Shown here: positions 1-57,091 of the stretch, piece after piece
Layout of the letters: each line of letters begins with the position of its first letter
How positions within the stretch are numbered: the stretch's first letter is position 1
Virus record (IMG/VR): IMGVR_UViG_2534681675_000025
Location: 1 to 57,091 of that record
Source: a virus
Lineage: Duplodnaviria > Heunggongvirae > Uroviricota > Caudoviricetes
DNA: 57,091 nucleotides
Direction: 5' to 3' (one strand)
The notes under the pieces: model-generated
Database searches by the model: none
Told to the model about the DNA's origin: nothing
Seen by the model: only the letters and a program-made list of their open reading frames with translations
Translations under genes and position numbers: made by a program

Positions 1-3000
1 AGCAGTAAGGGGCATACCCCGCGCGAAGCGAAGGATAACCTGAAGTCCACGCAGTTGCTGAGTGTGATCGATGCCATCAGCGAAGGGCCGGTTGAAGGTC
101 CGGTGGATGGATTAAAAAGCGTGCTGCTGAACAGTACGCCGGTGCTGGACAGTGAGGGGAATACCAATATCTCCGGTGTCACGGTGGTGTTCCGTGCAGG
201 TGAGCAGGAGCAGACACCGCCGGAGGGATTTGAATCCTCCGGCTCCGAGACGGTGCTGGGTACGGAAGTGAAGTACGACACGCCGATTACCCGGACCATC
301 ACGTCTGCAAACATCGACCGTCTGCGCTTTACCTTCGGTGTGCAGGCACTGGTGGAAACCACCTCAAAAGGGGGGACCCGAATCCGTCGGAAGTCCGCCT
401 GCTGGTTCAGATACAACGTAACGGTGGCTGGGTGACGGAAAAAGACATCACCATTAAGGGAAAAACCACCTCACAGTATCTGGCCTCGGTGGTGGTGGGT
501 AACCTGCCGCCGCGCCCGTTCAGTATCCGGATGCGCAGGATGACGCCGGACAGCACTACAGACCAGCTGCAGAACAAAACGCTCTGGTCGTCATACACCG
601 AAATCATCGATGTGAAACAGGGCTACCCGAACACGGCACTGGTCGGTGTACAGGTGGACTCGGAGCAGTTCGGCAGCCAGCAGGTGAGTCGTAATTATCA
701 TCTTCGCGGGCGCATTCTGCAGGTGCCGTCGAACTATAACCCGCAGACGCGGCAATACAGCAGTATCTGGGACGGAACGTTTAAACCGGCATACAGCAAC
801 AACATGGCCTGGTGTCTGTGGGATATGCTGACCCATCCGCGCTACGGCATGGGGAAACGTCTTGGTGCGGCGGATGTGGATAAATGGGCGCTGTATGTCA
901 TCGGCCAGTACTGCGACCAGTCAGTGCCGGACGGCTTTGGCGGCACGGAGCCGCGCATCACCTGTAATGCTTACCTGACAACACAGCGTAAGGCGTGGGA
1001 TGTGCTCAGTGATTTCTGCTCGGCGATGCGCTGTATGCCGGTATGGAACGGGCAGACGCTGACGTTCGTGCAGGACCGACCGTCGGATAAGGTGTGGACC
1101 TATAACCGCAGTAATGTGGTGATGCCGGATGATGGCGCGCCGTTCCGCTACAGCTTCAGCGCCCTGAAAGACCGCCATAATGCCGTTGAGGTGAACTGGA
1201 TTGACCCGAACAACGGCTGGGAGACGGCGACAGAGCTTGTGGAGGACACGCGGGCCATTGCCCGTTACGGTCGTAATGTCACGAAGATGGATGCTTTTGG
1301 CTGTACCAGCCGGGGGCAGGCACACCGCGCCGGGCTGTGGCTGATTAAAACAGAACTGCTGGAAACGCAGACCGTGGACTTCAGCGTGGGCGCAGAAGGG
1401 CTTCGCCATGTGCCGGGCGATGTCATTGAAATCTGTGATGATGACTATGCCGGTATCAGCATCGGCGGGCGCGTGCTGGCGGTAAACAGCCAGACCCGGA
1501 CGCTGACGCTCGACCGTGAAATCACTCTGCCATCCTCCGGTACCACGCTGATAAGCCTGGTTGACGGAAGTGGCAATCCGGTCAGCGAGGAGGTTCAGTC
1601 CGTCACCGACGGCGTGAAGGTGAAAGTGAGCCGTGTTCCTGACGGCGTTGCTGAATACAGCGTGTGGGGGCTGAAGCTGCCGACGCTGCGCCAGCGCCTG
1701 TTCCGCTGCGTGAGTATCCGTGAGAACGACGACGGCACGTATGCCATCACTGCCGTGCAGCATGTACCGGAAAAGAAGCCATCGTGGATAACGGGGCGCA
1801 CTTTGACGGCGACCAGAGCGGCACGGTGAATGGTGTCACACCGCCAGCGGTGCAGCACCTTACCGCCGAAGTCACCGCAGACAGCGGGGATATCAGGTAC
1901 TGGCCCGCTGGGACACGCCGAAGGTGGTGAAGGGCGTGAGCTTCATGCTTCGCCTGACCGTGGCAGCGGACGACGGCAGTGAGCGGCTGGTCAGCACAGC
2001 CCGGACAACGGAAACCACATACCGCTTCAGACAACTGGCGCTGGGGCGTTATATGCTGACGGTCCGGGCGGTAAATGCCCGGGGGCAGCAGGGTGATCCG
2101 GCGTCGGTATCGTTCCGGATTGCGGCACCGGCAGCGCCTGTCACTATTGAACTGATACCGGGGTATTTTCAGATAACGGCAGTCCCGCGTCTTGCGGTGT
2201 ATGACCCGACGGTGCAGTTTGAGTTCTGGTTCTCGGAAAATCAGATTACGGATATCCGGCAGGTTGAAACCACAGCCCGCTATCTCGGTACGGCGATGTA
2301 CTGGACAGCTGCCAGTATTAATATCAGGCCGGGCCATGATTATTACTTTTATATCCGCAGTGTGAACATCGTCGGTAAATCAGCGTTTGTGGAAGCTGTC
2401 GGCCAGCCGGTTAATGATGCTGAGGTGTATCTCAATTTTTTTGAAGGGAAAATAAACAGCACCCTGCTGGGGCAGGAGCTGAACGATCGTATTAATGCCT
2501 CGGCATTGCGCAGTGAAGTTGAGCAACTGGAGGATGAGATCAATCAGCAGATAGAGAGTGATATTGCTGAAGTGACCCAAAAAATCGGGGAGACAGAAAA
2601 CAGCCTCACGCAGCTGGTTGCGAAAAAAAATGATGAGCTGTCACTGGGTATATCACAGGTGAGCCAGAGAGTGGATAACGTCAGCAGCGAACTCACGCAG
2701 ACGGTCAGTCAGAGTAATGAGGAGAATGCACGCCAGATAGCGCAGGTTCGCCAGTATGTGGATCAAAAAAGCAGTGAAATCATGACGACAACGGACCAGA
2801 AGCTGGGAGATCAGGAGGCCACCATCCAGCAGATACAAAAGGTTCAGACGGACACCAGTAATAACCTGAACAGTATGTGGGCCGTGAAACTGCAGCAGAT
2901 GCAGGATGGTCGCCTTTATATTGCGGGTATCGGTGCCGGTATTGAGAACACCCCCGACGGCATGCAGAGTCAGGTGCTGCTGGCGGCAGACAGGATTGCG

Positions 3001-3690
3001 ATGATTAATCCTGCAAATGGCAACACAAAACCGATGTTTGTTGGTCAGGGTGATCAGATATTCATGAATGAAGTGTTCCTGAAATATCTGACGGCTCCCA
3101 CCATTACCAGCGGCGGTAATCCTCCTGCATTTTCCCTGACACCGGACGGAAAGCTGACCGCTAAAAATGCCGATATCAGCGGTAACGTGAATGCGAACTC
3201 CGGGACGCTCAACAACGTCACGATAAATGAGAACTGTCAGATTAAGGGGAAACTGTCAGCCAATCAGATTGAAGGCGATATTGTCAAAACGGTGGGAAAA
3301 TCCTTTCCGAGAAATGGCAGTTATGCCAGCGGTACAATAACGGTCACTGTGTACGATGACCAGGCTTTTGACCGTCAGATAGTAATCCCACCCGTTCTGT
3401 TTCGCGGTGGTAAGCATGAAAACTTTAACAGCAACAACCAACAGTCATACTGGTACTCAACCTGTAAGCTGCAGGTGCTGAAGAACGGACAGGAAATCTT
3501 TCAGCAACCCGCGACGGATGTCAGCAGGGTATTTTCATCCGTCATCGATATGCCTGCCGGACACGGGCATGTCACCCTGACTTTCAATGTTTCTTCATAT
3601 GGTGCTAATAACTGGACGCCAACGACCAGTATCAGCGACCTTCTTGTTGTCGTGATGAAGAAATCAACAGCCGGTATCAGTATCAGCTGA
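1..3690 (+). pseudogene. J: Lambda J-like host specificity (tail tip) gene, 5' end outside window, reading frame broken at about 372-395, 1771-1774 and 1890
   Basis: Three consecutive ORFs (55-435, 432-1829, 1924-3690) in frames 1/0/1 together read as one J-like protein (SVIDAISEGP..., KTTSQYLASVV..., C-terminal fibre domain); frame switches sit at G/A homopolymer runs. Confidence 0.8.
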
Positions 3691-3708
3691 ATTTTATAAC
3701 CCCAATAC

Positions 3709-3732
3709 GGGCGCCAGAAATGGCGCTTTTTT
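3709..3732 (+). terminator. Putative rho-independent terminator after J
   Basis: GC stem (gggcgcc/ggcgc) followed by a T-run. Confidence 0.45.
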
Positions 3733-3756
3733 ATTGCAGAAAAGCGAGAGGTAATT

Positions 3757-4356
3757 ATGCGTAAATTATGTGCTGTTATTCTGTCTGCAGTAGTCTGGCT
3801 GGTCGCCGCTGGTACGCCAGCGAGTGCAGCAGAGCATCAGTCCACACTAAGCGGCGGGTATCTTCAGTCCCATACTGATATGCCCGGAAACGATGACCTG
3901 AAGGGCATTAACGTGAAATACCGTTATGAATTTACGGACACGCTGGGGCTGGTGACGTCATTCAGCTATGCAGGAGACAAGAATCGCCAGCTGACCCGTT
4001 ACAGTGATACCCGCTGGCATGAAGATTCCGTTCGTAACCGCTGGTTCAGCGTAATGGCGGGGCCGTCTGTGCGCGTGAATGAATGGTTCAGCGCGTATGC
4101 GATGGCGGGTGTGGCTTACAGCCGTGTATCGACTTTCTCCGGGGATTATCTCCGCGTAACTGACAATAAGGGGAAAACGCACGATGTGCTGACCGGAAGT
4201 GATGACGGTCGCCGCAGCAACACGTCTCTGGCGTGGGGAGCTGGCGTGCAGTTTAACCCGACCGAATCCGTGGCTATTGATGTCGCTTATGAAGGCTCCG
4301 GCAGTGGCGACTGGCGCACTGACGGTTTCATCGTGGGTGTCGGTTATAAATTCTGA
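3757..4356 (+). CDS. lom: Lom/Ail-family outer membrane beta-barrel protein
   Basis: 199 aa, signal peptide, aromatic C-terminal YKF, position between J and stf as in lambda. Confidence 0.85.
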   Translation: MRKLCAVILSAVVWLVAAGTPASAAEHQSTLSGGYLQSHTDMPGNDDLKGINVKYRYEFTDTLGLVTSFSYAGDKNRQLTRYSDTRWHEDSVRNRWFSVMAGPSVRVNEWFSAYAMAGVAYSRVSTFSGDYLRVTDNKGKTHDVLTGSDDGRRSNTSLAWGAGVQFNPTESVAIDVAYEGSGSGDWRTDGFIVGVGYKF

Positions 4357-4382
4357 TTAGCCAGGTAACACAGTGTTATGAC

Positions 4383-4409
4383 AGCCCGCCGGTTCAGGCG
4401 GGCTTTTTT
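4383..4409 (+). terminator. Rho-independent terminator after lom
   Basis: agcccgcc-ggttcag-gcgggc stem followed by tttttt. Confidence 0.6.
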
Positions 4410-4414
4410 GTGGG

Positions 4415-6510
4415 GTGAATATGGCAGTAAAGATTTCAGGTGTCCTGAAGGACGGAGCGGGTGAGCCTGTCGTAAACTGTGCGATTGAATTGCGTGCCAG
4501 AAGAACCAGTCCGACAGTTGTGGTTAATATTGTGGCAACCTGTCTTACGGGAAGTGATGGCGGGTATACTATTAATGCTGAGCCGGGATTTTATGATGTA
4601 TTTTTGTCCCGCTCAGGGCATCCTCCTGTAAAGGCGGGGGAAATTTATGTTGCACCGACAGATGAGCCGGATACGCTGAATGCTTTTCTGGATGCACCAA
4701 AGGAGGGTGATTTACGCCCTGAGGTAATGAAGCGTTTTGAGGAAATGATAAATACCGTTTTTCGCTTGTCTGAGCAGGTGGTCAGTGACAGGGAGAGAGC
4801 AGAAACAGCTGCTGATGATGCAATCAATGCAGCAACATCTGCGGCGGTTAGTAAGGATGAGGCAGAAGAGCTAAAAAATCAGACACAGCAGAGCGCCGAA
4901 GCTGCAGCCGGAAACGCACAGCAGACGGCACAGGATGTGACGACAACCGCAACGGCCCGTGATGATGCGGAACGTTTTGCGGGTGAGGCAGAAAACAGCG
5001 CACAGTCATCAGGCACATCGCGGGATGAATCAGTCGATGCCGCCGAACGTGCCCGCCTTTATCATAATGCCGCATCATCAGCTGCAACCAGCGCGGAAAA
5101 TGCAGCAAATGCTGCACTCGGGCATGAAAACAGCGCCGCTGAATACGCCCGACAGGCTAAAGCCAGCCAGGATGCAGGTGCAGACAATGCGCAGGAAGCG
5201 AAACAGTACAGGGATGAGGCGCAGCAGATAGTTGATGACCTGAATGCAACAAATGCCTCCACGACAGAAAAAGGTCTGGTGCAACTGTGTAGTGATACGG
5301 ACAACGACAGCGAGGAACTGGCTGCCACGCCAAAGGCTGTCAAAACCGTCATGGACGAGACGAAACAAAAGCGCCACTGGACAGCCCGGCCTTCACCGGC
5401 ACCCCAACCACCCCAACCCCACCGGATGATGCCGCCGGTCTGGAAGCAGCGAACGCAGCGTTTGTGCGCAAACTGCTTGCTGCGCTGGTTGGCTCATCGC
5501 CGGAAGTTCTGGACACCCTGAACGAGCTGGCAGCGGCGCTGGGCAATGACCCGAACTTTGCGACGACAATCACAAACGCGCTGGCAGGCAAACAACCGCT
5601 TAATGACGTCTTAACGGCAATCAGCGCACTGACGCAACGGGCAGATAATCTTCTGTACTTCAATACAGACGGGAATGCCTCACTGTCTCTGCTGTCAGAG
5701 AAGGGCCGCGCATTGCTGGCGCATGACACGGCTGAAGCCATGCGCACGGAGCTTGAGCTGAGCGCGGCTGCGACGATGGAACCCCAGAGTGATATCCGTG
5801 ACCGCACACCGGGCAGGCTGGCCCTGTCCGGGATGTATGGGTTTGGACAGGCATTCACCAGCGCCGAAGCTCTGTCATTTAACGGACAGGCTGATTTCGT
5901 TATATGGCTGCAGACAGTCACCCCGGGGCGTTATGCGGTCAGTATTGCGGACTCCTCCACGCTGCTGGTGGGCACCACGAAATTTAACGGTATCATTGAT
6001 GTGATGTGGTCACCCTCTGATAACGATGGTTCAGACTCAGCGCGTAAATTCAAAACGCTGCTGTACTACAACCAGTATTACGAGGATGAGCACAGCATAC
6101 ATTGTATGCGTTATCGCTACAGTGGTAACAGCTGGAATGCAACATCAAGCCTTATTGTGTATGACGGCAACTCCCTGGCATATCTGATGTCCTCAACCGC
6201 CGGTAATGGTCCGTTCTCATATTACCAATACCCGGCCGTCGGTGTGCCGATTATGGCGGTATATCAGGGAGAAAGTTTTGGTGAAAATGCTTCTCTGGGA
6301 CTCGGTGATACTGTGCCGGGTTCCCGTCTTGGTCCTCTGGCCATGAGTGCACAGGTTAGTGATACAGGGACATACGCATCCTCACCGCAGGTTGTGATTG
6401 GCGGTGCCGGTGAATACAACTTCCCCGGTCGTTACACGGCGCTTTCGGGCCTGGGTAACAATTATGGTACTCAGCGTGGCTTTATCGGTCTTTTTGTACG
6501 CATTGAGTAA
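4415..6510 (+). pseudogene. stf: Side tail fibre gene (lambda Stf-like), single frameshift in an A-run at 5367-5370
   Basis: ORFs 4415-5521 and 5464-6510 are N- and C-terminal parts of one fibre; frame 1 upstream of 5464 reads KAPLDSPAFTGTPTTP..., continuous with the downstream ORF; A4 where A5 would keep the frame. Confidence 0.75.
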
Positions 6511-7097
6511 TGAGGAAATCAGGCATGAAAATCAGAGCGGTGAAAGGTATCAGAAACGCACATTATCTTGAAAATGGTGCGGTTGACTGCGAGGTGTTAT
6601 TTGAAGGTGAAACGGAGTTTGCCCTGTATACCGCCATACAGGATGACACGGCCCCGACAGGCCAGCACATCTGGCAGGAGCTGCAAAGCGGGAAATGGGG
6701 CGAAATCGCCCCGTTCACTGTCACGCCTGAACTTATTGCAGCGGCAAAGGATGCCAAAAGGCGGGAAATTGAGGCATGGCGCGACAGTCAGGAAAACGTT
6801 GAGTTTATTTTCACGTTTGATGGCCGTCGTTTTGATGGCGGAAAAACCTCGCAGTCACGCCTTGCGCCCGTGGTTGCAACAGCGCAGGCCGGACTGCTTC
6901 CGGATGGTTTTTTCTGGACTGATGCGGATAATAACAACGTCGTACTGACCAGGGAGAAACTTATTGCGCTGAACGATGCCATGATGGTGGCCATGGTGGC
7001 GGAGGGCTTTAAAATCCACGAACGCCAGCGCGAGATGAAGGAACAACTGAATAATCTGGATGATTTGCGTTCAATCAGAGCGTTTGACGTGACGTAA
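6510..7097 (+). CDS. tfa: Tail fibre assembly protein (Tfa)
   Basis: 195 aa, start overlaps stf stop, Tfa-like sequence, position after stf. Confidence 0.85.
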   Translation: MRKSGMKIRAVKGIRNAHYLENGAVDCEVLFEGETEFALYTAIQDDTAPTGQHIWQELQSGKWGEIAPFTVTPELIAAAKDAKRREIEAWRDSQENVEFIFTFDGRRFDGGKTSQSRLAPVVATAQAGLLPDGFFWTDADNNNVVLTREKLIALNDAMMVAMVAEGFKIHERQREMKEQLNNLDDLRSIRAFDVT

Positions 7098-7143
7098 TTG
7101 GTAGGTTGCGTCATGTTGAATTGTTACTCTTAGTTACAAATAG

Positions 7144-7177
7144 AAAAGCCTCTGACTTCACAATCAGAGGCTTTTTT
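7144..7177 (+). terminator. Rho-independent terminator after tfa
   Basis: aaaagcctctga...tcagaggctttttt hairpin plus T-run. Confidence 0.6.
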
Positions 7178-7295
7178 GAAATGCACGTGCATTTTGCGTG
7201 TATATTTTTGTCTTTTTTAAGTCCGCTTACTGTCTGGTCAGTGTCCGTAAGTGGCTGTTTTTATTGCCGCTGTCCGGTTGCAGTCCTATCAAAAG

Positions 7296-7340
7296 TGGTG
7301 GAGCTGGCGGGAGTTGAACCCGCGTCCGAAATTCCTACAT
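7296..7340 (-). other. ssrA: 3'-terminal 45 nt of ssrA (tmRNA) only; prophage attachment-site core, not a full tmRNA gene
   Basis: Reverse complement reads ATGTAGGAATTTCGGACGCGGGTTCAACTCCCGCCAGCTCCACCA (T-arm, acceptor 3' strand, CCA); upstream sequence diverges from tmRNA. Confidence 0.75.
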
Positions 7341-7472
7341 ACCATTTTTACTATAACAAAAACATGAACTTATGTTTAAAATCAGTATGTTAGTATTATT
7401 TTGTGTTTGTCTGTTTTACGCATTTTTAATGCTCTGCCGCCAAAATGCCGCCACTGGTTTTGCTTGGGAGAC

Positions 7473-8993
7473 TTATTCAGGCTTTAATTTATTGATAATA
7501 GAATCTACCATTTTAATGCCTGCCTCATTGACTATGACTGAATTGACTACTCTATCAAAATAGTCTTCTATATGGTGGGAAAATAGGAAAGCAGCACTTG
7601 ATGGTTTTTTGTTCTTTTCAACAGCAGATTGCAAGACTTCATGAGGCGGAATTTTAAACCTTTTGCATGATGCAATGAGATATTCAAACTCTTCAAATGA
7701 TAGACAAAAAATATTCTCTGTAGGGATATGATAGTTATGTTTAAACTTGTCATATATCTTATTCATCTCATCTTTAGCATAAGTATTAGCTAGGATACTA
7801 CCATTGCCTAAGAAAAGGTTTTTATATGTAATGCAAATGATATATGAGTTAGCCCTGAATGGAGCTATTATTCGCTCATTAGAGTATATTTCTCGATTAA
7901 CTTCGTGAGATTGTTCGATTGCTTTTAATACCGATTTCTTTATTTTTCCTGCAATATCCTCAGGGCGTAATGTTACCATGCCTTTTTGGTGTATCTCAAC
8001 GCCTTTAGCATCAATGAAAATATTTGCCTCAGTATGTGGAATGAAATAATCAACTACTTTATTATCTTTAGGTAGTCGTTCTTTAAGGTATTTTTCGTTA
8101 TGAAAATCAATTTCGCTTTCTTTTAGTATTAATTCCAGTGCATTTTCAAATACATTTCCAAAGCTATCCATGAACTTCTCGGCATCAGTTCTTCTTAAAA
8201 GATCATATATGAACGTCTGTATGCTTGTTGAAGTCAGTTGTGTGTGTATCTGAAAATACTCTGAACCTTTTTTTATTAATGGTTTTTCAAGGAAAGGTGA
8301 TGATGAGTAGTATTCAAGCAAAGGTTTATCATAGGTTTTTGATTTGCAAAATGTAGATAGTTCATTGTAATTTATTGATATTGCATCAAGAAATTTCTCA
8401 ATGGTATTTCTAGGAATGATGTCAAATAATATAGTAAATGTATCTACATTCATTTTTCTCACGGGATGCTCTTCTGTTATGTGAGTTATTAATATGTAAG
8501 ATAGCTTAAGAAAGTCTTCGATAGATACATTCGTGATAGTAAAAAAACTTGTCTTTATTTTATGGTTTTTTTCAAGTTCTGAAAATAGAAAGACTTGTCT
8601 GCTAATTGTGTTTAGAGCGTCAATTTTCTGGTAGATTCCTTGTTGGTATAGATTATTTCTAATGAAGAAATGCATGCCATTCTTCCTCTCAAGACCGATA
8701 GGAATAATGTTCAAGGTTTCATAAGTTTTTTGGAAGAGTTTTATTGCTTGATTTTTATCGAGGATTTTGAATTTTTTATTCTTGCCAGTTACTGACGCAG
8801 ACCACTTTAGACATAAATTAACAATCCAAGGCATGTGTCGTAACATGTGGATATTATCTTCAAATTTTTGTAAGTTATATTGCATACAGAATTCGATAAA
8901 TAAATCAGGGGAATAACCTTGGATTTCTGAACGAATAGCATCCATTCTTAACTTTGCAACCGCATCAGATTGAATATCTAATTTTTGAATCAC
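7473..8993 (-). CDS. Hypothetical protein, 506 aa, strongly AT-rich cargo gene between att remnant and int
   Basis: Long uninterrupted ORF; composition much more AT-rich than flanking phage genes; no motif I can recognise by eye. Confidence 0.7.
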   Translation of the reverse strand: MIQKLDIQSDAVAKLRMDAIRSEIQGYSPDLFIEFCMQYNLQKFEDNIHMLRHMPWIVNLCLKWSASVTGKNKKFKILDKNQAIKLFQKTYETLNIIPIGLERKNGMHFFIRNNLYQQGIYQKIDALNTISRQVFLFSELEKNHKIKTSFFTITNVSIEDFLKLSYILITHITEEHPVRKMNVDTFTILFDIIPRNTIEKFLDAISINYNELSTFCKSKTYDKPLLEYYSSSPFLEKPLIKKGSEYFQIHTQLTSTSIQTFIYDLLRRTDAEKFMDSFGNVFENALELILKESEIDFHNEKYLKERLPKDNKVVDYFIPHTEANIFIDAKGVEIHQKGMVTLRPEDIAGKIKKSVLKAIEQSHEVNREIYSNERIIAPFRANSYIICITYKNLFLGNGSILANTYAKDEMNKIYDKFKHNYHIPTENIFCLSFEEFEYLIASCKRFKIPPHEVLQSAVEKNKKPSSAAFLFSHHIEDYFDRVVNSVIVNEAGIKMVDSIINKLKPE

Positions 8994-9005
8994 AATAGGT
9001 CTCCA

Positions 9006-10019
9006 CTACAAATTATAAAGAGGATTTTTAGTCACCGCGTCTTCAAGGTGATCGGGCGAAAAGTGGGCGTAAATCATGGTCATTTTTATATCGGCATGAC
9101 CCAAAATATCACGCAGTACCAGTATGTTTCCGCCGTTCATCATAAAGTGACTGGCGAATGTATGGCGAAGCACGTGGGTGCATTGGCCCTCCGGTAGGTC
9201 AATACCGGCCCGCTTTACTGCCCGCTCAAAGGCTTTTCTGCATGGCGTGAATAACTTTCTTCTGTTTTTGGGGAGTTCATCATACAGATCCTGAGATATC
9301 GGCACAGTACGGTTTTTCTTGCCTTTTGTTTTTGTATAAGTAATTCGGTATTTCGATATTTGATGGCCCTGCAGATTTTCGGCTTCACTCCACCGTGCGC
9401 CAGTAGCCAGGCATATTTTTGCAATCATTAGTAAGCTAGGGCTTTGAGATTCAGCACATGCCGCCAACAGGCGCTTGATTTCGTCCGTGGAAAGAAAAGC
9501 CAGCTCACCTTCGGCAATTTTGAAGGTCGGAAGTCCTGCCAGCGGGTTTGGTGCTGACCAGTGTCCTAGTTTTTTTAATGTACCGAACACAGATGATAGA
9601 TTGCGCTGTTCAAGGTTTACCGTGCGGGGCTTAACGGGCGACATCAGCGTGCCATCTTCATTTCGCACTTCACCTTTTAGCCGTGCTTCGCGGTATTTCG
9701 TAAAGTCACCGGCAGTCAGCTCTGAAGCGATGGGATCGCCCAGACCATTACAGATAATTCCAAGTTTCGCCATGAGTCGCTTGGGGTCTGCGAGTGTTTG
9801 ACCATACAGGGAATACCACAGCTCAATTAATTCTGATAGGTGTCGCCGATCTTCCTTTTCTCCCAGCCAAGGTTTCTTGTTTACCTCGTCCATGGTGAAA
9901 TTCTCAAACGCAATGGCTTCGCCTTTCGTCGCAAATTGTTTGCGTACGCGTTTGCCATCTCGCCCGTTTGGGTAGCATTCACATAACCACTTTCCGTTCG
10001 GCTGTTTTCTGATGGTCAT
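9006..10019 (-). CDS. int: Tyrosine integrase (P2 Int family)
   Basis: 337 aa; C-terminal HVLRHTFASHF...GH...MIYAH catalytic region; adjacent to repressor. Confidence 0.9.
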   Translation of the reverse strand: MTIRKQPNGKWLCECYPNGRDGKRVRKQFATKGEAIAFENFTMDEVNKKPWLGEKEDRRHLSELIELWYSLYGQTLADPKRLMAKLGIICNGLGDPIASELTAGDFTKYREARLKGEVRNEDGTLMSPVKPRTVNLEQRNLSSVFGTLKKLGHWSAPNPLAGLPTFKIAEGELAFLSTDEIKRLLAACAESQSPSLLMIAKICLATGARWSEAENLQGHQISKYRITYTKTKGKKNRTVPISQDLYDELPKNRRKLFTPCRKAFERAVKRAGIDLPEGQCTHVLRHTFASHFMMNGGNILVLRDILGHADIKMTMIYAHFSPDHLEDAVTKNPLYNL

Positions 10020-10020
10020 A

Positions 10021-10653
10021 TCAAAGGCTCTTAATGATTTTCAGTGCGCGGCCTATTACCTCAATGTCATCCAGTTCGCACTCAAACGATGAATCATCCT
10101 GATGCACTACTAATCTGTTTCCCGGGAGTCGTGTCAATTTTACAATGCTTTTTATCCCGTCGATGTCCACTAACCACGTACCATTTACTGGTGGTGTTTG
10201 GTTGCGATCTATTAAATAAGAATCACCAGAAGTAGTCACCAGCAGCAGGTTGCTTGAGTCTGAGGGGAGTATGCTGCTATCAATGATTGCTTTTCCAGCA
10301 TCGATCAGCAAACCTCCGTTGAGAGTTGCCTTGTCAATTTCAGGAGATACAAGCTCCGAAAGAGGTTTAACTTTGCTAGAGTTCACGGAATTGATATTTT
10401 TTTTAGGGTCAATGTTTGAACCTGGATCGCCCTGTCCGGTAGTTAGCCACAGTAAAGAAACTCCTGTTTCCAAAGCGCACTGAATCACCCATTCTGCAGG
10501 AAAACTATCTCTTAAGTATCTGTTTGCCATAGTGCTTTTTGATGCGCCCAAGTGATCGCAAAGTTGCTGTCTGGACTTGAAATCATAGGCTGCCATTAGC
10601 CTATGGATAGCCTCTCTTCCCCCTGTATTCTCGCCAGCTTTTACTTGTATCAT
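10021..10653 (-). CDS. cI: CI-type prophage repressor (186 CI-like, two-domain)
   Basis: 210 aa, N-terminal HTH-like region, divergent from the lytic promoter, immediately upstream of int. Confidence 0.75.
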   Translation of the reverse strand: MIQVKAGENTGGREAIHRLMAAYDFKSRQQLCDHLGASKSTMANRYLRDSFPAEWVIQCALETGVSLLWLTTGQGDPGSNIDPKKNINSVNSSKVKPLSELVSPEIDKATLNGGLLIDAGKAIIDSSILPSDSSNLLLVTTSGDSYLIDRNQTPPVNGTWLVDIDGIKSIVKLTRLPGNRLVVHQDDSSFECELDDIEVIGRALKIIKSL

Positions 10654-10665
10654 TTTTTAATCCTG

Positions 10666-10717
10666 TTGACGTATCAAATATTGGATCGTAGTATCTTGGT
10701 GTATCAAATATTGAATC
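10666..10717 (+). promoter_or_regulatory. Rightward lytic promoter (pR-like) with two 17-bp direct-repeat operator copies
   Basis: TTGACG (10666-10671), 17-nt spacer, TAGTAT (10689-10694); repeats gtatcaaatattgRatc at 10671-10687 and 10701-10717. Confidence 0.55.
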
Positions 10718-10772
10718 AAATAAAACAAGATAAAACGACGTAAACCAAACCTTAATCGAGAGATACTGCACT

Positions 10773-11021
10773 ATGAGCAACGACATTTCAATTCGTGTAC
10801 CAAAAGTGATGGCGACACCAGCTGAGTTCGCGGAATGGGAAGGCCGCTCTCGCGGTTCGGTATATCAAATGATTCATAATGGTAAACTCGCTAAATTCTT
10901 GGAAAGAAAAGAAAAACCGAAAGACAGAGTATGTATACGTTACCTTGAGTACAAAAAGGAACAAGTCAGGAAAAACATGGGCCAATCCAATTTCAACTTT
11001 AATGTCATCGTTGGTGACTAA
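10773..11021 (+). CDS. Apl/Cox-like small DNA-binding protein (excision/transcriptional control)
   Basis: 82 aa, first gene of the rightward operon opposite the repressor, as apl in 186 or cox in P2. Confidence 0.55.
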   Translation: MSNDISIRVPKVMATPAEFAEWEGRSRGSVYQMIHNGKLAKFLERKEKPKDRVCIRYLEYKKEQVRKNMGQSNFNFNVIVGD

Positions 11022-11053
11022 GTTCAATTATGAGAACTTTCTAAGGGGGCAGC

Positions 11054-11563
11054 ATGTTTGATTACAAGATTTCCAAACATCCGCATTTTGATGAAGCCTG
11101 TAGAGCTTTTGCACTACGTCACAATATGGCAAAGCTGGCAGAACGTGCAGGAATGAATGTTCAGACACTGCGAAACAAACTCAATCCAGAGCAACCGCAT
11201 CAGCTCACCGCACCAGAAATCTGGTTGCTTACCGATCTGACTGAAGATTCAACGTTGGTAGACGGTTTTCTGGCACAGATTCATTGTCTGCCATGTGTTC
11301 CGATTAATGAGGTGGCAAAAGAGAAACTGCCGCATTACGTCATGAGTGCAACTGCAGAGATCGGGCGTGTTGCTGCAGGTGCGGTATCTGGCGATGTAAA
11401 AACCAGTGCAGGTCGTCGTGATGCTATCAGCAGCATTAACTCTGTAACACGACTGATGGCGCTGGCGGCTGTTTCATTGCAGGCCCGTTTACAGGCTAAT
11501 CCTGCGATGGCAAGTGCAGTTGATACTGTAACTGGCCTCGGTGCGTCATTCGGTTTGCTGTGA
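11054..11563 (+). CDS. cII: Phage 186 CII-like regulatory protein
   Basis: 169 aa, begins MFDYKISKHPHFDEACRAFALRHNMAKLAERAGMNVQTLRNKLNPEQPH, matching 186 CII as I recall it. Confidence 0.75.
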   Translation: MFDYKISKHPHFDEACRAFALRHNMAKLAERAGMNVQTLRNKLNPEQPHQLTAPEIWLLTDLTEDSTLVDGFLAQIHCLPCVPINEVAKEKLPHYVMSATAEIGRVAAGAVSGDVKTSAGRRDAISSINSVTRLMALAAVSLQARLQANPAMASAVDTVTGLGASFGLL

Positions 11564-11570
11564 GGTGCTT

Positions 11571-11771
11571 ATGCTGACGAAAGAACCATCATTTGCATCG
11601 CTGCTGGTAAAACAAAGCCCGGCAATGCACTACGGTCACGGCTGGATCATGGGGGAGGATGGTAAACGCTGGCATCCGTGCCGTTCACAAGATGAATTGC
11701 TGGCAGAACTATCTACGAAAAAACGGGGGAACAAATGGCTATTGAAGGCGCTGCGGCGACTGTTCCATTAA
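11571..11771 (+). CDS. Hypothetical early protein
   Basis: ATG at 11571 directly after cII stop; 66 aa. Confidence 0.45.
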   Translation: MLTKEPSFASLLVKQSPAMHYGHGWIMGEDGKRWHPCRSQDELLAELSTKKRGNKWLLKALRRLFH

Positions 11772-12076
11772 GCCCCGGTGAACGCCTGAATGGACTTAAC
11801 CATATTGCGGAGTTAAGGGCGAAAGTATTTGGCCTGAATATTGAGTCAGAGCTTGAGCGGTTTATTAAAGATATGCGTGATCCACGGGATATCAATAACG
11901 AACAAAATAAACGGGCACTGGCTGCTATATTCTTTATGGCAAAAATTCCAGCTGAACGTCATAGCATCAGCATTAATGAGCTGACCACTGACGAAAAGCG
12001 GGAGTTGATTAAAGCAATGAATCATTTTCGTGCAGTGGTGAGCTTATTTCCCAGACGGCTAACCATGCCGAATTAA
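11735..12076 (+). CDS. Hypothetical early protein
   Basis: 113-aa ORF in the early operon. Confidence 0.5.
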   Translation: MAIEGAAATVPLSPGERLNGLNHIAELRAKVFGLNIESELERFIKDMRDPRDINNEQNKRALAAIFFMAKIPAERHSISINELTTDEKRELIKAMNHFRAVVSLFPRRLTMPN

Positions 12077-12143
12077 CCAACTAATGAAATTAATGGCGTA
12101 AACCCGCCGGGTATCCCTTTATCTAAATTCAGGAGAATTGATT

Positions 12144-12377
12144 ATGCGTAATATTGAAACCCTCACGACTAAAACCGGACCGGATGATGCAGGGCTTAAT
12201 ATTTTACTGACAGAGGCTCGTCTGGAAGAACGCCGGGCAAGGGCTGAAGCAATGGCAGCTCGCCTTGATAGCCTGGCGTGTCATATCACATCCCGCCAGC
12301 TAAACCACGTCGAAGCAGCAGAACTACTGCGTGTAACTGCTGAAGCAATCCAGAACGAAGCGCAGGAGATCCACTAA
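12144..12377 (+). CDS. Hypothetical early protein
   Basis: ATG at 12144 preceded by AGGAGA; 77 aa. Confidence 0.5.
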   Translation: MRNIETLTTKTGPDDAGLNILLTEARLEERRARAEAMAARLDSLACHITSRQLNHVEAAELLRVTAEAIQNEAQEIH

Positions 12378-12604
12378 TGGCTGATGCAATGGATCTTGTA
12401 CAGCAGCGCGTTGAAGAAGAACGCCAGCGCCATATCCGTGCTGCCCGTGCCAAAACGCCGGGCGTGTCCCGCGTGCTTTGCATTGAGTGTGAAGCGCCAA
12501 TTCCGCCAGCACGCCGCCGCGCCATTCCAGGTGTGCAGCTTTGCATTACCTGTCAGGAAATCGCAGAACTGAAAGGCAAACATTACAACGGAGGTGCTGT
12601 ATGA
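12377..12604 (+). CDS. TraR/DksA-family C4 zinc-finger protein
   Basis: 75 aa with CIECEAPI...CITCQ (four Cys); common small early gene in P2-like phages. Confidence 0.7.
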   Translation: MADAMDLVQQRVEEERQRHIRAARAKTPGVSRVLCIECEAPIPPARRRAIPGVQLCITCQEIAELKGKHYNGGAV

Positions 12605-13458
12605 GCACCATCCTGAAATGGGCGGGAAATAAAACCGCCATTATGTCCGAACTGAAAAAACACCTTCCTGCTGGCCCGCGACTGGTTGAACCTTTCGCGG
12701 GTTCCTGTGCTGTGATGATGGAGACGGATTACCCCAGCTATCTGGTTGCGGATATTAATCCTGATTTAATCAACCTCTATAAAAAGGTTGCCGCTGATTG
12801 TGAATCGTTTATATCTCGCGCCAGAGTTTTATTTGAGATCGCAAACAGGGAGGTGGCTTATTACAACATAAGGCAGGAGTTTAATTACTCCACTGAAATT
12901 ACTGATTTCATGAAAGCGGTATATTTCCTGTATCTCAATCGTCACGGTTACCGTGGTTTATGTCGCTATAACAAGAGCGGGCATTTCAACATTCCCTACG
13001 GTAATTATAAAAATCCGTATTTCCCTGAAAAAGAAATTCGCGCATTTGCAGAAAAAGCCCAGCGGGCAACGTTTATCTGCGCCAGCTTTGATGAAACGCT
13101 GGCGATGTTGAAGGCGGGGGATGTGGTGTATTGCGATCCGCCGTATGACGGCACGTTTTCCGGTTATCACACTGACGGCTTCACTGAAGATGACCAGTAT
13201 CACCTGGCATCCGTTCTTGAACATCGGTCATCAGAAGGACATCCGGTCATTGTTTCTAACAGTGACACATCCCTGATCCGTTCGCTGTATCGCAATTTTA
13301 CTCACCACTACATCAAGGCAAAACGCAACATCGGTGTGGCAGCTGGCGAGGGTAAATCAGCAACAGAAATCATTGCTGTTTCCGGGCCGCGCTGCTGGGT
13401 GGGATTTGATTATTCGCGTGGCGTGGACAGTTCTGCCGTGTACGGAGTACGTGCATGA
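12601..13458 (+). CDS. dam: DNA adenine methyltransferase (Dam-like, N6-adenine)
   Basis: Begins [11 protein letters not shown]; contains DPPY motif ([10 protein letters not shown]) and N-terminal SAM-binding region FAGSCAV. Confidence 0.85.
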
Positions 13459-15869
13459 GTCATGCCGATATGAACAACTGCTGCGGCTTTAACGAGGCTA
13501 CCGCAGCATTCTCATGGAACAGCCCGAAAAAGGCCATTAACCCTTATCTGGACCCGGCGGAAGTTGCGCCGGTTTCTGCGCTTTCAAACCTGATCACTCT
13601 GTACGCTGCCGATAACGAGCAGGAACAACTGCGCCGTGAGGCACTGAGTGATCAGGTCTGGGAGCGTTATTTCTTTAATGAATCCCGTGATCCTGTCCAG
13701 CGCGAAATGGAGCAGGATAAGCTAATTAGCCGGGCAAAGCTGGCGCATGAGCAGCAGCGTTTTAATCCAGACATGGTCATTCTGGCGGATGTCAACGCCC
13801 AGCCTTCCCATATCAGCAAGCCGCTGATGCAACGTATTAAATACTTCAGCAACCTGGGCAGGCCAAAGGCTTATTCCCGCTATTTGCGTGAGACGATTAA
13901 GCCATGCTTGGAACGACTGGAGCATGTACGCGACAGCCAGCTATCTGCATCTTTTCGTTTTATGGCAAGCCATGAAGGGCTGGACGGTCTGCTGATCCTG
14001 CCTGAAATGAGTCAGGATCAGGTGAAACGCCTGTCCACCCTTGTCGCTGCGCATATGAGCATGTGTCTTGATGCCGCTTGTGGTGATTTGTACGCCTCCG
14101 ATGATGTTAAGCCGGAAGAAATCCGCAAGACATGGGAAAAGGTGGCAGCAGAAACCCTGCGACTGGATGTCATACCGCCTGCGTTTGAGCAACTCCGCCG
14201 GAAAAGAAACCGCCGCAAACCTGTGCCCTATGAACTCATTCCGGGTTCGCTGGCGCGTATGCTGTGCGCCGACTGGTGGTATCGGAAATTATGGAAGATG
14301 CGTTGCGAATGGCGGGAAGAGCAGTTGCGTGCTGTCTGTCTGGTCAGCAAAAAAGCATCTCCCTATGTCAGCTATGAAGCCGTGATGCATAAACGTGAGC
14401 AGCGCCGTAAGTCGCTGGAGTTTTTCCGTTCTCATGAACTGGTGAACGAAGACGGCGACACGCTGGACATGGAGGATGTGGTAAACGCCAGCAGCAGCAA
14501 CCCTGCGCATCGCCGCAATGAGATGATGGCCTGTGTTAAAGGCCTGGAGCTTATCGCGGAAATACGCGGTGACTGCGCCGTTTTCTACACCATCACCTGT
14601 CCGTCACGTTTCCATTCCACGCTAAATAACGGCAGGCCCAACCCGACCTGGACAAATGCGACGGTAAGACAAAGCAGTGATTATCTGGTTGGCATGTTTG
14701 CTGCATTTCGTAAGGCGATGCACAAAGCCGGATTGCGCTGGTATGGCGTGCGGGTGGCTGAGCCGCATCATGACGGTACAGTTCACTGGCACCTGTTGTG
14801 TTTTATGCGCAAAAAAGATCGCCGCGCCATTACTGCTTTGTTGCGTAAGTTTGCCATTCGTGAAGACCGCGAGGAGCTGGGGAATAACACGGGACCACGC
14901 TTTAAGTCTGAGTTGATTAACCCGCGCAAAGGAACGCCGACAAGCTACATCGCGAAATATATCAGTAAGAACATTGACGGGCGTGGTCTGGCTGGCGAGA
15001 TCAGCAAGGAAACGGGTAAATCCCTGCGTGATAACGCTGAATACGTGAATGCCTGGGCGTCTCTGCATCGTGTTCAGCAATTCCGCTTCTTTGGCATTCC
15101 GGGGCGTCAGGCTTACCGTGAACTGCGATTGCTGGCTGGTCAGGCGGCAAGGCAACAGGGTGACAAAAAAGCAGGTGCGCCGGTACTGGATAACCCGCGC
15201 CTTGATGCAATCCTGGCTGCTGCTGATGCTGGTTGTTTTGCCACCTACATCATGAAGCAGGGCGGCGTACTGGTTCCCCGTAAATATCACCTCATCAGAA
15301 CCGCTTATGAAATCAACGAAGAGCCAACCGCCTATGGCGATCACGGTATTCGTATTTATGGCATCTGGTCACCCATTGCAGAGGGCAAGATCTGCACTCA
15401 TGCAGTGAAGTGGAAAATGGTTCGTAAGGCCGTTGACATTCAGGAGGCGGCAGCCGACCAGGGCGCTTGCGCCCCTTGGACTCGTGGCAATAACTGTCCC
15501 CTTGCTGAAAATTTGAACCAACAGGAGAAAGATAAATCAGCTGATGGGGGCCCCAGAACGGACTTTACCCGCATGGATGACAAGGAGTTGCACGATTACC
15601 TGCACAGTATGAACAAAAAGGGGCGCCGGGAACTGGCTGCAAGGTTACGTCTGGTGAAACCGAAACGGCGTAGAGACTACAAACAGCGAATTACAGACCA
15701 TCAACGACAGCAGCTCGTCTATGAACTGAAATCCAGAGGATTTGATGGCAGCGAGAAAGAGGTCGATTTACTCCTTCGCGGCGGCAGTATTCCGTCAGGA
15801 GCAGGCCTGCGTATCTTCTATCGGAACCAGCGTTTGCAGGAAGATGATAAGTGGCGGAACCTGTATTAA
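13455..15869 (+). CDS. A: Replication initiation endonuclease (P2 gene A family, rolling-circle initiator)
   Basis: 804 aa; conserved region [16 protein letters not shown] and HxH region HWHLLCF typical of P2/186 A proteins. Confidence 0.9.
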
Positions 15870-15962
15870 TTACGCTGGTTAACAATTCGTGCTCTTAATA
15901 ATACCAGGCATATCAGGCTGATAAGCGTAAAAAAAACGTTTTACATCAGTAAGATTATTATA

Positions 15963-15982
15963 TACTGTAAATATAAACAGTG
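15963..15982. promoter_or_regulatory. Candidate LexA (SOS) box upstream of the DinI-like module
   Basis: tactgtaaatataaacagtg = CTGT-N8-ACAG consensus, about 45 bp upstream of the 16024 ORF. Confidence 0.55.
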
Positions 15983-16023
15983 GTTATACATACAGCATTG
16001 CGTGTGGTGTCATAGGAGGAAAG

Positions 16024-16212
16024 ATGCAGGACTATTTTTTGGAGTCTTTGAAGCTCCAGCGCATTGATTTTTTTCTTAAGCTTGTAGCGGCTAGTGAGTG
16101 TAGTGATGAAGAGAAGGGGCTGGCTCTGCAGTGGGTTTCTGAATTGACTGATGAACTCATGGCAAAAATCAGAAGCCACGAATACAACCGCTCAATGGAT
16201 GTCATCAGCTGA
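16024..16212 (+). CDS. Hypothetical small protein, possibly Tum-like antirepressor N-terminal part
   Basis: 62-aa ORF downstream of the LexA box and immediately upstream of the DinI-like gene. Confidence 0.4.
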   Translation: MQDYFLESLKLQRIDFFLKLVAASECSDEEKGLALQWVSELTDELMAKIRSHEYNRSMDVIS

Positions 16213-16222
16213 GGTGACTTTT

Positions 16223-16456
16223 ATGCGCATTGAAATAATGATCGATAAAGAGCAGAAGATTAGCCAGTCTACCCTGGACGCCCTTGAATCCGAGCTTTAC
16301 CGCAATCTGCGCCCCCTGTATCCCAAAACGGTAATCCGTATCCGTAAAGGTAGCTCTAACGGTGTGGAACTGACCGGACTGCAACTGGACGAAGAAAGAA
16401 AACAAGTGATGAAAATTATGCAGAAGGTGTGGGAAGACGACAGCTGGCTGTATTGA
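16223..16456 (+). CDS. DinI-family protein
   Basis: 77 aa, MRIEIMIDKEQ...VWEDDSWLY, resembles DinI (MRIEVTI...WESADDWF). Confidence 0.75.
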   Translation: MRIEIMIDKEQKISQSTLDALESELYRNLRPLYPKTVIRIRKGSSNGVELTGLQLDEERKQVMKIMQKVWEDDSWLY

Positions 16457-16569
16457 TTTTGTCAATAGACGCTTGTTTTTACTAATCAAAAAGGGTTACA
16501 TATGAGTGAGAGGCGATGTCAATCAGATATCGCCTTGTTTTTTGTCAAGAAAAGAATAATAGGCTAAAA

Positions 16570-17247
16570 ATGAAAATTAATAATGTAGCGTTACCAATAT
16601 CTCTTGCTGTAATCCTAACTGGTTGCGTGCCACATGCTTCTAACCGAAATATCACTGCTATTGAAGTGGTGAAGCCTGCTATTGGGCAAAGTGCTACCGC
16701 CTACATGGGCGATCCCATTATCACATCTGCTACTGGATTTAAAACGGACGTACTAGAACTTGGTGCGGCTAATGGTGCATTGTCTTCTATCGCTGCTGGT
16801 ACATATTGCAGTGAGGGGAATGGAATTTACCGCAATTATCATAACCCTCAAGCTGTTGCGTTAAAAAATCTCTATGGGCAAATCGGTAACTATGTTGATT
16901 ATGTTAGTTACGATGCTGCAAAAAATGAGATATCACCGCCAAATGGTACTTCTTATACTGCATCAGAAATTTCTATCAAACGTGTTCCTGATGGGCTGTG
17001 TCGAGTTAGTAACTCATTGGTTAAGACTATCGAATACAATGGAAATGCAGGCGGTGTAATGAAGTTCACCTATCGTGAATTTGCAAACGATATGGCTCGT
17101 GCAGCATTTACAACAGATTTTTCTGTAGATTCTAAGGGAAGTGACGTTATCGCTTACAAAGGTGCCAAGTTCAAAGTGAACAAGGCTGATAACTCGTCTA
17201 TTTCTTATACAATTATTTCTGGCTTTGACAAGGCTGTCACGTTCTAG
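16570..17247 (+). CDS. Predicted lipoprotein, function unknown (cargo)
   Basis: MKINNVALPISLAVILTGC lipobox signal; 225 aa; lies between the replication gene and cos. Confidence 0.7.
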   Translation: MKINNVALPISLAVILTGCVPHASNRNITAIEVVKPAIGQSATAYMGDPIITSATGFKTDVLELGAANGALSSIAAGTYCSEGNGIYRNYHNPQAVALKNLYGQIGNYVDYVSYDAAKNEISPPNGTSYTASEISIKRVPDGLCRVSNSLVKTIEYNGNAGGVMKFTYREFANDMARAAFTTDFSVDSKGSDVIAYKGAKFKVNKADNSSISYTIISGFDKAVTF

Positions 17248-17350
17248 GTTTCACGCTTACTGAGTATGTTACGATTTTGCACATTCTGCATAAGCGCGCA
17301 TGTCTATGCTGCATGAGATCGCATGATCGTTTGAGGATCTTTTGTGTTAA

Positions 17351-17375
17351 GGCCCGCCAGTTCTGGCGGGCTTTT
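17351..17375 (+). terminator. Putative terminator after the lipoprotein gene
   Basis: ggcccgccag-ttc-tggcgggc stem followed by tttt. Confidence 0.5.
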
Positions 17376-17420
17376 GCGTAGATCATGCAGGTGCATGAAA
17401 ACCACTACATAAAGCGGGCA

Positions 17421-17439
17421 GGCGTGGCGGGGATACGAG
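17421..17439 (+). other. Candidate cos (cohesive end) site of prophage 1
   Basis: ggcgtggcggggatacgag followed by cgcgcgct; resembles the P2/186 cohesive-end sequence as I recall it (GGCGAGGCGGGGAAAGCAC then TGCGCGCT). Confidence 0.5.
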
Positions 17440-17549
17440 CGCGCGCTCATGGTTGAATTAATGAAATTATGGTGTTAAATAGGCTAGCTTTTTAAGTCGT
17501 GAATATTCAATTTTTCAACTCATTTTTTTCATAGGGAGGAGTAATTGAC

Positions 17550-18248
17550 ATGGTTATGTTAGTGGATGACTGTCCACGATGTGGATCACAAAAAATAGCG
17601 TTTGATGTTAATGGGCTGAATTGCACTAGGGTTTACAATGCATTGGGCGGGGGTAAAACATACGAGTACGAGGTCTATTGTGTTTGCCGAGAGTGTCATA
17701 AAACGACAATGTTTCTTTGCAGACCTTTAACGAAAAATAAAACTTTAGATGGCTATAATTGGGAAAGTGGAATATTCGGCTTAAAGGAAGTTGCAGAGGT
17801 TGTTAGGCCTATATCACCGGCAGACTTAGCAGTAGAGGAGCCACCAGAGTTCTTACCTGAGCATATCAATAGTGCATATGAGGAAGGGGCGAAATGTTTG
17901 GCTATAGGTTGTTATAATGCAGCAGCAACCATGTTTAGGCTTTGCCTTGATTATGCCACAAAAGGACTTCTTCCTGATGGGGAGCAAGGGCCTGCGCAAA
18001 AAATAAGGAGAAGCCTAGGGTTAAGAATGGAGTGGTTATTTGATAATCATCTACTGCCTGAAGCTTTAAGGGAACTAGCTGAATGCGTTAAAGATGACGG
18101 AAATGATGGAGCGCATGAAGGTATTTTGGATAAAGCTGCTGCTGAGGATCTTGAAGATTTTACCTATCTTTTTTTAGAACGGCTTTACACTGAACCTCAA
18201 CGCCTTATCGAAGCCAAGACAAGGCGTGAACAAAGAAGAAACAAATAA
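17550..18248 (+). CDS. Zinc-ribbon plus alpha-helical domain protein (possibly DUF4145-like), inserted between cos and Q
   Basis: 232 aa; N-terminal CPRCG...CVCRECH four-Cys ribbon; RBS gggagga before ATG; convergent with Q, 3' ends 8 bp apart. Confidence 0.7.
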   Translation: MVMLVDDCPRCGSQKIAFDVNGLNCTRVYNALGGGKTYEYEVYCVCRECHKTTMFLCRPLTKNKTLDGYNWESGIFGLKEVAEVVRPISPADLAVEEPPEFLPEHINSAYEEGAKCLAIGCYNAAATMFRLCLDYATKGLLPDGEQGPAQKIRRSLGLRMEWLFDNHLLPEALRELAECVKDDGNDGAHEGILDKAAAEDLEDFTYLFLERLYTEPQRLIEAKTRREQRRNK

Positions 18249-18256
18249 GTTCGGAA

Positions 18257-19294
18257 TTATTCTTCTGAAAGAATATAGGGCGTAAATTTAATCACTTCTT
18301 CGCCCAGCCAGTCGTTCAGCTCTTGTAGCCTTTTTTGCAAGGGAGTTAATTCATTACGTACAAATACGCGACTGGCCTTCTCCACATCCCCAAACCCTCC
18401 AACATTATTAGGCATAATCCCCATCATTTGCGGCGGCACGCGGTGCGCAGCCATCATGTCGTCGCGGCTGACATTTTTGATATTCAAAAACTCATCCTTC
18501 GCCGCGACTTCTGACAATGGGATGATCTGAAGCCCGTCTTTTTTGCCGTTAGGCGAGTACATAAACAGGTTGCGGAAGTTGCCTGGACCTTTGGCGCTTT
18601 TCATCGCATTGCGGAGGTTGTTCACATCCTCCTGGTTTTGCGCGGCATCGGTCATGTACATGATAAAGCCCGCATGACTGCCGTTAATGTAATACTTGCG
18701 ACGGAACAGCGTGGCGGACTCGTTGAGCAGGGCTGACGGAATGGCAGAAAGATAACCGGGCAGGCCGTAGATCTCCTGATTAATATCCGGTTCCATCAGA
18801 TGAAAAATGCTGCCTTTCGTGAACTGATACGGCTGGGTTGTCATACCGTATTGCACAAACCAGTAGGTATCCAGGTCTAACCCGCGTCGGGTGTATTTTG
18901 CCAGTGCAGGCTCAAGGGCGATAACTTCACCGAAGCGGTTCGTGCGTTTCTCCAGGTAGGCGTTACCAAAAACCAGATAGTCCTGCACAAAACGCGAAAA
19001 AGCCTGCTGGCTGAGCAGCGGGTGAGGGATGTAGGTGCTGGTCAGAATGTTGCACTTTACTGCAATCGGGGAACTATGATGCACGGCAGCGCGGAAGGTG
19101 CGCGCCAGTCCGTCAAAGCTGACGGGCGGCTCATACCAGCGGTCCATCTGTACGCATTCCACATAATCCAGCAGTTCTCGGCGGTCCAGAACAGGAACGG
19201 GATCGCCGAAGCTGAATGCTTCGGCTGTAGTTTGACTTTTAAGCTGGATCTGTTTCGTCGCCGCAGCGCGGTTCTTCTTACTCTTTCCCATCAA
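18257..19294 (-). CDS. Q: Portal protein (P2 gpQ family)
   Basis: 345 aa, P2 Q-like sequence and position next to terminase P. Confidence 0.9.
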   Translation of the reverse strand: MMGKSKKNRAAATKQIQLKSQTTAEAFSFGDPVPVLDRRELLDYVECVQMDRWYEPPVSFDGLARTFRAAVHHSSPIAVKCNILTSTYIPHPLLSQQAFSRFVQDYLVFGNAYLEKRTNRFGEVIALEPALAKYTRRGLDLDTYWFVQYGMTTQPYQFTKGSIFHLMEPDINQEIYGLPGYLSAIPSALLNESATLFRRKYYINGSHAGFIMYMTDAAQNQEDVNNLRNAMKSAKGPGNFRNLFMYSPNGKKDGLQIIPLSEVAAKDEFLNIKNVSRDDMMAAHRVPPQMMGIMPNNVGGFGDVEKASRVFVRNELTPLQKRLQELNDWLGEEVIKFTPYILSEE

Positions 19295-21057
19295 AAAATC
19301 TCCACAATATTGCTGGTATTGGCGGATTCGCCCTGCAGCGGTTCGTTAAACAGTGCGTGCATCGTTGCCCAGGCCAGATCGGCGTGGCTGGCTTCTTCGC
19401 TGCGGCTGGCTTCATAGGTCGGGCGGTTGCCACTGGCGGTGGTGGCGCGACGGATTGCCATAAAGGACTGCGCTATGTCGGTGTGTCCGGCGTCAAACTC
19501 CAGACGGCGGTGGCTGATAATGTCGTAGGCCTTGAGTACCAGGGCGTTTTTAACGTTGGGGTTGTAGACAAACTCCCGGACGGCAGGAAAAAACGCTTTC
19601 ACGTTCTCGTAAACCCCGTGACCAACGCCGGTTGAGTCGATACCGATATAGGTCACGTTGTACTGTTCGGTCAGTTTTTTGATGGCGTCAGCCTGGGCGC
19701 GGAAGTCCATTCCGCGCCACTGGTGACGCTCAAGAATGCGGAACTTACCGCCCGGCACGGCTGGCGGCGCCACCACCACGCATCCGGCGCTGTCGCCGTT
19801 CTGCGTACCTTTCGCCGGGTCATATCCGATCCACACTTCGCGCCAGCCAAACGGGCGCAGGGCCAGTGCATGAAAGTCGGTCCAGACTTCCCAACTGTCC
19901 ACCATGCACGCCTGCAGCTCGCTGAGCGGGAACACGGACGCGAGATCGTCCACGAACTCGCACATCAGCAGGTTCTGGTATTCGTCCGGGCTGTACTCCA
20001 TGCGCAACTGGTCAAGGTCGAACAGGTTACAGCCGCCGCGCACCGCATCTTCCACGGTGACTATCTGGCGGTACTGCCCGTCTGCGCACAGCAGGCCGGG
20101 GGCCAGATTGCTGTGGGACAGGTCGATGTCCACCTTATCGGCTTTGTTGCGCCCTCGGTTGAACAGCGCACCGGACCAGAACGGATAAGCACTGTGTGTC
20201 AGGCTGGATGGCGTGGAAAAATAGGTTTGTCGCCATTTTTTGTGAATAGCCATACCGGAAGCCACTTTGCGCAGCTCCTGGAATTTCGGTATCCAGAAAT
20301 ATTCATCCAGATACAGGTTGCCGTGGTAACTCTGGGCCGTGCGGGCATTGGTGCCGAGGAAGTAAAGCGTGGCCCCGTTAGGAAGCACCATCGGATCGCC
20401 TTTCAGCTCCACCTCGACTTCTTTGGCGAAGTCGATGATGTACTGCTTAAAGACGTGGGCCTGTGCCTTACTGGCGGAAAGGAAAATCTGGTTACGTCCG
20501 GTCAGCAGGGCGTCAATCAGGGCTTCACGGGCAAAGTAAAAGGTCGCGCCGATCTGGCGAGACTTCAGCAGGTTGCGGATGCGATTGGTTTTTCCGGCTT
20601 CCCACCAGTGGCGCTGGTAGTTGAACATGGAGGAATGGAAGATTTCTTCCAGCTTCTCAATCTGTTCATCGGTGAAAACATTCTTTTCCGGCTGACGGCG
20701 CGGCCCTTTGTTGCGGTTGGCGACGTTAGGGTTTAAGTCGGCTTCGTTGCCGCCATTGTTAAACTTGCCGATCCGCGCGTGGCGCTCCGACTGGCGCGCC
20801 AGCAGGTCAATTTCTTTGAAATCTTTCCCTTCTTTGTGCTCCTTCATAATGAGCTGGCAGTAGCGGGCGGCGGTGGTGAGCTGCATCTGATCCAGCGGCC
20901 CATAGTCACCCCACTTGTCGCGTTTTTTCCAGCTGTGAACGGTTGCAACTTTCTCGCCCAGCATTTCAGCAATGCGGGCTACGCGGTATCCCTGAAAGTA
21001 CAGCAGCATGGCCTGCCGACGGGGATCGAGATCTGCGGGTGTCAGTGTGGTGTTCAT
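19291..21057 (-). CDS. P: Terminase large (ATPase) subunit (P2 gpP family)
   Basis: 588 aa, overlaps Q start, divergent from capsid operon. Confidence 0.9.
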   Translation of the reverse strand: MNTTLTPADLDPRRQAMLLYFQGYRVARIAEMLGEKVATVHSWKKRDKWGDYGPLDQMQLTTAARYCQLIMKEHKEGKDFKEIDLLARQSERHARIGKFNNGGNEADLNPNVANRNKGPRRQPEKNVFTDEQIEKLEEIFHSSMFNYQRHWWEAGKTNRIRNLLKSRQIGATFYFAREALIDALLTGRNQIFLSASKAQAHVFKQYIIDFAKEVEVELKGDPMVLPNGATLYFLGTNARTAQSYHGNLYLDEYFWIPKFQELRKVASGMAIHKKWRQTYFSTPSSLTHSAYPFWSGALFNRGRNKADKVDIDLSHSNLAPGLLCADGQYRQIVTVEDAVRGGCNLFDLDQLRMEYSPDEYQNLLMCEFVDDLASVFPLSELQACMVDSWEVWTDFHALALRPFGWREVWIGYDPAKGTQNGDSAGCVVVAPPAVPGGKFRILERHQWRGMDFRAQADAIKKLTEQYNVTYIGIDSTGVGHGVYENVKAFFPAVREFVYNPNVKNALVLKAYDIISHRRLEFDAGHTDIAQSFMAIRRATTASGNRPTYEASRSEEASHADLAWATMHALFNEPLQGESANTSNIVEIF

Positions 21058-21199
21058 GGCACAAACCTACAGCCTTGAATGAAGGCTTTCCCCGCCTGCG
21101 GTTTGTGTGGTTGTCGGTACAAATACCGCGCATTGTTTCACTGCCCCCATCACCGCAACCATAAGGCTCCAGTAAGTTTTTTCTAACGGAGCACGGCTC

Positions 21200-22033
21200 A
21201 TGACAGTGAAAGCAAAGCGTTTTCGCATCGGGGTGGAAGGTGCCACTACCGACGGACGCGAAATCCAGCGTGAATGGCTGGAACAGATGGCAGCCAGCTA
21301 CAACCCGGCGGTGTATACCGCGCTGATTAACCTTGAGCACATTAAGTCTTATCTGCCGGACAGCACGTTTAACCGCTACGGCAAGGTGACGGCGCTGTTT
21401 GCTGAAGAAATCGCGGAAGGTCCGCTGGCAGGCAAGATGGCACTGTATGCCGACGTTGAGCCAACGGAGTCCCTGGTGGAACTGGTGAAAAAAGGCCAGA
21501 AATTATTCACCTCTATGGAAGTCAGCCCGAAGTTTGCTGATACGGGCAAAGCCTACCTGGTCGGCCTGGCTGCCACTGATGATCCCGCCAGTCTGGGTAC
21601 GGAAATGCTGACATTCAGCGCCAGTGCAGCCCATAACCCGCTGGCAAACCGCAAGCAGAATCCTGCCAATCTTTTTACCGCTGCAGAGGAAACGGTGATC
21701 GAACTGGAAGAAATCCAGGAGGACAAGCCGTCCCTGTTTGCCCGCGTCACGGCGCTGTTTACCAAAAAAGAGCAGTCCGATGACGTCCGGTTCTCTGATG
21801 TGCATAAGGCCGTGGAACTGGTCGCCACTGAGCAGCAGAACCTGAGCACGCGCACCGAAAAATCCCTGTCTGAGCAGGAAGAACGCCTGTCTGAGCTGGA
21901 GACTGCTCTGCAGGAGCAGCAAACCGCCTTTAACGAACTGGTGGATAAGCTGAGTCATGAAGACAGCCGCCAGGACTACCGCCAGCGTGCAACAGGCGGC
22001 AACGCCCCCGCTGACACTCTGACCAATTGCTGA
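21200..22033 (+). CDS. O: Capsid scaffolding protein (P2 gpO family)
   Basis: 277 aa; FRIGVEG...INLEH...YLVGLAATDDPASLGTE matches gpO. Confidence 0.85.
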   Translation: MTVKAKRFRIGVEGATTDGREIQREWLEQMAASYNPAVYTALINLEHIKSYLPDSTFNRYGKVTALFAEEIAEGPLAGKMALYADVEPTESLVELVKKGQKLFTSMEVSPKFADTGKAYLVGLAATDDPASLGTEMLTFSASAAHNPLANRKQNPANLFTAAEETVIELEEIQEDKPSLFARVTALFTKKEQSDDVRFSDVHKAVELVATEQQNLSTRTEKSLSEQEERLSELETALQEQQTAFNELVDKLSHEDSRQDYRQRATGGNAPADTLTNC

Positions 22034-22049
22034 TGGAGCATAAAACCCA

Positions 22050-23108
22050 ATGAAGAAGAATACCCGTTTTGCTTTTAACGCTTACCTGCAGCAACTGGCG
22101 CGTCTGAACGGTGTGGCAGTTGAGGAACTGTCCAGCAAGTTCACCGTAGAGCCGTCTGTGCAGCAGACGCTGGAAGACCAGATCCAGCAGTCCGCCGCTT
22201 TCCTGACGCTGATTAACGTCACGCCAGTGACTGAGCAGTCCGGTCAGCTGCTTGGATTGGGTGTTGGCAGCACCATTGCCGGAACCACTGACACCACCGC
22301 GAAAGAGCGTGAACCTGTCGATCCGACGCTGATGATCGATGTGGAATACAAATGCGAACAGACCAACTTTGACACGGTGCTGACCTACGCGAAGCTGGAC
22401 CTGTGGGCGAAGTTTCAGGATTTCCAGGTGCGTATCCGTGACGCCATCGTGAAACGCCAGGCACTGGACCGCATCATGATCGGCTTTAACGGCGTGAAGC
22501 GTGCGAAAACCTCCAACCGTAGCGAAAACCCGCTGCTGCAGGATGTGAACAAAGGCTGGCTGCAGAAAATCCGTGAGGATGCACCGGATCACGTCATGGG
22601 CAGCACCACCACGGGCGGTGAAACCACACCGGGTGCGGTGAAAGTCGGGAAAGGTGGCGAATATGCCAACCTGGACGCCGTGGTGATGGATGCGGTCAAT
22701 GAGCTTATCGACGTGGTCTACCAGGACGATGACGATCTGGTGGTGATTTGCGGTCGTGAGCTGCTGTCTGACAAGTATTTCCCGCTGGTCAACAAAGAGC
22801 AGGAAAACAGTGAAAAACTGGCTGCCGATATGATCATCAGTCAGAAACGCATGGGTGGCCTGCAGGCCGTGCGTGCGCCGTTCTTCCCGCCGAATGCGCT
22901 GCTGATCACCCGTCTGGATAACCTGTCCATTTACTGGCAGGAAGACACCCGCCGCCGTTCGGTTATCGACAACCCGAAACGTGACCGGATTGAAAATTTT
23001 GAATCCGTTAACGAAGCCTATGTGGTTGAGGACTACCGCTGCGCCGCACTGGTGGAAAACATCCAGATTGGCGACTTCAGCGCCGCCGCAGCAGAAACCG
23101 GAGCGTAA
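22050..23108 (+). CDS. N: Major capsid protein (P2 gpN family)
   Basis: 352 aa, position after O. Confidence 0.9.
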   Translation: MKKNTRFAFNAYLQQLARLNGVAVEELSSKFTVEPSVQQTLEDQIQQSAAFLTLINVTPVTEQSGQLLGLGVGSTIAGTTDTTAKEREPVDPTLMIDVEYKCEQTNFDTVLTYAKLDLWAKFQDFQVRIRDAIVKRQALDRIMIGFNGVKRAKTSNRSENPLLQDVNKGWLQKIREDAPDHVMGSTTTGGETTPGAVKVGKGGEYANLDAVVMDAVNELIDVVYQDDDDLVVICGRELLSDKYFPLVNKEQENSEKLAADMIISQKRMGGLQAVRAPFFPPNALLITRLDNLSIYWQEDTRRRSVIDNPKRDRIENFESVNEAYVVEDYRCAALVENIQIGDFSAAAAETGA

Positions 23109-23111
23109 ACC

Positions 23112-23762
23112 ATGAGCCTGAGTCCCGCACGGCAGCATCGCCTGCGCGTTCAGGCTGAACAGGCCGCCCGCGAGGGCGGCAGCGTTCGCCACGCGTCGGG
23201 CTATGACCTGATGCTGCTGCAACTGGCAGAAGACCGCCGCCGTCTCAAGGGCGTTCAGTCCACGGTCAAAAAAGCGGAAATCAAGGTGGAGCTGCTGCCG
23301 AAATACGCCGCCTGGGCGGAGGGTGTCCTGGCTGCCGGAGGCGCTCAACAGGATGACGTGCTGATGTACGTGATGCTGTGGCGCATTGATGCCGAAGATT
23401 ATGTCGGAGCGCTGGAGATCGGGCGTCATGCCCTGCGTCATGGCTGGGTGATGCCGCTGGGTAACCGCAACGTGCAGACCGTGCTGGCAGAGGAAATGGC
23501 AGACGCAGCGCAGAGCGCAATGCTTGCCACTACCGGCTTTGATGTCGATCTGCTGCTGCAGACGCTGGAGCTGACAGACGGTCTGGATATGCCGGACCAG
23601 TCACGGGCGCGTCTGCATAAAGCGATTGGCGCTGTCCTGAGTGAAAGTAATCCGGCTTCCGCCCTTAATCATCTCAACCATGCGTTACAGCTCGATCCCC
23701 GCTGTGGCGTGAAAAAAGACAAACAGCAGCTGGAGCGCAGACTGCGCAATGACAGCCGCTGA
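23112..23762 (+). CDS. M: Terminase small/endonuclease subunit (P2 gpM family)
   Basis: 216 aa, position after N. Confidence 0.8.
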   Translation: MSLSPARQHRLRVQAEQAAREGGSVRHASGYDLMLLQLAEDRRRLKGVQSTVKKAEIKVELLPKYAAWAEGVLAAGGAQQDDVLMYVMLWRIDAEDYVGALEIGRHALRHGWVMPLGNRNVQTVLAEEMADAAQSAMLATTGFDVDLLLQTLELTDGLDMPDQSRARLHKAIGAVLSESNPASALNHLNHALQLDPRCGVKKDKQQLERRLRNDSR

Positions 23763-23857
23763 CAGAACGTGCCCCCGCGCACGGGCGGCACGGGGTGGCG
23801 AAAGGCACTGCCACATCAAAACCCCGTCCACCGCCCTTTATTTCAGGAGAAAGCAGC

Positions 23858-24322
23858 ATGAAGTTTGTTGCGCCAGAACAGGCACCGGAACAGGCGGAAA
23901 TCATCAGAAATACGCCGTTCTGGCCTGATGTGGACCTGTCGGAGTTTCGCAGTGTCATGCGCACTGACGGCACGGTGACGCAGCCGCGTTTAAAGCAGGT
24001 TGCGCTGTCGGCAATTTCGGAGGTCAACGCAGAGCTGTATGAGTTTCGCAGACGCCAGCAGATGCTGGGGTATGCCTCGCTGGCAGAAGTCCCGGCGGAA
24101 CAACTGGACGGCAAAAGCGAGCGCATTCAGCACTATTTCAACGCGGTTTACTGCTGGGCACGCGCCATGCTCAACGAACGTTACCAGGACTATGACGCCA
24201 CGGCATCCGGTGCGAAGCGAGGCGAGGAACTGGCGGAAGCAAGCGGTGATTTATGGCGTGACGCCCGCTGGGCCATCAGCCGGGTGCAGGATGCGCCGCA
24301 CTGCACAGTGGAGCTTATCTGA
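23858..24322 (+). CDS. L: Head completion protein (P2 gpL family)
   Basis: ATG at 23858 (MKFVAPEQ...) with upstream AGGAGA; position after M. Confidence 0.8.
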   Translation: MKFVAPEQAPEQAEIIRNTPFWPDVDLSEFRSVMRTDGTVTQPRLKQVALSAISEVNAELYEFRRRQQMLGYASLAEVPAEQLDGKSERIQHYFNAVYCWARAMLNERYQDYDATASGAKRGEELAEASGDLWRDARWAISRVQDAPHCTVELI

Positions 24323-24525
24323 TGAAAGTGCGTGCGCATCAGTATGACACGGTGGACGCACTTTGCTGGCGTCATTACGGGCGCACGCAGGGTGTCACGG
24401 AGCAGGTACTGAAGGCAAATCCGGGGCTTGCCGAATACGGCCCCTTTTTACCTCTCGGGCTGCAGGTGGAGCTGCCGGACATTCCGACAACCACCACCGT
24501 GCAGACCGTCCAGCTATGGGACTGA
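24322..24525 (+). CDS. X: Tail protein X (P2 gpX family)
   Basis: 67 aa, MKVRAHQYDTVDALCWRHYG...; homologous copy in prophage 2. Confidence 0.8.
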   Translation: MKVRAHQYDTVDALCWRHYGRTQGVTEQVLKANPGLAEYGPFLPLGLQVELPDIPTTTTVQTVQLWD

Positions 24526-24528
24526 ATT

Positions 24529-24744
24529 ATGACGCTTGAGCGAATCAGCGCCTTTATCACGTATTGCATCGCCGTCGTGCTGGCCTGGCTGGGCGATTTG
24601 TCCATCAAGGATGCCTCAACGCTGGGCGGCCTGATGATTGGTGTGCTGATGCTGGCTATCAACTGGTACTACAAACACAAAGCCTACCAGCTTCTGCGCG
24701 ACGGGCAGATTTCGCGGGAGGACTATGAATCCATCAATCGTTAA
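24529..24744 (+). CDS. Putative holin
   Basis: 71 aa, two hydrophobic segments, directly upstream of the endolysin. Confidence 0.6.
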   Translation: MTLERISAFITYCIAVVLAWLGDLSIKDASTLGGLMIGVLMLAINWYYKHKAYQLLRDGQISREDYESINR

Positions 24745-25240
24745 ACGCTGCCTTGTCGGAGCCGTGCTGGCTATTGCTGCCACGCTGCCGGGGTTTCAGC
24801 AGCTTCACACCTCCGTGGAGGGGCTGAAACTGATTGCCGATTACGAAGGTTGTCGTCTGCAGCCGTATCAGTGCAGCGCGGGTGTCTGGACCGACGGCAT
24901 TGGAAATACGTCGGGCGTCATTCCCGGCAAAACAATCACGGAACGACAGGCAGCAGAAGGGCTTATTTCCAACGTGCTGCGTGTGGAGCGGGCGCTGGAA
25001 AGGTGTGTGAAGCAACAGCCGCCGCAGAAGGTATATGACGCTACGGTGTCGTTTGCCTTCAACGTGGGAACGGGCAATGCCTGCAGTTCTACGCTGGTGA
25101 AATTGCTCAATCAGCGGCGCTGGGCAGAAGCGTGCCGACAGTTGCCGCGCTGGGTTTATGTGAAAGGTGTGTTTAATCAGGGGCTGGATAACCGCCGTGC
25201 GCGGGAGATGGCCTGGTGCCTTAAAGGAGCTGGATTATGA
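24725..25240 (+). CDS. K: Endolysin, phage lysozyme type (P2 gpK-like)
   Basis: 171 aa; YEGCRLQPYQCSAGVWTDGIGNT lysozyme-type catalytic region. Confidence 0.85.
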   Translation: MNPSIVKRCLVGAVLAIAATLPGFQQLHTSVEGLKLIADYEGCRLQPYQCSAGVWTDGIGNTSGVIPGKTITERQAAEGLISNVLRVERALERCVKQQPPQKVYDATVSFAFNVGTGNACSSTLVKLLNQRRWAEACRQLPRWVYVKGVFNQGLDNRRAREMAWCLKGAGL

Positions 25241-25665
25241 CGCGTGCGCTGGCGGTAGTGGCGGCGCTGGCACTCGTTGCGCTGGGCTGGCAGTCGTGGC
25301 GGCTTAACAGCGCCAGCCACACCATCGAAACGCAGCGCGCGGCGCTGAAAAGTAAAGCGCACGAACTAACGAAGAAAAATAGCCAGCTGATCAGTCTGTC
25401 CATTCTGGCTGAAACCAATAACAGGGAGCAGGCGCGGCTCTATGCCGAAGCAGAACAGACCAGCGCGCTGCTGAGACAACGACAACACCGGATCGAGGAA
25501 CTGAAACGTGAGAACGAGGATTTACGCCGCTGGGCTGATACTCCTTTGCCTGCTGACATTATCCGGCTGCGGGAACGTCCGGCACTCACCGGAGGTGCAG
25601 CTTACCGTCAGTGGTTGTCCGCGAGTGACGCCGTGTCGGCTGGAGCAGGCAGCGCCGCGCACTAA
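25237..25665 (+). CDS. Rz-like i-spanin (LysB-like)
   Basis: 142 aa, N-terminal transmembrane segment then coiled-coil-like region, after the endolysin. Confidence 0.65.
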   Translation: MTRALAVVAALALVALGWQSWRLNSASHTIETQRAALKSKAHELTKKNSQLISLSILAETNNREQARLYAEAEQTSALLRQRQHRIEELKRENEDLRRWADTPLPADIIRLRERPALTGGAAYRQWLSASDAVSAGAGSAAH

Positions 25666-25798
25666 CGGTGATCTGAACGCATTGCTGGATGAAACGGAGG
25701 CCGCCTGGGCGGTCTGTGCAGACAAAGTGGACATGATTATTGCGTGTCAGGAGCGAAACAGTGAACAAACCACAATCCCTGCGCCACGCCCTCAATAA
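25508..25798 (+). CDS. Rz1-like o-spanin lipoprotein (LysC-like), overlapping LysB in another frame
   Basis: Lipobox LTLSGC, Pro-rich; embedded/overlapping arrangement typical of spanin pairs. Confidence 0.5.
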   Translation: MRTRIYAAGLILLCLLTLSGCGNVRHSPEVQLTVSGCPRVTPCRLEQAAPRTNGDLNALLDETEAAWAVCADKVDMIIACQERNSEQTTIPAPRPQ

Positions 25799-26192
25799 AG
25801 CAGTGCCTTATGTCCGCAATAACCCGGATAAGCTGCATCTGTTTGTGGATAACGGTTCGCTGGTTGCCACGGGGGCCAGCTCCATGTCATGGGAGTACCG
25901 TTATACCCTCAACGTGGTGATTGAGGATTTCAGCGGCGACCAGAATCTGCTGATGGCCCCGGTTTTGCTGTGGCTGCGTGATAACCAGCCCGATGCCATC
26001 AATAATCCGGCGTTACGGGAAAAGTTATTCACCTTTGAGGTGGATATTCTGCGCAACGATGTCTGTGATATCAGCCTCAACCTGCAACTGACGGAACGTG
26101 TGCTGGTCAGCACTGACGGAAGTGTGTCGAGCGTTGAAGCAGTAGCGGAACCCGATGAACCTGAAGAAATGTGGACGGTGAAACGTGGCTGA
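25761..26192 (+). CDS. R: Tail completion protein (P2 gpR family); start uncertain (TTG 25740 or GTG 25761)
   Basis: Position and sequence similar to prophage 2 R; RBS-like caggag before GTG 25761. Confidence 0.7.
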   Translation: MNKPQSLRHALNKAVPYVRNNPDKLHLFVDNGSLVATGASSMSWEYRYTLNVVIEDFSGDQNLLMAPVLLWLRDNQPDAINNPALREKLFTFEVDILRNDVCDISLNLQLTERVLVSTDGSVSSVEAVAEPDEPEEMWTVKRG

Positions 26193-26637
26193 ACTGCAGA
26201 AGGTGGACGACTGGCTGAGTGCTTTGCTGGCGAATCTGGAACCAGCCGCAAGAAGCCGAATGATGCGCCAGCTGGCGCAGGAACTGCGCCGGACACAGCA
26301 GCAGAATATCAGGATGCAGCGCAATCCAGATGGCAGCAGTTATGAGCCGCGCAGGGTAACAGCACGCAGCAAGAAGGGGCGCATCAAACGTCAGATGTTT
26401 GCAAAGCTGCGCACCACAAAATACCTGAGAACTGCCGCCAGCGCGGATTCTGCCAGCGTACAGTTTGAAGGTAAGGTACAGCGTATTGCCCGTGTTCATC
26501 ACTACGGTCTGCGCGATCGCGTCAGTCCAAAGGGGGGAGTCATTAAGTATCCATCCCGAAAATTGCTGGGTTTAAATGAACATACTGAAAATGAAGTAAG
26601 AGATTTACTTTTAAAGTATTTATTGATGAAAAATTAG
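26185..26637 (+). CDS. S: Tail completion/virion morphogenesis protein (P2 gpS family)
   Basis: 150 aa, GTG start overlapping R. Confidence 0.8.
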   Translation: MAELQKVDDWLSALLANLEPAARSRMMRQLAQELRRTQQQNIRMQRNPDGSSYEPRRVTARSKKGRIKRQMFAKLRTTKYLRTAASADSASVQFEGKVQRIARVHHYGLRDRVSPKGGVIKYPSRKLLGLNEHTENEVRDLLLKYLLMKN

Positions 26638-26642
26638 AATGT

Positions 26643-27212
26643 TTACGCTCTTAATAAACTTAAATAACTTTTTATGCTTTGGCAAAAAGGGAAAAGGTCT
26701 ATTTTAATTTTCCAGTTTTTTTTGTTTTGAACCCCAGAAGCAATAATAGAACCGTCCCAATATTTTATTCCATTTTTGCCGGTCTTTTTTGTTAACTCAA
26801 AACTTAATGCGTGAATAATTTTATTGCAGCATTCGCGTATAGAATCTTTAACATGACCATCTATAACAAAAAGTATATTTTCATGTTCTTCAAATGCTTC
26901 TTTCTCAGGTGAGTAATCTGGGTTCCACTCATGTTCACTAGTGTCTTGGAGAATTCGTAGTTTTGTACAAAGGCTAATAAGATTGTTGCTAATGGTATAT
27001 TCCAACCATCCGTTGTACGATAACTCCTCCATTTCAAATTCAGTTACTATAGAACCATCATATACTTTCTGTGTGGAATATATACGCTGTAAATAAAATT
27101 CAGATGAACAGCATAATTGCTCAATTATTCTTGCGTGTTCTTCTATAGCGTAATAATCAATTGGATGGCTCATTCTTTTACCTTTCTTTGATTGGAATTG
27201 TATTTGTGTCAT
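26643..27212 (-). CDS. Hypothetical AT-rich protein inserted between S and V; start 27212 or 27173
   Basis: 189-aa (or 176-aa) ORF on the opposite strand to the flanking tail genes; AT-rich; no recognisable motif. Confidence 0.6.
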   Translation of the reverse strand: MTQIQFQSKKGKRMSHPIDYYAIEEHARIIEQLCCSSEFYLQRIYSTQKVYDGSIVTEFEMEELSYNGWLEYTISNNLISLCTKLRILQDTSEHEWNPDYSPEKEAFEEHENILFVIDGHVKDSIRECCNKIIHALSFELTKKTGKNGIKYWDGSIIASGVQNKKNWKIKIDLFPFCQSIKSYLSLLRA

Positions 27213-27268
27213 TTACCACACAAGGACGTATTGATGCCATAGATTCAAGGTCCGTGCAACCTAACCCT

Positions 27269-27847
27269 ATGAACGCACAACTAACCGAAATCATGCGCCT
27301 TATCACCAACCTGATCCGCACTGGTGTAGTCACCGAAGTGGACCGGGAAAACTGGCTTTGCCGGGTTAAAACGGGCGAGCTTGAAACCAACTGGATCAGC
27401 TGGCTGACGCTGCGTGCCGGGAATGCCCGCACATGGTGGCGACCATCGGAAGGTGAGCAGGTGGTGCTGCTGAGTCTGGGCGGCAATCTGGAAACTGCCT
27501 TTGCGCTGCCCGCTGTCTATTCGAATCAGTTCGCACCACCGTCGACGTCGGCAGACGCCTGCGTGACAGAACATCCTGACGGCGGCTGGTTTGAATACGA
27601 ACCCACTACCGGGCGCTGGTATGTCAGGGGCATCAAATCAATGGTCATTGAGGCCGCTGACAACATCACCATGAAAACCAGTGAGTTTGTACTGGAGGCT
27701 GACCGCACGCGCATTAACAGCGAAGTGGTGATCAATGGTGGCGTTACCCAGGGCGGCGGAGCGATGAGTTCTAACGGGATCGTGGTTGATGCGCATCAGC
27801 ATACTGACGTCCTGAAAGGCGGCGACACAACCGGAGGCCCGGTATGA
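27269..27847 (+). CDS. V: Baseplate spike/assembly protein (P2 gpV family)
   Basis: Begins MNAQLTEIMRLITNLIRTG, similar to P2 V N-terminus as recalled. Confidence 0.85.
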   Translation: MNAQLTEIMRLITNLIRTGVVTEVDRENWLCRVKTGELETNWISWLTLRAGNARTWWRPSEGEQVVLLSLGGNLETAFALPAVYSNQFAPPSTSADACVTEHPDGGWFEYEPTTGRWYVRGIKSMVIEAADNITMKTSEFVLEADRTRINSEVVINGGVTQGGGAMSSNGIVVDAHQHTDVLKGGDTTGGPV

Positions 27848-28203
27848 CGCTTTATAGCGGGATGAACAATACCAGCGGTAAAGCCATTACTGATATTGAT
27901 CATCTGCGCCAGTCGGTGCGGGACATTTTGCTGACGCCGCAGGGTAGCCGCATTGCCCGTCGGGAATATGGTTCCCTGCTGTCGGCACTGATAGACCAGC
28001 CACAAAATCCGGCATTACGCCTGCAGGTCATGTCGGCAGTGTATGTGGCGCTGAGTCGCTGGGAGCCACGGCTGACGCTGGATTCCATCACCATTAACAG
28101 CAATTTTGACGGTTCAATGGTGGTGGAGCTGACCGGGCGGCGTAATAACGGTGTGCCTGTTTCCCTTTCCGTATCAACAGGAGCAGAGAATGGCAGTGAT
28201 TGA
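27844..28203 (+). CDS. W: Baseplate protein (P2 gpW family)
   Basis: 119 aa, overlaps V stop. Confidence 0.85.
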   Translation: MTLYSGMNNTSGKAITDIDHLRQSVRDILLTPQGSRIARREYGSLLSALIDQPQNPALRLQVMSAVYVALSRWEPRLTLDSITINSNFDGSMVVELTGRRNNGVPVSLSVSTGAENGSD

Positions 28204-29098
28204 CCTTTCGCAGTTGCCTGCGCCGCAGATTGTGGATGTGCCGGACTTTGAGACGCTGCTTGCCGAACGCAAGGCAGAATTTGTGGCGCTTCATCCGAAA
28301 GATGAGCAGGAAGCAGTGATCCGCACGCTGGAACTGGAATCTGAACCCGTCACCAAATTGTTGCAGGAGAATGCTTACCGTGAGTTGCTTCTGCGCCAGC
28401 GCATTAACGAAGCCGCGCAGGCGGTGATGGTGGCTTATGCCATAGGGGGCGATCTGGACCAGCTCGCCGCCAACTACAACGTGAAACGCCTGACGGTGAC
28501 GCCTGCTGATAATGACGCTGTGCCGCCCGTTGCAGCTGTGATGGAAAGCGATGAAGCGTTACGCCTGCGTGTGCCTGCAGCCTTTGAAGGGCTTTCAGTT
28601 GCGGGGCCAACTGCAGCTTATGAATTTCATGCCCGAAGCGCCGACGGTCGGGTGGCGGATGCCAGTGCAACCAGCCCAGCACCTGCAGAGGTGGTGCTGA
28701 CTGTCCTTAGCCGCGAAGGCGATGGAACTGCAGAAAAAGACCTGCTGGACGTGGTGAAAAAAGCTCTGAACAGTGAGAACGTCCGCCCGGTGGCTGACCG
28801 TCTTACGGTTCGCAGCGCAGAAATCATCCCGTATCGCGTGGAAGCCACCATTTTTCTCTATCCGGGACCGGAAGCAGAGCCGGTAATGGCAGCGGCAAAA
28901 GCCAGTCTGCAGAAGTACATTGCCAGCCAGACGAGGCTTGGTCGGGATATTCGCCGTAGCGCCATCTTTGCTGCTCTGCATGTTGAGGGTGTTCAACGTG
29001 TGGAACTGGCTTCTCCGCTGGCGGATGTGGTCCTGAACAAAACACAGGCGGCATCATGTACGCAGTGGAGCGTAACCAACGGAGGAACGGATGAATAG
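28190..29098 (+). CDS. J: Baseplate protein (P2 gpJ family)
   Basis: ATG 28190 (MAVIDLSQLP...); 302 aa. Confidence 0.85.
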   Translation: MAVIDLSQLPAPQIVDVPDFETLLAERKAEFVALHPKDEQEAVIRTLELESEPVTKLLQENAYRELLLRQRINEAAQAVMVAYAIGGDLDQLAANYNVKRLTVTPADNDAVPPVAAVMESDEALRLRVPAAFEGLSVAGPTAAYEFHARSADGRVADASATSPAPAEVVLTVLSREGDGTAEKDLLDVVKKALNSENVRPVADRLTVRSAEIIPYRVEATIFLYPGPEAEPVMAAAKASLQKYIASQTRLGRDIRRSAIFAALHVEGVQRVELASPLADVVLNKTQAASCTQWSVTNGGTDE

Positions 29099-29696
29099 TC
29101 TGCTGCCACCGGGTTCAACTTCACTGGAGCGCCGACTGGCGCAAACCTGTAGCGGGATTTCTGATCTGCAGGTGCCGCTGCGTGACTTGTGGAATCCGGC
29201 TACCTGTCCGGTCAGCTTCCTGCCTTATCTCGCCTGGGCGTTCTCTGTGGATCGCTGGGACGAGGGCTGGACAGAAAGCGTCAAACGCCAGGTAGTGAAG
29301 GATGCTTTTTATATTCATCAGCATAAAGGAACTACCAGTGCCGTGCGGCGGGTGGTGGAACCGTTCGGATTCCTGATCCGCATTATTGAGTGGTGGCAGA
29401 CCGGAGAAACACCGGGCACGTTTCGCCTGGATATCGGCGTGCAGGACCAGGGCATCACTGAAGATACCTATCTGGAACTTGAGCGGCTGATAAGCGATGC
29501 CAAACCATGTAGCCGTCACATGATCGGCATGTCCATCAATCTGCAGACCAGCGGTCCGCATTGGGTGGGGGCCGCCAGCTATCTTGGCGAAGAAATCACG
29601 ATCTATCCGTATATCAACGAAACAATTATTTCCGGCGGCACCGCGCATGAAGGCGGGGCGGTCCATGTTATTGACACAATGAGAGTGAATCCATGA
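29091..29696 (+). CDS. I: Baseplate protein (P2 gpI family)
   Basis: 201 aa, begins MNSLLPPGSTSLERRL. Confidence 0.85.
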   Translation: MNSLLPPGSTSLERRLAQTCSGISDLQVPLRDLWNPATCPVSFLPYLAWAFSVDRWDEGWTESVKRQVVKDAFYIHQHKGTTSAVRRVVEPFGFLIRIIEWWQTGETPGTFRLDIGVQDQGITEDTYLELERLISDAKPCSRHMIGMSINLQTSGPHWVGAASYLGEEITIYPYINETIISGGTAHEGGAVHVIDTMRVNP

Positions 29697-31210
29697 GCAC
29701 AAAATTTTATACCCTGCTGACGGATATTGGCGCGGCGAAACTTGCCAGCGCCGCCGCGCTCGGTGTGCCGCTAAAAATTACCCATATGGCGGTGGGCGAT
29801 GGCGGCGGAACATTGCCAACGCCGGACGCCAAGCAGACAGCATTGGTAAATGAGAAACGCCGGGCTGCGCTGAATATGCTCTATATCGACCCGCAGAACA
29901 GCAGCCAGATTATTGCTGAACAGGTGATCCCTGAAAACGAGGGCGGTTGGTGGATACGTGAAGTGGGCCTGTTTGATGAGTCCGGGGCATTGATTGCCGT
30001 GGGCAACTGCCCGGAAAGCTATAAGCCGCAACTGGCTGAAGGCAGCGGGCGTACCCAGACCGTGCGCATGGTGCTGATTACCAGCAGCACGGACAATATC
30101 ACCCTGAAAATCGACCCTGCCGTAGTGCTGGCAACCCGCAAGTATGTGGATGACAAGGTACTGGAGCTGAAGGTGTACGTGGATGATCAGATGGCAAAAC
30201 ATCTTGCCGCACCGGACCCGCATTCACAGTATGCACCCAAAGAAAGTCCGACGTTTACCGGGACACCAAAAGCGCCAACTCCAGCGGCAGGGAATAACAC
30301 CACGCAGGTTGCGACCACCGCGTTTGTTCAGGCGGCACTGACGGCTCTTATTAATGGTGCGCCAGCCACGCTGGACACGCTGAAAGAAATAGCCGCAGCC
30401 ATTAACAATGATCCGAATTTCAGTACCACCATTAACAATGCGCTGGCACTGAAAGCGCCGTTGTCGAGTCCGGCACTCACCGGAACGCCAACAGCCCCCA
30501 CTGCTGCACAGTCGGTCAACAATACACAGATTGCCACCACGGCTTTTGTGAAATCGGCGATTGCAGCAATGGTAGGTTCTGCACCTGCGGCACTGGATAC
30601 ACTGAACGAACTGGCGTCGGCGTTGGGGAATGATCCGAACTTTGCCACGACAATGCTTAATGCGCTGGCAGGTAAACAACCGCTGGACAATACGCTGACT
30701 AATTTGAGTGGAAAGGATGTCGCTGGTCTTCTCGCATACCTTGGTTTGGGAGAAGGTGCTCCAGCTATTGGCGTTCCGTTCTTCTGGCCGTCCGCCGCAA
30801 TGCCAGATACCGTAATCGAAAGCTGGTCCGGCATGGTGTTTTTGAAGTTCAACGGCGCGAAATTCTCTGCCACTGATTACCCTGTGCTGGCGAAAGTGTT
30901 TCCTTCGCTGGTATTACCTGAAGCCCGCGGTGATTTCATTCGTATCTGGGATGATGGCCGTGGTGTTGATAGTGGCCGTGCGTTACTTTCCGCGCAATCA
31001 GACGATTTCAAAACGCACGAGCATAAAATTTTAGGGCTAAATGGAAGTGGCAGTAATGTAGTGTTTGGCACCGTTTCGAATGCTTCTCCATTATATACCA
31101 GCGGCGTTAGTCAGCCGGGTGGAAGTGCTTTGCCCGCTTTTCAAAACCCAGGCGGTACTGAAACGCGTCCCCGTAACATCGCATTCAACTTTTTAGTAAG
31201 GGCTAAATAA
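29693..31210 (+). CDS. H: Tail fibre protein (P2 gpH family)
   Basis: 505 aa; conserved N-terminus; internal repeats of the LDTLxELAxALGNDPNF motif. Confidence 0.85.
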   Translation: MSTKFYTLLTDIGAAKLASAAALGVPLKITHMAVGDGGGTLPTPDAKQTALVNEKRRAALNMLYIDPQNSSQIIAEQVIPENEGGWWIREVGLFDESGALIAVGNCPESYKPQLAEGSGRTQTVRMVLITSSTDNITLKIDPAVVLATRKYVDDKVLELKVYVDDQMAKHLAAPDPHSQYAPKESPTFTGTPKAPTPAAGNNTTQVATTAFVQAALTALINGAPATLDTLKEIAAAINNDPNFSTTINNALALKAPLSSPALTGTPTAPTAAQSVNNTQIATTAFVKSAIAAMVGSAPAALDTLNELASALGNDPNFATTMLNALAGKQPLDNTLTNLSGKDVAGLLAYLGLGEGAPAIGVPFFWPSAAMPDTVIESWSGMVFLKFNGAKFSATDYPVLAKVFPSLVLPEARGDFIRIWDDGRGVDSGRALLSAQSDDFKTHEHKILGLNGSGSNVVFGTVSNASPLYTSGVSQPGGSALPAFQNPGGTETRPRNIAFNFLVRAK

Positions 31211-31803
31211 TGAAACCTGTTTTTGATGAAAATGGACTGGCTACAGTGCCGGGTGATATGCGTTGTTTTTATTATGATGCAGTAACGTATGAATATACGG
31301 GCTGGTCTGATGAATATATTAATACTGGTATAAGTATGCCCGCCTGTTCCACTGGTATTGACCCTGGCGAAAACATTCCGGGAAAAGTGGCTGTATTTAC
31401 AGGTAAGGGATGGAGCCATGAAGAGGACCATCGCAATGAGACTGTTTACTCAATCGAAAATGGCGCAGCTGTTACAGTGGATTATATCGGTGCCATCAAA
31501 AACGGTTATGTCACGCTTTCACCGTTAACGCCATATGATAAATGGGATGGTGAGAAATGGGTGACAGATACTGAGGCACAACACGGTGCCGCAGTAGAAG
31601 CGGCAGAAGCACAGCGTCAGCCACTGATTGATGCTGCAATGGCTTCCATCAGTCTGATTCAGCTGAAATTACAGGCCGGGCGGAAGCTGACGCAGGCAGA
31701 AACCACCCGGCTTAACGCCGTGCTTGATTACATTGACGCGGTGACGGCAACAGATACGAGCACCGCTCCGGATGTCATCTGGCCTGAACTGCCGGAGGCG
31801 TAG
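31210..31803 (+). CDS. G: Tail fibre assembly protein (P2 gpG family)
   Basis: 197 aa, start overlaps H stop. Confidence 0.8.
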   Translation: MKPVFDENGLATVPGDMRCFYYDAVTYEYTGWSDEYINTGISMPACSTGIDPGENIPGKVAVFTGKGWSHEEDHRNETVYSIENGAAVTVDYIGAIKNGYVTLSPLTPYDKWDGEKWVTDTEAQHGAAVEAAEAQRQPLIDAAMASISLIQLKLQAGRKLTQAETTRLNAVLDYIDAVTATDTSTAPDVIWPELPEA

Positions 31804-32209
31804 GCCATTCAATATCTGGAGCACTGGAGGTATCAACCAGTTCCAGTGCGTCCAGATAATCCAGCCACAAATTATATTGCGCCAGTTCCTCACCTTTCAG
31901 ACGACCAATAGCCGCTTTACCAGGCCATTGCTTGGTATTCATATATTCGTTGGACTGATTAATCAATTGCTGTTTTTTCAATTCGGCTGCGGCAATCTGT
32001 TCCTCATGTGTTGGTGGTGGAATTTCAGACCATGCAGGAAAACCATTTTCCCCAGCGATACGGATTTTTCCTTTCGGCGGTAATCCGGAAAACTCAATAT
32101 ACACCTGCTCATCAACTTCAACAGCATCATCTGGCCATGAATTTACATTGATGTAGTCATCCTTAAGCGCAGGATTCACAAAAATATTTAAAGATGGACT
32201 AAAAAACAC
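31775..32209 (-). CDS. G: Tail fibre assembly protein (gpG family), prophage 2
   Basis: 144 aa; Tfa-like C-terminus; 3' end overlaps prophage 1 G by 29 bp, convergent. Confidence 0.75.
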   Translation of the reverse strand: MFFSPSLNIFVNPALKDDYINVNSWPDDAVEVDEQVYIEFSGLPPKGKIRIAGENGFPAWSEIPPPTHEEQIAAAELKKQQLINQSNEYMNTKQWPGKAAIGRLKGEELAQYNLWLDYLDALELVDTSSAPDIEWPTPPAVQAR

Positions 32210-32210
32210 A

Positions 32211-33692
32211 TCACCCTCCTATAGCAACATAACAGCCCGATACAGGATTTGCGGCAGTCGCTACGCTGGAAAAACCACGAAAGCCGCTTTTTGTGATTGC
32301 GGAGGCAGATAGTATTCCGGCACCCGAAGGTGTATGCCCCACGTGGCTGGCAACCATCACGTAGCACGCCGACGGAAAAGCGAAAGGGAAATTGTTTAAA
32401 TATCCCGCATCATCCCCCAGACTTCCCCCAAACTGCCCCACTCCCCACTGGATAATAAGTGGTCTCCGAACGCCAGAAATAATTAATGGAATTGCTACAT
32501 ACCCATTCACCAACATAGCGCCGGTTGTTGCGCCAGCCAGAGCCAATTCCCCCAAACCAAGGTAATCAAGAACTCCCTGAGTGCTGGTTTTACCAAGAAT
32601 GGCACGTCCAACACTTGTCAACGCGGTTAACGCGGCACGATCTGCCCCTGTAAAATATGGGAGTTTATCTGCTGATGTAGCAAGCTCCGCCAGCGCCGTC
32701 AGGGTGGCATCCTTCGGTTGCTTACCCGCAAGCGCGTTAGTCATGGTGGTCGCAAAATTCGGGTCATTGCCCAGCGCCGCAGCCAGTTCGTTCAGCGTGT
32801 TCAGTGCATCAGGTGACGAATCTACAAGTGCGGCAATCGCGGCCATAACGAAAGCCGTGCTTGCGATCTGGGTACTATTAGTCCCCTGTGGCGCTGTTGG
32901 TGTTGTTGGCGTTCCGGTCAGTGCCGGGCTGTTTAATGGTGCTTTCTTGCTCGTTTCATCCATTACCGCCTTAACAGCTTTTGGTGTCGCTGCCAGCGTT
33001 TCAGACGTGCTGTTCGTGGCGCTACTGAGCTGAACAATCCCTTTTTGTGTAGTGGTGGCGTTCTGGGCGGTATATTTCCCGTTAGCCAGGTCATATGCAG
33101 CCTTAACCGCTTTCGGTGTTGCGGCCAGTGTTTCTGATTCACTGTTAATTGCACTGCTTAACTGAGTAAAACCTTTTACGGTCAGCGAGGCGTCCGGGTG
33201 ACGTCGTGACTGTTCGTGCTCTGATATTTTATCATCCACATATTTGCGGGTTGCCAGAACCACAGACGGGTCGATTTTCAGCGTGATGGCTTCGGTGTTC
33301 GTGACAACCAGAATCATGCGGATAGTCTGGGTGCGTCCACTGCCTTCCTGCAACTGCGGTTTGTACGTTTCCGGGCAGTTTGCCACCGCAATGAGTACAC
33401 CTTCATCATCATAAAGCCCAATCTCACGGATCCAGAATCCTCCCTCGTTTTCAGGGATGATTTGCTCCGCAATAATCTGGCTCTGATTGTTAGGGTCAAC
33501 ACTCAGAAGATTCAGCGGTGCAATGCGTTTCTGGTTAATCAGTTTTGTTTGTGCAGGGTCTGGTGTTGGTAACACACCATTTGCATCACCAACGGCCATT
33601 TGCGTCAGATTCAGCTTACTGCCGAGCATCGTCGCGTTAGCCAGTCGTGCCGCGCCCTGATTAGTCAGAATGGCGTAGTATTTCACTGTCAT
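32211..33692 (-). CDS. H: Tail fibre protein (gpH family), prophage 2
   Basis: 493 aa; N-terminus homologous to prophage 1 H; contains LNTLNELAAALGNDPNFATT motif. Confidence 0.85.
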   Translation of the reverse strand: MTVKYYAILTNQGAARLANATMLGSKLNLTQMAVGDANGVLPTPDPAQTKLINQKRIAPLNLLSVDPNNQSQIIAEQIIPENEGGFWIREIGLYDDEGVLIAVANCPETYKPQLQEGSGRTQTIRMILVVTNTEAITLKIDPSVVLATRKYVDDKISEHEQSRRHPDASLTVKGFTQLSSAINSESETLAATPKAVKAAYDLANGKYTAQNATTTQKGIVQLSSATNSTSETLAATPKAVKAVMDETSKKAPLNSPALTGTPTTPTAPQGTNSTQIASTAFVMAAIAALVDSSPDALNTLNELAAALGNDPNFATTMTNALAGKQPKDATLTALAELATSADKLPYFTGADRAALTALTSVGRAILGKTSTQGVLDYLGLGELALAGATTGAMLVNGYVAIPLIISGVRRPLIIQWGVGQFGGSLGDDAGYLNNFPFAFPSACYVMVASHVGHTPSGAGILSASAITKSGFRGFSSVATAANPVSGCYVAIGG

Positions 33693-34297
33693 GCGTTTAC
33701 TCTCAGATTATCAATTAAATGAATGGCCGGGGCAGGGAAATAATCCCCTTCGACAATAATGGACTCCGGGGTGTAGGGATAAACCGTCAGGGCATCGCCG
33801 TGATAGCATCCCGTACCAACGAAAATCTTTCCGTTCACACTCAGGCTGATCGCCAGCCCCGTCAGATGGCGACTTACTGGTTTTGCATCCGCAATAAGGC
33901 GCTCAAGTTCCTGATACATTTCATCGGTGATGCCCTGATCAAGTACTCCGACAACAATGCGAAATGTTCCTGGCTCCTCGTTGAGTTGCCACCACTCCTT
34001 TACTTCAATCAGGTAGCCGAGAGGCTCCACGGCTCTTCGCAGTGCGCTGATGGTCCCTTTGTGTCGGTGTATCAGCCATGCATCACGAATCACCTGTCGC
34101 TTTGTCTCTTCCGGCCAGTTGCGATCCCAGCGGTCAACGGAAAACGCCCAGGCGAGATAAGGCAGCAGATGCACCGGGCAGGTGTCCGGCGACCACAGCG
34201 TGTTGAGGTCTACCGGAATGTCTGTAATGCGTGTTCCGACGGCTTCGGCACAACGCATGAAATTGCTGGCTGATGGTGGTAACAGTGAATTACTCAT
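33689..34297 (-). CDS. I: Baseplate protein (gpI family), prophage 2; start likely at MSNSLLPP
   Basis: Homologous to prophage 1 I. Confidence 0.8.
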   Translation of the reverse strand: MSNSLLPPSASNFMRCAEAVGTRITDIPVDLNTLWSPDTCPVHLLPYLAWAFSVDRWDRNWPEETKRQVIRDAWLIHRHKGTISALRRAVEPLGYLIEVKEWWQLNEEPGTFRIVVGVLDQGITDEMYQELERLIADAKPVSRHLTGLAISLSVNGKIFVGTGCYHGDALTVYPYTPESIIVEGDYFPAPAIHLIDNLRVNA

Positions 34298-35186
34298 TGC
34301 GCCCACCTTCGCTGATGGTGAATGACTCACAGCGCGCTGCCTGTATGTCGCTGATGGCCATATTCTGTGTGGGTTCGATTATCTCCACGCGTTGCACACC
34401 GTGCACATGCAGTGCGGCAGCAATGGCGGACAACGCCACGTCCTGACCGATAAGCCCCTGCTCAGCCAGCCACTTCCTGAACGACGATTCAGCCGCGGCC
34501 AGAATAGGTTCGGATTCCGGGCCGGGGTAAAAGTACAGTTTTGCATTCAGCCGCCATGTCACGATTCTGGCGCTCTGTACGGTCAGGCGGTCGGCCACCG
34601 GGCGGGTATCCTCTGCATTCAGAACGGCGCGAACGGTATTAAGCAACGCCTCCGTTGCTGTGCCGTCGCCTTCAGTGGACAGGATGGAAACCGTCACGTT
34701 GGCCGGAGACGGGCTGATGGCCCGCGCATCGCGTACCAGACCGCTGGCGCTGCGGGCAAAATACTCGTATGCACCTGAAGGGCCAGCAACACTCAGACCG
34801 TCATATGCCCGTTGCGCCCGTAGTCTCAGCGAGGTGTCACTTTCCATCACTGCGTCGGTGGTATCCGTTGCCGGAGTGATGGTCAGGCGTTTTGTGTTCA
34901 TATTGCCCGTGAGGTTGTCCAGGTCTGTCCCGGCGCTGTGGCTTAACATGCAGGCGCGTGCCCCCTCATTGATCCGCTGGCGTAACAGCATTTCACGAAA
35001 AGACATGGTTTGAGCGATAACGTTCAGGGGTTCCGATTCCAGCTCCAGCGCGGCGGAGACGGCTTCACGCTGTTCGGCAGGATAGGACGCAATCATCATG
35101 GCCTTTGTGTCAGCCAGAATTGCTTCAAAGTCAGGCTCCGCGATGATGGCGGGTTCCGGTAACTGGGAAAGGTCAACGGCGGGCAT
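34290..35186 (-). CDS. J: Baseplate protein (gpJ family), prophage 2
   Basis: 298 aa, begins MPAVDLSQLPEP. Confidence 0.85.
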   Translation of the reverse strand: MPAVDLSQLPEPAIIAEPDFEAILADTKAMMIASYPAEQREAVSAALELESEPLNVIAQTMSFREMLLRQRINEGARACMLSHSAGTDLDNLTGNMNTKRLTITPATDTTDAVMESDTSLRLRAQRAYDGLSVAGPSGAYEYFARSASGLVRDARAISPSPANVTVSILSTEGDGTATEALLNTVRAVLNAEDTRPVADRLTVQSARIVTWRLNAKLYFYPGPESEPILAAAESSFRKWLAEQGLIGQDVALSAIAAALHVHGVQRVEIIEPTQNMAISDIQAARCESFTISEGGRNE

Positions 35187-35189
35187 GAT

Positions 35190-35540
35190 TTACTCCCTCA
35201 GCGTGATGGTTAACTCAACATTCTGCATGGTCTGCATGACAGTGCCCGACAGCGTCACCCCGGCGCGGCCTCCCGCTTTCCAGACAACGTCGATGGCATC
35301 CAGGGCAATGCGGGGTTCCCATCGTGTCAGCGCAATCACGGCAGCACTCATGCATTGCAGGCGCGTGGTGTTATTCATGGGTTCGTCAATCAAATCAGGC
35401 ACAAGGCTGCCATATTCCCGTCGCATAACCCGGCTTGCCAGCGGGGTGGTCAGGATATCCCTGACTGACTGTTTCAGGTGCTCCATATCGTTCAGGTTTC
35501 CCGTCCCGTCCGGATTCATTCCTGTGTAGCGGGTTGTCAC
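35190..35540 (-). CDS. W: Baseplate protein (gpW family), prophage 2
   Basis: 116 aa homologous to prophage 1 W. Confidence 0.85.
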   Translation of the reverse strand: MTTRYTGMNPDGTGNLNDMEHLKQSVRDILTTPLASRVMRREYGSLVPDLIDEPMNNTTRLQCMSAAVIALTRWEPRIALDAIDVVWKAGGRAGVTLSGTVMQTMQNVELTITLRE

Positions 35541-36118
35541 TGCGGGCCTCCTGTCGAATCGCTGCCGCCTTTCACGCCACCGTGTTTATGCGTATGCACT
35601 GTGATGCCGTTTGAGGTGAAGTTGCCGCCGCTGTGCGTGATATTGCCGCTCATCTTTCCTCCTTTTGTGACGTCAAGCGTCGCCGTTCTCAGAAGGTTTG
35701 TGCATTCCACGACGGGCGTATCCAGTTTCACGCTGACGGATGCCTGTAAAGTGGCCGTTTTAATGCCGCTGGCGCTCAGTGCGCCTGCGTCCGCGTCGTA
35801 GCGGAACACCGCGCCGTCCGGCGCGCTGATCACGATTTCTTTCAGGCTTTTGCCGGGGGCCGGATTGGCATCACTCCACAGGCTGCCAATTATCATGGCG
35901 GTTTCCGGGTTGCCGCCAATGCAGGCAATTACCACCTGTTCGCCTGGTGATGGCGGCAGCCACACATTGAAGGCTCCCGCGCGCGTGGTGTTCCAGCGCA
36001 ACCAGCCTGTTTCCAGTTCGCCGCTGCGAACGCGCACGCGCCAGGACTTCTCATCAACTTCAGAGATGATCCCGGTGCGGATGATATTGCTCAGCAGTCG
36101 CATGAGTTCTGCGCTCAC
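35537..36118 (-). CDS. V: Baseplate spike/assembly protein (gpV family), prophage 2
   Basis: 193 aa homologous to prophage 1 V. Confidence 0.85.
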   Translation of the reverse strand: MSAELMRLLSNIIRTGIISEVDEKSWRVRVRSGELETGWLRWNTTRAGAFNVWLPPSPGEQVVIACIGGNPETAMIIGSLWSDANPAPGKSLKEIVISAPDGAVFRYDADAGALSASGIKTATLQASVSVKLDTPVVECTNLLRTATLDVTKGGKMSGNITHSGGNFTSNGITVHTHKHGGVKGGSDSTGGPQ

Positions 36119-36759
36119 CGTACAGCCTCCGCAATCCGGCCCAGCACCGTGTTATAAATCAGGCGCTCATCTGCCTGGCTGATACCCAACAGCTCACGTA
36201 CCGGGTAATCGGTGAAAATGCCCGGCGCAACCTGATCGCGCTCACCGAACTGATGAACGCGGGCAATACGTGCGGCCACGCCGCTGTAACCCACCGTCAC
36301 ACCGGAAGCATCTGCACGGGCTTTCAGGTAGCGGGCGGTGCGCAGTTTTACGAACATGGGGACGCGCTTTGTGCTGTCCTGGTTGATGCGCCGGGTGCGT
36401 ATTTCCAGAAAACGGTCGATGTCATCCCGGTAAAACGTGCGGATATTGTTTTTATCCTCATCCCACCCGGTAATGGTTCGCCCGTATTTCCCCGTGTCGT
36501 GATGCCAGTTTTTCAGCGTGCGTGCTTCGTTATTCCAGATAAAGCGAATGCGCTCCTGTATCCGGGTTACGCGGCGTCTGCGTGGTGTCCATGCAGTCCC
36601 GTCCGGCGCTTTCTGTGACCGGATACGTGCCTGCTGGGCGCGACGTAAATCCTGTGCCAGCTTTCTGGCGATGTTATTGATGGCCTGCTGATTCAGGCTG
36701 TCGCGGATGGCCTCAAAGGTTTCATCCACACGGGTGAATGCCTTATCCATCGCTTTCAC
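36115..36759 (-). CDS. S: Tail completion/virion morphogenesis protein (gpS family), prophage 2
   Basis: 214 aa, homologous to prophage 1 S with internal extension. Confidence 0.75.
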   Translation of the reverse strand: MKAMDKAFTRVDETFEAIRDSLNQQAINNIARKLAQDLRRAQQARIRSQKAPDGTAWTPRRRRVTRIQERIRFIWNNEARTLKNWHHDTGKYGRTITGWDEDKNNIRTFYRDDIDRFLEIRTRRINQDSTKRVPMFVKLRTARYLKARADASGVTVGYSGVAARIARVHQFGERDQVAPGIFTDYPVRELLGISQADERLIYNTVLGRIAEAVR

Positions 36760-37210
36760 CCCACGTCACATCCTGGAATACATGTGACCAGTCGCCTTCG
36801 GAAGAGGGCAGACGGGGTTTTGGCTCCGGCAGGTGTTCTGCCTGCGGTGTGCCCTGACTGTTGCGCGTAATGCGAACGCGTTCCCGCAGGGGGAGCGTAA
36901 ACAGGAGATCGGCGCTGTCATCGTCATTGATAACGGCGGAAAATTTGATGTCCTGATTACGCTCCGGATTGAGCAACAACTGTGGCTGATTTTCGGATAA
37001 CCACGCCAGTAGTGGCAACGTGAGGTCGTCCAGCTCCCCGGCGTAATCCATGACAAACATCACCATCTGATAGCGGTAAACAAACGAGGGCGTTTCTCCG
37101 GTCGTTTCAATGTTGCCGCTCTCCACGAAAATGGTGAATTTTTCCGGGTTGGCCTGACACCATCGGCATGAACGGGTCATGGCTTCACGCAGGGAATCAG
37201 TTTTCAGCAT
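36743..37210 (-). CDS. R: Tail completion protein (gpR family), prophage 2
   Basis: 155 aa homologous to prophage 1 R. Confidence 0.75.
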   Translation of the reverse strand: MLKTDSLREAMTRSCRWCQANPEKFTIFVESGNIETTGETPSFVYRYQMVMFVMDYAGELDDLTLPLLAWLSENQPQLLLNPERNQDIKFSAVINDDDSADLLFTLPLRERVRITRNSQGTPQAEHLPEPKPRLPSSEGDWSHVFQDVTWGESDG

Positions 37211-37487
37211 GGTTGTTGTCCTCGTTGTTCAGTCGTTGCAGCCTGCGCTGTTCCAGTAATTCAATGGCCCGTTTATCCGCGTTACAGGTTTCCAGTGCAT
37301 CCAGAAGGCGGTCGCCCCATATACCGAGATTTCCCCATGTGGGAGTGTCAGGGAAGGGGGGAGGCGTTACCGGTATGGTCAGCGTCTGCGGTATAAGCCG
37401 GACTGACGGCGCTGGCCGTAGCGCGTTCTGCGTGCCTGCGCAGCCTGTCAGTAAAACGAGCGTCAGGCAAAGCGTGGGCGCATTCAT
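37197..37487 (-). CDS. Rz1-like o-spanin lipoprotein, prophage 2
   Basis: MNAPTLCLTLVLLTGC lipobox, Pro-rich; partly embedded in the i-spanin gene. Confidence 0.5.
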   Translation of the reverse strand: MNAPTLCLTLVLLTGCAGTQNALRPAPSVRLIPQTLTIPVTPPPFPDTPTWGNLGIWGDRLLDALETCNADKRAIELLEQRRLQRLNNEDNNHAEN

Positions 37488-37755
37488 CTTTTGCAATATC
37501 GTTGCGTAGCTGTTCACGTCTTGCCTCTCCGTCCTGATTGCGTTGCTGATTTTCCACGCGGAGTTGCGCCAGCACCTGCTGCATATCCTGTACCCCGGCG
37601 CTGATGATATTCAGGGTGTCGGCGGTACGTTTCAGGGTGCTGGCCTGCGCTTCGTTTCTGGCGTTCTCCCGGCCCAGCGACCATGACAGACGCATGGATG
37701 TTCCCCATCCGGCAATCAGAAGGAAAGCGACGCCAAGCGTTGGCCAGAGCTTCAT
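37348..37755 (-). CDS. Rz-like i-spanin, prophage 2; start taken at MKLWPTLGVAFLLIAGW
   Basis: N-terminal transmembrane segment, Q/R-rich coiled-coil region; ATGA overlap with endolysin stop. Confidence 0.6.
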   Translation of the reverse strand: MKLWPTLGVAFLLIAGWGTSMRLSWSLGRENARNEAQASTLKRTADTLNIISAGVQDMQQVLAQLRVENQQRNQDGEARREQLRNDIAKDECAHALPDARFTDRLRRHAERATASAVSPAYTADADHTGNASPLP

Positions 37756-38144
37756 GCCGGATAGGCTCCGTGTGGTAACTGAAAATGCGGTCCGTCTTTC
37801 AGGGTCTTCCAGTCGCCGCCCCATTCCACCGGAATATTCAGTTCCCGGCTGGCCTGTCTGAATGCGGCTGCGATTTTTTCGTACAGCGGCCATTCCCATG
37901 ACACCTGGCTGCCGATATAAGCCACAACATCCACGGCATGTCCCGTAAGGTGGCGGCTGTTCATGGTCTGGCTCTTACCTGTGGCCACAAGTTGCTTCTG
38001 GCGGTAACGGCTGCGCAACCCTTCGGTGATACCAAAATCCACTTCCGAAATTTCCAGTGCCCGTCGGGTCACTTTCACCAGATCAGGATTTACGCCCTGC
38101 AAATTCTTTTCGCTCCGGCTGCTGAATTTAAATGTGTTGCTCAT
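37752..38144 (-). CDS. Endolysin, peptidase M15-type (L-alanyl-D-glutamate peptidase-like)
   Basis: 130 aa; SRHLTGHAVDV and GPHFQ zinc-ligand motifs of M15 peptidases. Confidence 0.8.
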   Translation of the reverse strand: MSNTFKFSSRSEKNLQGVNPDLVKVTRRALEISEVDFGITEGLRSRYRQKQLVATGKSQTMNSRHLTGHAVDVVAYIGSQVSWEWPLYEKIAAAFRQASRELNIPVEWGGDWKTLKDGPHFQLPHGAYPA

Positions 38145-38464
38145 TCGTCCTTCTCCTTCACCCTGCGATTAAAGGCCGCAATAACCTTGTCGCGTGCTTT
38201 CTCTGCCCCCATAAAACCGATTGATGCGCCGATAAACGTCACGGCATCTTCAGGAAAACCGAAGAAGCGCAACGACCCGGCCACGGCCATGGCAAGAACG
38301 CCGCACGCCAGCGATCCCGTTACGGTCTGAACCAGTGTTCGTCCGTCATAAAGACTCATCAGCGCGGAAATGCTGACCGCCGCGCCTACTGCATACACCG
38401 TTGGCAGGTGGTCAAAGAGCCATGCAATAACCTGCTCTGTGATCCCTGTTTGAATGGTGCTCAC
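38141..38464 (-). CDS. Putative holin, prophage 2 (GTG start at 38464 assumed)
   Basis: About 107 aa with 2-3 hydrophobic helices; GGGGGGAG RBS before GTG; just upstream of endolysin. Confidence 0.5.
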   Translation of the reverse strand: MSTIQTGITEQVIAWLFDHLPTVYAVGAAVSISALMSLYDGRTLVQTVTGSLACGVLAMAVAGSLRFFGFPEDAVTFIGASIGFMGAEKARDKVIAAFNRRVKEKDE

Positions 38465-38466
38465 TG

Positions 38467-38667
38467 CTACTCCCCCCACAACTGAATCATTTCTCGTTTC
38501 TTCTTCTCCGGCTCCGGCATCTCCACTTCCTGCCCGGCGTCCAGAAATACCTGCTGACAGAGTCCGGGGTTGGCATCCAGCACCTTTTCGGTGACGCCCT
38601 GCGTCGTGCCGTAGTACCGGAAACAGAGCGAATCCACGGTGTCGCCTTCCAGTGCCTTCACTTTCAT
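38467..38667 (-). CDS. X: Tail protein X (gpX family), prophage 2
   Basis: MKVKALEGDTVDSLCFRYYGTTQG..., homologous to prophage 1 X. Confidence 0.8.
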   Translation of the reverse strand: MKVKALEGDTVDSLCFRYYGTTQGVTEKVLDANPGLCQQVFLDAGQEVEMPEPEKKKREMIQLWGE

Positions 38668-39170
38668 CAGCACAACTCCGCAAAGATTCGCGGGCGGCAC
38701 AGAATGTCAGAGATGGCCCAGCTCACATCGCGCCACAAATCCGATGTCTGTATATCCAGTGCGTCCGCCCGGCGGTCGCCCTTGTCCGTTGTGTCCGCAT
38801 CGCGGTAACGCTCCAGAATCAGGGCGCGTGTGGCGGTATAAACAGCATTGCGCCAGCGCCAGAGATTGACGCTTTCTCCGTTAATTACGGGTGCCGGAAC
38901 ATCGGCCAGCGTCTGATGGCCAGCCGCCTGCTGTTCCTGCTGCCACGCTTCCAGCTCGCGGGTAACGTGTGCCACGGCCCCGGTGGCGGTATGCAGCAGG
39001 CGGGAGGTGGTCACACGGCCCGGCAGTCGTATCGCCAGACGCAGCTCACGCAGCACAATATCCGGCCAGAATGCGCCCGCTGAAATACGGGTATCACCAT
39101 CATCGGTATCGGTGATGTCGTCCTCTGCGGGGCCGGGGTTGGTTCTGGCAACCATACTCATGGGGTTCAC
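38667..39170 (-). CDS. L: Head completion protein (gpL family), prophage 2
   Basis: 167 aa homologous to prophage 1 L. Confidence 0.8.
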   Translation of the reverse strand: MNPMSMVARTNPGPAEDDITDTDDGDTRISAGAFWPDIVLRELRLAIRLPGRVTTSRLLHTATGAVAHVTRELEAWQQEQQAAGHQTLADVPAPVINGESVNLWRWRNAVYTATRALILERYRDADTTDKGDRRADALDIQTSDLWRDVSWAISDILCRPRIFAELC

Positions 39171-39262
39171 TCCTGAAAAAATCGGGCGGTGGGTATGCGG
39201 TGTAAACGGTCACGGAGTCAAACTGGAACACCGCGCACGCCGCCCGCTGACGGGGTCAGTCG

Positions 39263-40063
39263 TTAACCGCGCTTCGCCTTCTGCGTCGCGGTGGTTTTTC
39301 GTGTTGCAGGCTTCCGCGTTGTCTTTTTACTTTTGCTGCTTTCGTCCTGCGCCTGCGGTGTGCTGGCATCTTCTGGTGCGGCTGCGGAATCGGCTTTTTT
39401 CAGGGCGCGGGAAAGGGTTGCAATCTCGCGTTTCACACCTGCGTTCGGGTTCAGGTGCATCGCTTCGCGCAGCAGCTTCAGTGATGAGGCCATGCTGTCC
39501 GCATCGGTCAGGCCACGACGGGCAAAGGCGCACGCCTTGCATAATTTGGCGCGCACTTCGTCCGGCATGTCCTGGTCGGTGACAATCTCCCGGAGGGTGT
39601 CCAGTGGTTCGATAAAGGCGGACAAATCCGCGTCGGCATCCGCCCCGGCCTGCGTCAGTACCGGGTTGCAGATTTCTTCGGTCAGCACTGTGGCAGCAGT
39701 ACGGCCAAAGTTATCCGGCATAATGAGGTTATGACGGACCACATACGCACCAATACGCAACGCCAGCGGAAGATCGCCGCAGTCAATCGCCCACACCATC
39801 AGCGTGGCAATCACTTCATCCTGCTGCCCGCCGTCAGCCTCCAGCGTTCCCTCAATCCAGCCGGAAAAATCCGGCAACAACTCTTTTTTGATGGCGGCTT
39901 TCGCGCTTCTGGCCTGTACGCCCTTAAGCCGGGCCTGTGCCAGACGCAGACGATACAGCACCTCTTCATGCGCGGTACGCGCGGCGTGGTCCACGCCTTC
40001 ATTCGCCCGGCCTGCGCGCTGTGCCATCACGTTCTGCCAGTGTTGCTGTGCAGGAGTAATCAT
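39263..40063 (-). CDS. M: Terminase small/endonuclease subunit (gpM family), prophage 2
   Basis: 266 aa homologous to prophage 1 M. Confidence 0.8.
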   Translation of the reverse strand: MITPAQQHWQNVMAQRAGRANEGVDHAARTAHEEVLYRLRLAQARLKGVQARSAKAAIKKELLPDFSGWIEGTLEADGGQQDEVIATLMVWAIDCGDLPLALRIGAYVVRHNLIMPDNFGRTAATVLTEEICNPVLTQAGADADADLSAFIEPLDTLREIVTDQDMPDEVRAKLCKACAFARRGLTDADSMASSLKLLREAMHLNPNAGVKREIATLSRALKKADSAAAPEDASTPQAQDESSKSKKTTRKPATRKTTATQKAKRG

Positions 40064-40108
40064 TTTTTCTCTCCGTTACAGGCGGGCATGATGCCCGCCG
40101 TGAGTTGA

Positions 40109-41161
40109 TTAGCTGTCGGCGAACTTCAGGCCAGTAACCATCGCGCACTTGCCATAGTCTTCAACGACATAAGCGTCATTGATGGACTGGTAGGTGGCGA
40201 TGCGGTTGTATTCCGGCTCGTCTTTCATCAGGCGACGCATTGAACCTTTCTGCCAGTAAATCGACAGGTTGTTGAACGAGGTGATCAGCATCATTGCATC
40301 CGGGAAGAACGGCGCAAGGAACACGCCCAGCCCGCCAATGGTGCGCGATGACAGGATGAGCTGCCCGGCGAGTAATTCCGCATTGGGATTCTGGCCGCTG
40401 ATGCTGTTCAGCACGGGCAGACGCAGCGAGTTAAACAGGTTGCGCCCCATAATCACCACGAGGTCGTCAGCTTCCTTGTGCCATTCATCCAGCAGGGATG
40501 AACGCGCGTCCTGTACCAGTGCATCAGCGTTCGCATACTTACCCGCGTGCGCCACGGTGTTGTCCATGTTGCGGGAGGTCAGCGTCACGTCATTCATAAC
40601 GCGTTCGCTGGCGTCGGTTCTGATGTGCTCCAGCCAGCCCACGTTAACGTCCTGAAGCAGCTTGTTGGTGCTGAAGTTGGACTCATCCGCGTGAGACGTG
40701 CCGTTGAAACCGATCATGATGCGGTCAAGCGCCACCTGTCGGGCAATCTGTGCGCTGATGCGGGACTGAAAATCAGGGTGTGCCGACCAGGCATCAAGCT
40801 TCGGATACGAAATAAACGTGTCGTAGTTCACCTGTTCGCACTGGTATTTGCGGTTTTTCAGATCAACCACGTTATTCGGGTTACGGCGTTTGGTGCCGTC
40901 ATAACTGGTATTCGTGCGCGCAATCGGTCCTGTGGTATCCGGGAGGATTTTTTCGCCTTTCTGGTCGGTCACGCCGATCACGTTAATTCTTTTCGTAAAT
41001 TCGGTACTTTCCTTTGAGGCGTTTTCAAAACGCTGCTGCACCGCGGGTTCCACGGTAAATCGCGATACCAGTGCAGATACCGGGATATTGTTAAGCGACG
41101 CCTGCTGCGCCATATAGCAACCCAGCTTGTTGCGGGTAATATCTGACATCACCAGATTCAT
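40109..41161 (-). CDS. N: Major capsid protein (gpN family), prophage 2
   Basis: 350 aa homologous to prophage 1 N. Confidence 0.9.
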   Translation of the reverse strand: MNLVMSDITRNKLGCYMAQQASLNNIPVSALVSRFTVEPAVQQRFENASKESTEFTKRINVIGVTDQKGEKILPDTTGPIARTNTSYDGTKRRNPNNVVDLKNRKYQCEQVNYDTFISYPKLDAWSAHPDFQSRISAQIARQVALDRIMIGFNGTSHADESNFSTNKLLQDVNVGWLEHIRTDASERVMNDVTLTSRNMDNTVAHAGKYANADALVQDARSSLLDEWHKEADDLVVIMGRNLFNSLRLPVLNSISGQNPNAELLAGQLILSSRTIGGLGVFLAPFFPDAMMLITSFNNLSIYWQKGSMRRLMKDEPEYNRIATYQSINDAYVVEDYGKCAMVTGLKFADS

Positions 41162-41184
41162 AAAAAATTTGCTCCTTTGTCTTA

Positions 41185-42021
41185 TCAGAAGTCAGCCAAC
41201 TGGTCGGAGGCTGCGCCCGTTGCGGGGAAGCGGTTCTGCGGATCGCCGTCCTGCGTGCGCAGTTTTTCCTTCAGTGCTGCCAGCTCTGTGGTCAGTGACG
41301 TGATTTTCTGGCGGTCCTGCTGATGGCGGGTTTCCAGCACATTAAAACGGTCGATAATGTCGGCCTGTGACGTTGCGACGCCTTCCACCGCTTCCTGAAT
41401 ACGGGAAAAACTGGCGTCATCCGCTTTGCGGCCACGGCCAATAATCCCCATTACGCGGTTAAACCACTGGGTGCCTTCTTCCTGGCGTTGTTCTGCCATT
41501 TCGATGATTTCAGACTCGATGGCTTCGGAGATAAGCGGTGCTTCACCCTGGATACTGTTGAACGTCATCACCGCCTGACGCTGCTGTGCCGTGAATTTCA
41601 GGCGCTCAGTGCCCAGGCTTGCCGGGGTGTCGGTCATCGCCAGCCCGACCAGATAGGCGCGCCCGTTAACGGAGAACTGCGGGTGCAGTTCGATACTGGA
41701 ATAGATTTTCTTGCCGTCAGCGACAAGCTGCTTCATGCGTTCGGTCGGTTCGATTTCTGCATACAGCGCAGTACGTCCGGCCAGCGGGCCTTCCGTAATA
41801 TCTTCCGTACTCAGCGCGGTGACATCGCCCATTGCGGAAAATTCGCTTGACGGGCATGGCGAGAGATAGTGCTCAACGTTCACGCGGGCAGCGTAAACAT
41901 CCGGGTTGAAGTTCTCGGCGGCTTCACGCAGATGTACCGGGCTGATTTCGCGGCCATCAACAGTTGATCCGGAGACAGCCACGCGAAACTTTTTGCGGGA
42001 TGTCTTTTTTTCATTAGCCAT
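41185..42021 (-). CDS. O: Capsid scaffolding protein (gpO family), prophage 2
   Basis: 278 aa; FRVAVSG...VNVEH...YLVGLAMTDTPASLGTE. Confidence 0.85.
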   Translation of the reverse strand: MANEKKTSRKKFRVAVSGSTVDGREISPVHLREAAENFNPDVYAARVNVEHYLSPCPSSEFSAMGDVTALSTEDITEGPLAGRTALYAEIEPTERMKQLVADGKKIYSSIELHPQFSVNGRAYLVGLAMTDTPASLGTERLKFTAQQRQAVMTFNSIQGEAPLISEAIESEIIEMAEQRQEEGTQWFNRVMGIIGRGRKADDASFSRIQEAVEGVATSQADIIDRFNVLETRHQQDRQKITSLTTELAALKEKLRTQDGDPQNRFPATGAASDQLADF

Positions 42022-42176
42022 AGTTTTTTGCCCCTCTGACTGGTTCTTCAGTCATGATGGCAAAGCGTAACAGGCTGATACAAAGGGCTTTTGTTGTAAG
42101 AAAACGGCCAGAACAGGGGGTTAAGGAGAACGGTTTCGCGCGCGGGTAATCTTCCTGTAATTACTCAGGGGGAGCA

Positions 42177-43928
42177 ATGATTCAGGACGCTTTTGTGCGC
42201 CAGCGTGCGCGGCAACTTTACTGGCAGGGGTATCCGCCCGCAGAAATATCACGTCTGATGGGAATAAACCCGAACACGATTTATGCGTGGAAAAAACGCG
42301 ACCAGTGGGATGAAACACCACCCGTGCAGCGTGTCACGCAGTCCATCGATGTGCGCCTCATCCAGCTTACTGAAAAACAGAATAAAACAGGCGGTGACTT
42401 TAAGGAAATAGACCTGCTGACCCGGCAGCTTAAAAAGCTGCATGATGGCCAGCCGGATGTGATGGCCGCAGGAAAGAAAGGCCGGGCGAAAAAACTCAAA
42501 AATCATTTCACGCCGGAACAGATTGCCGCACTGCGGGAAAAAATCATCAGCAGGCTGGAGTGGCATCAGCGGGGCTGGTTTGACTCCCTGACCCTTTGCA
42601 GGGAAGCCGGGATACGTAACAGGATGATCCTGAAATCCCGACAGATTGGGGCGACCTGGTATTTTGCACAGGAAGCACTGCTGATGGCGCTGCGTGACGA
42701 TGTGGCGCAGCCTTACCAGCGTAACCAGATTTTTTTGTCTGCGTCGCGTCGTCAGGCGTTCCAGTTTAAAAGCATTATTCAGAAGGCCGCGGCTGAAGTT
42801 GATGTGGAGCTGAAAGGGGGCGATAAAATCATCCTCTCCAACGGCGCAGAGCTGCATTTTCTCGGCACTTCTGCTGCGTCGGCACAGTCCTATACGGGCA
42901 ATTTTTATTTTGATGAATTTTTCTGGGTCAGTCGCTTTGCTGAACTGCGCAAGGTGGCTGGCGCTATGGCAACCCTCAGCGGACTGCGGCGCACCTACTT
43001 CTCCACGCCATCCACCGAAACGCACGAGGCATACGCCTACTGGAACGGCGACCGCTGGAACGAGAAAAAGGCCTCGCATAAACGCCAGCGTTTTTCTGTG
43101 GACTGGAAAACGCTGCATAACGGGCTTATCTGCCCTGACCGGACGTGGCGGCAAATTGTCACGCTGGAAGATGTGGTTAATCACGGCTGGAAACACACCG
43201 ATATCGACGAAATTCGTGATGAAAACACCGAAGACGAGTTCCTCAATCTCTATATGTGTGAGTTTGTCCGCGAAGGGGAATCGGCATTTAACCTGAATAT
43301 CCTGATTGGCTGCGGTGTTGACGGATACGACGACTGGAAAGACTGGAAACCTTTTGCTCCCCGCCCGATGGGGAATCGTCCGGTATGGATTGGGTATGAC
43401 GCAAACGGCAGCAGTGGCAACGGCGACAGCGGCGCTGTGTCCGTGGTGGTTCCTCCGGCTGTTCCTGGTGGCCGTTTTCGAACGGTGGAGACGCGACGCG
43501 TTCAGGGGCTGGAGTTTGAAGAACAGGCCAGAGTCATTGAAGATTTCACGTATCGCTACAACGTGGAACACATCGGCATTGATGTGACGGGCGGGAACGG
43601 GGAGGCTGTTTATCAGATAGTGAAACGGTTTTTCCCTGCCGCTATTCCGTACACCTTCACGCTGTCATCAAAACGGTCGCTGGTACTGAAAATGCTGCAA
43701 ATAATGCGTGCCGGGCGGTGGGAATACGATCGCGCCGAACGCGAGCTGGTCGCGGCCTTTAACGCCGTGCGTAAGGTGAAAACACCGGGCGGCTTTATCA
43801 CTTACGAAACGGACCGCGCGAGGGGGATCAGCCACGGCGACCTTGCGTGGGCAACCATGCTTGCTGTCATTAACGAACCAATTGGCGGCGAAGGAGAAAA
43901 CGAGCGTTTCACGGTTATGGAGTTCTGA
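42177..43928 (+). CDS. P: Terminase large (ATPase) subunit (gpP family), prophage 2
   Basis: 583 aa homologous to prophage 1 P. Confidence 0.9.
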   Translation: MIQDAFVRQRARQLYWQGYPPAEISRLMGINPNTIYAWKKRDQWDETPPVQRVTQSIDVRLIQLTEKQNKTGGDFKEIDLLTRQLKKLHDGQPDVMAAGKKGRAKKLKNHFTPEQIAALREKIISRLEWHQRGWFDSLTLCREAGIRNRMILKSRQIGATWYFAQEALLMALRDDVAQPYQRNQIFLSASRRQAFQFKSIIQKAAAEVDVELKGGDKIILSNGAELHFLGTSAASAQSYTGNFYFDEFFWVSRFAELRKVAGAMATLSGLRRTYFSTPSTETHEAYAYWNGDRWNEKKASHKRQRFSVDWKTLHNGLICPDRTWRQIVTLEDVVNHGWKHTDIDEIRDENTEDEFLNLYMCEFVREGESAFNLNILIGCGVDGYDDWKDWKPFAPRPMGNRPVWIGYDANGSSGNGDSGAVSVVVPPAVPGGRFRTVETRRVQGLEFEEQARVIEDFTYRYNVEHIGIDVTGGNGEAVYQIVKRFFPAAIPYTFTLSSKRSLVLKMLQIMRAGRWEYDRAERELVAAFNAVRKVKTPGGFITYETDRARGISHGDLAWATMLAVINEPIGGEGENERFTVMEF

Positions 43929-44974
43929 TGAGCAGAAAAAATAAAAAAGTGCGCATGAGTTCACGCATTGATCTCGCTGATGCACTCAGGAAAGAATCGT
44001 CGCTCAGTGCATTCACTTTTGATGGTCCTTATCGCCTGACCGGGCATGATTTGCTGGACAATATGTACTGTGCTGATAACGGGCGGTGGTATGAAACCCC
44101 GGTGGACTGGTACGGTCTGGCAAGAGCCGCCCGGCAAACGTCCTGGCATCAGTCTGCGCTTTACTTTAAGCGCAATGTATTGCTCGGTTGCTACATCCCG
44201 CACCCGCTGCTTTCCCGGCAGGATTTCTCGGCGCTGGCGCTGGACTGGTTTGTGTTCGGTAACGCATTCCTTGAGCTTCGAAGCAATATGCTCGGCGAAC
44301 CGCTTAAATTACGGCACGCCCTGGCGAAATACATGCGACGCGGAAGCGATCTTGAATCATGGTGGTATGTGCAGGATGGCAAGGACGCGTTTCAGTTTCG
44401 CCCAGGCAAAGTGTGCCACCTGATGAATCCTGACATTAACCAGGAAATCTACGGCATGCCGGAATATCTCGGCGCATTACTCTCGGCCAGCCTGTCTCAT
44501 TCGGCGGACATGTTCAGAAAACTGTATTACGACAACGGATCCCACGCCGGGTGCATCATCTACATCGGTGCAGCGCAGGTAAACCGTGAAAGCATGGACT
44601 CCCTGAAAGAAACGCTACAGGGTGCACGTGGTGGTGGTGCGTTTAAAAACGTGCTCATTCATGCGCCCAACGGGGGCAAAGAAGGTGTGCAAATTTTGCC
44701 GTTCCAGCAGATCACCGCAAAGGATGAGTTCATGAATGTTAAGTCGGCATCCCGTGATGATGTGCTGGCTGCGCACCGCGTTCCGCCGCAACTGATGGGG
44801 GCGATGCCGGGCGAAAAAAGTGCGTTTGGTGATGTGGAAAAGGCCGCGCGGGTTTACGCAATTAACGAGCTGATGCCTGTCATGGAGGCCATGAAGCACA
44901 TCAATGACTGGCTTGGCGAAGAGGTGATCCGTTTTAATTCTTATGCTCTTCTTGATGAAAAAACAGCCCCGTGA
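43928..44974 (+). CDS. Q: Portal protein (gpQ family), prophage 2
   Basis: 348 aa homologous to prophage 1 Q. Confidence 0.9.
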   Translation: MSRKNKKVRMSSRIDLADALRKESSLSAFTFDGPYRLTGHDLLDNMYCADNGRWYETPVDWYGLARAARQTSWHQSALYFKRNVLLGCYIPHPLLSRQDFSALALDWFVFGNAFLELRSNMLGEPLKLRHALAKYMRRGSDLESWWYVQDGKDAFQFRPGKVCHLMNPDINQEIYGMPEYLGALLSASLSHSADMFRKLYYDNGSHAGCIIYIGAAQVNRESMDSLKETLQGARGGGAFKNVLIHAPNGGKEGVQILPFQQITAKDEFMNVKSASRDDVLAAHRVPPQLMGAMPGEKSAFGDVEKAARVYAINELMPVMEAMKHINDWLGEEVIRFNSYALLDEKTAP

Positions 44975-44990
44975 TGGGGCTGTCCTTTTT
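44962..44990. terminator. Bidirectional hairpin between convergent Q and the adjacent inserted gene
   Basis: acagcccc-gtga-tggggctgt stem flanked by an A-run and a T-run; Q stop codon lies in the loop. Confidence 0.5.
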
Positions 44991-45513
44991 ACCAGAGTTG
45001 AACCATTTTCTGGGTGCCGTCAGGCTTGAGATTATCAATTTCAGAGAGAACGTAATATTGAATGGCTTCACAAACGGTGGTGTATGGTGAATTACCTTCT
45101 TTAAGTGGCACGATATTATTATTAACGCGAACCTGTATTTCATCGTTATACATTGCGATCGAAAGAGGAGTATGCACGAACGCGACTTCGCCAGGTGTGT
45201 CGTCAACCACTGTCTCAATGCTGAAAATCAGTTTTCGCTCATCATTGCTGCCTCTTGCTTTGGGGGTTGCGGCAGGAATCTGGGATAAAGGCATTCTGCG
45301 AAATCCTTCGGCCGTTTCCAGTCCGCATGAAACGTAATGCTGGCGATTACCGTCGATATCTGTCCACGTTTGTGACGGCAGATCCAGCGAGATTTCATAA
45401 GCATCAACAATTCCCTGGGCAAGGCGTACAAGCGGGGTCAGGTCTTCATTGCGGCGAAAGCTCTCCTTTACCTGCTCTCGTTTTTCTCTTAACTGCTTGT
45501 AATTAATGACCAT
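44989..45513 (-). CDS. Hypothetical protein inserted next to Q (convergent), prophage 2
   Basis: ATG at 45513 preceded by GGAGG; about 174 aa; no recognisable motif. Confidence 0.6.
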   Translation of the reverse strand: MVINYKQLREKREQVKESFRRNEDLTPLVRLAQGIVDAYEISLDLPSQTWTDIDGNRQHYVSCGLETAEGFRRMPLSQIPAATPKARGSNDERKLIFSIETVVDDTPGEVAFVHTPLSIAMYNDEIQVRVNNNIVPLKEGNSPYTTVCEAIQYYVLSEIDNLKPDGTQKMVQLW

Positions 45514-46010
45514 AAGACAGCCTCCATTGATTTCTTTGCTCGTATTTTGCACTTATGAAGTGTGGTCGGCAAGGTGCCGTATCGCTGACGCGCTTCGCTT
45601 GTCTGCTGCTTCGCCGGGGCATAAAAAATTTATGCCCCGACTCTCCAGCTCCTGTATCAATCAGATAATTTCACGACGTCTTCCAACTTATCGCCATCAT
45701 CGACGGCCAGACTCTTACGCAATCCCATCGCGCTGATAGCATGTTCTCACTGCCTCAGTGCGATTTTGACGGCCTTATCTGTTATCCCATCAAATCAGAC
45801 CCCTTACGTCTTTTTCACGCTCAGCGTGAGCGATACAGCCATTCTGTTGTGTCACTGCGACATCGTTCAGGGAATGCTATCCCCCCCCTGAAACGCGGGC
45901 TGTTCCCCCGTCACCTGCGCGCAGAAAAAACGCGTTTTTTTGTGCACGCACGGATCCTTGACGGATCCAGCCGCCACGGGGGCCGGAAGGGCAAAAAGTC
46001 GTTCAAAAAA

Positions 46011-46040
46011 ATTGTGCAAATTTGTGCACTATTGTGCATT
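46011..46040. repeat. Three TTGTGCA half-site repeats at about 10-bp spacing (candidate operator or packaging-recognition repeats)
   Basis: attgtgcaaatttgtgcactattgtgcatt; followed by a hairpin (aaacgccctggaagagggcgtttt, 46043-46068). Confidence 0.4.
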
Positions 46041-46078
46041 AAAATAAACGCCCTGGAAGAGGGCGTTTTGGCTCATTT

Positions 46079-46339
46079 CTATAGCTTTGATGCAGGCTGG
46101 GCTAGATGCAAGGGTTGGACATACCAGCCTTTTGATAACCAACTCTCTGCAACCTCTTTACTCCTTGTTATTGCTGGTATTCCGATGCCGTTATTTACAT
46201 GCATCCATGCTACTGGCTCTGCTTCCAGTGATGCCAGTGCAATTTCATAAGCACGGCGCTCAATATTGTCTCGAACGTCCAGGCTGCCTATGCGCTCTTT
46301 GATTTCTTTAATCAGTTCTTTGTCGGTGAAAGTTGTCAT
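46079..46339 (-). CDS. Hypothetical protein
   Basis: 86-aa ORF in the operon downstream of A. Confidence 0.5.
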   Translation of the reverse strand: MTTFTDKELIKEIKERIGSLDVRDNIERRAYEIALASLEAEPVAWMHVNNGIGIPAITRSKEVAESWLSKGWYVQPLHLAQPASKL

Positions 46340-46349
46340 GTGTTAGTCC

Positions 46350-46613
46350 TTATCCTGCTGTGCTTTCAACTGATGAGGGGAACAAAATCTTTTCATCAAA
46401 CCCTGCATTCATATCATGAACAGCAACACACCAATCCATTGACGAACGATTATCAAGAGCCTCCATGATTTCATCCATGCGGCGCAGGTCATACAGGTAA
46501 ATGCTTTTATCGCCAATGGTGTAAAAACCAATTTTTTTCGGTGATGGGCAGCGATCAAGAACGTCCTGTAATTCATTCAACCATGCCCGTTCTTTTTTTG
46601 TTAAAGTTGCCAT
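46350..46613 (-). CDS. Hypothetical protein
   Basis: 87-aa ORF, translationally coupled to the upstream gene. Confidence 0.5.
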   Translation of the reverse strand: MATLTKKERAWLNELQDVLDRCPSPKKIGFYTIGDKSIYLYDLRRMDEIMEALDNRSSMDWCVAVHDMNAGFDEKILFPSSVESTAG

Positions 46614-46614
46614 A

Positions 46615-47106
46615 TCACTCTCCTTTGATGCGAATGCCAGTGGTACTCATTCTCCTGATTTCCCAGAGCACACGAGGAACACCACCGTTTCCGACCGGAT
46701 CGCGTTTACTCCGCAGGGCGACGCTTGATTCCGCCCAGCTTTTTCTTGGAGGAAGCTCTTTCACACGAACAAAACCAGCTGCGCGAAGAGATGCTCCTGA
46801 TTCATCTGCCTGGGTGTACGTAATACAACGTTGATAACCCATAGCTTTTGCTGCCCGCCAGACAGCACCATAAAGCGCGCTGTTAGCGTTGCGTTCTCCT
46901 GTGGTACATGTGCGATTTACTTCAAGCGTTAATCCATCGTCCAAATGTCGTGCAACAGGTCGACCGGCTGTCGCCACACCTATCAATTCTCCGGCATCAT
47001 TTCTCAGACCAATGCTGAATTTATGCCCCACCGGGGGTTTATTGTGTCGGTGATGTCTGGATATAAACGCCTTCGCAACACGAAGAGTAACCGGTGAAAT
47101 TTGCAT
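46615..47106 (-). CDS. Hypothetical protein; start taken at MQISPVTL
   Basis: ATG at 47106 preceded by AAGGAGAG and overlapping the upstream stop. Confidence 0.5.
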   Translation of the reverse strand: MQISPVTLRVAKAFISRHHRHNKPPVGHKFSIGLRNDAGELIGVATAGRPVARHLDDGLTLEVNRTCTTGERNANSALYGAVWRAAKAMGYQRCITYTQADESGASLRAAGFVRVKELPPRKSWAESSVALRSKRDPVGNGGVPRVLWEIRRMSTTGIRIKGE

Positions 47107-47108
47107 TC

Positions 47109-47423
47109 TCACTCTCCTTTGATGCCAATGTTTACAGTCTGGCAAGCTTCTCTGAGCACCCAGTCAACAGCGTCTTTCCATGCTCCGGTTTCGGTTGGCG
47201 GATTCTCACGCTTTACCAGTTCATAGAAACGTACTGCTCTAACCAGTCCATCTGACGGTTTTGCCTGTAGTGCAGCCTGAGCTATACGGTATGCCTGGAG
47301 CATACGGGCGTCGTTGATATCCATTCCGAACGGAATTTCTGATGATCGTGATTCTGCATCTTCAAGCCTGGCAATTTCTTTACGTAAAAAGTATTTCAAC
47401 TCTTGTTTTTGTTTTCTGTTCAT
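47109..47423 (-). CDS. Hypothetical protein
   Basis: 104-aa ORF. Confidence 0.5.
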
Positions 47424-47752
47424 GTGTTTTTTCCCTTTTTGTCTGCCACTTCTCTCCTGATAATTTCATTGCACAAATCCACGCACTCATTGCAGATGTA
47501 AACAGACGGTCCAGCAATCACCTTTGTGACTTCGTACTGGGATTTATTGCAGAAGCTGCAATAAATCGTTTCCTCGCCTGAAGCCCATGTTTTGCTGGTT
47601 TTGCCAGACATCAGTTGTTTGAGGTCTTTTTCACGACGAAGAACTATCTGGCCACATTCAGCTATTTTTTGGATGTTGACATTTTCTTCTTGCGCCAGCG
47701 CTTCCATCCGCTCAATCAGTCGCTGCGCTTTTTCTCTGTCAATGTGTTGCAT
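47420..47752 (-). CDS. Small protein with ClpX-type C4 zinc-binding domain at C-terminus
   Basis: [39 protein letters not shown] closely resembles the ClpX N-terminal zinc-binding domain (recalled as [39 protein letters not shown]). Confidence 0.65.
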
Positions 47753-47815
47753 TGTGTCCCCCTTGTTTATGTTCCCGGGTTAAAGTCATCAGGGCGGATG
47801 CGCCCTGATGTTGTG

Positions 47816-48127
47816 TTATTCGGGAAATAACGCCCGGATATTTCCGGCCATCTGACTGGTTATCTGTGCGGTTGGTGCTGGCTGTGACACGGGGCGTTCT
47901 GTCCTGGTTTGTGTCAGGGATAACGCTTCATCGTCAGCCCATGCAGCCAGTCGGTAAGCCTCTGCCGGATTAATTTTCATAAGTGCCAGTCCGGCCAGAA
48001 AAGCCACACGTTGACCACTTTTGCGGGCTTCTGGTGTAAGGCTGTCCAGCCAGGCGCATGCTTTGCCTTCGTTCTTGACGGCGGCGGGCTTCAGATAGAA
48101 ACTTATCCGTCTGGTTGGTGTCGTCAT
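47816..48127 (-). CDS. parR: ParR-like ribbon-helix-helix partition adaptor
   Basis: Start ATG 48127 after AAGGAG, overlapping parM stop; RRISFYLKP...LDSLTPEARKSGQRVAFLAGLAL parallels plasmid R1 ParR (RTIAFKLNP...LDSIPQGERSRLNRAALTAGLAL). Confidence 0.65.
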   Translation of the reverse strand: MTTPTRRISFYLKPAAVKNEGKACAWLDSLTPEARKSGQRVAFLAGLALMKINPAEAYRLAAWADDEALSLTQTRTERPVSQPAPTAQITSQMAGNIRALFPE

Positions 48128-48131
48128 TGGT

Positions 48132-49091
48132 TTACTCCTTGTCCATTGCGTACAGCCCATTAACCAGAGCAAACTGTGGCACCCCGTCCGCGATGAAAGT
48201 CGCATTAACTCCGCAGGCTTCGCGGATAGCGGGTGCCACAATCTCCGCCCCGCCACCGACAACCATCACCCGCCCGTAACCCGAAAAACCCGCCAGCGCG
48301 CGGATCACGCGTTGTTTCAGTGTTTCTTCCTTTTCACGAATAACCGCCATCAGGCTGTTGTAATGCGCGTCATTGTGGATGTGCTGGCGCAGCCAGGCTT
48401 CATCATGGCGATGTTCGATAATGGTATTGGCGATGTGGTGACTGGTACGCATACCGTTAGTGGCCATCACCGACAGTACGGCATCGGCCATCAGGGAAAC
48501 GCCTACGTGTGGATCGCAAAACACCTGGCTGATACCTGCCAGTTGTCCCTGAACCTTTGCCACATCCAGCGTGGTTCCGCCTAAATCCACAATCAGCAGG
48601 GATTCAAACGGACTCATGTCAGCCAGTGCTTTAAAGCCAGCCGGAATGGATTCAGGCATAACCCGCACGTTACGGATAGTGAATGCCTCACCGTTCTGGT
48701 ACTCCACCGGGCGCATAACGTTCGCTTTTTTGCGGTTGATGTTGGCCATGTCCGGCTGTGCGTTTGTGTCGAAATACTCGCTCAGTGGCAGGGTGACAAC
48801 CACATCCACCTCCTGTGGTGTGATGCCTGATTTGACCAGCGCGTGGTGAATGGCGATTACATTCACATCGCTGTACTGGTATTGCGTGTCGGTCGTCTGG
48901 ACAAAGCGATCGCTGACCGGATCAAAACCATAGCGCACGCCATCAAGCATGTAGTTCGCAGGCTGCGAGCCACCGAACGGCGCAGACCATTCCGACTTGA
49001 AGCTGTTCGGGCTGATGGCGTTGCGGCGTTCGCTGTTCTCAGTCCATGCCAGCTTGATGTTGGTGGAGCCGTCGTCGATACAAATTTTCAT
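48132..49091 (-). CDS. parM: ParM/StbA-like actin-type segregation ATPase
   Basis: 319 aa; MKICIDDGSTNIKLAW..., SDVNVIAIHHAL, IRNVRVMPESIPAG, LLIVDLGGTTLD, VMVVGGGAE match plasmid R1 ParM throughout. Confidence 0.85.
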   Translation of the reverse strand: MKICIDDGSTNIKLAWTENSERRNAISPNSFKSEWSAPFGGSQPANYMLDGVRYGFDPVSDRFVQTTDTQYQYSDVNVIAIHHALVKSGITPQEVDVVVTLPLSEYFDTNAQPDMANINRKKANVMRPVEYQNGEAFTIRNVRVMPESIPAGFKALADMSPFESLLIVDLGGTTLDVAKVQGQLAGISQVFCDPHVGVSLMADAVLSVMATNGMRTSHHIANTIIEHRHDEAWLRQHIHNDAHYNSLMAVIREKEETLKQRVIRALAGFSGYGRVMVVGGGAEIVAPAIREACGVNATFIADGVPQFALVNGLYAMDKE

Positions 49092-49120
49092 GTCGCTTTT
49101 CCTTATGTTGATTAATTAAT

Positions 49121-49231
49121 CGTTTACGGGGTTTTTAAATCCCGTTTTTGCCTGTTTTATGCGCGCTTCATATATCGCGGCGCGTTTTTTGCTCATTTAC
49201 GGGATTTGTGAATCCCGTTTCTGTCTGTTTT
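49121..49231. repeat. Two 38-bp repeat units each containing an 8-bp-arm palindrome (ACGGGRTT-N4-AATCCCGT), upstream of parM; candidate parC-like centromere
   Basis: Units at 49121-49158 and 49194-49231 (cgtttacggggtttttaaatcccgtttttgcctgtttt and catttacgggatttgtgaatcccgtttctgtctgtttt). Confidence 0.45.
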
Positions 49232-52020
49232 TTGTTTCCATTGGTCAGGCCACCCCGCAGCAGGTCTGCTTTGCGGCGGGCGCGTTCAGTGGTTTCACTG
49301 ATTCTCTGTGCGTGCTCTGCGTCACGGATGGCGCGCAGCATGTCAGAAAGCACGGTAACGGGTGTCTTCATGGTGTTCTGGTCTTGCTGAAGTGTGGATG
49401 CCAGGCGTGCGGCGGCTTCGGGGTCTGATGCCCCCAGCTGTTCCAGATAACTGGCGACCGGGTTATGGCGGATCTCCGTGCTGCTTACGCCGTGATTACG
49501 GCTCAGGCGCTGCCAGAGCTGCGTGATTCGGTTGTCCGGGCGGGTATCCGGTTTGCGTACAATTTCAAATCCCTGCGGTGCAATGATGCTGCCGTCAACG
49601 TACAGACTGCCGCCCCGTAACAGGTGCTGCATCTGCTGTTCACCGATATGCAGGCCGAGAGATTCAGCAGACTCCCGCCATTCTTTAGCGAGTAATTCGT
49701 GGTTATCAGGCAAAGGCCGCTGCTGTTTGCGGCTCTGTGTCCAGCTCTGCATTTCATCACTGCTGTTTTTTGCCTGTTTGTCACGAAGCGAACGCATCAG
49801 CGCCCGGCGTTCGTGCCGTTTCAGTGAGCGCATCCATTCGTTCACTTCAACGCCGTCAGGGAGCTGCGGCCACGGTGCTGGCCGTTCTTCCGGCTGTTCT
49901 GTCCCGTTGTTGTCCGTTTCCTGTACACGGGGACAGTTATTGCCACGAGTCCAAGGGGCGGCAGGGCCGCCCTGAAGGTCAAAACCATTTTCGCGGGCGC
50001 TGTCTTCCGCTTCCGGTTTACGTCTTACCAGCTTCCAGTTATCCGGATGCGTGCACACACGGGAGGATTCCCCGATGAATGGCGACCAGATCCCGTAAAT
50101 CTGTACACTCTGTTCGCCGTAATCGTTCAGCTCATCTGCGAGGTCGTAGGCTGTGCGAATCAGGTAGTCCTTGCGCGGAACAAGTACGCCACCCTGTTTT
50201 TCAATGTAGGTGGCAAAACATCCGGCATCAGCGGCAGCGAGTACCGCATCCATTGCGTCATCCTTCAGCCGTTGCGGGCCTTCCGGGTTGCGTGCCATCT
50301 GGCTGGCAAGGCGGCGCAGTTCACGCCACACCTGACGGGAGGGGATGCCAAAGAACTGGAACTGGCGGACCCGATGAAGGCGCGCCCAGCCGATGGCGCG
50401 CTCCACGCTCTCGGCCATTGATTTTCCGGTTTCGTGGTCAACGCGTGGTTTGCCCGTTTTCGGGTCGATTCCATCCACGGCGCGGCTGTCCAGGTTTTTT
50501 CCGATGTAGGTGGCGATGTAGCTGGTTGGCGTGCCTTTGGAGCCGTCGACGTACTCCACCTTAAAGCGCGGAGTAATATCATTGCCCAGCTCGTGGCGGT
50601 CTTCCTGAATGGCAATATCGCGGGTGATGGCCACGATGCTGTCGATTTCTTCCGGATGAGCAAAGACCATCATATGCCAGTGCACGGTGCCGTCATGGTG
50701 AGGCTCCACCGTGCGGATGCCATACCAGCGCAGGCCGTCGCGGTTCAGTTTTTTGCGGACCGCCGCAAAAAACGTGTTAACCAGGTAATCGCTGGAGTCG
50801 CGCATGGTGGCCCCGTTCCATTTGGGATTCGGATGACCGTTCTCTGTTGTGGCGTGGTATTTTGACGGGCAGGTGACAGTCAGAAACACCGCTTTGTCGC
50901 CACGGGCTTCGGCCAGAAGTTCCAGTCCCTTCATGGTGGCCATCATTTCTGCCTTACGGTGAACCGGGTTACTTACTCCCGCGTAATACACTGTCTCGAG
51001 ATCAATCGTGAAACCGTCTTCGTTTTCCAGTTCGAAGCTCTTCAGGAAGTCGCGGGTTTTCTCGCGCTGTGCGCGAAACTCGCTTAACGCGTCCTGGCTC
51101 AGATAGGGTGATGTTTTTCTGGAAACCAGACAGGCGGCGCGGAGTTGTTCTTCTCTCCACTCACAACGTAACAGCCACAGTTTGCGTTTCCACCAGTCCG
51201 CACAGGTCAGGCGAAGGATTGCGCCCGGCAGCAGTTCCGTATCCGGTTCGCTCTTGTTCAGGGCTTCGTAATGTGGCGGCATGATGTGCAGGCGTAATGC
51301 GATACGAGCCAGCATCCGGTAAGCCTTCAACATTACATCCATGGTCAGCTCGCCATCTCTGGCACCAAAGCCATCGCAGAGTGTTTCGAAGGTGCTGCTG
51401 AACATCGCCGCGGTCATGGTGGCCAGCGTCTGTATCTGGTGCTTGTTGAGCTGCGGCAGGTAAAGCAAATCGTCCAGGCGTTCGCGCCCGGCAAGGGAGC
51501 GATAACCCGGTGTCAGCCAGCGTCCGTCAGTGCGATCCAGACGTTCGAATATTTTGCGCAGGGTTCCGCGTGCATAGCGTTCCGCCTGCCAGCTCTTTTT
51601 GCCTTTCTGGCGATCGGCTTCCTGTTTTTTGCGCAGGAAAGAGAGGTGGCGGCTCAGTGGTTCACGCAGATAAACAGGTAGTGCCTTTAGTGTGGCAAAG
51701 GCACGGGCTACCGGGTCTTGTTCTGTTGCCCGGCGCTTACTGATGATGCTCTGTGCCAGCTTTTCACGCTGTCCGGCTTCCTCAAGGGATGCCATGAGTT
51801 TTTTACCCATGGCGGATTGTGCGAAAAAGGCTTCTTCCTTCGCTTCCTGTTCTTCCTGTGCCCTTTTGTCCGCCTCAAGGTAGTAACGGATGGCGCGTTG
51901 CAGGTCGGTTTCAGTTTCCTGCCTGCGCTCCGTAAATCTGGCCGGATCAATGGCTGGCCGTGGTTCATTCCAGCTCCATGCAAACTCACTCATGGCTGGT
52001 ATCCCGTCACGCGCTGCCAC
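49168..52020 (-). CDS. A: Replication initiation endonuclease (P2 gene A family), prophage 2
   Basis: 950 aa; conserved TPTSYIATYIGKNLD and HWHMMVF regions shared with prophage 1 A; long C-terminal extension. Confidence 0.9.
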   Translation of the reverse strand: MAARDGIPAMSEFAWSWNEPRPAIDPARFTERRQETETDLQRAIRYYLEADKRAQEEQEAKEEAFFAQSAMGKKLMASLEEAGQREKLAQSIISKRRATEQDPVARAFATLKALPVYLREPLSRHLSFLRKKQEADRQKGKKSWQAERYARGTLRKIFERLDRTDGRWLTPGYRSLAGRERLDDLLYLPQLNKHQIQTLATMTAAMFSSTFETLCDGFGARDGELTMDVMLKAYRMLARIALRLHIMPPHYEALNKSEPDTELLPGAILRLTCADWWKRKLWLLRCEWREEQLRAACLVSRKTSPYLSQDALSEFRAQREKTRDFLKSFELENEDGFTIDLETVYYAGVSNPVHRKAEMMATMKGLELLAEARGDKAVFLTVTCPSKYHATTENGHPNPKWNGATMRDSSDYLVNTFFAAVRKKLNRDGLRWYGIRTVEPHHDGTVHWHMMVFAHPEEIDSIVAITRDIAIQEDRHELGNDITPRFKVEYVDGSKGTPTSYIATYIGKNLDSRAVDGIDPKTGKPRVDHETGKSMAESVERAIGWARLHRVRQFQFFGIPSRQVWRELRRLASQMARNPEGPQRLKDDAMDAVLAAADAGCFATYIEKQGGVLVPRKDYLIRTAYDLADELNDYGEQSVQIYGIWSPFIGESSRVCTHPDNWKLVRRKPEAEDSARENGFDLQGGPAAPWTRGNNCPRVQETDNNGTEQPEERPAPWPQLPDGVEVNEWMRSLKRHERRALMRSLRDKQAKNSSDEMQSWTQSRKQQRPLPDNHELLAKEWRESAESLGLHIGEQQMQHLLRGGSLYVDGSIIAPQGFEIVRKPDTRPDNRITQLWQRLSRNHGVSSTEIRHNPVASYLEQLGASDPEAAARLASTLQQDQNTMKTPVTVLSDMLRAIRDAEHAQRISETTERARRKADLLRGGLTNGNKKQTETGFTNPVNEQKTRRDI

Positions 52021-52379
52021 TCCTGCGAGAAGATGGCGGAAAGGCGGTTAAATTCAGCGGTGTATTCACTCAGCGAGGCACACCCGCCAGCAGTGCGATG
52101 CGCCAGCATTGCCGCAAATACGGAGGCCGGGGAGTCATGATACGCCAGCAGTGATTCGCCGTGTGGTGTCAGGCAGTGCAACGCCAGCCCGTGTGGTGTG
52201 AAATCCACGCGGTAGCAGTCGTCTACTGTGAAATAAAGGGTGTCCGCATTCTCCGGTTTTGTGGTGCGTGCTCTGTTGTCACGACCACGGATGTAGAGAT
52301 CAAATAATCCCTGAAGAATGGGAGCCAGACGGGTGTCCTGTGTGCGCACCCATCTTGTGAAGTCATGAGCGTCAATCAT
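51990..52379 (-). CDS. Hypothetical early protein
   Basis: 129-aa ORF immediately upstream of A. Confidence 0.5.
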   Translation of the reverse strand: MIDAHDFTRWVRTQDTRLAPILQGLFDLYIRGRDNRARTTKPENADTLYFTVDDCYRVDFTPHGLALHCLTPHGESLLAYHDSPASVFAAMLAHRTAGGCASLSEYTAEFNRLSAIFSQEWQRVTGYQP

Positions 52380-52451
52380 GCTGCAATTCTCTTTACTACA
52401 GGTGTGCGAAGGCCTCCCGCCGCAAGGTGCAGGAAAGGCCTGGAACAGGAA

Positions 52452-52682
52452 TTAATGGGGTTTGTTTTGCTGCTGAAAGAGCTGCTGAAGCTCGCGCAGA
52501 TCATCCGCCAGATAGCTGAAAACAGCGGATGAATAGAGGTTTGAAAGTTCGCAGCTACGCTCATGCAGCATATTGATGTGCATGATTTTAGCGACGCGGA
52601 ATGCGCGGGAAAGTCTGCGGTTGATTTCAGTCTGGATGTGACGACGCTCCGCGATAGCGCGGTGCTGTTTGCGGTTTGCCAT
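52452..52682 (-). CDS. Hypothetical early protein
   Basis: 76-aa basic ORF. Confidence 0.45.
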   Translation of the reverse strand: MANRKQHRAIAERRHIQTEINRRLSRAFRVAKIMHINMLHERSCELSNLYSSAVFSYLADDLRELQQLFQQQNKPH

Positions 52683-53007
52683 GGTGTTTGGCCTCTTCGT
52701 TTGTGAGTTTTTGGATACTCACCAACCAGAGTTGAGAATCTCGGGGTGGCGAGACGTACGGGGTTCTCAACACCGGCAAACGAAGAAACCGGCCCGACCG
52801 AAGTCGGCCCCGTACGCCCCACCATAATTCGTGTGCGAAAAAGACGTGGCAATACAGTACGCACAAAAAAACCGCTGGCGCGGTTGTGCGCTTCGTTTGT
52901 CAGCAGGTTGAGAATCCCGGCACCCGTTTTATGAGGTGCAGCAGAAATGTAACCTGACTGATTGCGGCATGGCAAGCGGTTTTTTTGTGTGTGCATGCTC
53001 TGATTTC

Positions 53008-53307
53008 TTACTGGTTCAGAAAAAAATCAAAAACCTTGTCAATGCGTTGCAACAGCTCTTGCTGTATTGCTTCCGGCGTTTCCGGTTCGCCTGGCGCCTC
53101 CAATGTCGCGCAGAAATCAGCGATTTCATGATGGAGCGTCAGGCGAATGGCAGGAGCCGTGGTTCTGGCGTGCTCCAGCTCATCCAGCAATGCCAGCACC
53201 GCAGACGGCGAGAGCATTGCGCGAAATGCCAGTAATTTTTGAGGTGTTGCCATTCGTTGCAGGGCAAATGCCAGTTCGCGTAGCTTCTGGTGGTTGATGG
53301 TGCTCAT
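53008..53307 (-). CDS. Hypothetical early protein
   Basis: 99-aa ORF. Confidence 0.5.
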   Translation of the reverse strand: MSTINHQKLRELAFALQRMATPQKLLAFRAMLSPSAVLALLDELEHARTTAPAIRLTLHHEIADFCATLEAPGEPETPEAIQQELLQRIDKVFDFFLNQ

Positions 53308-53570
53308 GTTCTGGCTTCCTTCAGTAGCTGGTTAAACATGTGAGTCAGTGGATTGCTACACCCGAACGGCATCGGGTTTACGTGGTAAGAAGCCTGGCCT
53401 CCAGTTTTGCGAGCGCGACCACCTGTGCTGCGGTTTGTTCTGATGACTAAGCCGCCGCGCCAAAGTTGGCGTAACTCAGCATTAATGGCTGTGGTTGGAG
53501 TATTCAGTGCTGCTGCGATTTCTCCGCCGCTACAACCCGGATGGGTAGCGATGTAGTCCAGAATGGTCAT
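53304..53570 (-). CDS. Small winged-helix-like DNA-binding protein (hypothetical)
   Basis: 88 aa; MTILDYIATHPGCSGGEIAAAL... resembles a MarR/wHTH N-terminus. Confidence 0.5.
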   Translation of the reverse strand: MTILDYIATHPGCSGGEIAAALNTPTTAINAELRQLWRGGLVIRTNRSTGGRARKTGGQASYHVNPMPFGCSNPLTHMFNQLLKEART

Positions 53571-53770
53571 CTGCGTGGCTCCTGTACCTGTCGGATAAGA
53601 TTCACCCGCGCCACGTTGGTGGCGCAGAAATAAGTGCCGTCAGTGAGGTAGATGTGGTGTGCATCCTTTTCCGAACGATGTTTGTCGATAGTGGTAATCA
53701 GTCGTTCGTCGACCTCGTATTCGCGCCCTCTGGAGGTAAAGCGAACGACGGGAAAATGCTTAATTGCCAT
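53567..53770 (-). CDS. Hypothetical early protein
   Basis: 67-aa ORF overlapping the downstream start. Confidence 0.5.
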   Translation of the reverse strand: MAIKHFPVVRFTSRGREYEVDERLITTIDKHRSEKDAHHIYLTDGTYFCATNVARVNLIRQVQEPRR

Positions 53771-53904
53771 TGCGCCCCCCTTTGTCCAGTAACCCTATGC
53801 GTTAAATACGGTGTGTCGGGCGTCATCAATGAATGCAACTTGAGAGCGCTCTATCAGGCGGAGATTTGTCAGAAGCGCTGATTCCCTTATGGGGTGAGGA
53901 GTGA

Positions 53905-54204
53905 TCAGGTATTTGTCCTGTAATCCGGCAATAATGGTGATCGCTGTAGCTCCGAGCCAATTGTGTAAATAAGGCGTCCGGTGTTAGATAAATCCAGTCC
54001 GGTGACTGGTTGAGTTTTGAAAAGCGTAAGTTCCGCACCCTGTTCTTCGATGATTTTGGCGGCTTCTGCCGTGACTTTTGCGACTATCATTGTGTGGGTC
54101 GCGACGTCTATATGATTATTTGCTACGGCTTTTTTCGCTACTTCGCTTTCCATCTTTGAAATTTCTTTCAGTGCTCTGATGATACCTTCTTCTTTTGCGT
54201 GCAT
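53905..54204 (-). CDS. Hypothetical protein (uncertain)
   Basis: 99-aa ORF; an alternative-frame ORF overlaps it. Confidence 0.35.
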   Translation of the reverse strand: MHAKEEGIIRALKEISKMESEVAKKAVANNHIDVATHTMIVAKVTAEAAKIIEEQGAELTLFKTQPVTGLDLSNTGRLIYTIGSELQRSPLLPDYRTNT

Positions 54205-54297
54205 TTTTGTATCTCCGTTATCTGCGTGTGCGAATACCTCCGTTAATACGGATGGTTTTCACGTTTTCTTATTTAATTTGATGTTTTATTTGTATCG

Positions 54298-54411
54298 TTA
54301 TTCACCAGTGAAAAAACGTTCAATCTTTTTTACTGAATGAATAATTCGCATAATCCCAATGGCGCAGGCCACTGAAATAATCAGAGCAAGCCATGAAATA
54401 AATATACTCAT
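54298..54411 (-). CDS. Candidate small hydrophobic peptide (37 aa)
   Basis: MSIFISWLALIISVACAIGIMRIIHSVKKIERFFTGE; ATGA overlap with the upstream gene stop. Confidence 0.3.
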   Translation of the reverse strand: MSIFISWLALIISVACAIGIMRIIHSVKKIERFFTGE

Positions 54412-54650
54412 GCGATATTCCCCAGCTTATACGGTTCAATATGTTCCCCGCATTCTGCGGCACAGATTAGCTCGGAAAGTTCGTTAAGTGCATCCAGATC
54501 ATCAGCGTAAAAAGCCACGTCATACAGACTCCGGATTGCCCTGGTCAATGAGTCACGGGCTGCACGTTCAGCATGAGCGCCTGATGCACTTAAGCGAAAA
54601 TAAAAACGCTCAAGTGCTTTGTTAATGAGAGTTTTATATTCTTTGCCCAT
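54408..54650 (-). CDS. Hypothetical early protein
   Basis: 80-aa ORF. Confidence 0.5.
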   Translation of the reverse strand: MGKEYKTLINKALERFYFRLSASGAHAERAARDSLTRAIRSLYDVAFYADDLDALNELSELICAAECGEHIEPYKLGNIA

Positions 54651-54661
54651 CGCAACGCCCT

Positions 54662-54940
54662 TTAATCTGCTTTCTGAATTTCAGCTTCTGAATCCATACA
54701 AATAATTTCGATATATGGTTCATCGCCATTAACCTGACGTGCCTTTTCAGCTTCGCTAATGATTTCTCGCACGGTCTGGTACGGAAGCTCCACAGTCAAG
54801 CGCGTACCGTTCAGATAAACGTAAGTAGCTGCGTTTTTTTCGGATGGAACAACTCCGTCAATGGCTGATGCGCGTAATAACAGTTCACCGCGAAAATCAA
54901 TAAAACGGATAAATACACCTTGTGCATGCTCTTTGGTCAT
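54662..54940 (-). CDS. Hypothetical early protein; start taken at MTKEHAQG
   Basis: ORF in the early operon. Confidence 0.45.
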   Translation of the reverse strand: MTKEHAQGVFIRFIDFRGELLLRASAIDGVVPSEKNAATYVYLNGTRLTVELPYQTVREIISEAEKARQVNGDEPYIEIICMDSEAEIQKAD

Positions 54941-54950
54941 AAAGCACCTG

Positions 54951-55292
54951 TTATAAATCAGCCTGTTTAATAAAACTTTGCCCGCGAAGCAGACGATCAA
55001 CCGTGCGTAGTGCTTCGTATAATGTGAAATCCTGCCCGAACTGATTGTCGCCGCAGCTCAATGCAAAAATGCGGTTTCCGGTAAACGGATTGCGTGGACA
55101 TTTGCGGACCACGATTCCAGCTTTCTCAATCAGCCAGGCATGCTCGCCGATTTGTTTTACTGGGTAGCCATCCGGCGTTGCGTGTGTATCACTCAGGCTG
55201 TAGCGGATGTTGCTGCGTGATGCGCTGGTAGCGAAACGGTTAGCGTGGCGTTCAGCACCATTACGAAAGCGTGAATTACGTTGCTGTTTCAT
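54951..55292 (-). CDS. Hypothetical early protein
   Basis: 113-aa ORF downstream of cox-like gene. Confidence 0.5.
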   Translation of the reverse strand: MKQQRNSRFRNGAERHANRFATSASRSNIRYSLSDTHATPDGYPVKQIGEHAWLIEKAGIVVRKCPRNPFTGNRIFALSCGDNQFGQDFTLYEALRTVDRLLRGQSFIKQADL

Positions 55293-55310
55293 ATCAAAAC
55301 TCCCTGCATC

Positions 55311-55637
55311 TCATGCAGCAAAATTAAGAAAGCCTAATCCCAAATCTTCCGCCAGCTTCTTAGCTTTATTAAGCCAGTGGTTGCGCCAATCTTTACGCTC
55401 AGGAGGAAGCTGTTTCGTTGCGTCATAGACCATTTCGAGCCACTCGTTCCATAAGATGAGGAGGCGGCGTGAACTTCCTTCCTCGCCTAAAACTTCACGC
55501 TCAGTAGCCAGAGGGATGAGCCGACGTTCCACCAACTTTCTTACGGCTGATTCGGTCTTGCCCGTGCGGCGGGCAAATTCATCGACGGTGATGGGGTCTG
55601 GGATCTTAAACAATGCCCTCAATAGTTCTTCATTCAT
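55311..55637 (-). CDS. cox: Cox-like excisionase/transcriptional regulator
   Basis: First gene of the early operon, divergent from C; start ATG 55637 after GGGAG; 108 aa. Confidence 0.6.
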   Translation of the reverse strand: MNEELLRALFKIPDPITVDEFARRTGKTESAVRKLVERRLIPLATEREVLGEEGSSRRLLILWNEWLEMVYDATKQLPPERKDWRNHWLNKAKKLAEDLGLGFLNFAA

Positions 55638-55732
55638 GTGATAATCTCCCTGTTTGGGGTATTTCTTGCGACGGATGCCCCAAATCAAACTCATTTGTAT
55701 AAACATTAATACAGACGTTGGAGAATTGCAAC
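55638..55732. promoter_or_regulatory. Divergent early/repressor promoter-operator region (Pe/Pc-like)
   Basis: 95-bp gap between divergent cox and C; inverted repeat tttgggg...ccccaaa. Confidence 0.45.
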
Positions 55733-56035
55733 ATGCGTATGACTATTGGAGAGCGCATAAAAATCATGCGTGAAAGCGAGAGACTTACTAGCCTCCCGGA
55801 TACAGCAAAAATGCTTGGTTTAAACCGTGATGCTCTGTGGAGATATGAAAGCGGTAAAACTATCCCTAATGCTGAAGTAATTGAGCAAATACTAAACAAC
55901 CCCAGATTTGAGAAATATGCGTTGTGGTTTATGACTGGAAAAATTGCGCCTGAATCCGGGCAGATAGCTCCGGCTCTCGCACACTATGGGCAAGAGCCAA
56001 CGGACTTACCCCCATCCGAAAGGAAAATTGGTTAA
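55733..56035 (+). CDS. C: P2 C-type immunity repressor
   Basis: About 100 aa; C-terminal YALWFMTGKIAPESGQIAPALAHYGQ nearly matches P2 C (YTLWFMTNQIAPESGQIAPALAHFGQ) as recalled. Confidence 0.8.
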   Translation: MRMTIGERIKIMRESERLTSLPDTAKMLGLNRDALWRYESGKTIPNAEVIEQILNNPRFEKYALWFMTGKIAPESGQIAPALAHYGQEPTDLPPSERKIG

Positions 56036-56101
56036 CCCTTTATTATTCTTACGTTTTACAAACTGGAAATGTCTTTCCTCGTTTCACCGGAGGGCTTGCC
56101 A

Positions 56102-57091
56102 ATGGCAATTAAAGCGCTCGATGGTGGACGGTATAAAGTGGATGTTAGACCGCGTGGCCGAAGTGGACGTCGGATTCAGCGGATTTTTAAGAAAAAGGCA
56201 GATGCAGTGGCCTTTGAGCGTTATGTTCTCAGCCACATGCACGATAAGGAATGGCTTGAAAAGCCAACAGAGCAACGTCATCTCTCAGATCTGCTTCCGT
56301 TATGGTGGGAATTGGGTGGACGCAATAAGCCATATGCTAACGGCGTTCTAACCAGGTTGAAAAAAATCATCAAAGAAATGAATGATCCAAGGGTTAGCCA
56401 GATTAATGCTCGTTTCATGGCCGCTTATCGAAGCTCCCGTTTATCCTTGGGAGTAAAAGAGTCTACTGTTCGGCGTGATGAGTCGGATCTCGGAGGAATG
56501 TTTACACTCCTGGCAAATGCCGGGGAATTTCACGGAGAAAATCCGCTCCGCGCCCTCCCCTCTTTGAAACGAAAATCACCCGAAATGACGTATCTCACCA
56601 CGGAAGAAATCGCCAAATTACTGGATGCAGTAAGCGGTGATGCCCGGCGGATTACGCTACTTTGTCTCAGTACTGGTGCGAGATGGGGAGAAGCGAAAAA
56701 TCTGCGCGCGGAACACATCATCAATAACCGCGTGACGTTTAACAAAACTAAAAACGGAAAAGTTCGAATTATTCCTGTCTCTGATGAAGTTGTTAGTGAG
56801 ATCAAAACAAAGAAATCCGGCCTTTTGTTTGACGTCAATTATGAGGAATATCGCAAGGTGCTTCGCAGTGTTAAGCCTGACCTACCGAAAGGGCAGGCTG
56901 TACATGTTCTACGCCATACCTTTGCAGCTCACTTTATGATTAATGGAGGAAATATACTTACGCTCCAGCGAATTATGGGGCACGCCACGATCCAGCAAAC
57001 TATGACCTATGCGCACCTCGCTCCTGATTTCCTCCAGGATGCAATTTCACTTAATCCGTTAAAAGGAGGTATCCACATTTCATCCACATAA
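56102..57091 (+). CDS. int: Tyrosine integrase (P2 Int family), prophage 2
   Basis: Begins MAIKALDGGRYKVDVRP (P2 Int recalled as MAIKKLDDGRYEVDIRP); C-terminal HVLRHTFAAHF...GH...MTYAH; stop at window end. Confidence 0.9.
   Translation: MAIKALDGGRYKVDVRPRGRSGRRIQRIFKKKADAVAFERYVLSHMHDKEWLEKPTEQRHLSDLLPLWWELGGRNKPYANGVLTRLKKIIKEMNDPRVSQINARFMAAYRSSRLSLGVKESTVRRDESDLGGMFTLLANAGEFHGENPLRALPSLKRKSPEMTYLTTEEIAKLLDAVSGDARRITLLCLSTGARWGEAKNLRAEHIINNRVTFNKTKNGKVRIIPVSDEVVSEIKTKKSGLLFDVNYEEYRKVLRSVKPDLPKGQAVHVLRHTFAAHFMINGGNILTLQRIMGHATIQQTMTYAHLAPDFLQDAISLNPLKGGIHISST

Follow-up and report, generated by a model that had tools for sequence, protein, structure and literature searches.

A candidate stand-alone defence gene at the S/V swap site of a P2-family prophage belongs to an uncharacterised protein family

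Prophages of the P2 family carry exchangeable genes at small loci, and two hot spots, old/tin between gpA and gpQ and Z/fun, are known for fast cargo swapping and for the large share of defence genes among their cargo (PMC9122126; bioRxiv 10.1101/2024.10.15.618418; PMC13586616). Their cargo also includes cytolethal distending toxin, a virulence factor (bioRxiv 10.1101/2024.10.15.618418). Surveys detail the A-Q (old/tin) and Z/fun sites and name further hot spots among the tail genes; the junction between the tail genes S and V is covered at most under 'downstream of GpL / within the tail genes' (PMC13586616). P2 itself has a gene at this junction: its reference record gives the order S, the terminator of the O operon, Orf30 (annotated as nonessential, on the minus strand), the pV activator-binding site and the start of V transcription. 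Small single-gene defence systems have also been shown experimentally to be abundant in the cassettes of chromosomal integrons, and a Vibrio cholerae cassette described there, Esos, is a single gene whose product has only a HEPN-like domain (bioRxiv 10.1101/2024.07.02.601686). Both prophage defence hot spots and cargo in the place of P2 orf30 are thus already known; the protein family to which the cargo gene studied here belongs is uncharacterised.

We analysed a 57,091-nucleotide stretch of viral DNA (IMG/VR record IMGVR_UViG_2534681675_000025; hereafter the window), in which a sequence-only reading had noticed an AT-rich reverse-strand gene between S and V. The features of this junction are as follows.
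26185–26637, plus strand: gene S, virion morphogenesis/tail completion (PF05069, E = 4e-42), the last gene of the O late operon
26535–27255, no strand: variable module of 721 bp, delimited by blastn against Escherichia phage 500465-1 (L032) and by the composition profile
26643–27173, minus strand: coding sequence of the cargo gene, 176 aa, 20.6 kDa, pI 5.4
27174–27212, minus strand: 13-codon upstream extension in the 189-aa reading, missing from homologues and out of frame in Salmonella
27181–27186, minus strand: Shine-Dalgarno-like GAAAGG, 7 nt 5' of the ATG at 27173, read from the sequence
27197–27202, minus strand: candidate −10 hexamer TACAAT of a cargo promoter, picked by eye
27205–27222, plus strand: TGT-N12-ACA dyad TGTGTCATTTACCACACA, putative Ogr/B-type late-activator site of P_V, centred 55.5 nt before the ATG of V
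27269–27847, plus strand: gene V, baseplate spike (PF04717; RefSeq annotation of identical DNA), the first gene of the V late operon
The gene is as AT-rich as had been described, with a GC content of 0.32 compared with 0.51 for S and 0.57 for V, and along the sequence GC falls to 0.28–0.36 over 26450–27200 between flanks of 0.54–0.62.

The locus compares closely with P2 in its layout. Orf30 (P2p15) and the window gene match in site and strand, each lying after the O operon ends and before the pV site, and both are AT-rich, which bears out the earlier suggestion that this is the position of the nonessential orf30. The likeness does not extend to the proteins: Orf30 has 261 residues, whereas the cargo protein has 176 and is soluble, and a BLASTP E value of 0.22 led us to reject homology between them. 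Orf30 itself aligns weakly (BLASTP E = 0.043) to a DUF6216 protein from an E. coli B prophage, which has hydrophobic stretches. The P2 record also corrects one point. The sequence-only reading had set the gene within one co-directional late operon, a description that we rejected on the P2 annotation, because the order of terminator, Orf30 and pV site makes the S/V site, as far as annotation and sequence go, the boundary of two late transcription units, the O operon and the V operon.

The first ATG of the minus-strand open reading frame, which spans 26643–27212, would give a product of 189 residues, and the earlier reading had left the choice between 189 and 176 residues undecided. We take the shorter form as the product on the strength of four observations. 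The ATG at 27173 is the start in all close homologues and in the Cartapus and RefSeq annotations; it is preceded by GAAAGG; the Salmonella orthologue has a TTG at the matching codon; and the first ATG falls inside the P_V activator site. The longer reading was rejected, since all homologues start at the second ATG and the upstream ATG in Salmonella is out of frame and then runs into a stop codon. By these comparisons, the ATG at 27173 is almost certainly the real start, and 27174–27212 is probably an untranslated 5' region.

Comparison with the empty-site phage 500465-1 showed that the exchanged segment is larger than the gene. Homology to this phage ends within S at 26534, with about 34 codons of the gene still to come, and returns at 27256, 13 nt 5' of the V start codon (ATG at 27269), so the swapped unit corresponds to 26535–27255. 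The resulting 721-bp module stands in place of 152 bp in the empty-site relative. It contains an AT-rich variant of the S C terminus (26535–26637, the last ~34 codons), the cargo gene, whose stop codon lies 5 nt from the convergent stop codon of S, and the whole S–V intergenic region with P_V; the AT-rich variable segment therefore exceeds the cargo open reading frame by the 3' end of S and the P_V promoter. The position of the dyad in the window agrees with the P2 annotation, in which the pV activator site lies 42–69 nt upstream of the V transcription start, given there as the first base of the V coding sequence. Outside P2, all 15 of the S/V junction variants compared have a TGT-N12-ACA dyad, placed at −63 to −65; they comprise the window, one junction without cargo, ten with differing cargo and three with orthologues. 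The sequence around the dyad is unrelated among these variants, and the half-sites and their distance to V alone are conserved. A dyad held at a fixed distance amid unrelated sequence indicates that each module has its own P_V. Because the swapped unit brings its own promoter, the tail operon should stay functional whatever the cargo.

The presence of the gene varies widely in E. coli. It was found in 22 of 5426 complete E. coli genomes, in every case on the chromosome, at least 99% identical and at the S/V site, compared with 1042 genomes that carry the S and V flanks. In a sample of 60 of the 1042 flank-bearing genomes, most junctions were empty, with a span of 1231 bp. The S/V site thus resembles the main P2 hot spots in being a small locus with quickly changing cargo, much of it defence; those hot spots, however, were never found empty in a 2026 study (PMC13586616), whereas the S/V site is empty in most of the E. 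coli relatives sampled. The second prophage in the window is one of the loci without cargo.
36743–37210, minus strand: R of the second prophage
36115–36759, minus strand: S of the second prophage
35537–36118, minus strand: V of the second prophage
Here S and V overlap, as previously noted, and neither a cargo gene nor a TGT-N12-ACA dyad was found at the junction.

Junctions that are not empty hold unrelated genes, on either strand although more often on the minus strand. We found proteins with a DUF6216 (E. coli B/BL21), TIR (PADLOC PDC-S66/SpbK-like) or FRG domain (PDC-S15), an AAA_15 + OLD-TOPRIM ATPase in split form (AriA/Old-like), an ApeA-like protein accompanied by one of 195 aa, and several further proteins that are hypothetical or without a database match. 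The description of the window gene as variable cargo is borne out by these counts and replacements, and sequence comparison indicates a swap site at the S/V junction, occupied in other E. coli prophages by known or candidate defence genes. Separately, one IMG/VR contig (L075) carries a homologue of the window gene and, in addition, a 420-aa gene with an RSAIVH (R-x4-H) motif.

Orthologues are found at the same S/V site and on the same strand in Salmonella (74% identity), Enterobacter (60%) and Pantoea (51%). All are AT-rich (GC 0.32–0.37), and their stop codons lie 5 nt from that of S, except that the Pantoea orthologue overlaps the 3' end of S. A homologue adjoins V in 18 of 18 IMG/VR viral contigs. 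Between E. coli and Salmonella, pN is 0.14 and pS is 0.66, giving a dN/dS of ~0.09; pS is saturated for the other orthologue pairs, for which pN is 0.27–0.33. At this low ratio, the gene is not the pseudogene that the sequence-only reading had allowed for. On these alignments, it is a real, intact protein-coding gene under purifying selection, and one that has long been associated with P2-family phages, its site and strand having been kept in four enterobacterial genera.

To ask whether the gene is expressed, we turned to published data. The cargo protein shares 100% identity with CARTA_14, a hypothetical protein of Escherichia phage Cartapus, which is a P2-related prophage of E. coli LF82 (PMC9928086). 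CARTA_14 is LF82_787, a locus given as a 189-aa open reading frame in a table of that paper; the identity spans the 176 residues. LF82_789, which is called a moron in LF82, was considered as the cargo gene and rejected, since LF82_789 is CARTA_47. A literature search with the accession WP_000019234 returned no match. In the RNA-seq data for LF82 (Misson et al. 2023, PMC9928086, S1 Table; log2(fpkm+5), with a floor of 2.32), LF82_787 reads 3.51/2.71 in LB overnight, 5.06/5.16 in column B1, 5.89/5.97 in column B6, 5.11/5.28 in macrophages at 1 h and 4.57/4.38 in macrophages at 6 h; by our own reading of the table legend, B1 and B6 are DMEM cultures. The flanking S and V genes read 2.3–3.3 in LB and B1/B6, and in macrophages at 6 h V reaches 4.05–4.34 and S 3.19–3.58 (PMC9928086). 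The level of LF82_787 is low, roughly 30–55 fpkm at best and near the floor in LB overnight, and the gene fell below the 5-fold cut-off of the authors in LB and was not called a moron (PMC9928086). As its values nevertheless exceed those of S and V in B1/B6, the identical gene is transcribed autonomously, at a low level, in the LF82 lysogen while the late genes are silent. The expression in lysogeny that had been proposed as a check is therefore seen, and the possibility that the gene is not expressed falls away.

A promoter of its own, also proposed for checking, is less clear. A consensus scan of the cargo strand found no full sigma-70 promoter and no terminator, and the hexamer TACAAT at 27197–27202 is a −10 candidate chosen by eye. 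On this reading, the cargo gene is probably driven from a promoter that covers the P_V activator dyad. These results place the gene as a stand-alone accessory ('moron') gene in the S/V swap site of a P2-family prophage resembling Cartapus and Fels-2: it lies between S and V, is present in some prophages and absent from others, has an atypical GC content and is transcribed in the lysogen separately from the late genes.

The protein itself matched nothing in Pfam, NCBIfam or PADLOC, and its one end-to-end match, phrog_18838, has no function assigned. Searching 1.84 billion cluster representatives with a profile returned at least 517 relatives at E ≤ 1e-3, and the best 150 of the 517 are 75–246 aa long with no sign of fusion to larger proteins. 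We examined 108 relatives further. None matched a Pfam or NCBIfam model, neither they nor the cargo protein matched any of 5027 PADLOC models (PADLOC-DB v2.0.0), and every source name among them is 'hypothetical protein'. The statement that the protein has no recognisable motif thus holds for these databases but not for the family alignment, which shows a core motif, R-E-x-C-N-K-I-I-H-A. In the 176-aa numbering, the conserved residues and the number of the 108 members that have them are H3 (92), R73 (107), D77 (95), R113 (100), N117 (107), K118 (105), H121 (107), G147 (105) and W154 (107).

An AlphaFold2 model (pLDDT 89.9, pTM 0.86) has long helices at residues 7–34 and 45–78, a short helix carrying the motif at 112–120, three β-strands within 124–159 and a C-terminal helix at 160–175. 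Neither a transmembrane segment nor a signal peptide was predicted, and we infer from the model a cytoplasmic protein formed of a helical bundle with a small β-sheet. Searches of the PDB by sequence and profile returned noise alone, and Foldseek found nothing at E ≤ 0.001 in the PDB or BFVD. Homology to a known phage structural protein, which the sequence-only reading had named as refuting evidence, was found by none of the sequence, profile or Foldseek searches.

The distant relatives occur in several kinds of mobile element. The homologue of Aliivibrio, Vibrio mimicus, V. fujianensis, Vibrio sp. and Pseudoalteromonas lies in cassette arrays as a lone open reading frame between attC (VCR-like) repeats, and the repeats were found on both sides of it in five loci (L004, L006, L008, L010 and L016); the Vibrionaceae and Pseudoalteromonas homologues qualify as integron cassettes, and the window gene does not. 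In an inovirus prophage, a member from Aeromonas caviae has Zot, RstB and Rep_trans as neighbours. Other relatives sit next to genes of defence type. In Ruegeria, locus L020 has AbiEi (DUF6088/AbiEi_4) and then AbiEii (PF08843) ahead of a distant homologue, the stop and start codons overlapping, and this AbiE-homologue operon adjoins a UvrD/PD-(D/E)XK/M78 gene. Four more alphaproteobacterial loci (L017, L018, L021 and L023) resemble L020 in the layout and sizes of their open reading frames, a comparison of layout and not of domains. In two independent loci, the homologue adjoins a co-directional HEPN_Toprim_N gene, and further relatives neighbour Hypoth_Ymh, a NACHT protein or an AAA_21 ATPase. 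Two members are lone insertions amid housekeeping genes.

Among described defence systems, the closest in general character are the single-gene abortive-infection proteins of the HEPN type (AbiJ/Abi_C, ApeA and Esos). They share with the cargo protein a small size, a stand-alone arrangement, carriage on prophages or integron cassettes, a conserved Arg/His motif on one helix and, going by its model, a core of bundled helices. The details differ. No HEPN-clan Pfam model matched the protein or its 108 relatives, and hhalign of the family profile against the ApeA-like and HEPN_Toprim_N proteins gave probabilities below 1%. The spacing R113-x7-H121 is longer than the canonical HEPN R-x4-6-H, R113 is absent from 8 of the 108 members, and the near-invariant residues, N-K-x-x-H together with R73, are unlike those of HEPN proteins, as is the β-sheet that follows the motif helix. 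Given the R-x7-H spacing and fold searches that were uninformative, we do not file the protein as HEPN, although it may work like one. Membership of the same family as Esos, which we compared by description only, is unlikely, as no V. cholerae member was found among the relatives sampled. Compared with AbiE, the L020 homologue forms a third gene in translational coupling with abiEii, whereas the window has neither AbiEi nor AbiEii and the gene is solitary in P2-like prophages and integron cassettes. Nor does it have the form of a type II or IV toxin–antitoxin system, there being one open reading frame in the 721-bp module and no adjacent partner.

Since the swap site holds phage-defence genes in related prophages, the cargo gene is a reasonable candidate for a new single-gene defence protein. 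The best-supported reading, to which we give about an even chance, is that the product acts alone as an effector of defence or abortive infection and has a polar site like that of an enzyme. That site would be formed by the near-invariant cluster of R73, N117, K118 and H121, usually with H3 and R113, plus W154. Of the possible enzymes, a nuclease or phosphodiesterase that needs no metal would be the most plausible. It would be inactive until infection, whereupon it would cleave RNA, some other nucleic acid or a nucleotide, protecting the lysogen from other phages by an abortive-infection type of action. [quoted passage not shown] Much of this argument is guilt by location, which is weak evidence, as P2 hot spots also carry cargo unrelated to defence; the lack of a PADLOC match, an R-x7-H spacing outside the HEPN range with R113 absent from some members, the low expression, the absence of a consensus promoter and the lone homologues amid housekeeping genes also count against it. 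We hold only tentatively to a broader proposal, namely that the protein is the founding member of a new family of anti-phage effectors, each acting as a single protein, whose fold and active site (H3, R73, N117, K118, H121 and W154) are unrelated or only remotely related to HEPN, and that this family moves between P2-like swap sites, inovirus prophages and integron cassettes and has in places been recruited to AbiE and HEPN/Toprim systems.

Several other explanations have to be set against a defence function. The gene might be an accessory gene with another benefit, such as adaptation to stress or to a host niche, or a selfish one, such as an addiction toxin that stabilizes the prophage or cassette. 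The rise in expression in B1/B6 and macrophages relative to stationary phase in LB would suit such a role, and so would the cytolethal distending toxin among the cargo of P2 hot spots, the many non-defence cassettes in integron arrays and prophages, and the homologues that stand alone in housekeeping regions. We nevertheless consider it unlikely, because AbiE, HEPN/Toprim, Ymh, NACHT and AAA_21 neighbours recur around the relatives, other prophages carry defence-type cargo at the S/V site, the protein lacks the signal peptide or transmembrane segment that would hint at surface or virulence functions, and the module contains no antitoxin gene as a partner. Less likely still is a counter-defence protein or antitoxin-like partner that neutralizes Abi- or HEPN-type effectors and is carried alone to disarm host systems. 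The homologue is elsewhere a small extra gene beside AbiEii toxins and HEPN/Toprim, a position that fits an immunity or regulatory partner, and several kinds of temperate phage carry homologues. AbiE operons already have AbiEi as their antitoxin, however, and the near-invariant R/N/K/H/W cluster resembles an enzyme or ligand site and not a variable protein-binding surface; most family members are solitary, and a moron site expressed in lysogeny and chromosomal integron cassettes are places where host-protective cargo would be expected.

[quoted passage not shown] We regard this as very improbable, since the site is empty in most sampled relatives, P2 Orf30 is annotated as nonessential and unrelated genes in either orientation take the place of the cargo; purifying selection on the protein, together with homologues outside phages, speaks for a protein function independent of tail assembly. 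As for a chance open reading frame or a decaying remnant, the 'hypothetical protein' annotations and the low expression in LB are what could be said for it. A run of 189 stop-free codons at a GC of 0.32 has a computed chance of ~3e-7, four genera and hundreds of distant relatives keep the frame intact, and the structure model is confident; family size, dN/dS and the chance of the open reading frame effectively refute this explanation.

If the defence reading is true, it would add a compact (0.5 kb) and widely distributed gene to the catalogue of defence genes, and the S/V junction of P2-family prophages would become a third productive place to mine for them. A separate P_V in each variant shows a way for phage cargo to be exchanged where two operons meet while tail-gene expression is kept intact, and the conserved dyad with its distance to V offers a simple sequence rule for delimiting cargo modules. 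The gene is present in LF82, a Crohn's-associated strain, where its transcript levels are higher in culture medium and in macrophages than in LB. For phage challenge it makes a good and inexpensive candidate, though one of many such.

Late promoter P_V of the V operon, the operon that begins at the junction holding the AT-rich 176-amino-acid cargo gene, was examined through the late-activator dyad read in the sequence upstream of V.

27205-27222: TGT-N12-ACA late-activator dyad in the window, present also in compared loci L002, L032-L034, L038-L044, L047 and L048

We found this dyad at -63 to -65 relative to the ATG start codon of V in all S/V junction variants examined, and the DNA around it is unrelated between variants. 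The P_V promoter is swapped along with the cargo at the S/V site. A search for the exact N12 dyad at the equivalent place in the P2 S/V junction did not find it.

35537-36759, minus strand: S-V region of the second prophage, with Pfam matches

Here the S stop overlaps the V start, which is a GTG codon, and no P_V dyad was found upstream of V, so that in this phage lineage S and V probably share a transcript. The S protein is 214 amino acids long, and because its Pfam match is split into two separate stretches, the sequence suggests an insertion within it.

The two P2-like prophages of the window meet head to head, with their invertible tail-fibre segments as the joining point, and matches to E. 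coli MFDS1019527 (NZ_CP169309.1) place the junction within tail-fibre gene H.

29693-31210: tail-fibre gene H
30738-30754, with 31210-33692: probable inter-prophage crossover

As far as approximately 30754 the window's counterpart in that genome is prophage 1 (~1.20 Mb). From approximately 30738 onwards the match shifts to another prophage at ~2.11 Mb, 0.9 Mb away, where it covers the invertible segment and the baseplate genes. A DNA invertase gene is present at the invertible segment in both prophages. The junction looks like inter-prophage recombination at invertase crossover sites, which would appear to have produced a large chromosomal inversion relative to the NZ_CP169309.1 assembly. The second prophage of this closest complete genome (2098000-2118000) is also rearranged, its sheath-tube-tape-measure block being flipped relative to the baseplate genes, and the junction holds the gene for the invertase along with several tail-fibre fragments that are truncated.

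The window's prophage 1 has unassigned ORFs at the main P2 hot spot.

13455-15869: A (replication)
16151-18248: hot spot, old/tin position
18257-19294: Q (portal)

Its ORFs of 101, 243 and 232 amino acids may correspond, by size and position, to LF82_788/789 (CARTA_1/47) of Cartapus, the P2-related prophage of E. coli LF82. Of these two, LF82_789 is listed among the morons of Cartapus, being expressed 7-fold over background in LB, where LF82_788 fell under the 5-fold moron cut-off; in macrophages both were strongly up, with values of up to log2 10.5 (PMC9928086).

Relatives of the S/V cargo gene were found in other phages.

L075:4313-5575: two-cargo S/V site of a P2-like viral contig (IMGVR_UViG_3300048924_000172)
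L052:5001-5546: family member, 40% identity, Aeromonas caviae (JBGXCQ010000010.1)

At the two-cargo site, a homologue with 51% identity lies convergent to a 420-amino-acid protein with an RSAIVH motif (R-x4-H, HEPN-type). The Aeromonas member adjoins Zot, RstB and Rep_trans, and is cargo of a filamentous, CTX-like prophage (inovirus). The cargo family is therefore carried by temperate phages of two or more unrelated kinds, in addition to integron cassettes.

Follow-up and report, generated by a model that had tools for sequence, protein, structure and literature searches.

The window, the whole stretch of 57,091 nucleotides of viral DNA analysed here, contains two P2-family half-prophages: prophage 1 is P2/186-like and prophage 2 is a P88-like Xuanwuvirus (Table 1). 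In prophage 2 the order is Q, a gene for a 174-aa protein, cos and A. The 174-aa gene is convergent with the portal gene Q, with 14 bp between the two stop codons, and a hairpin alone separates the two genes, as the first-pass annotation had proposed. This hairpin is common to both genes and has the Q stop codon in its loop; its folding energies are -18.8 and -21.5 kcal/mol for the two strands (z -3.8 and -5.0), and none of 200 shuffled sequences folded as well. Prophage 1 had been described as a mirror of this arrangement, which is correct only in part: its cos-Q slot also holds a gene convergent with Q, but the two genes are 8 bp apart and there is no hairpin in this gap, so that the shared-hairpin arrangement is not mirrored. 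The proteins encoded in the two slots are unrelated (BLASTP E 1.6), again in line with that annotation, and the prophage 1 protein has a weak PADLOC match to PD-T7-4 (E 1.2e-6). The accessory region of prophage 2 also includes a Mom-like/XF1762 DNA-modification gene.

Table 1. Features of the two prophages in the window, in order of position; capsid genes are listed without coordinates.
Feature	Position	Strand	Basis or detail
Prophage 1 gene A	13455-15869		
Prophage 1 cos	17421-17439		Core at 17421-17433, exact match to 186-type sequence
Prophage 1 cos-Q slot, 232-aa DUF4145 protein	17550-18248	+	Pfam DUF4145, E 4.5e-7
Prophage 1 gene Q	18257-19294	-	
Prophage 2 capsid genes		-	
Prophage 2 terminase gene P	42177-43928	+	
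Prophage 2 portal gene Q	43928-44974	+	Pfam Phage_portal, E 1e-17; alignment with P88
Accessory cassette, ~628 bp	44957-45584	-	Approximate boundaries, from alignment with P88
Bidirectional intrinsic-terminator hairpin	44963-44983	both	ACAGCCCC-GTGAT-GGGGCTGT; A/T runs on either side
174-aa cargo gene	44989-45513	-	ATG at 45513; phrog_5091 match; identical to WP_000236490.1
Ribosome-binding site GGAGG	45521-45525	-	7 nt 5' of the ATG, read from sequence
Putative sigma-70 promoter	45544-45572	-	-35 TTGCCG 45572-45567, 17-bp spacer, -10 CAAAAT 45549-45544
Backbone palindrome	45615-45639	both	CGGGGCATAAAAAATTTATGCCCCG, including GGGGCATAAAAAATTTATGCCCC; folding and alignments
Prophage 2 cos (approximate)	45960-45995		Linear P88_4B11 record LR595891
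Two terminator-like hairpins, prophage 2	46014-46068	-	
Prophage 2 accessory genes, right of cos	46079-49091	-	
Prophage 2 replication gene A	49168-52020	-	

Alignment with P88, whose deposited record is a complete, circular phage genome, delimits the cassette in which the 174-aa gene lies. Matching loci measure 1405 bp where the cassette is present and 791 bp where it is absent, a net insert of 614 bp relative to P88, and the insert contains the terminator, the gene, its ribosome-binding site and 70 bp of upstream DNA with a promoter-like site. The last ~5 codons of Q are swapped by the cassette: the portal protein ends in DEKTAP in the window and in DTQPTS in P88, where the Q stop codon runs straight into CTGACGCGCTTCGC and then the palindrome. 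At 46%, the GC content of the cassette is lower than that of Q, P and the Q-cos backbone, all at 53-54%. The cassette is present in the window, PhiR44_2, 569R5 and 705R2, and absent from P88 and P88_4B11. At the level of sequence, these comparisons demonstrate a dispensable accessory element whose base composition is foreign. Codon comparisons demonstrate likewise that the gene itself is under purifying selection: two of its alleles differ by 16 synonymous and 5 non-synonymous codons, and comparison with a Salmonella homologue of 62% identity gives a pN of 0.26 and a pS of 0.79, at which synonymous sites are saturated.

The palindrome noticed beyond the gene does exist, at 45616-45638, 2 bp away from where the first-pass annotation had placed it. 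It folds at -22 and -28 kcal/mol on the two strands (z -5.3 and -5.9) and is invariant in P88, PhiR44_2, SCU-115 and P88_4B11, with or without the cassette. In the alignments it is conserved backbone and lies outside the cassette. In P88 it is found ~30 bp 3' of the Q stop codon, a position that matches the annotated terminator tQ of P2; the palindrome is thus probably the ancestral end-of-Q hairpin. The suggestion that the reverse strand there loosely resembles the cos core was not borne out. The 19-nt P2/186 cohesive-end core, GGCGTGGCGGGGA, used as a probe, has an exact match in prophage 1 at 17421 and no match within 3 mismatches near 45590-45650. Both ends of the linear P88_4B11 record (LR595891) correspond to window position 45993/45994, which places the cos of prophage 2 on the right of the palindrome, at a distance of ~340 bp.

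The cassette appears to carry its own transcription signals. The putative sigma-70 promoter of the window agrees with the consensus at four of six positions in each hexamer and falls below a strict consensus scan. Its two hexamers and their spacing are retained in the Salmonella homologue (TTGTCT-17-CAAAAT), although the DNA on either side is diverged. Members of the same family in two different lambdoid phages show the order terminator-like hairpin, ATGACA-17(TG)-AATTAT, GGAG, ATG, gene and terminator. This extended -10 promoter candidate is better than that of the window, and the ATG that follows it corresponds to the conserved N-terminus of the family. Given this order of promoter, ribosome-binding site and ATG, the N-terminal extensions of 12 residues with which many members are annotated probably represent promoter sequence. 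Terminator hairpins are likewise located 3' of the Salmonella and lambdoid homologues. As read from gene orientation and hairpins, the cassette is transcriptionally apart from the late P-Q operon, with which it is convergent and from which a terminator divides it, and also from the early operon, with terminators, cos and the palindrome in between. The two hairpins to the right of cos terminate the early/accessory operon ahead of that site; they also insulate the cassette from this operon. The best explanation of these features is a self-contained moron, composed of a single gene with its own ribosome-binding site, a bidirectional terminator and a putative promoter. We infer from this design that the gene may be expressed in the prophage independently of the lytic programme.

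The cassette is a common polymorphism of E. coli prophages. Among 5,426 complete E. coli genomes, 397 (~7%) contain it, in 401 places, every one of them chromosomal and next to a portal gene. The Q-cos backbone of P88 type occurs at ~1,320 places in 1,146 genomes. Of 60 P88-type rows sampled at an even spread, 37 were uninterrupted and 19 had an insert of the identical length of 614 bp. The slot of the P88 lineage is about two thirds empty (~66-68%), with allele A at ~30% and allele B at ~2%. Allele B is found in SCU-115 and 26 other genomes, with its gene on the cos side of the palindrome. The SCU-115 gene was considered as unrelated cargo and this was rejected, for profile comparison places it in the family of the 174-aa protein (hhalign probability 98%, E 2e-13; hmmsearch E 1.7e-18), with which it shares ~20% identity; it is annotated as 236 aa and its start is probably Met70. 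The family thus has two independent insertion points in the P88 lineage, one on either side of the palindrome. This slot is not promiscuous: it is empty, or holds the 174-aa gene or, rarely, a divergent member of the same family. The P2/186-type cos-Q slot is more diverse and contains DUF4145, SieB, DUF6953 and several unrelated hypothetical genes, and P2 itself has only tQ there. The first-pass annotation had interpreted two unrelated genes at one position as the signature of a cargo hotspot. This reading is supported, since the content of the slot varies and the gene is dispensable: in the 60-row sample and the P2/186-type slots alike, the cos-Q boundary is variable and not invariant. By lineage, the cassette is common in ST131, O111 and O145.

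The homology and structure searches that had been suggested for the 174-aa protein gave one informative match, to phrog_5091 (E 2.7e-66; residues 1-168 on positions 1-164 of the 164-position profile). No Pfam, NCBIfam or PADLOC match was obtained for this protein, scans of further family members with these libraries were equally empty, five of them in the case of PADLOC, and a sequence search of the PDB gave no accepted match; designed helical-repeat entries (biased, with no domain passing) and a weak EMC2 match obtained with the profile were set aside as noise. A profile search of 1.8 billion representatives gathered 89 clusters at 50% identity; most consist of full-length proteins, 155-175 aa in length. 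Close homologues come only from E. coli, Salmonella, Yersinia and Trabulsiella, and the family includes a Xenorhabdus member. The exact 174-aa protein is already public, in a cluster with 405 sequences, and one allele is found on at least 1,000 contigs. The family shares the motifs M-x-I-T-Y, AY-x2-SL-x-LP-x2-TW-x-D-x2-G-x4-YV, TV(V/I)DD(S/T)P and VC-x2-IK, and residues Y39, S42, W50 and T101-D105 are invariant. The 174-aa protein has a pI of 5.0 (4.3-5.6 across the members examined) and is predicted to be cytoplasmic, without a transmembrane segment, signal peptide or hydrophobic segment.

The genomic contexts of the family are similar in kind and different in content. In a Salmonella P2-like prophage, the order of cos, gene, hairpin and portal gene is identical to that of the window. 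The Trabulsiella member is located directly 3' of gpA, beside HicB and Phd-Fic. In contigs from Serratia, an insect symbiont and metagenomes, the member lies between antiterminator Q and the holin gene of lambdoid prophages, 2-3 kb upstream of terminase and portal; this Q-holin slot is the position of stx in Stx phages. Every context examined is an accessory slot of a temperate phage, and no neighbouring gene is common to these contexts, which indicates that the family is a one-gene module. Plasmid matches amount to two records, and among deposited phage genomes only four P88-like phages matched. As far as these searches and contexts extend, they demonstrate that the family is phage-restricted and that its members, each a single gene, are always housed in the accessory slots of temperate phages of enterobacteria.

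The fold predicted by AlphaFold2 from ten homologues, with reasonable confidence (pLDDT 80, pTM 0.72), comprises a helical hairpin at the N-terminus, an antiparallel sheet of five to six strands and a helix at the C-terminus, with the conserved DD(T/S)P motif at the tip of a hairpin. Foldseek found no match to this model in the PDB or BFVD at E values up to 0.001; the structural matches obtained with it are at noise level and too weak to indicate homology. Since no catalytic motif was recognised and the predicted fold is of this kind, a protein-binding role is likelier than an enzymatic one.

The gpA-gpQ region near cos is a known cargo hotspot of P2-like phages, where old and tin of P2 lie and where 18,150 loci showed 1,650 arrangements (Rousset et al. 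2022, PMC9122126). Four new systems were described at 'hotspot #1' (Vassallo et al. 2022, PMC9519451), and the main P2 hotspot has been confirmed (Moura de Sousa et al. 2026, PMC13586616). Because this region is already published, the hotspot interpretation is right but not new. Within the portion of Table S5 of Rousset et al. covered here, WP_000236495, the common allele (97% identical to the 174-aa protein; found in JJ1886), is listed at least 167 times as 'hypothetical', and it is not in Table S2 of the systems tested in that study (PMC9122126). Family accessions were not found in two supplementary files of Vassallo et al. 2022, and a literature search by WP_000236490, WP_000236495 and phrog_5091 retrieved no paper. 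New at the level of sequence are the definition by this protein of an unannotated family, without a Pfam, PADLOC or PDB match, and the finding that the rare alternative occupant of the P88 slot is a member of this family with ~20% identity.

Based on these observations, we propose that the cassette is a moron inserted between portal gene Q and cos, inside the gpA-gpQ hotspot, and that it would be transcribed in the lysogen from its own sigma-70 promoter. The product would be a small, acidic, cytoplasmic and non-enzymatic alpha+beta binding protein, which may act against a competing phage, binding one of its components and blocking it without catalysis, and so protect the lysogen. We favour protection of the lysogen against other phages over the other roles considered, with a probability of roughly 40%. 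The cos-proximal hotspot is enriched in anti-phage systems, and a second occupant with ~20% identity displays a divergence that is typical of conflict genes. However, no known defence model of PADLOC matches the protein, and machine learning flags only 15-32% of the unknown P2 proteins as defensive (Moura de Sousa 2026, PMC13586616). The promoter, moreover, is weak by consensus and missed by the strict scan, and the Foldseek matches in the PDB and BFVD are too weak to indicate homology. Beyond protection as such, the family might constitute an unrecognised single-protein conflict system, a non-enzymatic binder with a new fold-level mechanism that blocks the late or packaging step of competitors, or satellites that hijack cos or the capsid; we regard this extended proposal as possible, though doubtful.

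Small, acidic, single-gene binders are equally typical of counter-defence proteins, and an unlikely alternative is that the product binds and neutralises an immune component of the host or of a competitor (restriction, abortive infection or similar), thereby helping the phage to establish itself or to replicate. The stand-alone, highly divergent gene and its lack of an enzymatic domain would fit this role, as would the Mom-like/XF1762 DNA-modification gene in the same accessory region. Yet the gene is insulated from the early operon, has its own putative promoter and is not in an immediate-early position, and the lambdoid members belong to the late region, where tR'-like terminators precede them. 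Here too, structural scores do not rise above noise for homology, and anti-defence genes have seldom been detected in P2-like prophages, with 28 elements (Moura de Sousa 2026, PMC13586616).

Lysogenic conversion, in which the protein would change host physiology (stress tolerance, metabolism or virulence) with no role in phage conflict, is a fairly improbable alternative. The moron architecture and the probable expression in the lysogen are consistent with it, the frequency of the cassette in ST131, O111 and O145 may point the same way, and the hotspot holds non-defence cargo as well, namely partition systems and cytolethal distending toxin (PMC9122126). However, neither a secretion signal nor a transmembrane segment is present in the protein, it contains no domain known from virulence or metabolism, and the family is confined to phages, with two plasmid records and prophages in all contexts examined. 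The extreme divergence among its members suggests an arms race, which also argues against lysogenic conversion.

Somewhat less probable still is a function that serves the prophage itself, on lysogeny maintenance, induction timing, the capsid or packaging, or in blocking hijacking by P4-like satellites or PICIs. P2-like and lambdoid phages are both known helpers of satellites. The relation of P2 to P4 has been described (PMC9122126). One family is repeatedly found beside Q and cos, through two insertion points flanking the palindrome, and its lambdoid members are within a few kilobases of the terminase and portal genes. Against this, P88 and two thirds of the related prophages dispense with the gene, the Trabulsiella member is beside gpA and toxin-antitoxin genes and not the portal gene, and there is no sequence or fold link to packaging, capsid or regulatory proteins. 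A packaging or cos-recognition factor, for which only the position next to Q and cos would speak, or a spurious ORF is highly improbable: the gene is absent from P88, P88_4B11, P2 and most (about two thirds) of the P88-type prophages and has homologues in lambdoid phages with unrelated packaging systems, so that it is not the conserved packaging factor that the first-pass annotation had held out as an alternative, and a spurious ORF is excluded by purifying selection, by the ribosome-binding site and by 89 clusters in a full-length family.

The candidate that emerges is an abundant one-gene cassette with clear boundaries, which recurs in two unrelated accessory slots of temperate phages and for which natural presence/absence alleles exist in otherwise near-identical prophages, including those of ST131 JJ1886 and of O111 strains. 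If it acts in defence or counter-defence, it would represent a new family without a recognisable domain and would explain a common prophage polymorphism of E. coli; if it acts in neither, it is one more hypothetical moron.

Compared with known systems, the cassette shares with the P2 hotspot the A-Q interval by cos and the variability among related prophages. It differs in that old, tin and most of the diversity are on the A side of cos, whereas the 174-aa gene is on the Q side, and in that the Q-side slot of the P88 lineage is nearly biallelic and not highly diverse. The DUF4145/PD-T7-4-like protein of prophage 1 is encoded in the corresponding cos-Q slot, likewise convergent with Q, but it is unrelated in sequence and lacks a hairpin before Q. 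P1 DarA (defence against restriction protein A; PDB 9vz0_I) is also among the closest systems considered. Morons are genes with their own promoter and terminator placed between core genes, for instance HK97 gp15. The cassette resembles them as an extra gene without a counterpart in close relatives, with its own terminator and a promoter-like element, an unusual GC content and an orientation that does not depend on the operons around it. HK97 gp15, a membrane superinfection-exclusion protein, differs from the 174-aa protein, which is soluble and unrelated in sequence. Prophages, PICIs and P4-like satellites also carry tail assembly inhibition (Tai) systems, each made up of one gene (He et al. 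2024, PMC11364771); Tai is expressed in the lysogen and acts by binding a structural protein of the invader and not by catalysis (PMC11364771). No homology was found to the two large ORFs, of 204 and 242 aa, among the phi80 ORFs of the Tai region upstream of cos (hhalign probabilities of 0.1% and 0.5%), either of which may be TaiEcA (orf63). No adjacent anti-Tai-like partner is seen beside the 174-aa gene, which is a further difference. The likeness lies in a single small protein, in phage moron loci near packaging or late modules and in cos-proximal hotspots, and by this analogy Tai would be the closest functional counterpart of the 174-aa protein and a plausible template for its mechanism.

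The 3' end of Q in prophage 2 may bear the trace of an exchange. Over the last ~50 bp of the gene (window 44926-44974), identity to the related phage P88, which lacks the cassette, falls to ~76%, versus ~94% for the remainder, and a different sequence stands in place of the last five codons of P88 Q. This divergence and these replaced codons suggest that the cassette encoding the 174-aa protein was acquired by recombination inside the 3' end of Q, the putative donor being another phage lineage. Beyond the cassette, the backbone between Q and cos (window 45586-45995, ~410 bp) is non-coding, yet is 90-95% conserved in E. coli, across over 1,100 genomes; the short 'hypothetical protein' ORFs of 42-47 aa that are annotated over it in several records are probably spurious.

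The P88-type Q-cos slot can also hold a rare alternative gene, found in 27 of the 5,426 complete E. coli genomes (Table). Its product and the 174-aa protein are members of one family (~20% identity), and the gene is inserted on the opposite side of the palindrome, the conserved backbone hairpin, from the 174-aa gene. The annotated start, which gives 236 aa, is probably wrong; Met70 matches the N-terminus of the family. A comparable question of start codons concerns the family members of lambdoid prophages, in which the annotated 12-residue N-terminal extension coincides in part with a good extended -10 promoter (ATGACA-17(TG)-AATTAT) and with a GGAG RBS. The true start of these lambdoid members is probably the internal Met that agrees with the family consensus.

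Table. Coordinates of accessory genes and start-region features
Feature	Coordinates	Strand	Context
Promoter and RBS overlapping annotated N-terminal extension	L018 4974-5040; L006 6974-7040		Lambdoid members (lambdoid-prophage loci)
Alternative slot gene	L012 2570-3280 (E. coli SCU-115)		Inserted at a site corresponding to window ~45652
Mom-like/XF1762 GNAT	46615-47145	-	Accessory gene, A side of cos, prophage 2
ClpX-type zinc-finger protein	47420-47752	-	Accessory gene, A side of cos, prophage 2
ParM/StbA partition ATPase	48132-49091	-	Accessory gene, A side of cos, prophage 2

The two prophages of the window are themselves half-prophages joined head-to-head (29693-33692), which meet at their tail-fibre genes with a junction at ~31775-31803. 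Each extends from int to H/G and is missing the FI-D/ogr tail half. In an intact P88-like prophage of strain MFDS1019527, an invertible tail-fibre segment adjoining a recombinase (invertase) gene is 99.9% identical to window 30738-33400. Together, this match and the half-prophage joint suggest a chromosomal inversion between two prophages, via invertase crossover sites or common fibre sequence.

In prophage 1, cargo flanks cos on both sides. The A side (16151-17247) carries a DinI-like gene and a 243-aa gene (40% GC, phrog_1353), and the Q side (17550-18248) encodes a DUF4145 protein with a weak PADLOC match to PD-T7-4 (E 1.2e-6); there is no hairpin between the DUF4145 gene and Q, the intergenic gap being 8 bp. 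The A side of prophage 2 harbors three accessory genes (Table), of which the GNAT is possibly a DNA-modification or anti-restriction gene. A-side content varies among otherwise similar prophages (OkiPb01675, JJ1886, P88), and cargo to the left and right of cos therefore assorts independently.

Follow-up and report, generated by a model that had tools for sequence, protein, structure and literature searches.

In phage lambda, cosB consists of the sites R3-I1-R2-R1, is bound by the small terminase gpNu1 and involves a bend induced by IHF. Phage P2 packages monomeric circles. The cos core of P2 and P4 has been published as 55 bp (Ziermann & Calendar 1990, as cited in PMC5694545 and PMC9594776), and these two citing papers describe P2 and P4 as sharing only this core. 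Longer cos flanks have been reported to raise the transduction of P2 cosmids more than 10^3-fold, by three to four orders of magnitude (PMC9594776), and the interval between Q and gpA is described as the cos-proximal cargo hotspot of P2-like phages (PMC9122126).

With this in mind, we analysed a stretch of viral DNA of 57,091 nucleotides (the window), which comprises parts of two P2-family prophages. In prophage 2, whose closest phage records are P88-like (Xuanwuvirus, Peduoviridae; 90-95% identity), a cluster of three TTGTGCA repeats lies close to a predicted cos. This region resembles the cos of P2, P4 and 186 in its place, flanked by portal gene Q and by the replication/hotspot side, and in its homologous 19-nt GC-rich cohesive end with the distal triple at the same offsets. 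It differs in that the repeats of prophage 2, at 100-123 bp from cos, fall beyond the 55-bp core, in that the motif of the P88 type is GTGCA and not ATGCA, and in that the cos core deviates at 6 of 19 positions. With lambda cosB it shares an array of short repeats, all on the same side of the nick site, that covers ~120 bp and apparently delimits the packaging signal; one site is near the nick region and the others are ~100 bp away. However, sequence homology to cosB is absent, gpM (PF05944) is no relative of gpNu1, an IHF site equivalent to I1 is not predicted, and the repeats are direct and 10 bp apart. Phage phiCTX (NC_003278), also of the P2 family, likewise has repeat-rich cos flanks and a TGCA 29 nt before cos, with (T/C)GCAG repeats further out; its record annotates R1-R6 and two IHF sites around cos. 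Repeat sequence and spacing differ from those of prophage 2, where no IHF sites are predicted. HP1, the cos of which differs from the P2-type cos, has three CACGGAAA repeats near its right end.

We propose that the triple is probably a distal cis packaging subsite of the P88-like P2-family cos, putatively bound by terminase in a cosB-like manner, and that the hairpin next to it is a separate element. In principle, the repeats would thus be of an ordinary kind, namely putative recognition repeats of a cos site. The preliminary description of this DNA had suggested either terminase recognition elements or repressor sites; the fixed distance to cos, the edge of the hotspot and the satellites favor a packaging role, while the repressor half of that suggestion found no support.

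The predicted cos and the repeat cluster of prophage 2

The genes framing the region are the following:

39263-40063, minus strand: gpM-like small terminase subunit, candidate binder of the repeats (PF05944, E = 3.5e-37)
42177-43928, plus strand: gpP-like large terminase subunit; the records of PhiR44_2, P88 and others name it "terminase ATPase subunit GpP"
43928-44974, plus strand: gpQ-like portal protein, with cos downstream (annotation of related records)
46079-46339, minus strand: first cargo gene (86 aa, PHROG 5117), transcribed towards the repeats
47816-48262, minus strand: StbB-like protein (Plasmid_stab_B, profile match)
48132-49091, minus strand: ParM (PF06406 and PF21523, profile match)
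49168-52020, minus strand: gpA replicase

The order Q, cos, repeats, hotspot, (ParM), gpA is that of the window and of about 110 IMG/VR loci. Every locus with sufficient flanking DNA shows it.

By homology, the cos of prophage 2 is predicted at 45897-45915. In a direct comparison, its reverse complement GGTGACGGGGGAACAGCCC is identical to GGCGAGGCGGGGAAAGCAC of P2 at 13 of 19 positions, and it aligns without gaps to IMG/VR lineages that have GGCGAGGCGGGGGAGCAAG there. In IMG/VR relatives at a greater distance, the aligned sequence is CTCCCCCGCCTCGCC, the reverse complement of which, GGCGAGGCGGGGGAG, is close to the P2 cohesive end; the position at 45897-45915 follows from the gap-free alignment of the window to these CTCCCCCGCCTCGCC-bearing relatives. 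Across all P88-type representatives, the cos sequence of prophage 2 is invariant. The sole linear record of the P88-like group, LR595891, opens at window 45993|45994, unlike the homology-inferred cos. We set these ends aside because the P2-like core, flanks and spacing align at 45897-45915, and the opening point of LR595891 is regarded as an assembly choice. Prophage 2 thus shows several marks of a cos of the P2 family: the cohesive-end sequence, the position between Q and the gpA side, the core flanks and the sharing between helper and satellite.

From cos to the cargo genes, the region contains these elements:

45897-45915, minus strand: predicted 19-nt cohesive end (cos), from homology to the P2/186 cohesive end
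45916-45922, no strand: TGCGCGC flank of cos, kept in all P88-type and P2-cos-type IMG/VR lineages
45935-45946, plus strand: proximal site, a T7 run followed by GTGCA (fourth TTGTGCA at 45940-45946); 1.8-1.9 bits per position, the most conserved element of the region
45947-46004, no strand: lineage-specific spacer of constant length, with a direct repeat ACGGATCC at 45950 and 45961; 0.6 bits
46005-46011, plus strand: A7 tract abutting the distal sites; 1.1 bits in GTGCA-type lineages, inconsistent in P2 and P4
46012-46018, plus strand: distal site 1, TTGTGCA, family core RTGCAA; 1.35-1.42 bits
46022-46028, plus strand: distal site 2, TTGTGCA, family core RTGCAC; 1.1-1.2 bits
46032-46038, plus strand: distal site 3, TTGTGCA, with the last conserved base and the cargo hotspot border; homology stops and the information content drops
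46046-46068, minus strand: predicted intrinsic terminator outside the cos block, 9-pair stem and 5-nt loop

In P2, P4 and prophage 1, the opposite flank of cos also bears a GC-rich heptamer related to TGCGCGC, namely (T/C)GCGCGC. The proximal site is homologous to TGCATTAAAACC at the edge of the 55-bp core of P2, P4 and 186.

Read directly from the window, 46011-46040 is attgtgcaaatttgtgcactattgtgcatt. The three copies of TTGTGCA start at 46012, 46022 and 46032, so that the roughly helical-turn spacing noticed in the preliminary description is in fact a period of exactly 10 bp; the fourth copy starts at 45940. The 7-mer as such is not enriched in the whole 57-kb window (11 copies versus 15.1 expected). 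The phased cluster, by contrast, stands alone: the 57 kb hold no second 7-mer triple spaced at 9-12 bp, and triples of this kind appeared in none of 200 first-order Markov simulations of the window. A search of the remainder of the window, immunity region included, found no further cluster of the degenerate site.

Checked by eye, the repeats fit poorly to Ogr/Delta-type TGT-N12-ACA sites, to CRP sites and to DnaA boxes. Small open reading frames run across them, 45741-46250 on the plus strand and 45911-46039 on the minus strand, as do hypothetical CDSs in the records of PhiR44_2 and P88; we treated all of these as spurious, since they are not conserved across relatives and extend into variable DNA.

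Layout of cos regions across the P2 family

Cos regions were gathered by two independent routes: a search with the triple as pattern, and a motif-blind collection that started from the portal protein. All regions were then anchored on cos, and removal of sequences more than 90% identical left 37 representatives, among them P2, P4, prophage 1 of the window, P88-type lineages and P2-cos-type IMG/VR lineages; 186, PSP3 and Ralstonia phiRSA1, examined apart from this set, fit the layout as well. This motif search across P2-like cos regions, which the preliminary description had proposed as a check, found the repeats conserved in dozens of lineages.

The 37 representatives follow a common plan, in which cos is followed by a GC-rich heptamer, a T-run with TGCA, a spacer of ~65 bp that often contains a GC-rich palindrome, and three TGCA cores. 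Relative to cos, the proximal TGCA core lies at +26 to +28 (26-28 nt from the cos edge in 36 of the 37) and the distal ones at +98/100, +108/110 and +118/121, so that, counted from the proximal site, the distal ones follow at 72, 82 and 92-95 bp. The 72-bp spacing is kept across lineages even where the spacer sequence is unrelated: among the 23 portal-anchored representatives, distal site 1 has its TGCA 72 bp from the proximal core in 19, and distal site 2 has its TGCA 82 bp from that core in 15. Lineages missed by the first regular expression show the same plan. The sites read RTGCAA, RTGCAC and then TGCA as consensus. Many lineages have a degenerate site 3, and in a few (L175, L181 and L193) the decay extends to sites 1 and 2. 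Two flavours of the motif are seen, ATGCA in P2, 186 and P4 and GTGCA in P88-like phages and several other lineages.

In both sets of representatives, information content peaks at cos, at the proximal site and at distal sites 1-3. The values, in bits per position, for the 37 representatives and for the 23 portal-anchored ones, respectively, are:

Proximal site: 1.83 and 1.89
Distal site 1: 1.42 and 1.35
Distal site 2: 1.20 and 1.12
Distal site 3: 0.95 and 1.01
Spacer: 0.61 and 0.64
After site 3: 0.12 and 0.15

The 10-bp phasing, the 72-bp offset and these peaks together describe multiple phased repeats that lie on one side of the nick site and are under selection.

Prophage 1 of the window carries the same arrangement:

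17297-17439, plus strand: prophage 1 counterpart, with distal CGCAT, TGCAT and CGCAT at 17297, 17310 and 17320, proximal TGCAT at 17392 and cos at 17421-17439 (GGCGTGGCGGGGATACGAG)

Its TGCAT/CGCAT sites lie 29, 101, 111 and 124 nt before cos. The preliminary description had seen TGCA repeats beside a cos-like site of prophage 1, and correctly so; the offsets are those of P2, 186 and P4. Distances of TGCAT before cos in reference phages, in nt, are:

P2: proximal 29; distal 101, 111 and 123
186: proximal 29; distal 101, 111 and 124
PSP3: proximal 29; distal 101, 111 and 120
P4: proximal 29; distal 101, 111 and 124
phiRSA1 (Ralstonia): proximal 29; distal 100, 110 and 129

The distal triple is unannotated in the reference records of P2, 186 and P4; an earlier description in print is possible, namely in the 1990 core study.

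The hotspot border, the hairpin and the neighbouring cargo

Nine phage relatives are near-invariant from Q to the third repeat and unrelated directly beyond it. Among 120 IMG/VR loci collected with the triple as pattern, 48 different 12-mers follow the third repeat, while a T-run with GTGCA stands exactly 72 nt upstream of the triple in 106 of them. A block of 151 bp is present in 1150 of 5426 complete E. coli genomes, and the matches almost always end at query position 149, which is window position 46038 (~1140 genomes). These comparisons place the border of the cargo hotspot at the third repeat.

Such a border could also mean that the repeats are a recombination site driving the exchange of cargo. 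The switch from conserved to variable DNA does coincide exactly with the third repeat, cos borders on the hotspot, and cohesive ends have been speculated to promote recombination (Rousset et al., PMC9122126). Yet no dedicated recombinase accompanies the block, and any essential cis element would be expected to end in a sharp border anyway. Recombination would, in addition, explain neither the fixed distance to cos nor the retention of the block on the non-hotspot side of satellites, the hotspot of P4 being on the other side of cos. We thus consider a recombination site very unlikely and retain the packaging subsite.

The hairpin beside the repeats, pointed out in the preliminary description, is real as a stem (46046-46068), but its T-run and terminator geometry belong to the minus strand. 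On this strand it reads AAACGCCCTCTTCCAGGGCGTTT followed by the tail ATTTTAAT (AUUUUAAU). Its RNA fold has a free energy of -14.6 kcal/mol (z = -2.7), a terminator scan calls it as well, and it lies 10 nt past the stop codon of the minus-strand reading frame at 46079-46339. It is seen only together with the same cargo cassette, in P88 and a few others. The hairpin is, as predicted from these features, a rho-independent terminator of the convergent 86-aa cargo gene and no partner of the repeats.

Might the repeats themselves act as a weak terminator or insulator that halts transcription of the early operon or the cargo before cos? Sites 2 and 1 are able to form a stem on the minus strand (GTGCA/TGCAC), with T7 after it, and in P4 the distal sites lie inside a strong 13-bp hairpin with U-rich sequence behind it (-22 kcal/mol, z = -3.9). 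In the window, however, the 5-pair stem at 46014-46029 is no better than that of shuffled sequences (-6.1 kcal/mol, z = -0.87), and the same holds for the ST131 satellite (z = -0.76) and for P2 (z = -0.66). The hallmarks of an intrinsic terminator were found in the hairpin at 46046-46068 and not in the repeats at 46014-46029, and a strong terminator is already present just upstream. Furthermore, specific bases and the distance to cos are conserved, not compensatory pairing, and site 3 and the proximal site would be left unexplained. Termination by the repeats is, altogether, improbable.

The same neighbourhood bears on the idea that the repeats are operator or promoter elements for the cargo genes of the hotspot. 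The record annotation of P2 places the start of the old/tin promoter ~25-50 bp outside the distal sites, with an inferred -35 element that overlaps the outermost TGCAT. Against this, no promoter-like site of the sigma-70 type was found at the repeats, the motif is not repeated at the immunity region, and the block stays constant while the cargo varies. The adjacent genes are convergent here, the cargo running towards the repeats, and the first downstream reading frame is convergent in 60 of 75 different downstream contexts. Hence repressor sites controlling the cargo operon, as the preliminary description had it, are not borne out, and an operator or promoter role in general has very little probability.

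Finally, the repeats are similar to parC of plasmid R1, the partner of ParR, in being short, helically phased direct repeats with ParM and StbB encoded nearby, and could be read as parC-like iterons forming the centromere of the ParM/StbB system at 47816-49091. Both proteins are encoded 1.8-3 kb away, and iterons of 10-11 bp are common in centromeres. The block is, however, also present in P2, 186, P4, phiT5282H, a prophage of E. coli ES1 and the ST131 island, which are without ParM, and 26 further IMG/VR loci with gpA downstream yielded no ParM homologue. Unlike the centromere of R1, it is not upstream of parM but ~2 kb beyond parR, with five genes between. We rejected a ParMRC centromere because of this position and the presence of the block in elements lacking parMR, and assign it only a minute chance.

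Satellites, terminase and the putative role of the triple

The strongest functional argument for the distal triple is, in our view, its retention by satellites. When P2 and P4 are aligned without gaps on cos, they share the 55-bp core and an island, GGTGCATG...TTGCAT, at -111/-101, and nothing else. A genome scan seeded with Psu found only six satellites, all of the ATGCA flavour, and the triple is kept in five P4-like satellites, from Enterobacter, Tatumella, Citrobacter, Kluyvera and Photorhabdus. The GTGCA flavour was met in a search of E. coli genomes, not in the Psu-seeded scan: in the E. coli ST131 strain 2019_APHA, an island of 12.5 kb between gcd and hpt carries a P88-type cos block. 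Its homology to the window is limited to about -30 to +123 around cos and ends at the third repeat. Within this block, the island agrees exactly with the window at the proximal site and at the TTGTGCA triple, carries other DNA in the middle of the spacer and keeps the 72-bp spacing. Flavour thus pairs satellite with helper type, ATGCA with P2-type and GTGCA with P88-type helpers, and the data on P2/P4 and on P88-like phages with the ST131 island indicate that two unrelated helper-satellite pairs preserve the triple in the flavour of the helper.

Which protein would read the sites? The gpM proteins of prophages 2 and 1 are 39% identical. A scan of viral contigs with gpM as seed, meant to relate gpM sequence to motif flavour, yielded only relatives that are 95-100% identical to the window; such a comparison would in any case be confounded by overall phylogeny. 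An AlphaFold model of gpM (depth of two sequences, pLDDT 75) is all-alpha and TPR-like; in this low-depth model, neither a small-terminase fold nor an obvious HTH was seen, and the best PDB matches are TPR proteins with E above 0.05. That the model has no recognisable DNA-binding domain would suit a different reader, namely a host architectural protein (IHF, HU, Fis or similar) that binds the sites of the packaging signal, or intrinsically bent DNA. The A7 tract abutting the distal sites and the T7 tract abutting the proximal one, as well as the two IHF sites annotated in the cos region of phiCTX, point in the same direction. Nevertheless, the IHF consensus WATCAANNNNTTR has no match with up to one mismatch in 45897-46040. 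Moreover, flavour differs among phage groups of the same host species and tracks the helper-satellite pair, as expected for a phage-encoded reader and not for a shared host protein. A host factor is therefore unlikely, although of the alternatives weighed here it is the one we would take most seriously.

We thus return to terminase as the putative reader. The cos region would start ~30 bp from 45897-45915 in the direction of the portal gene and end with the third repeat (46038). Its four TGCA-core sites, at 0, 72, 82 and 92 bp with the proximal one 28 bp from cos, would lie roughly on one helix face and may be bound by phage terminase, most plausibly by an oligomer of gpM. The flanking A and T tracts possibly aid DNA bending, and the ~65-bp spacer could be wrapped or looped such that gpP is placed over the nick sites, an action that would resemble that of the R sites of lambda cosB relative to cosN. 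We infer a cis requirement for all of the DNA as far as the third repeat; cargo swapping would for this reason be confined to the DNA beyond it, making repeat 3 the hotspot border. Located on the right-arm side of cos, the repeats may have a cosB-like role in initiation or a cosQ-like role in termination. Since the published minimal cos of P2 and P4 comprises 55 bp and does not include the triple, which lies outside this core, the triple may only enhance packaging. The effect of longer flanks on P2 cosmids is compatible with a cosB-like array.

A broader view of the P2 family can be offered tentatively. The packaging signal may be bipartite and span ~150-170 bp, with the triple, at a fixed 72 bp, as a second specificity determinant that satellites copy in its flavour and that fixes the border of the anti-phage cargo hotspot. 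It would exist, on the same provisional footing, in at least two flavours, ATGCA (P2, 186 and P4) and GTGCA (P88-like and related lineages). Our result gives a testable packaging-signal map for a prophage group found in about one fifth of complete E. coli genomes, and it suggests that the textbook 55-bp cos of P2 and P4 is only the inner half of the signal. If true, this would explain why longer cos fragments are better packaged in P2/P4 cosmids and in antimicrobial-delivery systems, and why the defence-cargo hotspot of P2-like phages starts ~125 bp from cos. Together with the cos core, the ATGCA or GTGCA flavour could serve as a sequence marker for predicting which helper mobilises which satellite.

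Within this bipartite reading, and with the same reserve, the gcd-hpt island of ST131 might represent a previously unnoticed kind of satellite, with its own capsid gene and a P88-type cos. The 12.5-kb island encodes two integrases, a Toprim primase, an Icd-like protein, an Ogr/Delta zinc finger, MazEF and a divergent capsid protein of the P2 family; terminase, portal and tail genes were not found in it. As a minor point on P4 itself, the hairpin at its distal sites may double as the terminator of psu.

A capsid-encoding island in E. coli ST131

A P88-type cos together with the TTGTGCA triple belongs to an island of E. coli ST131, for which we used two database loci (L307 and L308):

NZ_CP051609.1 3782600-3795100 (L308 2595-15099): 12.5-kb island, sited between gcd and hpt
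L307 3001-3149: cos block of the island, P88-type cos with the TTGTGCA triple

The island encodes two integrases, an HTH regulator, an Icd-like protein, a Toprim primase (889 aa), an Ogr/Delta zinc finger and MazEF, and furthermore a divergent P2-family major capsid protein (PF05125 match), which is 36% identical to gpN of the window and carries an N-terminal extension of 119 aa. Terminase, portal and tail genes are absent from the island. It resembles a satellite of P88-like helpers equipped with a capsid gene of its own. Its cos variant was also observed in the IMG/VR locus L133.

Palindromes, hairpins and record ends near cos

The cos spacer of prophage 2 contains a direct repeat, ACGGATCC TTG ACGGATCC, which amounts to two BamHI sites (window 45950-45968) and adjoins the perfect palindrome AAAAAACGCGTTTTTT (window 45925-45940). 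Both elements are confined to the P88-type lineage of E. coli; other lineages and the presumed satellite have different sequence in their place. Many P2-family phages and satellites possess, at ~45-75 bp from cos, a GC-rich CGCCAG-nn-CTGGCG-type palindrome, which is missing from the cos spacer of P2 itself and could act as a bidirectional terminator or as a further protein site. Examples of this palindrome are:

Window 17352-17372: GCCCGCCAGTTCTGGCGGGC
P4 (L134) 960-978
Database loci L176 and L188

In P4 and P4-like satellites, a 13-bp hairpin followed by U-rich sequence is formed by two of the distal TGCAT sites (in P4 at L134 895-925, 100-130 nt before cos; -22 kcal/mol, z = -3.9). Since this hairpin is located directly after psu, the packaging sites may serve to terminate psu as well in these elements.

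The linear record LR595891.1 (Xuanwuvirus P88_4B11; its ends are loci L002 and L010) opens at window 45993|45994, between GGAAGGGCA and AAAATTCG and ~78 bp off the cos placed by homology. Either the assembly was opened there arbitrarily, or these ends hint that the true termini differ from the assigned cos.

Genes around cos and the small terminase

In both prophages of the window, insertions of extra genes separate cos from the portal gene, and cargo is likewise found between cos and parMR:

Window 44989-45552, (-): 187-aa protein, PHROG 5091, between cos and the portal gene of prophage 2
Window 17550-18248, (+): 232-aa 'DNA binding protein', PHROG 1305, between cos and the portal gene of prophage 1
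Window 46615-47145, (-): Mom-like DNA-modification protein, PHROG 1384, weak PF25680 match, between cos and parMR
Window 47420-47752, (-): small protein with a ClpX-type C4 zinc finger (PF06689), between cos and parMR

The Q-side insertions form a second small cargo site next to cos; of the P88-like relatives, only some have the PHROG 5091 gene. No solved structure was found for any homologue of the gpM-family small terminase (PF05944; window 39263-40063, (-)). An AlphaFold model (shallow, pLDDT 75) predicts an all-alpha protein, arranged as a TPR-like array and ending in a C-terminal tail that is basic and disordered; as modelled, the fold differs from those of known small terminases.

Junction of the two prophages

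The two parts of P2-like prophages join in head-to-head orientation at window 29693-33692, through their genes for tail fibre and fibre assembly (gene order H, G forward followed by G', H' reverse), and the sheath-to-ogr half is missing from both. Among 5426 complete E. coli genomes, only MFDS1019527 (NZ_CP169309.1 2108030-2110430) has the junction contiguous at 100%, which suggests a chromosomal inversion or a recombination between two prophages.

Follow-up and report, generated by a model that had tools for sequence, protein, structure and literature searches.

Small early phage proteins can neutralise an ATP-dependent protease of the host: T4 PinA and T7 Gp4.5 inhibit Lon, and SPO1 Gp53 inhibits ClpCP. 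To our knowledge, none of these three copies a domain of its target, and we know of no such inhibitor for ClpX. Mu-type transposable phages require this unfoldase for remodelling of the MuA transpososome. At its N-terminus, ClpX has a zinc-binding domain (ZBD) that carries a hydrophobic region, F16/I46 in literature numbering, that binds λO and trigger factor and to which SspB and RssB also bind (PMC7804408); MuA is an N-domain-dependent substrate (PMC5415555, PMC8808172), and so is the degron of the MqsA antitoxin, whose binding needs ClpX L12 (PMC8808172). ClpX without its ZBD degrades neither λO nor RssB-delivered σS, while ssrA-tagged proteins remain substrates (PMC7804408, PMC7226468). 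The isolated domain dimerises (PMC7226468, PMC8808172), and RssB-mediated degradation of σS by ClpXP is inhibited in vitro when the purified E. coli domain is supplied in trans at 5-20 µM (PMC7226468). Residue-level statements on ZBD ligands made here rest on PMC7804408, PMC8808172 and PMC7226468.

Comparable host-encoded systems are known from bacteria. Mycobacterium ClpC2, a partial homologue of the ClpC1 N-domain, binds the ligands of that domain without degradation; unlike the phage protein described below, it is host-encoded and belongs to the ClpC family, its described ligand is the antibiotic cyclomarin A, and there is no sequence relationship between the two (PMC10030653). The E. coli anti-adaptors IraD, IraM and IraP are small proteins that occupy RssB and block σS delivery to ClpXP, the same step at which a free ZBD would act, and the ZBD and IraD have been proposed to share the RssB docking site (PMC7226468). 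The Ira proteins have other folds, are induced by host stress and act specifically on RssB; of a ZBD decoy one would expect competition for every N-domain ligand. Bare ZBD ORFs also occur in unrelated phages (PHROG 12435; 66 aa in Pseudomonas phage PP9W2, 73 aa in Klebsiella phage ST846-OXA48phi9.2); like the present protein they are free-standing, are encoded in temperate phages amid early or replication genes and are uncharacterised, but they have no hairpin and share only 40-49% ZBD identity. In a Klebsiella lambdoid phage, such an ORF lies directly upstream of the gene preceding a DnaC-like replication gene. Literature searches returned nothing relevant on any free-standing ZBD characterised in a phage or on inhibition of ClpX or ClpXP by a phage, and no functional study of the family to which the present protein belongs.

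The window, a stretch of viral DNA of 57,091 nucleotides, encodes a ZBD protein of this free-standing kind (Table 1). The original prediction had placed a 110-aa protein at 47420-47752, and the ORF list returns exactly these limits, on the minus strand and with an ATG start. This ORF is a real gene, under purifying selection across 24 alleles. Its product matches PHROG 6797, a phage family of unassigned function, over its full length (residues 1-106 cover positions 5-107 of the 107-position profile, E=6.8e-58). Its Shine-Dalgarno sequence and ATG are conserved in the family. The Shine-Dalgarno sequence is unpaired in the RNA fold, and a promoter scan gave no σ70-like promoter for the gene.

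Table 1. Positions of the ZBD gene, the parts of its product and the neighbouring features in the window
Feature	Position	Strand	Basis
ZBD gene, complete, stop codon included	47420..47752	-	ORF list; PHROG 6797 full-length match; selection across 24 alleles
N-terminal domain, residues 1-50, predicted helical hairpin (helices 6-22, 27-48), family-specific	47603..47752	-	AF2, search, alignment, pN/pS
Flexible linker, residues 51-61, variable in length and sequence	47570..47602	-	pLDDT, alignments, pN/pS
ClpX-type C4 ZBD, residues 62-101 (Cys65, 68, 87, 90)	47450..47569	-	Pfam, PDB chains, Foldseek, E. coli ClpX identity
Charged C-terminal tail, residues 102-110, differing among alleles	47423..47449	-	Alignments
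Shine-Dalgarno GGGGG, 5 nt 5' of the ZBD-gene ATG	47758..47762	-	Read from sequence
Stable 10-bp hairpin between parR and the ZBD gene	47787..47810	-	-26.5 kcal/mol, z=-4.5
ParR-like gene (Plasmid_stab_B)	47816..48127	-	Pfam PF10784 E=1.6e-25
ParM/StbA actin-like segregation ATPase	48132..49091	-	Pfam PF06406, PF21523
P2-type replication initiator gpA	49168..52020	-	Pfam PF05840 E=5.6e-130
Downstream cargo, 4 genes	46079..47423	-	Same strand as ZBD gene

The C-terminal part of the protein shares with the ClpX ZBD (PF06689; 1OVX, 2DS5-2DS8) a C4 treble-clef-type fold, as predicted by AF2, the zinc ligands with their spacing, and several residues of the hydrophobic patch. Pfam zf-C4_ClpX (PF06689) is matched by residues 64-99 (E=2.8e-18), which cover positions 2-38 of the 39-position profile and score 66 bits, the gathering cut-off being 27 bits, and residues 59-104 match the E. 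coli ClpX ZBD chains 1ovx (E=2.5e-19) and 2ds5 (E=6.4e-19). The zinc-finger likeness that had been proposed is thus upheld by alignment statistics, at E=2.8e-18 for PF06689 and E of about 1e-19 for the solved ZBDs. The placement of the domain in the last 40 residues needs slight adjusting: a ClpX-type ZBD is confirmed by Pfam, the solved structures and the AF2 model, with a span of about residues 62-101 and a nine-residue charged tail behind it. Its 40-residue core is 78% identical to residues 13-52 of E. coli ClpX, and the four zinc cysteines, C65, C68, C87 and C90, all present and invariant across the family in a CxxC-(18)-CxxC spacing, align with ClpX Cys15, 18, 37 and 40 (ClpX positions from PMC8808172). 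In the AF2 model, the ZBD fold lies C-terminal to two helices (6-22 and 27-48) and a disordered linker (52-59); Foldseek superposes the model on 2ds5-2ds8 with an rmsd of 0.6-0.8 Å and a TM (target) of 0.87-0.91, and when 1ovx is added the ranges against solved ClpX ZBDs become 0.6-1.5 Å and 0.74-0.91.

Residues implicated in ligand binding by ClpX are kept in part. F17 and I47 of the ClpX hydrophobic patch (Met1 numbering) correspond to phage F67 and I97; within the family F67 and A80 (ClpX A30) are invariant and I97 nearly so, the counterpart of L13 is conservatively retained as I/L63, and the C-terminal ZBD helix (V91, D92, L93, C94, N95, I97, I98) is almost the same as that of ClpX. The counterpart of L12, T62 in this protein and T, P, A or N over the family, is not conserved; the counterpart of H23 is Y, H or T, and positions 24 and 26 also vary, the latter highly. 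Because the L12 counterpart is lost and the H23 counterpart and position 26 are variable, ligand specificity may differ from that of ClpX. In architecture, ClpX has an AAA+ motor, an IGF loop and a pore and carries its ZBD at the N-terminus, whereas the 110-aa phage protein has no AAA+ module and carries the ZBD at the C-terminus, behind a family-specific hairpin. Judged by sequence comparison, the phage ZBD is a close mimic of the ClpX ZBD. It would be expected to fold and bind zinc as the host domain does, would most likely dimerise, and would offer the hydrophobic docking groove of ClpX to ligands. The reading that we favour, at a probability a little short of even, is that the protein acts as a competitive decoy for ClpX N-domain ligands, both adaptors and N-domain-dependent substrates.

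Several database assignments do not fit the protein. Family members are named after the domain or, erroneously, 'carboxylate--amine ligase' (RefSeq/nr; P88 gp19, D6 orf93 and others), a misannotation to which no Pfam or NCBIfam ligase match corresponds; the newer RefSeq name is 'ClpX C4-type zinc finger protein'. Assignment to the ClpX AAA+ unfoldase (TIGR00382 / NF003745), found in some records, fails at 49.9 bits against a cut-off of 370.75 bits, with profile positions 6-52 of 414 alone covered. Beyond the ZBD, searches of Pfam, NCBIfam and PADLOC returned no match for the protein. An SspB-type adaptor was likewise rejected, there being no LRVVK-type XB tail at the C-terminus (last 11 residues) and no SspB homology; the phage protein holds the receptor domain rather than the XB tail. 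For P88, PhiR44_2 and D6, the deposited records give both a phage name and a host.

The N-terminal half had been described as an unrelated helical segment, in agreement with the two helices of the AF2 model (pLDDT 79-90 over residues 1-40) and with a search of its 61 residues against 1.84 billion representative proteins, which gave only 11 matches, those examined being family members or their truncated or frameshifted fragments. Conserved hairpin residues are E7, K8, A9, E17, E22, E23, L38, R39, R40, D43, L47 and G50, and pLDDT falls below 50 at linker residues 52-59. The 'LRR' / 'LKQL' motif of helix 2 was considered as an XB-like pseudo-ligand and discarded as unsupported, since divergent members do not conserve it and it is predicted to be helical. 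Across 24 alleles, pN/pS is about 0.35-0.4 in hairpin and ZBD (0.35-0.41 in the hairpin) against 0.6-1.2 in the linker; both folded domains are thus under purifying selection, with the linker relaxed. The hairpin probably adds oligomerisation, and hence avidity, or a second, specific contact.

A family-specific hairpin that purifying selection maintains should have a role of its own, and two modules joined by a flexible linker are a typical adaptor layout. These features suit a targeting factor or poison subunit, in which the ZBD would attach to ClpX, by ZBD heterodimerisation or docking on the ring, and the hairpin would recruit a protein for degradation or obstruct ClpX; the near-identity of the C-terminal ZBD helix to that of ClpX and self-dimerisation of the ZBD (PMC7226468, PMC8808172) fit as well. 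We nevertheless regard this as unlikely. The missing SspB-type XB tail speaks against it. In addition, Wojtyra/Donaldson in 2003 reportedly found the ClpX ZBD dimer to be constitutive, so that exchange with pre-existing ClpX should be slow.

Full-length relatives are encoded by other P2-like phages and by D6-like and ~108-kb phage-plasmids. In IMG/VR, 414 loci encode a relative, and 80 of these include 75 full-length family members; 221 of 5426 E. coli genomes have a DNA-level match to the ZBD gene, and in the same search clpX itself gave no match at the DNA level. A scan of genome contigs gave no short family member among the 80 loci listed, all places being taken up by genuine clpX genes. 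Among database entries, some copies are truncated or frameshifted. Such copies are what a decaying, functionless fragment of a captured clpX 5' end would leave, a highly improbable account here: the gene is intact in many IMG/VR contigs and in the E. coli genomes counted above, pN/pS is 0.3-0.5, the Shine-Dalgarno sequence and ATG are conserved, the N-domain is kept across family lineages only 36-52% identical, and synonymous sites are saturated relative to clpX. Selection and distribution data effectively refute this account.

Relative to clpX, the phage ZBD has a pS of 1.0, with 65% nucleotide and 78% amino-acid identity. Recent capture from host clpX is ruled out by the saturated synonymous sites, which make the capture old; together with the amino-acid identity and the lack of a DNA-level clpX match, they point to a ClpX-like surface that has long been retained. 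E. coli and Vibrio share the same ClpX ZBD (100% identity), whereas 20-30% of residues have changed in the phage ZBD, which is therefore under looser constraint than a true ClpX ZBD. This drift from ClpX and the variable peripheral surface positions are compatible with a ZBD that serves as a mere zinc-stabilised dimerisation or protein-binding module of a regulator unrelated to ClpXP, acting for example via the hairpin, its likeness to ClpX reflecting ancestry rather than mimicry. The domain indeed occurs as an accessory domain of cyanobacterial σ70 factors, outside proteolysis (PMC11119718), and in 136-aa proteins with a C-terminal HTH-like segment, and the neighbours of the phage gene are mosaic Ea22-like modular proteins of unassigned function. 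Against it, F67, I97, I/L63 and A80, hydrophobic surface positions linked to ligand binding, are kept across lineages only 57-68% identical to each other, and the 78% identity of the phage ZBD to the host-type ZBD exceeds the 67.5% of B. subtilis ClpX. We consider this explanation improbable, to about the same degree as the targeting factor.

The element carrying the gene is a P88-like (P2-family) prophage. The ZBD gene lies between gpA and the plus-strand portal gene Q (43928-44974), as the first cargo gene after gpA-ParM-ParR within the gpA-gpQ variable hotspot, which has been defined for P2-like phages and is rich in anti-phage systems (PMC9122126). A ParR-like gene is directly upstream in 40 of the 40 P88-type loci examined in which an upstream gene is present, and the parMR operon has its own parC-like repeats. 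In P88-like phages without the ZBD gene, homology stops at 47761-47823; the hairpin at 47787..47810, which has no U-tract on the coding strand, is the border of the conserved ParMR block against the variable cargo. Downstream, the four cargo products are a 104-aa Ea22-like protein, a 163-aa Mom-like XF1762 protein, an 87-aa protein and an 86-aa Ea22-like protein; the start of the first overlaps the ZBD-gene stop by 4 nt, and the cargo set differs among phages. A constant partner gene was ruled out by at least 6 classes of upstream and at least 11 classes of downstream neighbour. An obligatory link to ParMR was also ruled out, as five divergent P2-like phages (L046, L047, L077, L080, L085) have the ZBD gene without ParM/ParR; a Dam-like methyltransferase is encoded just upstream of it in L077, L080 and L085. 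D6 and PhiR41_1 carry the gene inside Ea22/EaA arrays. Since no partner gene is conserved across P2-like phages and phage-plasmids, the ZBD protein is a self-contained unit.

With the same decoy chemistry, the protein might instead be expressed in the lysogen as an exclusion factor against rival phages that depend on the ClpX N-domain, such as Mu-type phages; its location in the gpA-gpQ hotspot (PMC9122126), transcription in the lysogen made conceivable by the parC-like repeats of parMR, and the N-domain dependence of MuA on ClpX (PMC5415555, PMC8808172) are in keeping with this. However, PADLOC gave no match at E<=0.01 for the ZBD protein and seven neighbours, loci with StbA, Plasmid_stab_B and zf-C4_ClpX appear only in a supplementary table, with no testing or discussion (Rousset et al.), phage-plasmid copies lie among Ea22/EaA-type accessory genes, and the Mom-like and Dam-like neighbours look more like counter-defence than defence. 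An exclusion role is accordingly quite improbable, below both the targeting factor and the regulator unrelated to ClpXP.

For the favoured competitive decoy, the following course can be proposed. The free-standing ClpX ZBD mimic would be made alongside phage replication and accessory proteins. Since it has no AAA+ motor, it would bind N-domain clients without passing them on for degradation; candidate clients are the adaptors RssB and SspB and substrates of the λO, MuA, UmuD', FtsZ and MqsA type. N-domain-dependent proteolysis and remodelling by ClpXP would be selectively inhibited, while degradation of pore-recognised, ssrA-type substrates would go on. As ssrA-type degrons bypass the N-domain, a free ZBD is not expected to block them, and an ssrA reporter would be informative only through SspB. 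The likely gain would be stabilisation of a phage or phage-plasmid protein, for example a replication initiator. Alternatively, ClpXP-triggered host responses such as antitoxin degradation might be blocked, the N-domain-dependent MqsA degron making a counter-defence use of the decoy plausible (PMC8808172).

By analogy, decoy or adaptor action on ClpXP, as originally predicted, is plausible. Conserved docking residues, inhibition in trans by the free ClpX ZBD, the missing motor, selection, the replication or early accessory setting and the recurrence of bare ZBD ORFs together suggest a decoy; ligand binding and inhibition as such, the target, the gain for the phage and when the gene is expressed are inferred. 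Other observations weigh against it: the conserved hairpin would be superfluous for a pure decoy and is left unexplained by the model, inhibition in vitro took a µM excess of ClpX ZBD, the domain is also an accessory part of proteins unrelated to proteolysis (PMC11119718), and the phage ZBD is looser in constraint than that of ClpX, with the L12 counterpart not conserved.

In its fullest form, which we put forward tentatively and at a probability somewhat below that of the decoy itself, the proposal is that temperate phages and phage-plasmids of enterobacteria possess a protein dedicated to mimicking the ClpX N-domain. It would switch off adaptor- and N-domain-dependent ClpXP proteolysis while sparing ssrA-type quality control, either stabilising the phage's own replication or regulatory proteins or stopping ClpXP-triggered toxin-antitoxin or abortive-infection responses, with the hairpin providing specificity or avidity. 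If this holds, it would be the first naturally occurring protein known to inhibit substrate selection by ClpX. A decoy of this kind would mean that a virus has copied the recognition domain of a host unfoldase and hijacks its substrate selection, and would place a counter-defence or host-takeover gene in the P2 gpA-gpQ hotspot, a region usually taken for a defence island. With it, nature would have supplied a genetically encoded means of telling N-domain-dependent ClpXP degradation apart from the pore-dependent kind. The maintenance of phages and phage-plasmids would, moreover, be tied in a testable way to clients of ClpXP, among them replication initiators, antitoxins, σS and MuA.

The C-terminal part of this 110-residue phage protein had been predicted to carry a ClpX-type zinc-binding domain (ZBD), and this is correct rather than a chance resemblance: residues 64-99 match Pfam zf-C4_ClpX (PF06689; E=2.8e-18, 66 bits against a cut-off of 27 bits), residues 59-104 match the E. 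coli ClpX ZBD structures 1OVX and 2DS5 (E~1e-19), and the full-length sequence matches PHROG 6797 (E=6.8e-58), a family to which that database assigns no function. Alignment against the ClpX N-domain gives statistics far above chance, with 78% identity to E. coli ClpX over a 40-residue core. In an AlphaFold2 model based on 15 sequences (mean pLDDT 74.6), helices 6-22 and 27-48 are followed by a disordered linker (52-59) and then by the ZBD, which Foldseek superposes on 2DS8, 2DS5, 2DS6 and 2DS7 at an rmsd of 0.6-0.8 Å (target TM 0.87-0.91). Two names widely attached to the family in older records (P88 gp19, D6 orf93 and database clusters P0001-P0013) have no supporting domain match, and both fail a membership test: 'carboxylate--amine ligase', used in NCBI/nr, and 'ATP-dependent Clp protease ATP-binding subunit ClpX', from RAST-type notes.

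Capture from clpX is old, since the ZBD segment (47450-47569) and E. coli clpX (927-2201 of its database locus) share 65% DNA identity with all synonymous sites changed, and a blastn search of E. coli genomes with the ZBD gene leaves clpX undetected. Over a small sample of about 28 synonymous sites, pS is 1.00, against a saturation expectation of ~0.75; this excess could reflect chance, a difference in codon usage or avoided recombination with the host gene. Identity to the γ-proteobacterial ClpX ZBD is 70-80% for every family lineage, and identity between lineages only 57-68%; the ClpX ZBDs of E. coli and Vibrio, by comparison, are 100% identical. These sequence comparisons are most simply read as descent from a ClpX-like ancestor, with the phage lineages drifting independently, and faster than ClpX, while keeping the core. 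The latter comprises the four cysteines, S66, F67, K70, Q72, V75, I79, A80, G81, V84, I86 and the helix E89-C90-V91-D92...C94...I97; positions 12, 19, 21, 23, 24, 26-28, 32-33, 38, 45-46 and 48-52 (ClpX numbering) vary.

SspB and RssB, both adaptors, dock on the ClpX N-domain, as do substrates such as λO, MuA, UmuD', FtsZ and MqsA (PMC5415555, PMC8808172, PMC7804408). F16 and I46 (literature numbering) belong to a hydrophobic region that binds λO and trigger factor, and also SspB and RssB (PMC7804408), and the MqsA degron requires L12, L13 and H23 (PMC8808172). The phage ZBD retains F67, I97, I/L63 and A80, with T62 in place of ClpX L12 and either Y or H at the position of H23. ClpX lacking its ZBD fails to degrade λO and RssB-delivered σS and still degrades ssrA-tagged proteins (PMC7804408, PMC7226468); moreover, RssB-mediated σS degradation is inhibited when 5-20 µM of the isolated domain is supplied in trans (PMC7226468 Fig. 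1d). By this demonstrated chemistry, a motor-less ZBD inhibits N-domain-dependent ClpXP activity competitively, and such a decoy is tentatively considered the most likely mechanism of the phage protein, at a confidence slightly short of even. It would protect N-domain clients selectively, leaving ssrA-type degrons unprotected. This selectivity matters for defence systems: CmdTAC, itself cargo of the P2 hotspot, needs ClpXP and uses a C-terminal Ala-Ala degron (10.1101/2024.02.24.581848), and would probably not be blocked by a free ZBD, unlike MqsA-type degrons, which depend on the N-domain. Alternatively, the lysogen might profit from the same decoy, which would then exclude phages that depend on ClpX, such as Mu; this seems rather improbable.

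The N-terminal segment, described in the original prediction as helical and unrelated, has both properties. In addition to its two predicted helices, a search of residues 1-61 against 1.84 billion representative proteins returned only 11 matches; those examined are the ZBD family itself or truncated or frameshifted copies, and this helical hairpin is therefore known only together with the ZBD. The hairpin is not mere filler: residues E7-K8-A9, E17, E22-E23, L38-R39-R40, D43, L47 and G50 are kept down to ~45% identity, and yet more divergent P2-like phages encode a recognisably similar hairpin ahead of the ZBD. A comparison of 24 distinct alleles gives pN/pS ratios of about 0.35-0.41 for the hairpin and 0.32-0.51 for the ZBD, against 0.6-1.2 for the linker; by these ratios the product is two modules under selection with a free tether between them. 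The conservation of the hairpin is the main argument for more than a simple decoy, namely an adaptor or poison subunit whose ZBD serves for attachment to ClpX, a reading regarded as unlikely.

Family members, annotated by RefSeq as 'ClpX C4-type zinc finger protein', occur in 221 of the 5426 RefSeq complete E. coli genomes (128 chromosomal and 105 plasmid places), and 414 IMG/VR loci encode a relative. The idea of a dead, functionless fragment, excluded by this distribution and by the selection on the gene, retains almost no probability. Wherever the upstream gene is present in P88-type loci, the ZBD gene follows parR (40/40) across a constant 63-nt spacer from stop to start, with differing genes downstream. 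In more distant P2-like phages (gpA 33-51% identity), ParMR is absent and the gene still lies between gpA and Q; three of these have a Dam-like methyltransferase just upstream, and in a divergent one (locus L085) two ORFs after the ZBD gene look from their sequences like a HicA/HicB-type toxin-antitoxin pair, with no match in NCBIfam. Phage-plasmid D6 and phage-plasmids of ~108 kb (PhiR41_1, CMS-2020a) carry full-length homologues of 48-52% identity within arrays of Ea22/EaA-type accessory genes. A search among neighbours of the surveyed loci found no conserved partner gene, which makes the protein a self-contained unit.

Bare ZBD ORFs lacking the hairpin recur in unrelated phages; that of Klebsiella phage ST846-OXA48phi9.2 lies between cII and an unannotated 302-aa gene preceding a DnaC-like replication gene, and the record annotates an opposite-strand 51-aa ORF at its place. 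Among metagenomic proteins, P0036 and P0059 (136 aa) have an N-terminal ZBD and then an HTH-like C-terminal segment, and in P0105 (185 aa) the ZBD is central, with another Cys-rich region at the C-terminus. The presence of the ZBD in such 136-aa HTH-like proteins and, as an accessory domain, in cyanobacterial σ70 factors (PMC11119718) would suit a general role of the ZBD in dimerisation or binding, within a regulator that has nothing to do with ClpXP, an explanation given a low probability here.

Features of the ZBD-gene region and of related loci
Feature	Position	Strand	Remarks
Replication initiator gpA	49168-52020	-	upstream of ZBD gene, same strand
Inverted repeats (ACGGGRTTT..AAATCCCGT)	49126-49145 and 49199-49218		near-identical, 73 bp apart, just upstream of parM
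ParM/StbA homologue	48132-49091	-	upstream of ZBD gene
ParR/Plasmid_stab_B homologue	47816-48127	-	upstream of ZBD gene
GC-rich 10-bp hairpin	47787-47810		between parR and ZBD gene; z=-4.5; -26.5 kcal/mol for 86-nt context
Shine-Dalgarno GGGGG	5 nt upstream of ZBD-gene ATG	-	read from sequence
ZBD gene	47420-47752	-	110-residue ORF
Ea22-like, 104 aa	directly after ZBD gene		start overlaps ZBD stop by 4 nt
XF1762-family Mom-like, 163 aa	46615-47106	-	NCBIfam NF045478, E=5e-61; PHROG 1384 'Mom-like'
87-aa protein			downstream cargo
Ea22-like, 86 aa			downstream cargo
P88 gp19	L002 (P88) 6415-6747		family member misnamed in records
D6 orf93	L003 (D6) 4980-5300		family member misnamed in records
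Two small ORFs, 91 and 121 aa	L085 8402-9039	+	after ZBD gene, one divergent P2-like phage
Bare ZBD ORF, 66 aa	Pseudomonas phage PP9W2		
Bare ZBD ORF, 73 aa	Klebsiella phage ST846-OXA48phi9.2, L087 1501-1722; MK416022.1 ~13044-13265	+	unannotated

A P88/PhiR44_2-like prophage (Peduoviridae, Xuanwuvirus) spans ~33.9-55.3 kb of the window, and the ZBD gene occupies the variable hotspot between gpA and gpQ that Rousset et al. defined in P2-like phages (PMC9122126). This locus type is already in their supplementary table, as 'StbA + Plasmid_stab_B + zf-C4_ClpX + hypothetical...'; their main text leaves the ZBD gene unmentioned and confines itself to the remark that the partition genes might permit plasmid-like maintenance (PMC9122126). 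Homology with those P88-like phages in which the ZBD gene is absent breaks off at 47761-47823, just past parR and the GC-rich hairpin, making the ZBD gene the first of the variable cargo. The very stable hairpin, whose coding strand has no U-tract, coincides with this break. The inverted repeats, one of which falls within the gpA 3' end, look in sequence like putative parC-type ParR binding sites, and parMR, possibly with the cargo behind, may accordingly own an autoregulated promoter.

Downstream of the ZBD gene lie four tightly packed small genes. The 163-aa product resembles the Mu Mom DNA-modification enzyme, with a Pfam Mom score below threshold, and may have an anti-restriction role within this run of cargo; a stretch of ~1 kb that overlaps its gene (~46218-47253) recurs, with ~97% identity, on E. 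coli plasmids of ~42-96 kb. At larger scale, 17500-30755 and 33867-55302 are two different P2-like prophage segments placed head to head, one a late region like that of Cartapus from the portal to the tail fibre (99.9% identity) and the other the PhiR44_2/P88-like prophage (~96%). Their terminases are only 45% identical, and the segments meet around the tail fibre (~30.8-33.9 kb). This layout points to a recombination or inversion event involving two resident prophages, or else to a chimeric element.

The ZBD as a domain is already known, and current RefSeq names the gene family after it; in the literature searched, neither a characterised free-standing phage ZBD protein nor any phage ClpX inhibitor was found. 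The closest functional analogies are the Ira anti-adaptors and mycobacterial ClpC2, a free-standing copy of the N-domain of ClpC1 (PMC10030653). Under the decoy mechanism, candidate beneficiaries would be a replication initiator, a regulator or the avoidance of antitoxin degradation, named from genomic context alone: the operons are of the replication and early accessory kinds, a neighbouring gene is Mom-like or Dam-like, and the Klebsiella ZBD ORF adjoins a replication module. The protein is directly testable, since the deposited records of P88, PhiR44_2 and D6 name both phage and host.

Follow-up and report, generated by a model that had tools for sequence, protein, structure and literature searches.

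The srpMRC system of the SXT/R391 elements binds its site, stabilises an unstable replicon and stabilises the excised elements themselves (PMC4489591). The AlpAC/alpS system of the Corynebacterium glutamicum prophage CGP3 is expressed soon after induction, and without it the phage DNA does not replicate to the full extent (PMC4446434, PMC5539076). We analysed a 57,091-nt stretch of viral DNA (IMG/VR record IMGVR_UViG_2534681675_000025; "the window") in which a P2-family prophage carries a ParM/ParR-type segregation cassette, and compared the locus with these systems and with the plasmid ParMRC loci. The cassette is intact and strongly conserved, and the coordinates of its features are collected in Table 1.

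Table 1. Features of the segregation cassette and its surroundings, in positions of the window.
Feature	Positions	Strand	Description
parM	48132-49091	minus	319 aa, ATG start; predicted actin-like segregation ATPase
parR	47816-48127	minus	103 aa, ATG at 48127, stop at 47816; predicted ribbon-helix-helix adaptor, putative centromere binder
gene A	49168-52020	minus	950 aa, P2-family rolling-circle replication endonuclease; Phage_GPA (Pfam) 5.6e-130
Candidate parC-like region	49111-49236	minus	both 42-nt units and the 31-nt core separating them
Proximal unit	49120-49161	minus	42 nt, in the A-parM gap; palindrome 49126-49145
Distal unit	49193-49234	minus	42 nt, within the last codons of gene A; palindrome 49199-49218
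Hairpin, perfect 10-bp stem	47787-47810		just 3' of parR, bordering the variable cargo region

An initial sequence-only reading of the window had placed parM and parR directly downstream of gene A, and all elements of the cassette lie where that reading put them, on the minus strand. Gene A is separated from parM by a gap of 76 nt, and no minus-strand terminator was found between the two genes. The parM stop codon (TAA, 48134-48132) is followed after 4 nt by the parR ATG, which is preceded by an AAGGAG within the 3' end of parM. The stop codon of parR marks the point at which similarity to other P88-like phages breaks off (query positions 114-124).

The parM gene encodes an intact actin-like ATPase. 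Pfam profiles match both the N-terminal domain (StbA_N, 7.7e-82) and the ParM C-terminal domain (1.4e-68), and R1 ParM (PDB 1MWK) aligns over the full length, residues 2-316 to 2-318, with an E-value of 2e-92. The nucleotide-binding motifs DDGSTNIKL, PESIPAG, DLGGTTLD and GGGAE are identical in the two proteins, and PHROG 691, a "partition protein" family, matches at 5e-90. These matches bear out the earlier proposal that the 319-aa protein is a ParM relative along its whole length; the possibility that it belongs instead to a non-partition actin/Hsp70 family does not hold, since it is a close ParM homologue. Full-length identity to plasmid ParMs is 46-52%, and identity to relatives drops sharply from 95% to 52%, the nearest ParM on a true plasmid being at most 52% identical. 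Of 87 loci, 86 have the gene at full length (317-319 aa), and its pN/pS across 68 distinct alleles is 0.06.

The assignment of the 103-aa protein as a ParR was likewise confirmed by a Pfam profile (PF10784, 1.6e-25), a family that also holds the R1/R100-type StbB/ParR and whose profile matches the pB171 ParR/StbB structure (PDB 2JD3) with an E-value of 1.5e-10. The program-made list of open reading frames gives a 148-aa form with a TTG start; the 103-aa form fits all homologues and PHROG 2515, which is matched over positions 1-103 of 103. The protein has the three-part build of R1 ParR, with an N-terminal DNA-binding domain, a freely evolving linker and a conserved C-terminal tail: conservation is seen in the N-terminal ~60 residues and again in the C-terminal NIxxLFPE (pN/pS 0.13), which plasmid ParRs have as well, whereas the linker between them is hypervariable (pN/pS 0.76). 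Both the ribbon-helix-helix fold and the contact with ParM are predicted from homology. Identity to plasmid ParRs is only 25-29%. Two types of phage ParR are 51% identical overall and have the N-terminal 50 residues and the upstream DNA in common. The parR gene is full-length in 80 of 87 loci, and both parM and parR are under purifying selection.

The cassette is a module of P88-like phages (Xuanwuvirus), to whose core genome parM and parR belong. Identity is ~98% to phage P88 and to prophages of UTI89 and O145 strains, and 97-98% to those of ST131 and O157:H7 strains; DNA identity to P88 (NC_026014), Shae_phiSM, PhiR44_2 and RefSeq E. coli sequences is 94-98% over the covered part of the cassette, which in three phage records is limited to parM and the DNA upstream. 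P88 and phiSM are active phages (PMC6456863). Among 5426 complete E. coli genomes, about a quarter (1303) carry parM, at 1443 places, while this type of gene A occurs in 1381 genomes at 1547 places and is accompanied by parMR at ~93% of them. The order A-parM-parR, variable cargo, portal recurs in E. coli, E. albertii, Citrobacter, Cronobacter and Hafnia, with parMR constant and the cargo past the parR stop varying among the phages, and a diverged form of the A-parM-parR arrangement is also present in Serratia quinivorans; a search of 100,044 species genomes turned up no other divergent relative carried by a phage. Chromosomal ParMR pairs in Providencia and Raoultella were set aside, as they do not belong to P2-like phages; one lies next to Rep3/MobI and the other next to housekeeping-like genes. 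An origin of this exact module from a plasmid was rejected, given the ParM distance already described and the absence of this ParR lineage from true plasmids; its only 7 matches in the plasmid database are all prophage DNA.

Existing annotations already name the cassette, PGAP and PHROGs included: its genes are labelled "plasmid segregation protein ParM" and "plasmid partitioning/stability family protein", and PHROG 2515 bears the same "partition protein" label as PHROG 691. None of these annotations carries a centromere feature. The copy in the window is thus one more example of a known, annotated module from which it does not differ substantially. That the cassette is both annotated and very common in P88-like prophages was missed by the sequence-only reading. 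Our literature search found no functional study of, or experiment on, this cassette; the ParM of the ST95 paper is that of plasmid pUTI89 and not that of the prophage.

Upstream of parM are two repeat units with internal palindromes. Because gene A ends at 49168, one unit falls in the 76-nt gap and the other within the last codons of A, as had been described; the units measure 42 nt instead of the 38 bp first proposed. They are 83% identical, and their starts are 73 bp apart. On the minus strand the proximal palindrome reads ACGGGATT-TAAA-AACCCCGT, with one mismatch in the arm AACCCCGT, and the distal one reads ACGGGATT-CACA-AATCCCGT. The pattern ACGGGRTT-N4-AAYCCCGT has exactly 2 matches in the 57 kb even when 2 mismatches are allowed, against 0.05 expected and none of 100 shuffles reaching 2, and no further copies of the site were found elsewhere in the prophage. 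The GGGAT/ATCCC half-sites are ~11 bp apart. These cores are invariant across 71 distinct loci with variable 4-nt centres, the invariant core in the proximal unit being GGGA..CC, again around a variable centre, and core diversity in the distal unit is 0.01 as opposed to 0.083 at four-fold sites of parM. Both sites are kept in Hafnia relatives although the neighbouring 3' end of A has diverged. Outside the short cores, intergenic diversity within E. coli (0.068) is near the neutral value of 0.083, a point against the preferred reading set out below.

The two units flank a 31-nt core that contains the gene A stop codon (49168-49170), and the ten A-runs of the candidate region are phased at 10.4 bp (Rayleigh R 0.76, reached by 9 of 1000 shuffles), as is also seen in the R1-type, IncN and IncL/M parC regions. 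A consensus scan found no sigma-70 promoter between the units. A weak promoter-like element, read by eye only, consists of TGAGCA (49195-49190), a 15-nt spacer and TATATG (49174-49169); the Hafnia counterpart (TGAACA-16-TATAAG) is better.

We consider it plausible but unproven that the repeat units form an atypical, parC-like centromere. They occupy the position of parC in every known ParMRC system, that is upstream of parM, where conserved repeated blocks flank a core on phased DNA directly ahead of the gene, and the 72-73-bp block spacing is common to the phage region and plasmid parC. An R1-like tandem array of 10-11-bp iterons was rejected by autocorrelation, which at lags of 10-11 gave z-scores of -1.0 and 1.5 for the phage region and 4.2-4.6 for the three plasmid parC regions. 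The palindromes could accommodate only about four ParR dimers. The earlier proposal of a complete type II locus stands for ParM and ParR and is plausible for the repeats upstream, which are not the tandem iterons that define parC in this family.

Even with a genuine ParM and ParR, the palindromes might be RNA hairpins, plus-strand terminators or the sites of another phage protein, or the target of ParR might lie elsewhere, for instance in the phased AAAC(G/C) motifs; taken together we think these explanations rather unlikely. On the plus strand both palindromes do resemble intrinsic terminators, with an 8-bp stem followed by a T-run, but no plus-strand gene is read toward them, and the sense strand lacks a following U-run. 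One-sided changes in the proximal stem keep sense-strand G-U pairing in 33 cells, whereas not a single stem pair shows a compensatory double change, covariation is no greater than in shuffles, and a stem pair of the distal unit is broken in 15 of 52 sequences. The Hafnia version of the distal palindrome has a centre of just 2 nt, as would fit a protein site with symmetry but not a hairpin loop, and there is no Rfam match at E-values up to 1. Favourable single-strand folding carries no weight here because it is expected of any palindrome, and a structured RNA or terminator at the palindromes was rejected on the missing compensatory changes and U-run.

The Serratia relative bears on the second half of this alternative. 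It has GGCAAAAACGGGA in common with the window but not the palindrome, and its palindromes differ while the β-strand of its ParR is nearly the same, so the palindrome may not be the element that ParR reads. A test for covariation between ParR and its site was dropped because this one divergent case gave mixed signals and was too few; the 80 loci kept from IMG/VR, all at least 98% identical in ParM, are fit for selection statistics and not for covariation.

Our preferred reading, to which we give a probability of roughly 0.55, is that the locus is a functional type II (ParMRC-type) cassette, core to P88-like phages, that acts on the extrachromosomal circular phage genome. ParR dimers would bind both palindrome-bearing units, whose half-site spacing has the geometry of an Arc-type ribbon-helix-helix operator and which would be presented seven helical turns (73 bp) apart in a curved, A-tract-phased 125-bp stretch straddling the A stop codon. 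The C-terminal helix of ParR (NIxxLFPE) is predicted to capture the ends of ATP-ParM filaments, and filament growth would then push sister phage circles apart. Since parMR lies on the same strand as gene A with no terminator between, its expression probably coincides with that of the replication protein and falls after infection or induction, and would not serve lysogen maintenance; the timing is a guess, as no convincing promoter was found. In the role that we favour, the cassette would distribute replicated circles and so protect unintegrated or excised copies from loss at cell division until they are integrated or packaged. This matches the findings for srpMRC in SXT/R391 elements.

Organising lytic replication, by analogy with AlpAC of CGP3, may be nearly as likely a role as the distribution of circles. 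A point against the favoured role is the brevity of lytic growth in P2-type phages, which may leave segregation into daughter cells with little importance in most cases. P2-type phages package monomeric circles. A stricter version, in which ParM filaments only move or space replicating circles to raise the efficiency of replication or packaging and have no role in inheritance, is possible, though we doubt it. The position of the cassette directly behind the replication gene, unseparated by a terminator, fits such a role, as does the precedent of CGP3, whose actin-like protein and adaptor are induced early and in whose case circular phage DNA falls to half when the two are lost (PMC4446434). 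Against it, the phage ParM is close to ParMs that segregate plasmids (46-52%), whereas AlpC is only distantly actin-like, and the argument from Corynebacterium does not carry over to E. coli, which possesses an MreB.

The sequence-only reading had also suggested active segregation as an episome. A stable episomal life is unsupported: parM is chromosomal at 1441 of the 1443 places in complete E. coli genomes, and the P88-like relatives with parMR encode an integrase; the carrier is a P2-family prophage with an integrase and not an autonomously replicating low-copy plasmid. That P88-like phages are facultative phage-plasmids, in which the entire genome, instead of integrating, is maintained by ParMRC as a low-copy episome over many generations, is improbable. 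The cassette is complete and of plasmid type, and a circular record of 34,461 bp (NZ_CP148288.1), typed as a non-mobilizable plasmid, consists of an entire P88-like genome that includes parMR, but this record carries an integrase and could be excised, replicating phage DNA caught by sequencing. The remaining "plasmid" matches are prophage DNA within very large records or on a linear fragment, and gene A specifies rolling-circle rather than copy-controlled theta replication.

A further suggestion had been exclusion, and the corresponding explanation, that the cassette is accessory cargo which benefits the lysogen by excluding related phages or by destabilising plasmids through ParR/ParM interference, appears very improbable. 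The cassette does lie at the upstream edge of the variable interval between A and the portal gene, a region that houses defence genes in P2-like phages (tin and old in P2). Variability begins only past the parR stop, however, and the 1443 places with parM compare with 1547 for gene A. PADLOC gave no match beyond noise for the eight proteins tested, ParM and ParR included, which leaves the exclusion role with no match to known defence families; a defence system was rejected on this result and because parMR stays constant where the cargo varies. Cross-reaction with plasmid systems is unlikely in view of the 25-29% identity of the ParRs and the difference in DNA sites.

The strong purifying selection implies that the cassette is of use to its phage, although the latter normally integrates, and it is present in prophages of major pathogenic lineages (UTI89, ST131, O145 and O157:H7 EC4115). 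Its function would tell whether integrating phages, like SXT/R391, need active partition in short extrachromosomal phases, and the cassette could explain circular, phage-sized "plasmids" in assemblies. The site with two palindromes would, in addition, represent a compact, naturally occurring version of a centromere bound by ParR. The boldest proposal, that a minimal centromere of two operators in the end of a replication gene lets non-integrated P88-like peduovirus genomes pass through cell divisions, we regard as distinctly unlikely; if true, a family of phages regarded as strictly integrating would have a carrier or pseudolysogenic state that can be inherited, and replication-initiator expression would be coupled to partition. 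The surprise is moderate, as the annotation was already known and the proposed mechanism is textbook.

Compared with the described systems, the phage locus agrees with the par loci of R1/R100 (ParMRC), IncN and IncL/M in the order parC-parM-parR with a 0-4-nt junction, in the domains and motifs of ParM, in the Pfam family, N-terminal domain and NIxxLFP-type tail of ParR, and in upstream blocks 72-73 bp apart on A-tracts phased at ~10.4 bp. It differs from them in its carrier, an integrating rolling-circle phage, in its two 42-nt units with internal palindromes, one of them in the coding end of the upstream gene, and in having no clear par promoter. AlpC of CGP3 is a distant actin-like protein outside the ParM family, the AlpAC filaments are believed to transport DNA to the membrane and not to push copies apart, and CGP3 is a cryptic actinobacterial prophage, unlike the P88-like phages. 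SXT/R391 is a conjugative element and not a virus, but srpMRC, like the phage cassette, combines a ParM-type ATPase with a small adaptor and upstream repeats, and its carrier is likewise normally chromosomal and only transiently a replicating circle, which makes it the best functional analogy.

The sequence-only reading had taken the 319-aa protein encoded directly downstream of A, the P2-family rolling-circle replication gene of prophage 2, for a ParM-type ATPase and the 103-aa protein that follows for its ParR adaptor, and profile searches bear out both assignments. The ATPase matches both ParM Pfam domains (7.7e-82 and 1.4e-68), and its alignment with R1 ParM from the PDB (E 2e-92) runs the full length, the phosphate-binding and adenosine motifs being identical; it is 46% identical to an R100-type StbA and 52% identical to the IncN and IncL/M ParMs. 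The adaptor matches PF10784 (1.6e-25), a family that also takes in plasmid ParRs (R100-type StbB and the IncN and IncL/M proteins), and a profile built from its phage and plasmid members matches pB171 ParR (PDB 2JD3, E 1.5e-10). Full-length ParM (317-319 aa) is encoded in 86 of 87 loci, with a pN/pS of 0.06 over 68 alleles. A comparison of 52 distinct phage ParRs shows little variation over the first ~60 residues and several unrelated variants of residues 61-92 (pN/pS 0.76); the C-terminal eleven, which end in NIxxLFPE, are conserved (pN/pS 0.13) and similar to plasmid ParR tails. R1 ParR is known to have the same build, and it binds ParM through its tail (PDB 4A62). That the two proteins constitute a working ParM-ParR pair is close to certain.

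Features of the two prophages in the window
Feature	Position	Strand	Description
Integrase gene, 186-like prophage	9006-10019		prophage also carries CI, CII and Dam methylase
A gene, 186-like prophage	13455-15869		
A-to-portal interval, 186-like prophage	16516-18248		243-aa protein and 232-aa DUF4145 protein
Prophage junction	29693-33692		inverted repeats of 249-355 nt, 71-74% identity
XF1762-family gene	46615-47145	minus	176 aa; NCBIfam 6e-61
ClpX-finger gene	47420-47752	minus	110 aa; directly past parR
Hairpin	47787-47810		perfect 10-bp stem (CATCAGGGCG/CGCCCTGATG)
parR ORF	47816-48127	minus	103 aa; begins 4 nt past parM stop codon
parR, variable part	47816-48073		linker residues 61-92 in several unrelated versions (homologous loci L012-L091)
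parM ORF	48132-49091	minus	319 aa; 76-nt gap after A
Proximal repeat unit	49120-49161	minus	42 nt; 83% identical to distal unit, starts 73 bp apart (repeat search)
Gene A, prophage 2	49168-52020	minus	950 aa; Phage_GPA 5.6e-130
Distal repeat unit	49193-49234	minus	42 nt

The parR ribosome-binding site, AAGGAG, lies inside the end of parM, and the order A, parM, parR, variable genes, portal is kept in every locus examined. Similarity between phages ends either precisely with the parR stop codon or ~18 codons into the gene, from which it follows that part of parR has been swapped along with the downstream cargo. The cassette itself might be regarded as cargo, lying as it does at the edge of the variable region, but the constant order and the position of the break place parMR in the core, and that reading was rejected. 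The hairpin between parR and the ClpX-finger gene has a T-rich tail on the plus strand only. The ClpX-finger protein consists almost entirely of a C4 zinc finger of ClpX type (Pfam 2.8e-18, matching ClpX residues 3-52 only), and such a free substrate-recognition domain could interfere with ClpXP; its gene accompanies parMR in UTI89-type prophages, not in P88. The XF1762-family protein, encoded in the variable region between parR and portal, shows weak similarity to Mom DNA-modification proteins (PHROG 1384, 9e-43).

Two palindrome-bearing units had been described upstream of parM, and both are present, although each is 42 nt long rather than 38. Each contains a 20-bp inverted repeat whose pattern, with two mismatches allowed, has exactly two matches in the 57-kb window (0.05 expected), and looser versions of the motif found no further copies there; the proximal copy carries one arm mismatch. 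In a set of 71 distinct upstream sequences, variation in the cores GGGA and TCCC/CC is absent or nearly so, and nowhere in the region is it higher than in the 4-nt palindrome centres (diversity 0.12-0.26 versus 0.083 at parM four-fold sites). In Hafnia loci the end of A is much diverged and both palindromes are kept, the distal one as GGGATTC-AT-GAATCCC. Two ParR types, 51% identical overall, have the N-terminal domain in common and the same upstream DNA, as expected if that domain reads the palindrome sites. The A stop codon falls between the units, as does a weak promoter-like pair, TGAGCA-15-TATATG, which is below the threshold of the promoter scan; the Hafnia counterpart is better (TGAACA-16-TATAAG).

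Flanking T-runs give both palindromes the look of a terminator, but these belong to the plus strand, on which no gene reads toward them, and the sense strand has no U-run after the palindromes. An RNA hairpin was likewise rejected: no base pair is changed on both sides, covariation does not exceed that of shuffles, a pair of the distal stem is broken in 15 of 52 sequences, and an Rfam search found nothing at the palindromes.

The 10-11-bp tandem periodicity of plasmid parC, the centromere upstream of parM (z 4.2-4.6), is lacking in the phage region (z 1.5), whereas the 72-73-bp distance between repeat blocks is common to both. The A-runs of the phage region are helically phased at ~10.4 bp (R 0.76, reached by 9 of 1000 shuffles), similar to three plasmid loci and the Serratia relative (R 0.54-0.84). 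Upstream of parM in Serratia quinivorans are three other short GC-cored palindromes, each preceded by CAAAAAC, and the string GGCAAAAACGGGA, common with the E. coli-type region; the Serratia ParR beta-strand is almost the same as that of E. coli ParR. With different palindromes paired to a near-identical beta-strand, the putative ParR recognition element may be either the palindrome or an A-tract-plus-GC motif. In this Serratia locus (L095) a D12-class adenine methyltransferase gene lies between A and parM (2664-3335).

The cassette is very common and has been annotated before. Fourteen phage records, including P88, PhiR44_2, Xuanwuvirus P884B11 and Citrobacter phage Shae_phiSM, contain the 1.6-kb region at 94-98% identity, annotated as ParM and partition protein; RefSeq uses 'plasmid segregation protein ParM' and 'plasmid partitioning/stability family protein'. 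parM occurs in 1303 of 5426 complete E. coli genomes at 1443 places, 1441 of them chromosomal, and a matching A gene at 1547, so that parM travels with A ~93% of the time. ParM identity is at least 95% among prophage copies versus at most 52% in more than 5000 true plasmids, and tblastn with ParR matched only seven of 72,556 plasmid records; in each case the match is to prophage DNA, carried by very large records, by a Shigella fragment that is linear, or by a single circle the size of a phage genome. When species were sampled at one genome each, the phage-type cassette turned up in E. albertii and Citrobacter, as well as in a contaminated MAG, and there was a single diverged P2-like case, Serratia quinivorans (A 50%, ParM 58% and ParR 39% identical). 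The MAG, labelled Collinsella sp., holds an E. coli-type P88-like prophage fragment (ParM 99%) together with enterobacterial plasmid ParMs, and its contigs (L092, L099, L107) look like binning contamination. NZ_CP148288.1, a 34,461-bp circle submitted as a plasmid of E. coli, comprises an entire P88-like phage genome, in which integrase, cox, A, parMR and structural genes are all present, and is compatible with either a transient circle of excised phage DNA or a real episome. The module with its upstream repeats is real and was correctly identified; the integrase and the predominance of chromosomal copies make the stable episome also suggested for it unlikely.

Two P2-family prophages share the window, a 186-like one without parMR and the P88-like prophage 2. 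Candidates for accessory or defence cargo in the former are the 243-aa protein, which has no Pfam match, and the DUF4145 protein. The prophages meet head-on, with convergent tail-fibre and tail-fibre-assembly genes near 31.8-32.2 kb. At the junction position, related P88-like genomes (L131, L132) carry an invertase and a tape-measure and sheath block; these genes are absent from the window, which suggests that prophage 2 was split by inversion between the two prophages. Only one of 5426 E. coli genomes has the full 2-kb junction, and the par cassette is intact even though its prophage looks split.

Half-site centres in Arc-type operators lie ~11 bp apart, as do the centres of GGGAT and ATCCC, and ParR dimers are predicted to occupy the half-sites of both units. 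A small ParR complex would then form on curved DNA across the end of A, and its ParR tails would grip ParM filaments that drive two phage circles away from each other. Because no terminator separates A from parMR, the pair is probably co-expressed with the replication protein, at the stage when the phage genome exists as a free circle. Our literature search found no study of the cassette's binding site or of what it does for a phage that integrates. Of two parallels, srpMRC of SXT/R391 is the better documented; it serves an otherwise chromosomal element, whose excised, replicating form it stabilises (PMC4489591). The other is AlpAC of prophage CGP3, which is required for full phage DNA replication (PMC4446434). 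A role in the inheritance of unintegrated or excised circles is preferred, only slightly, over an AlpAC-like role in replication.
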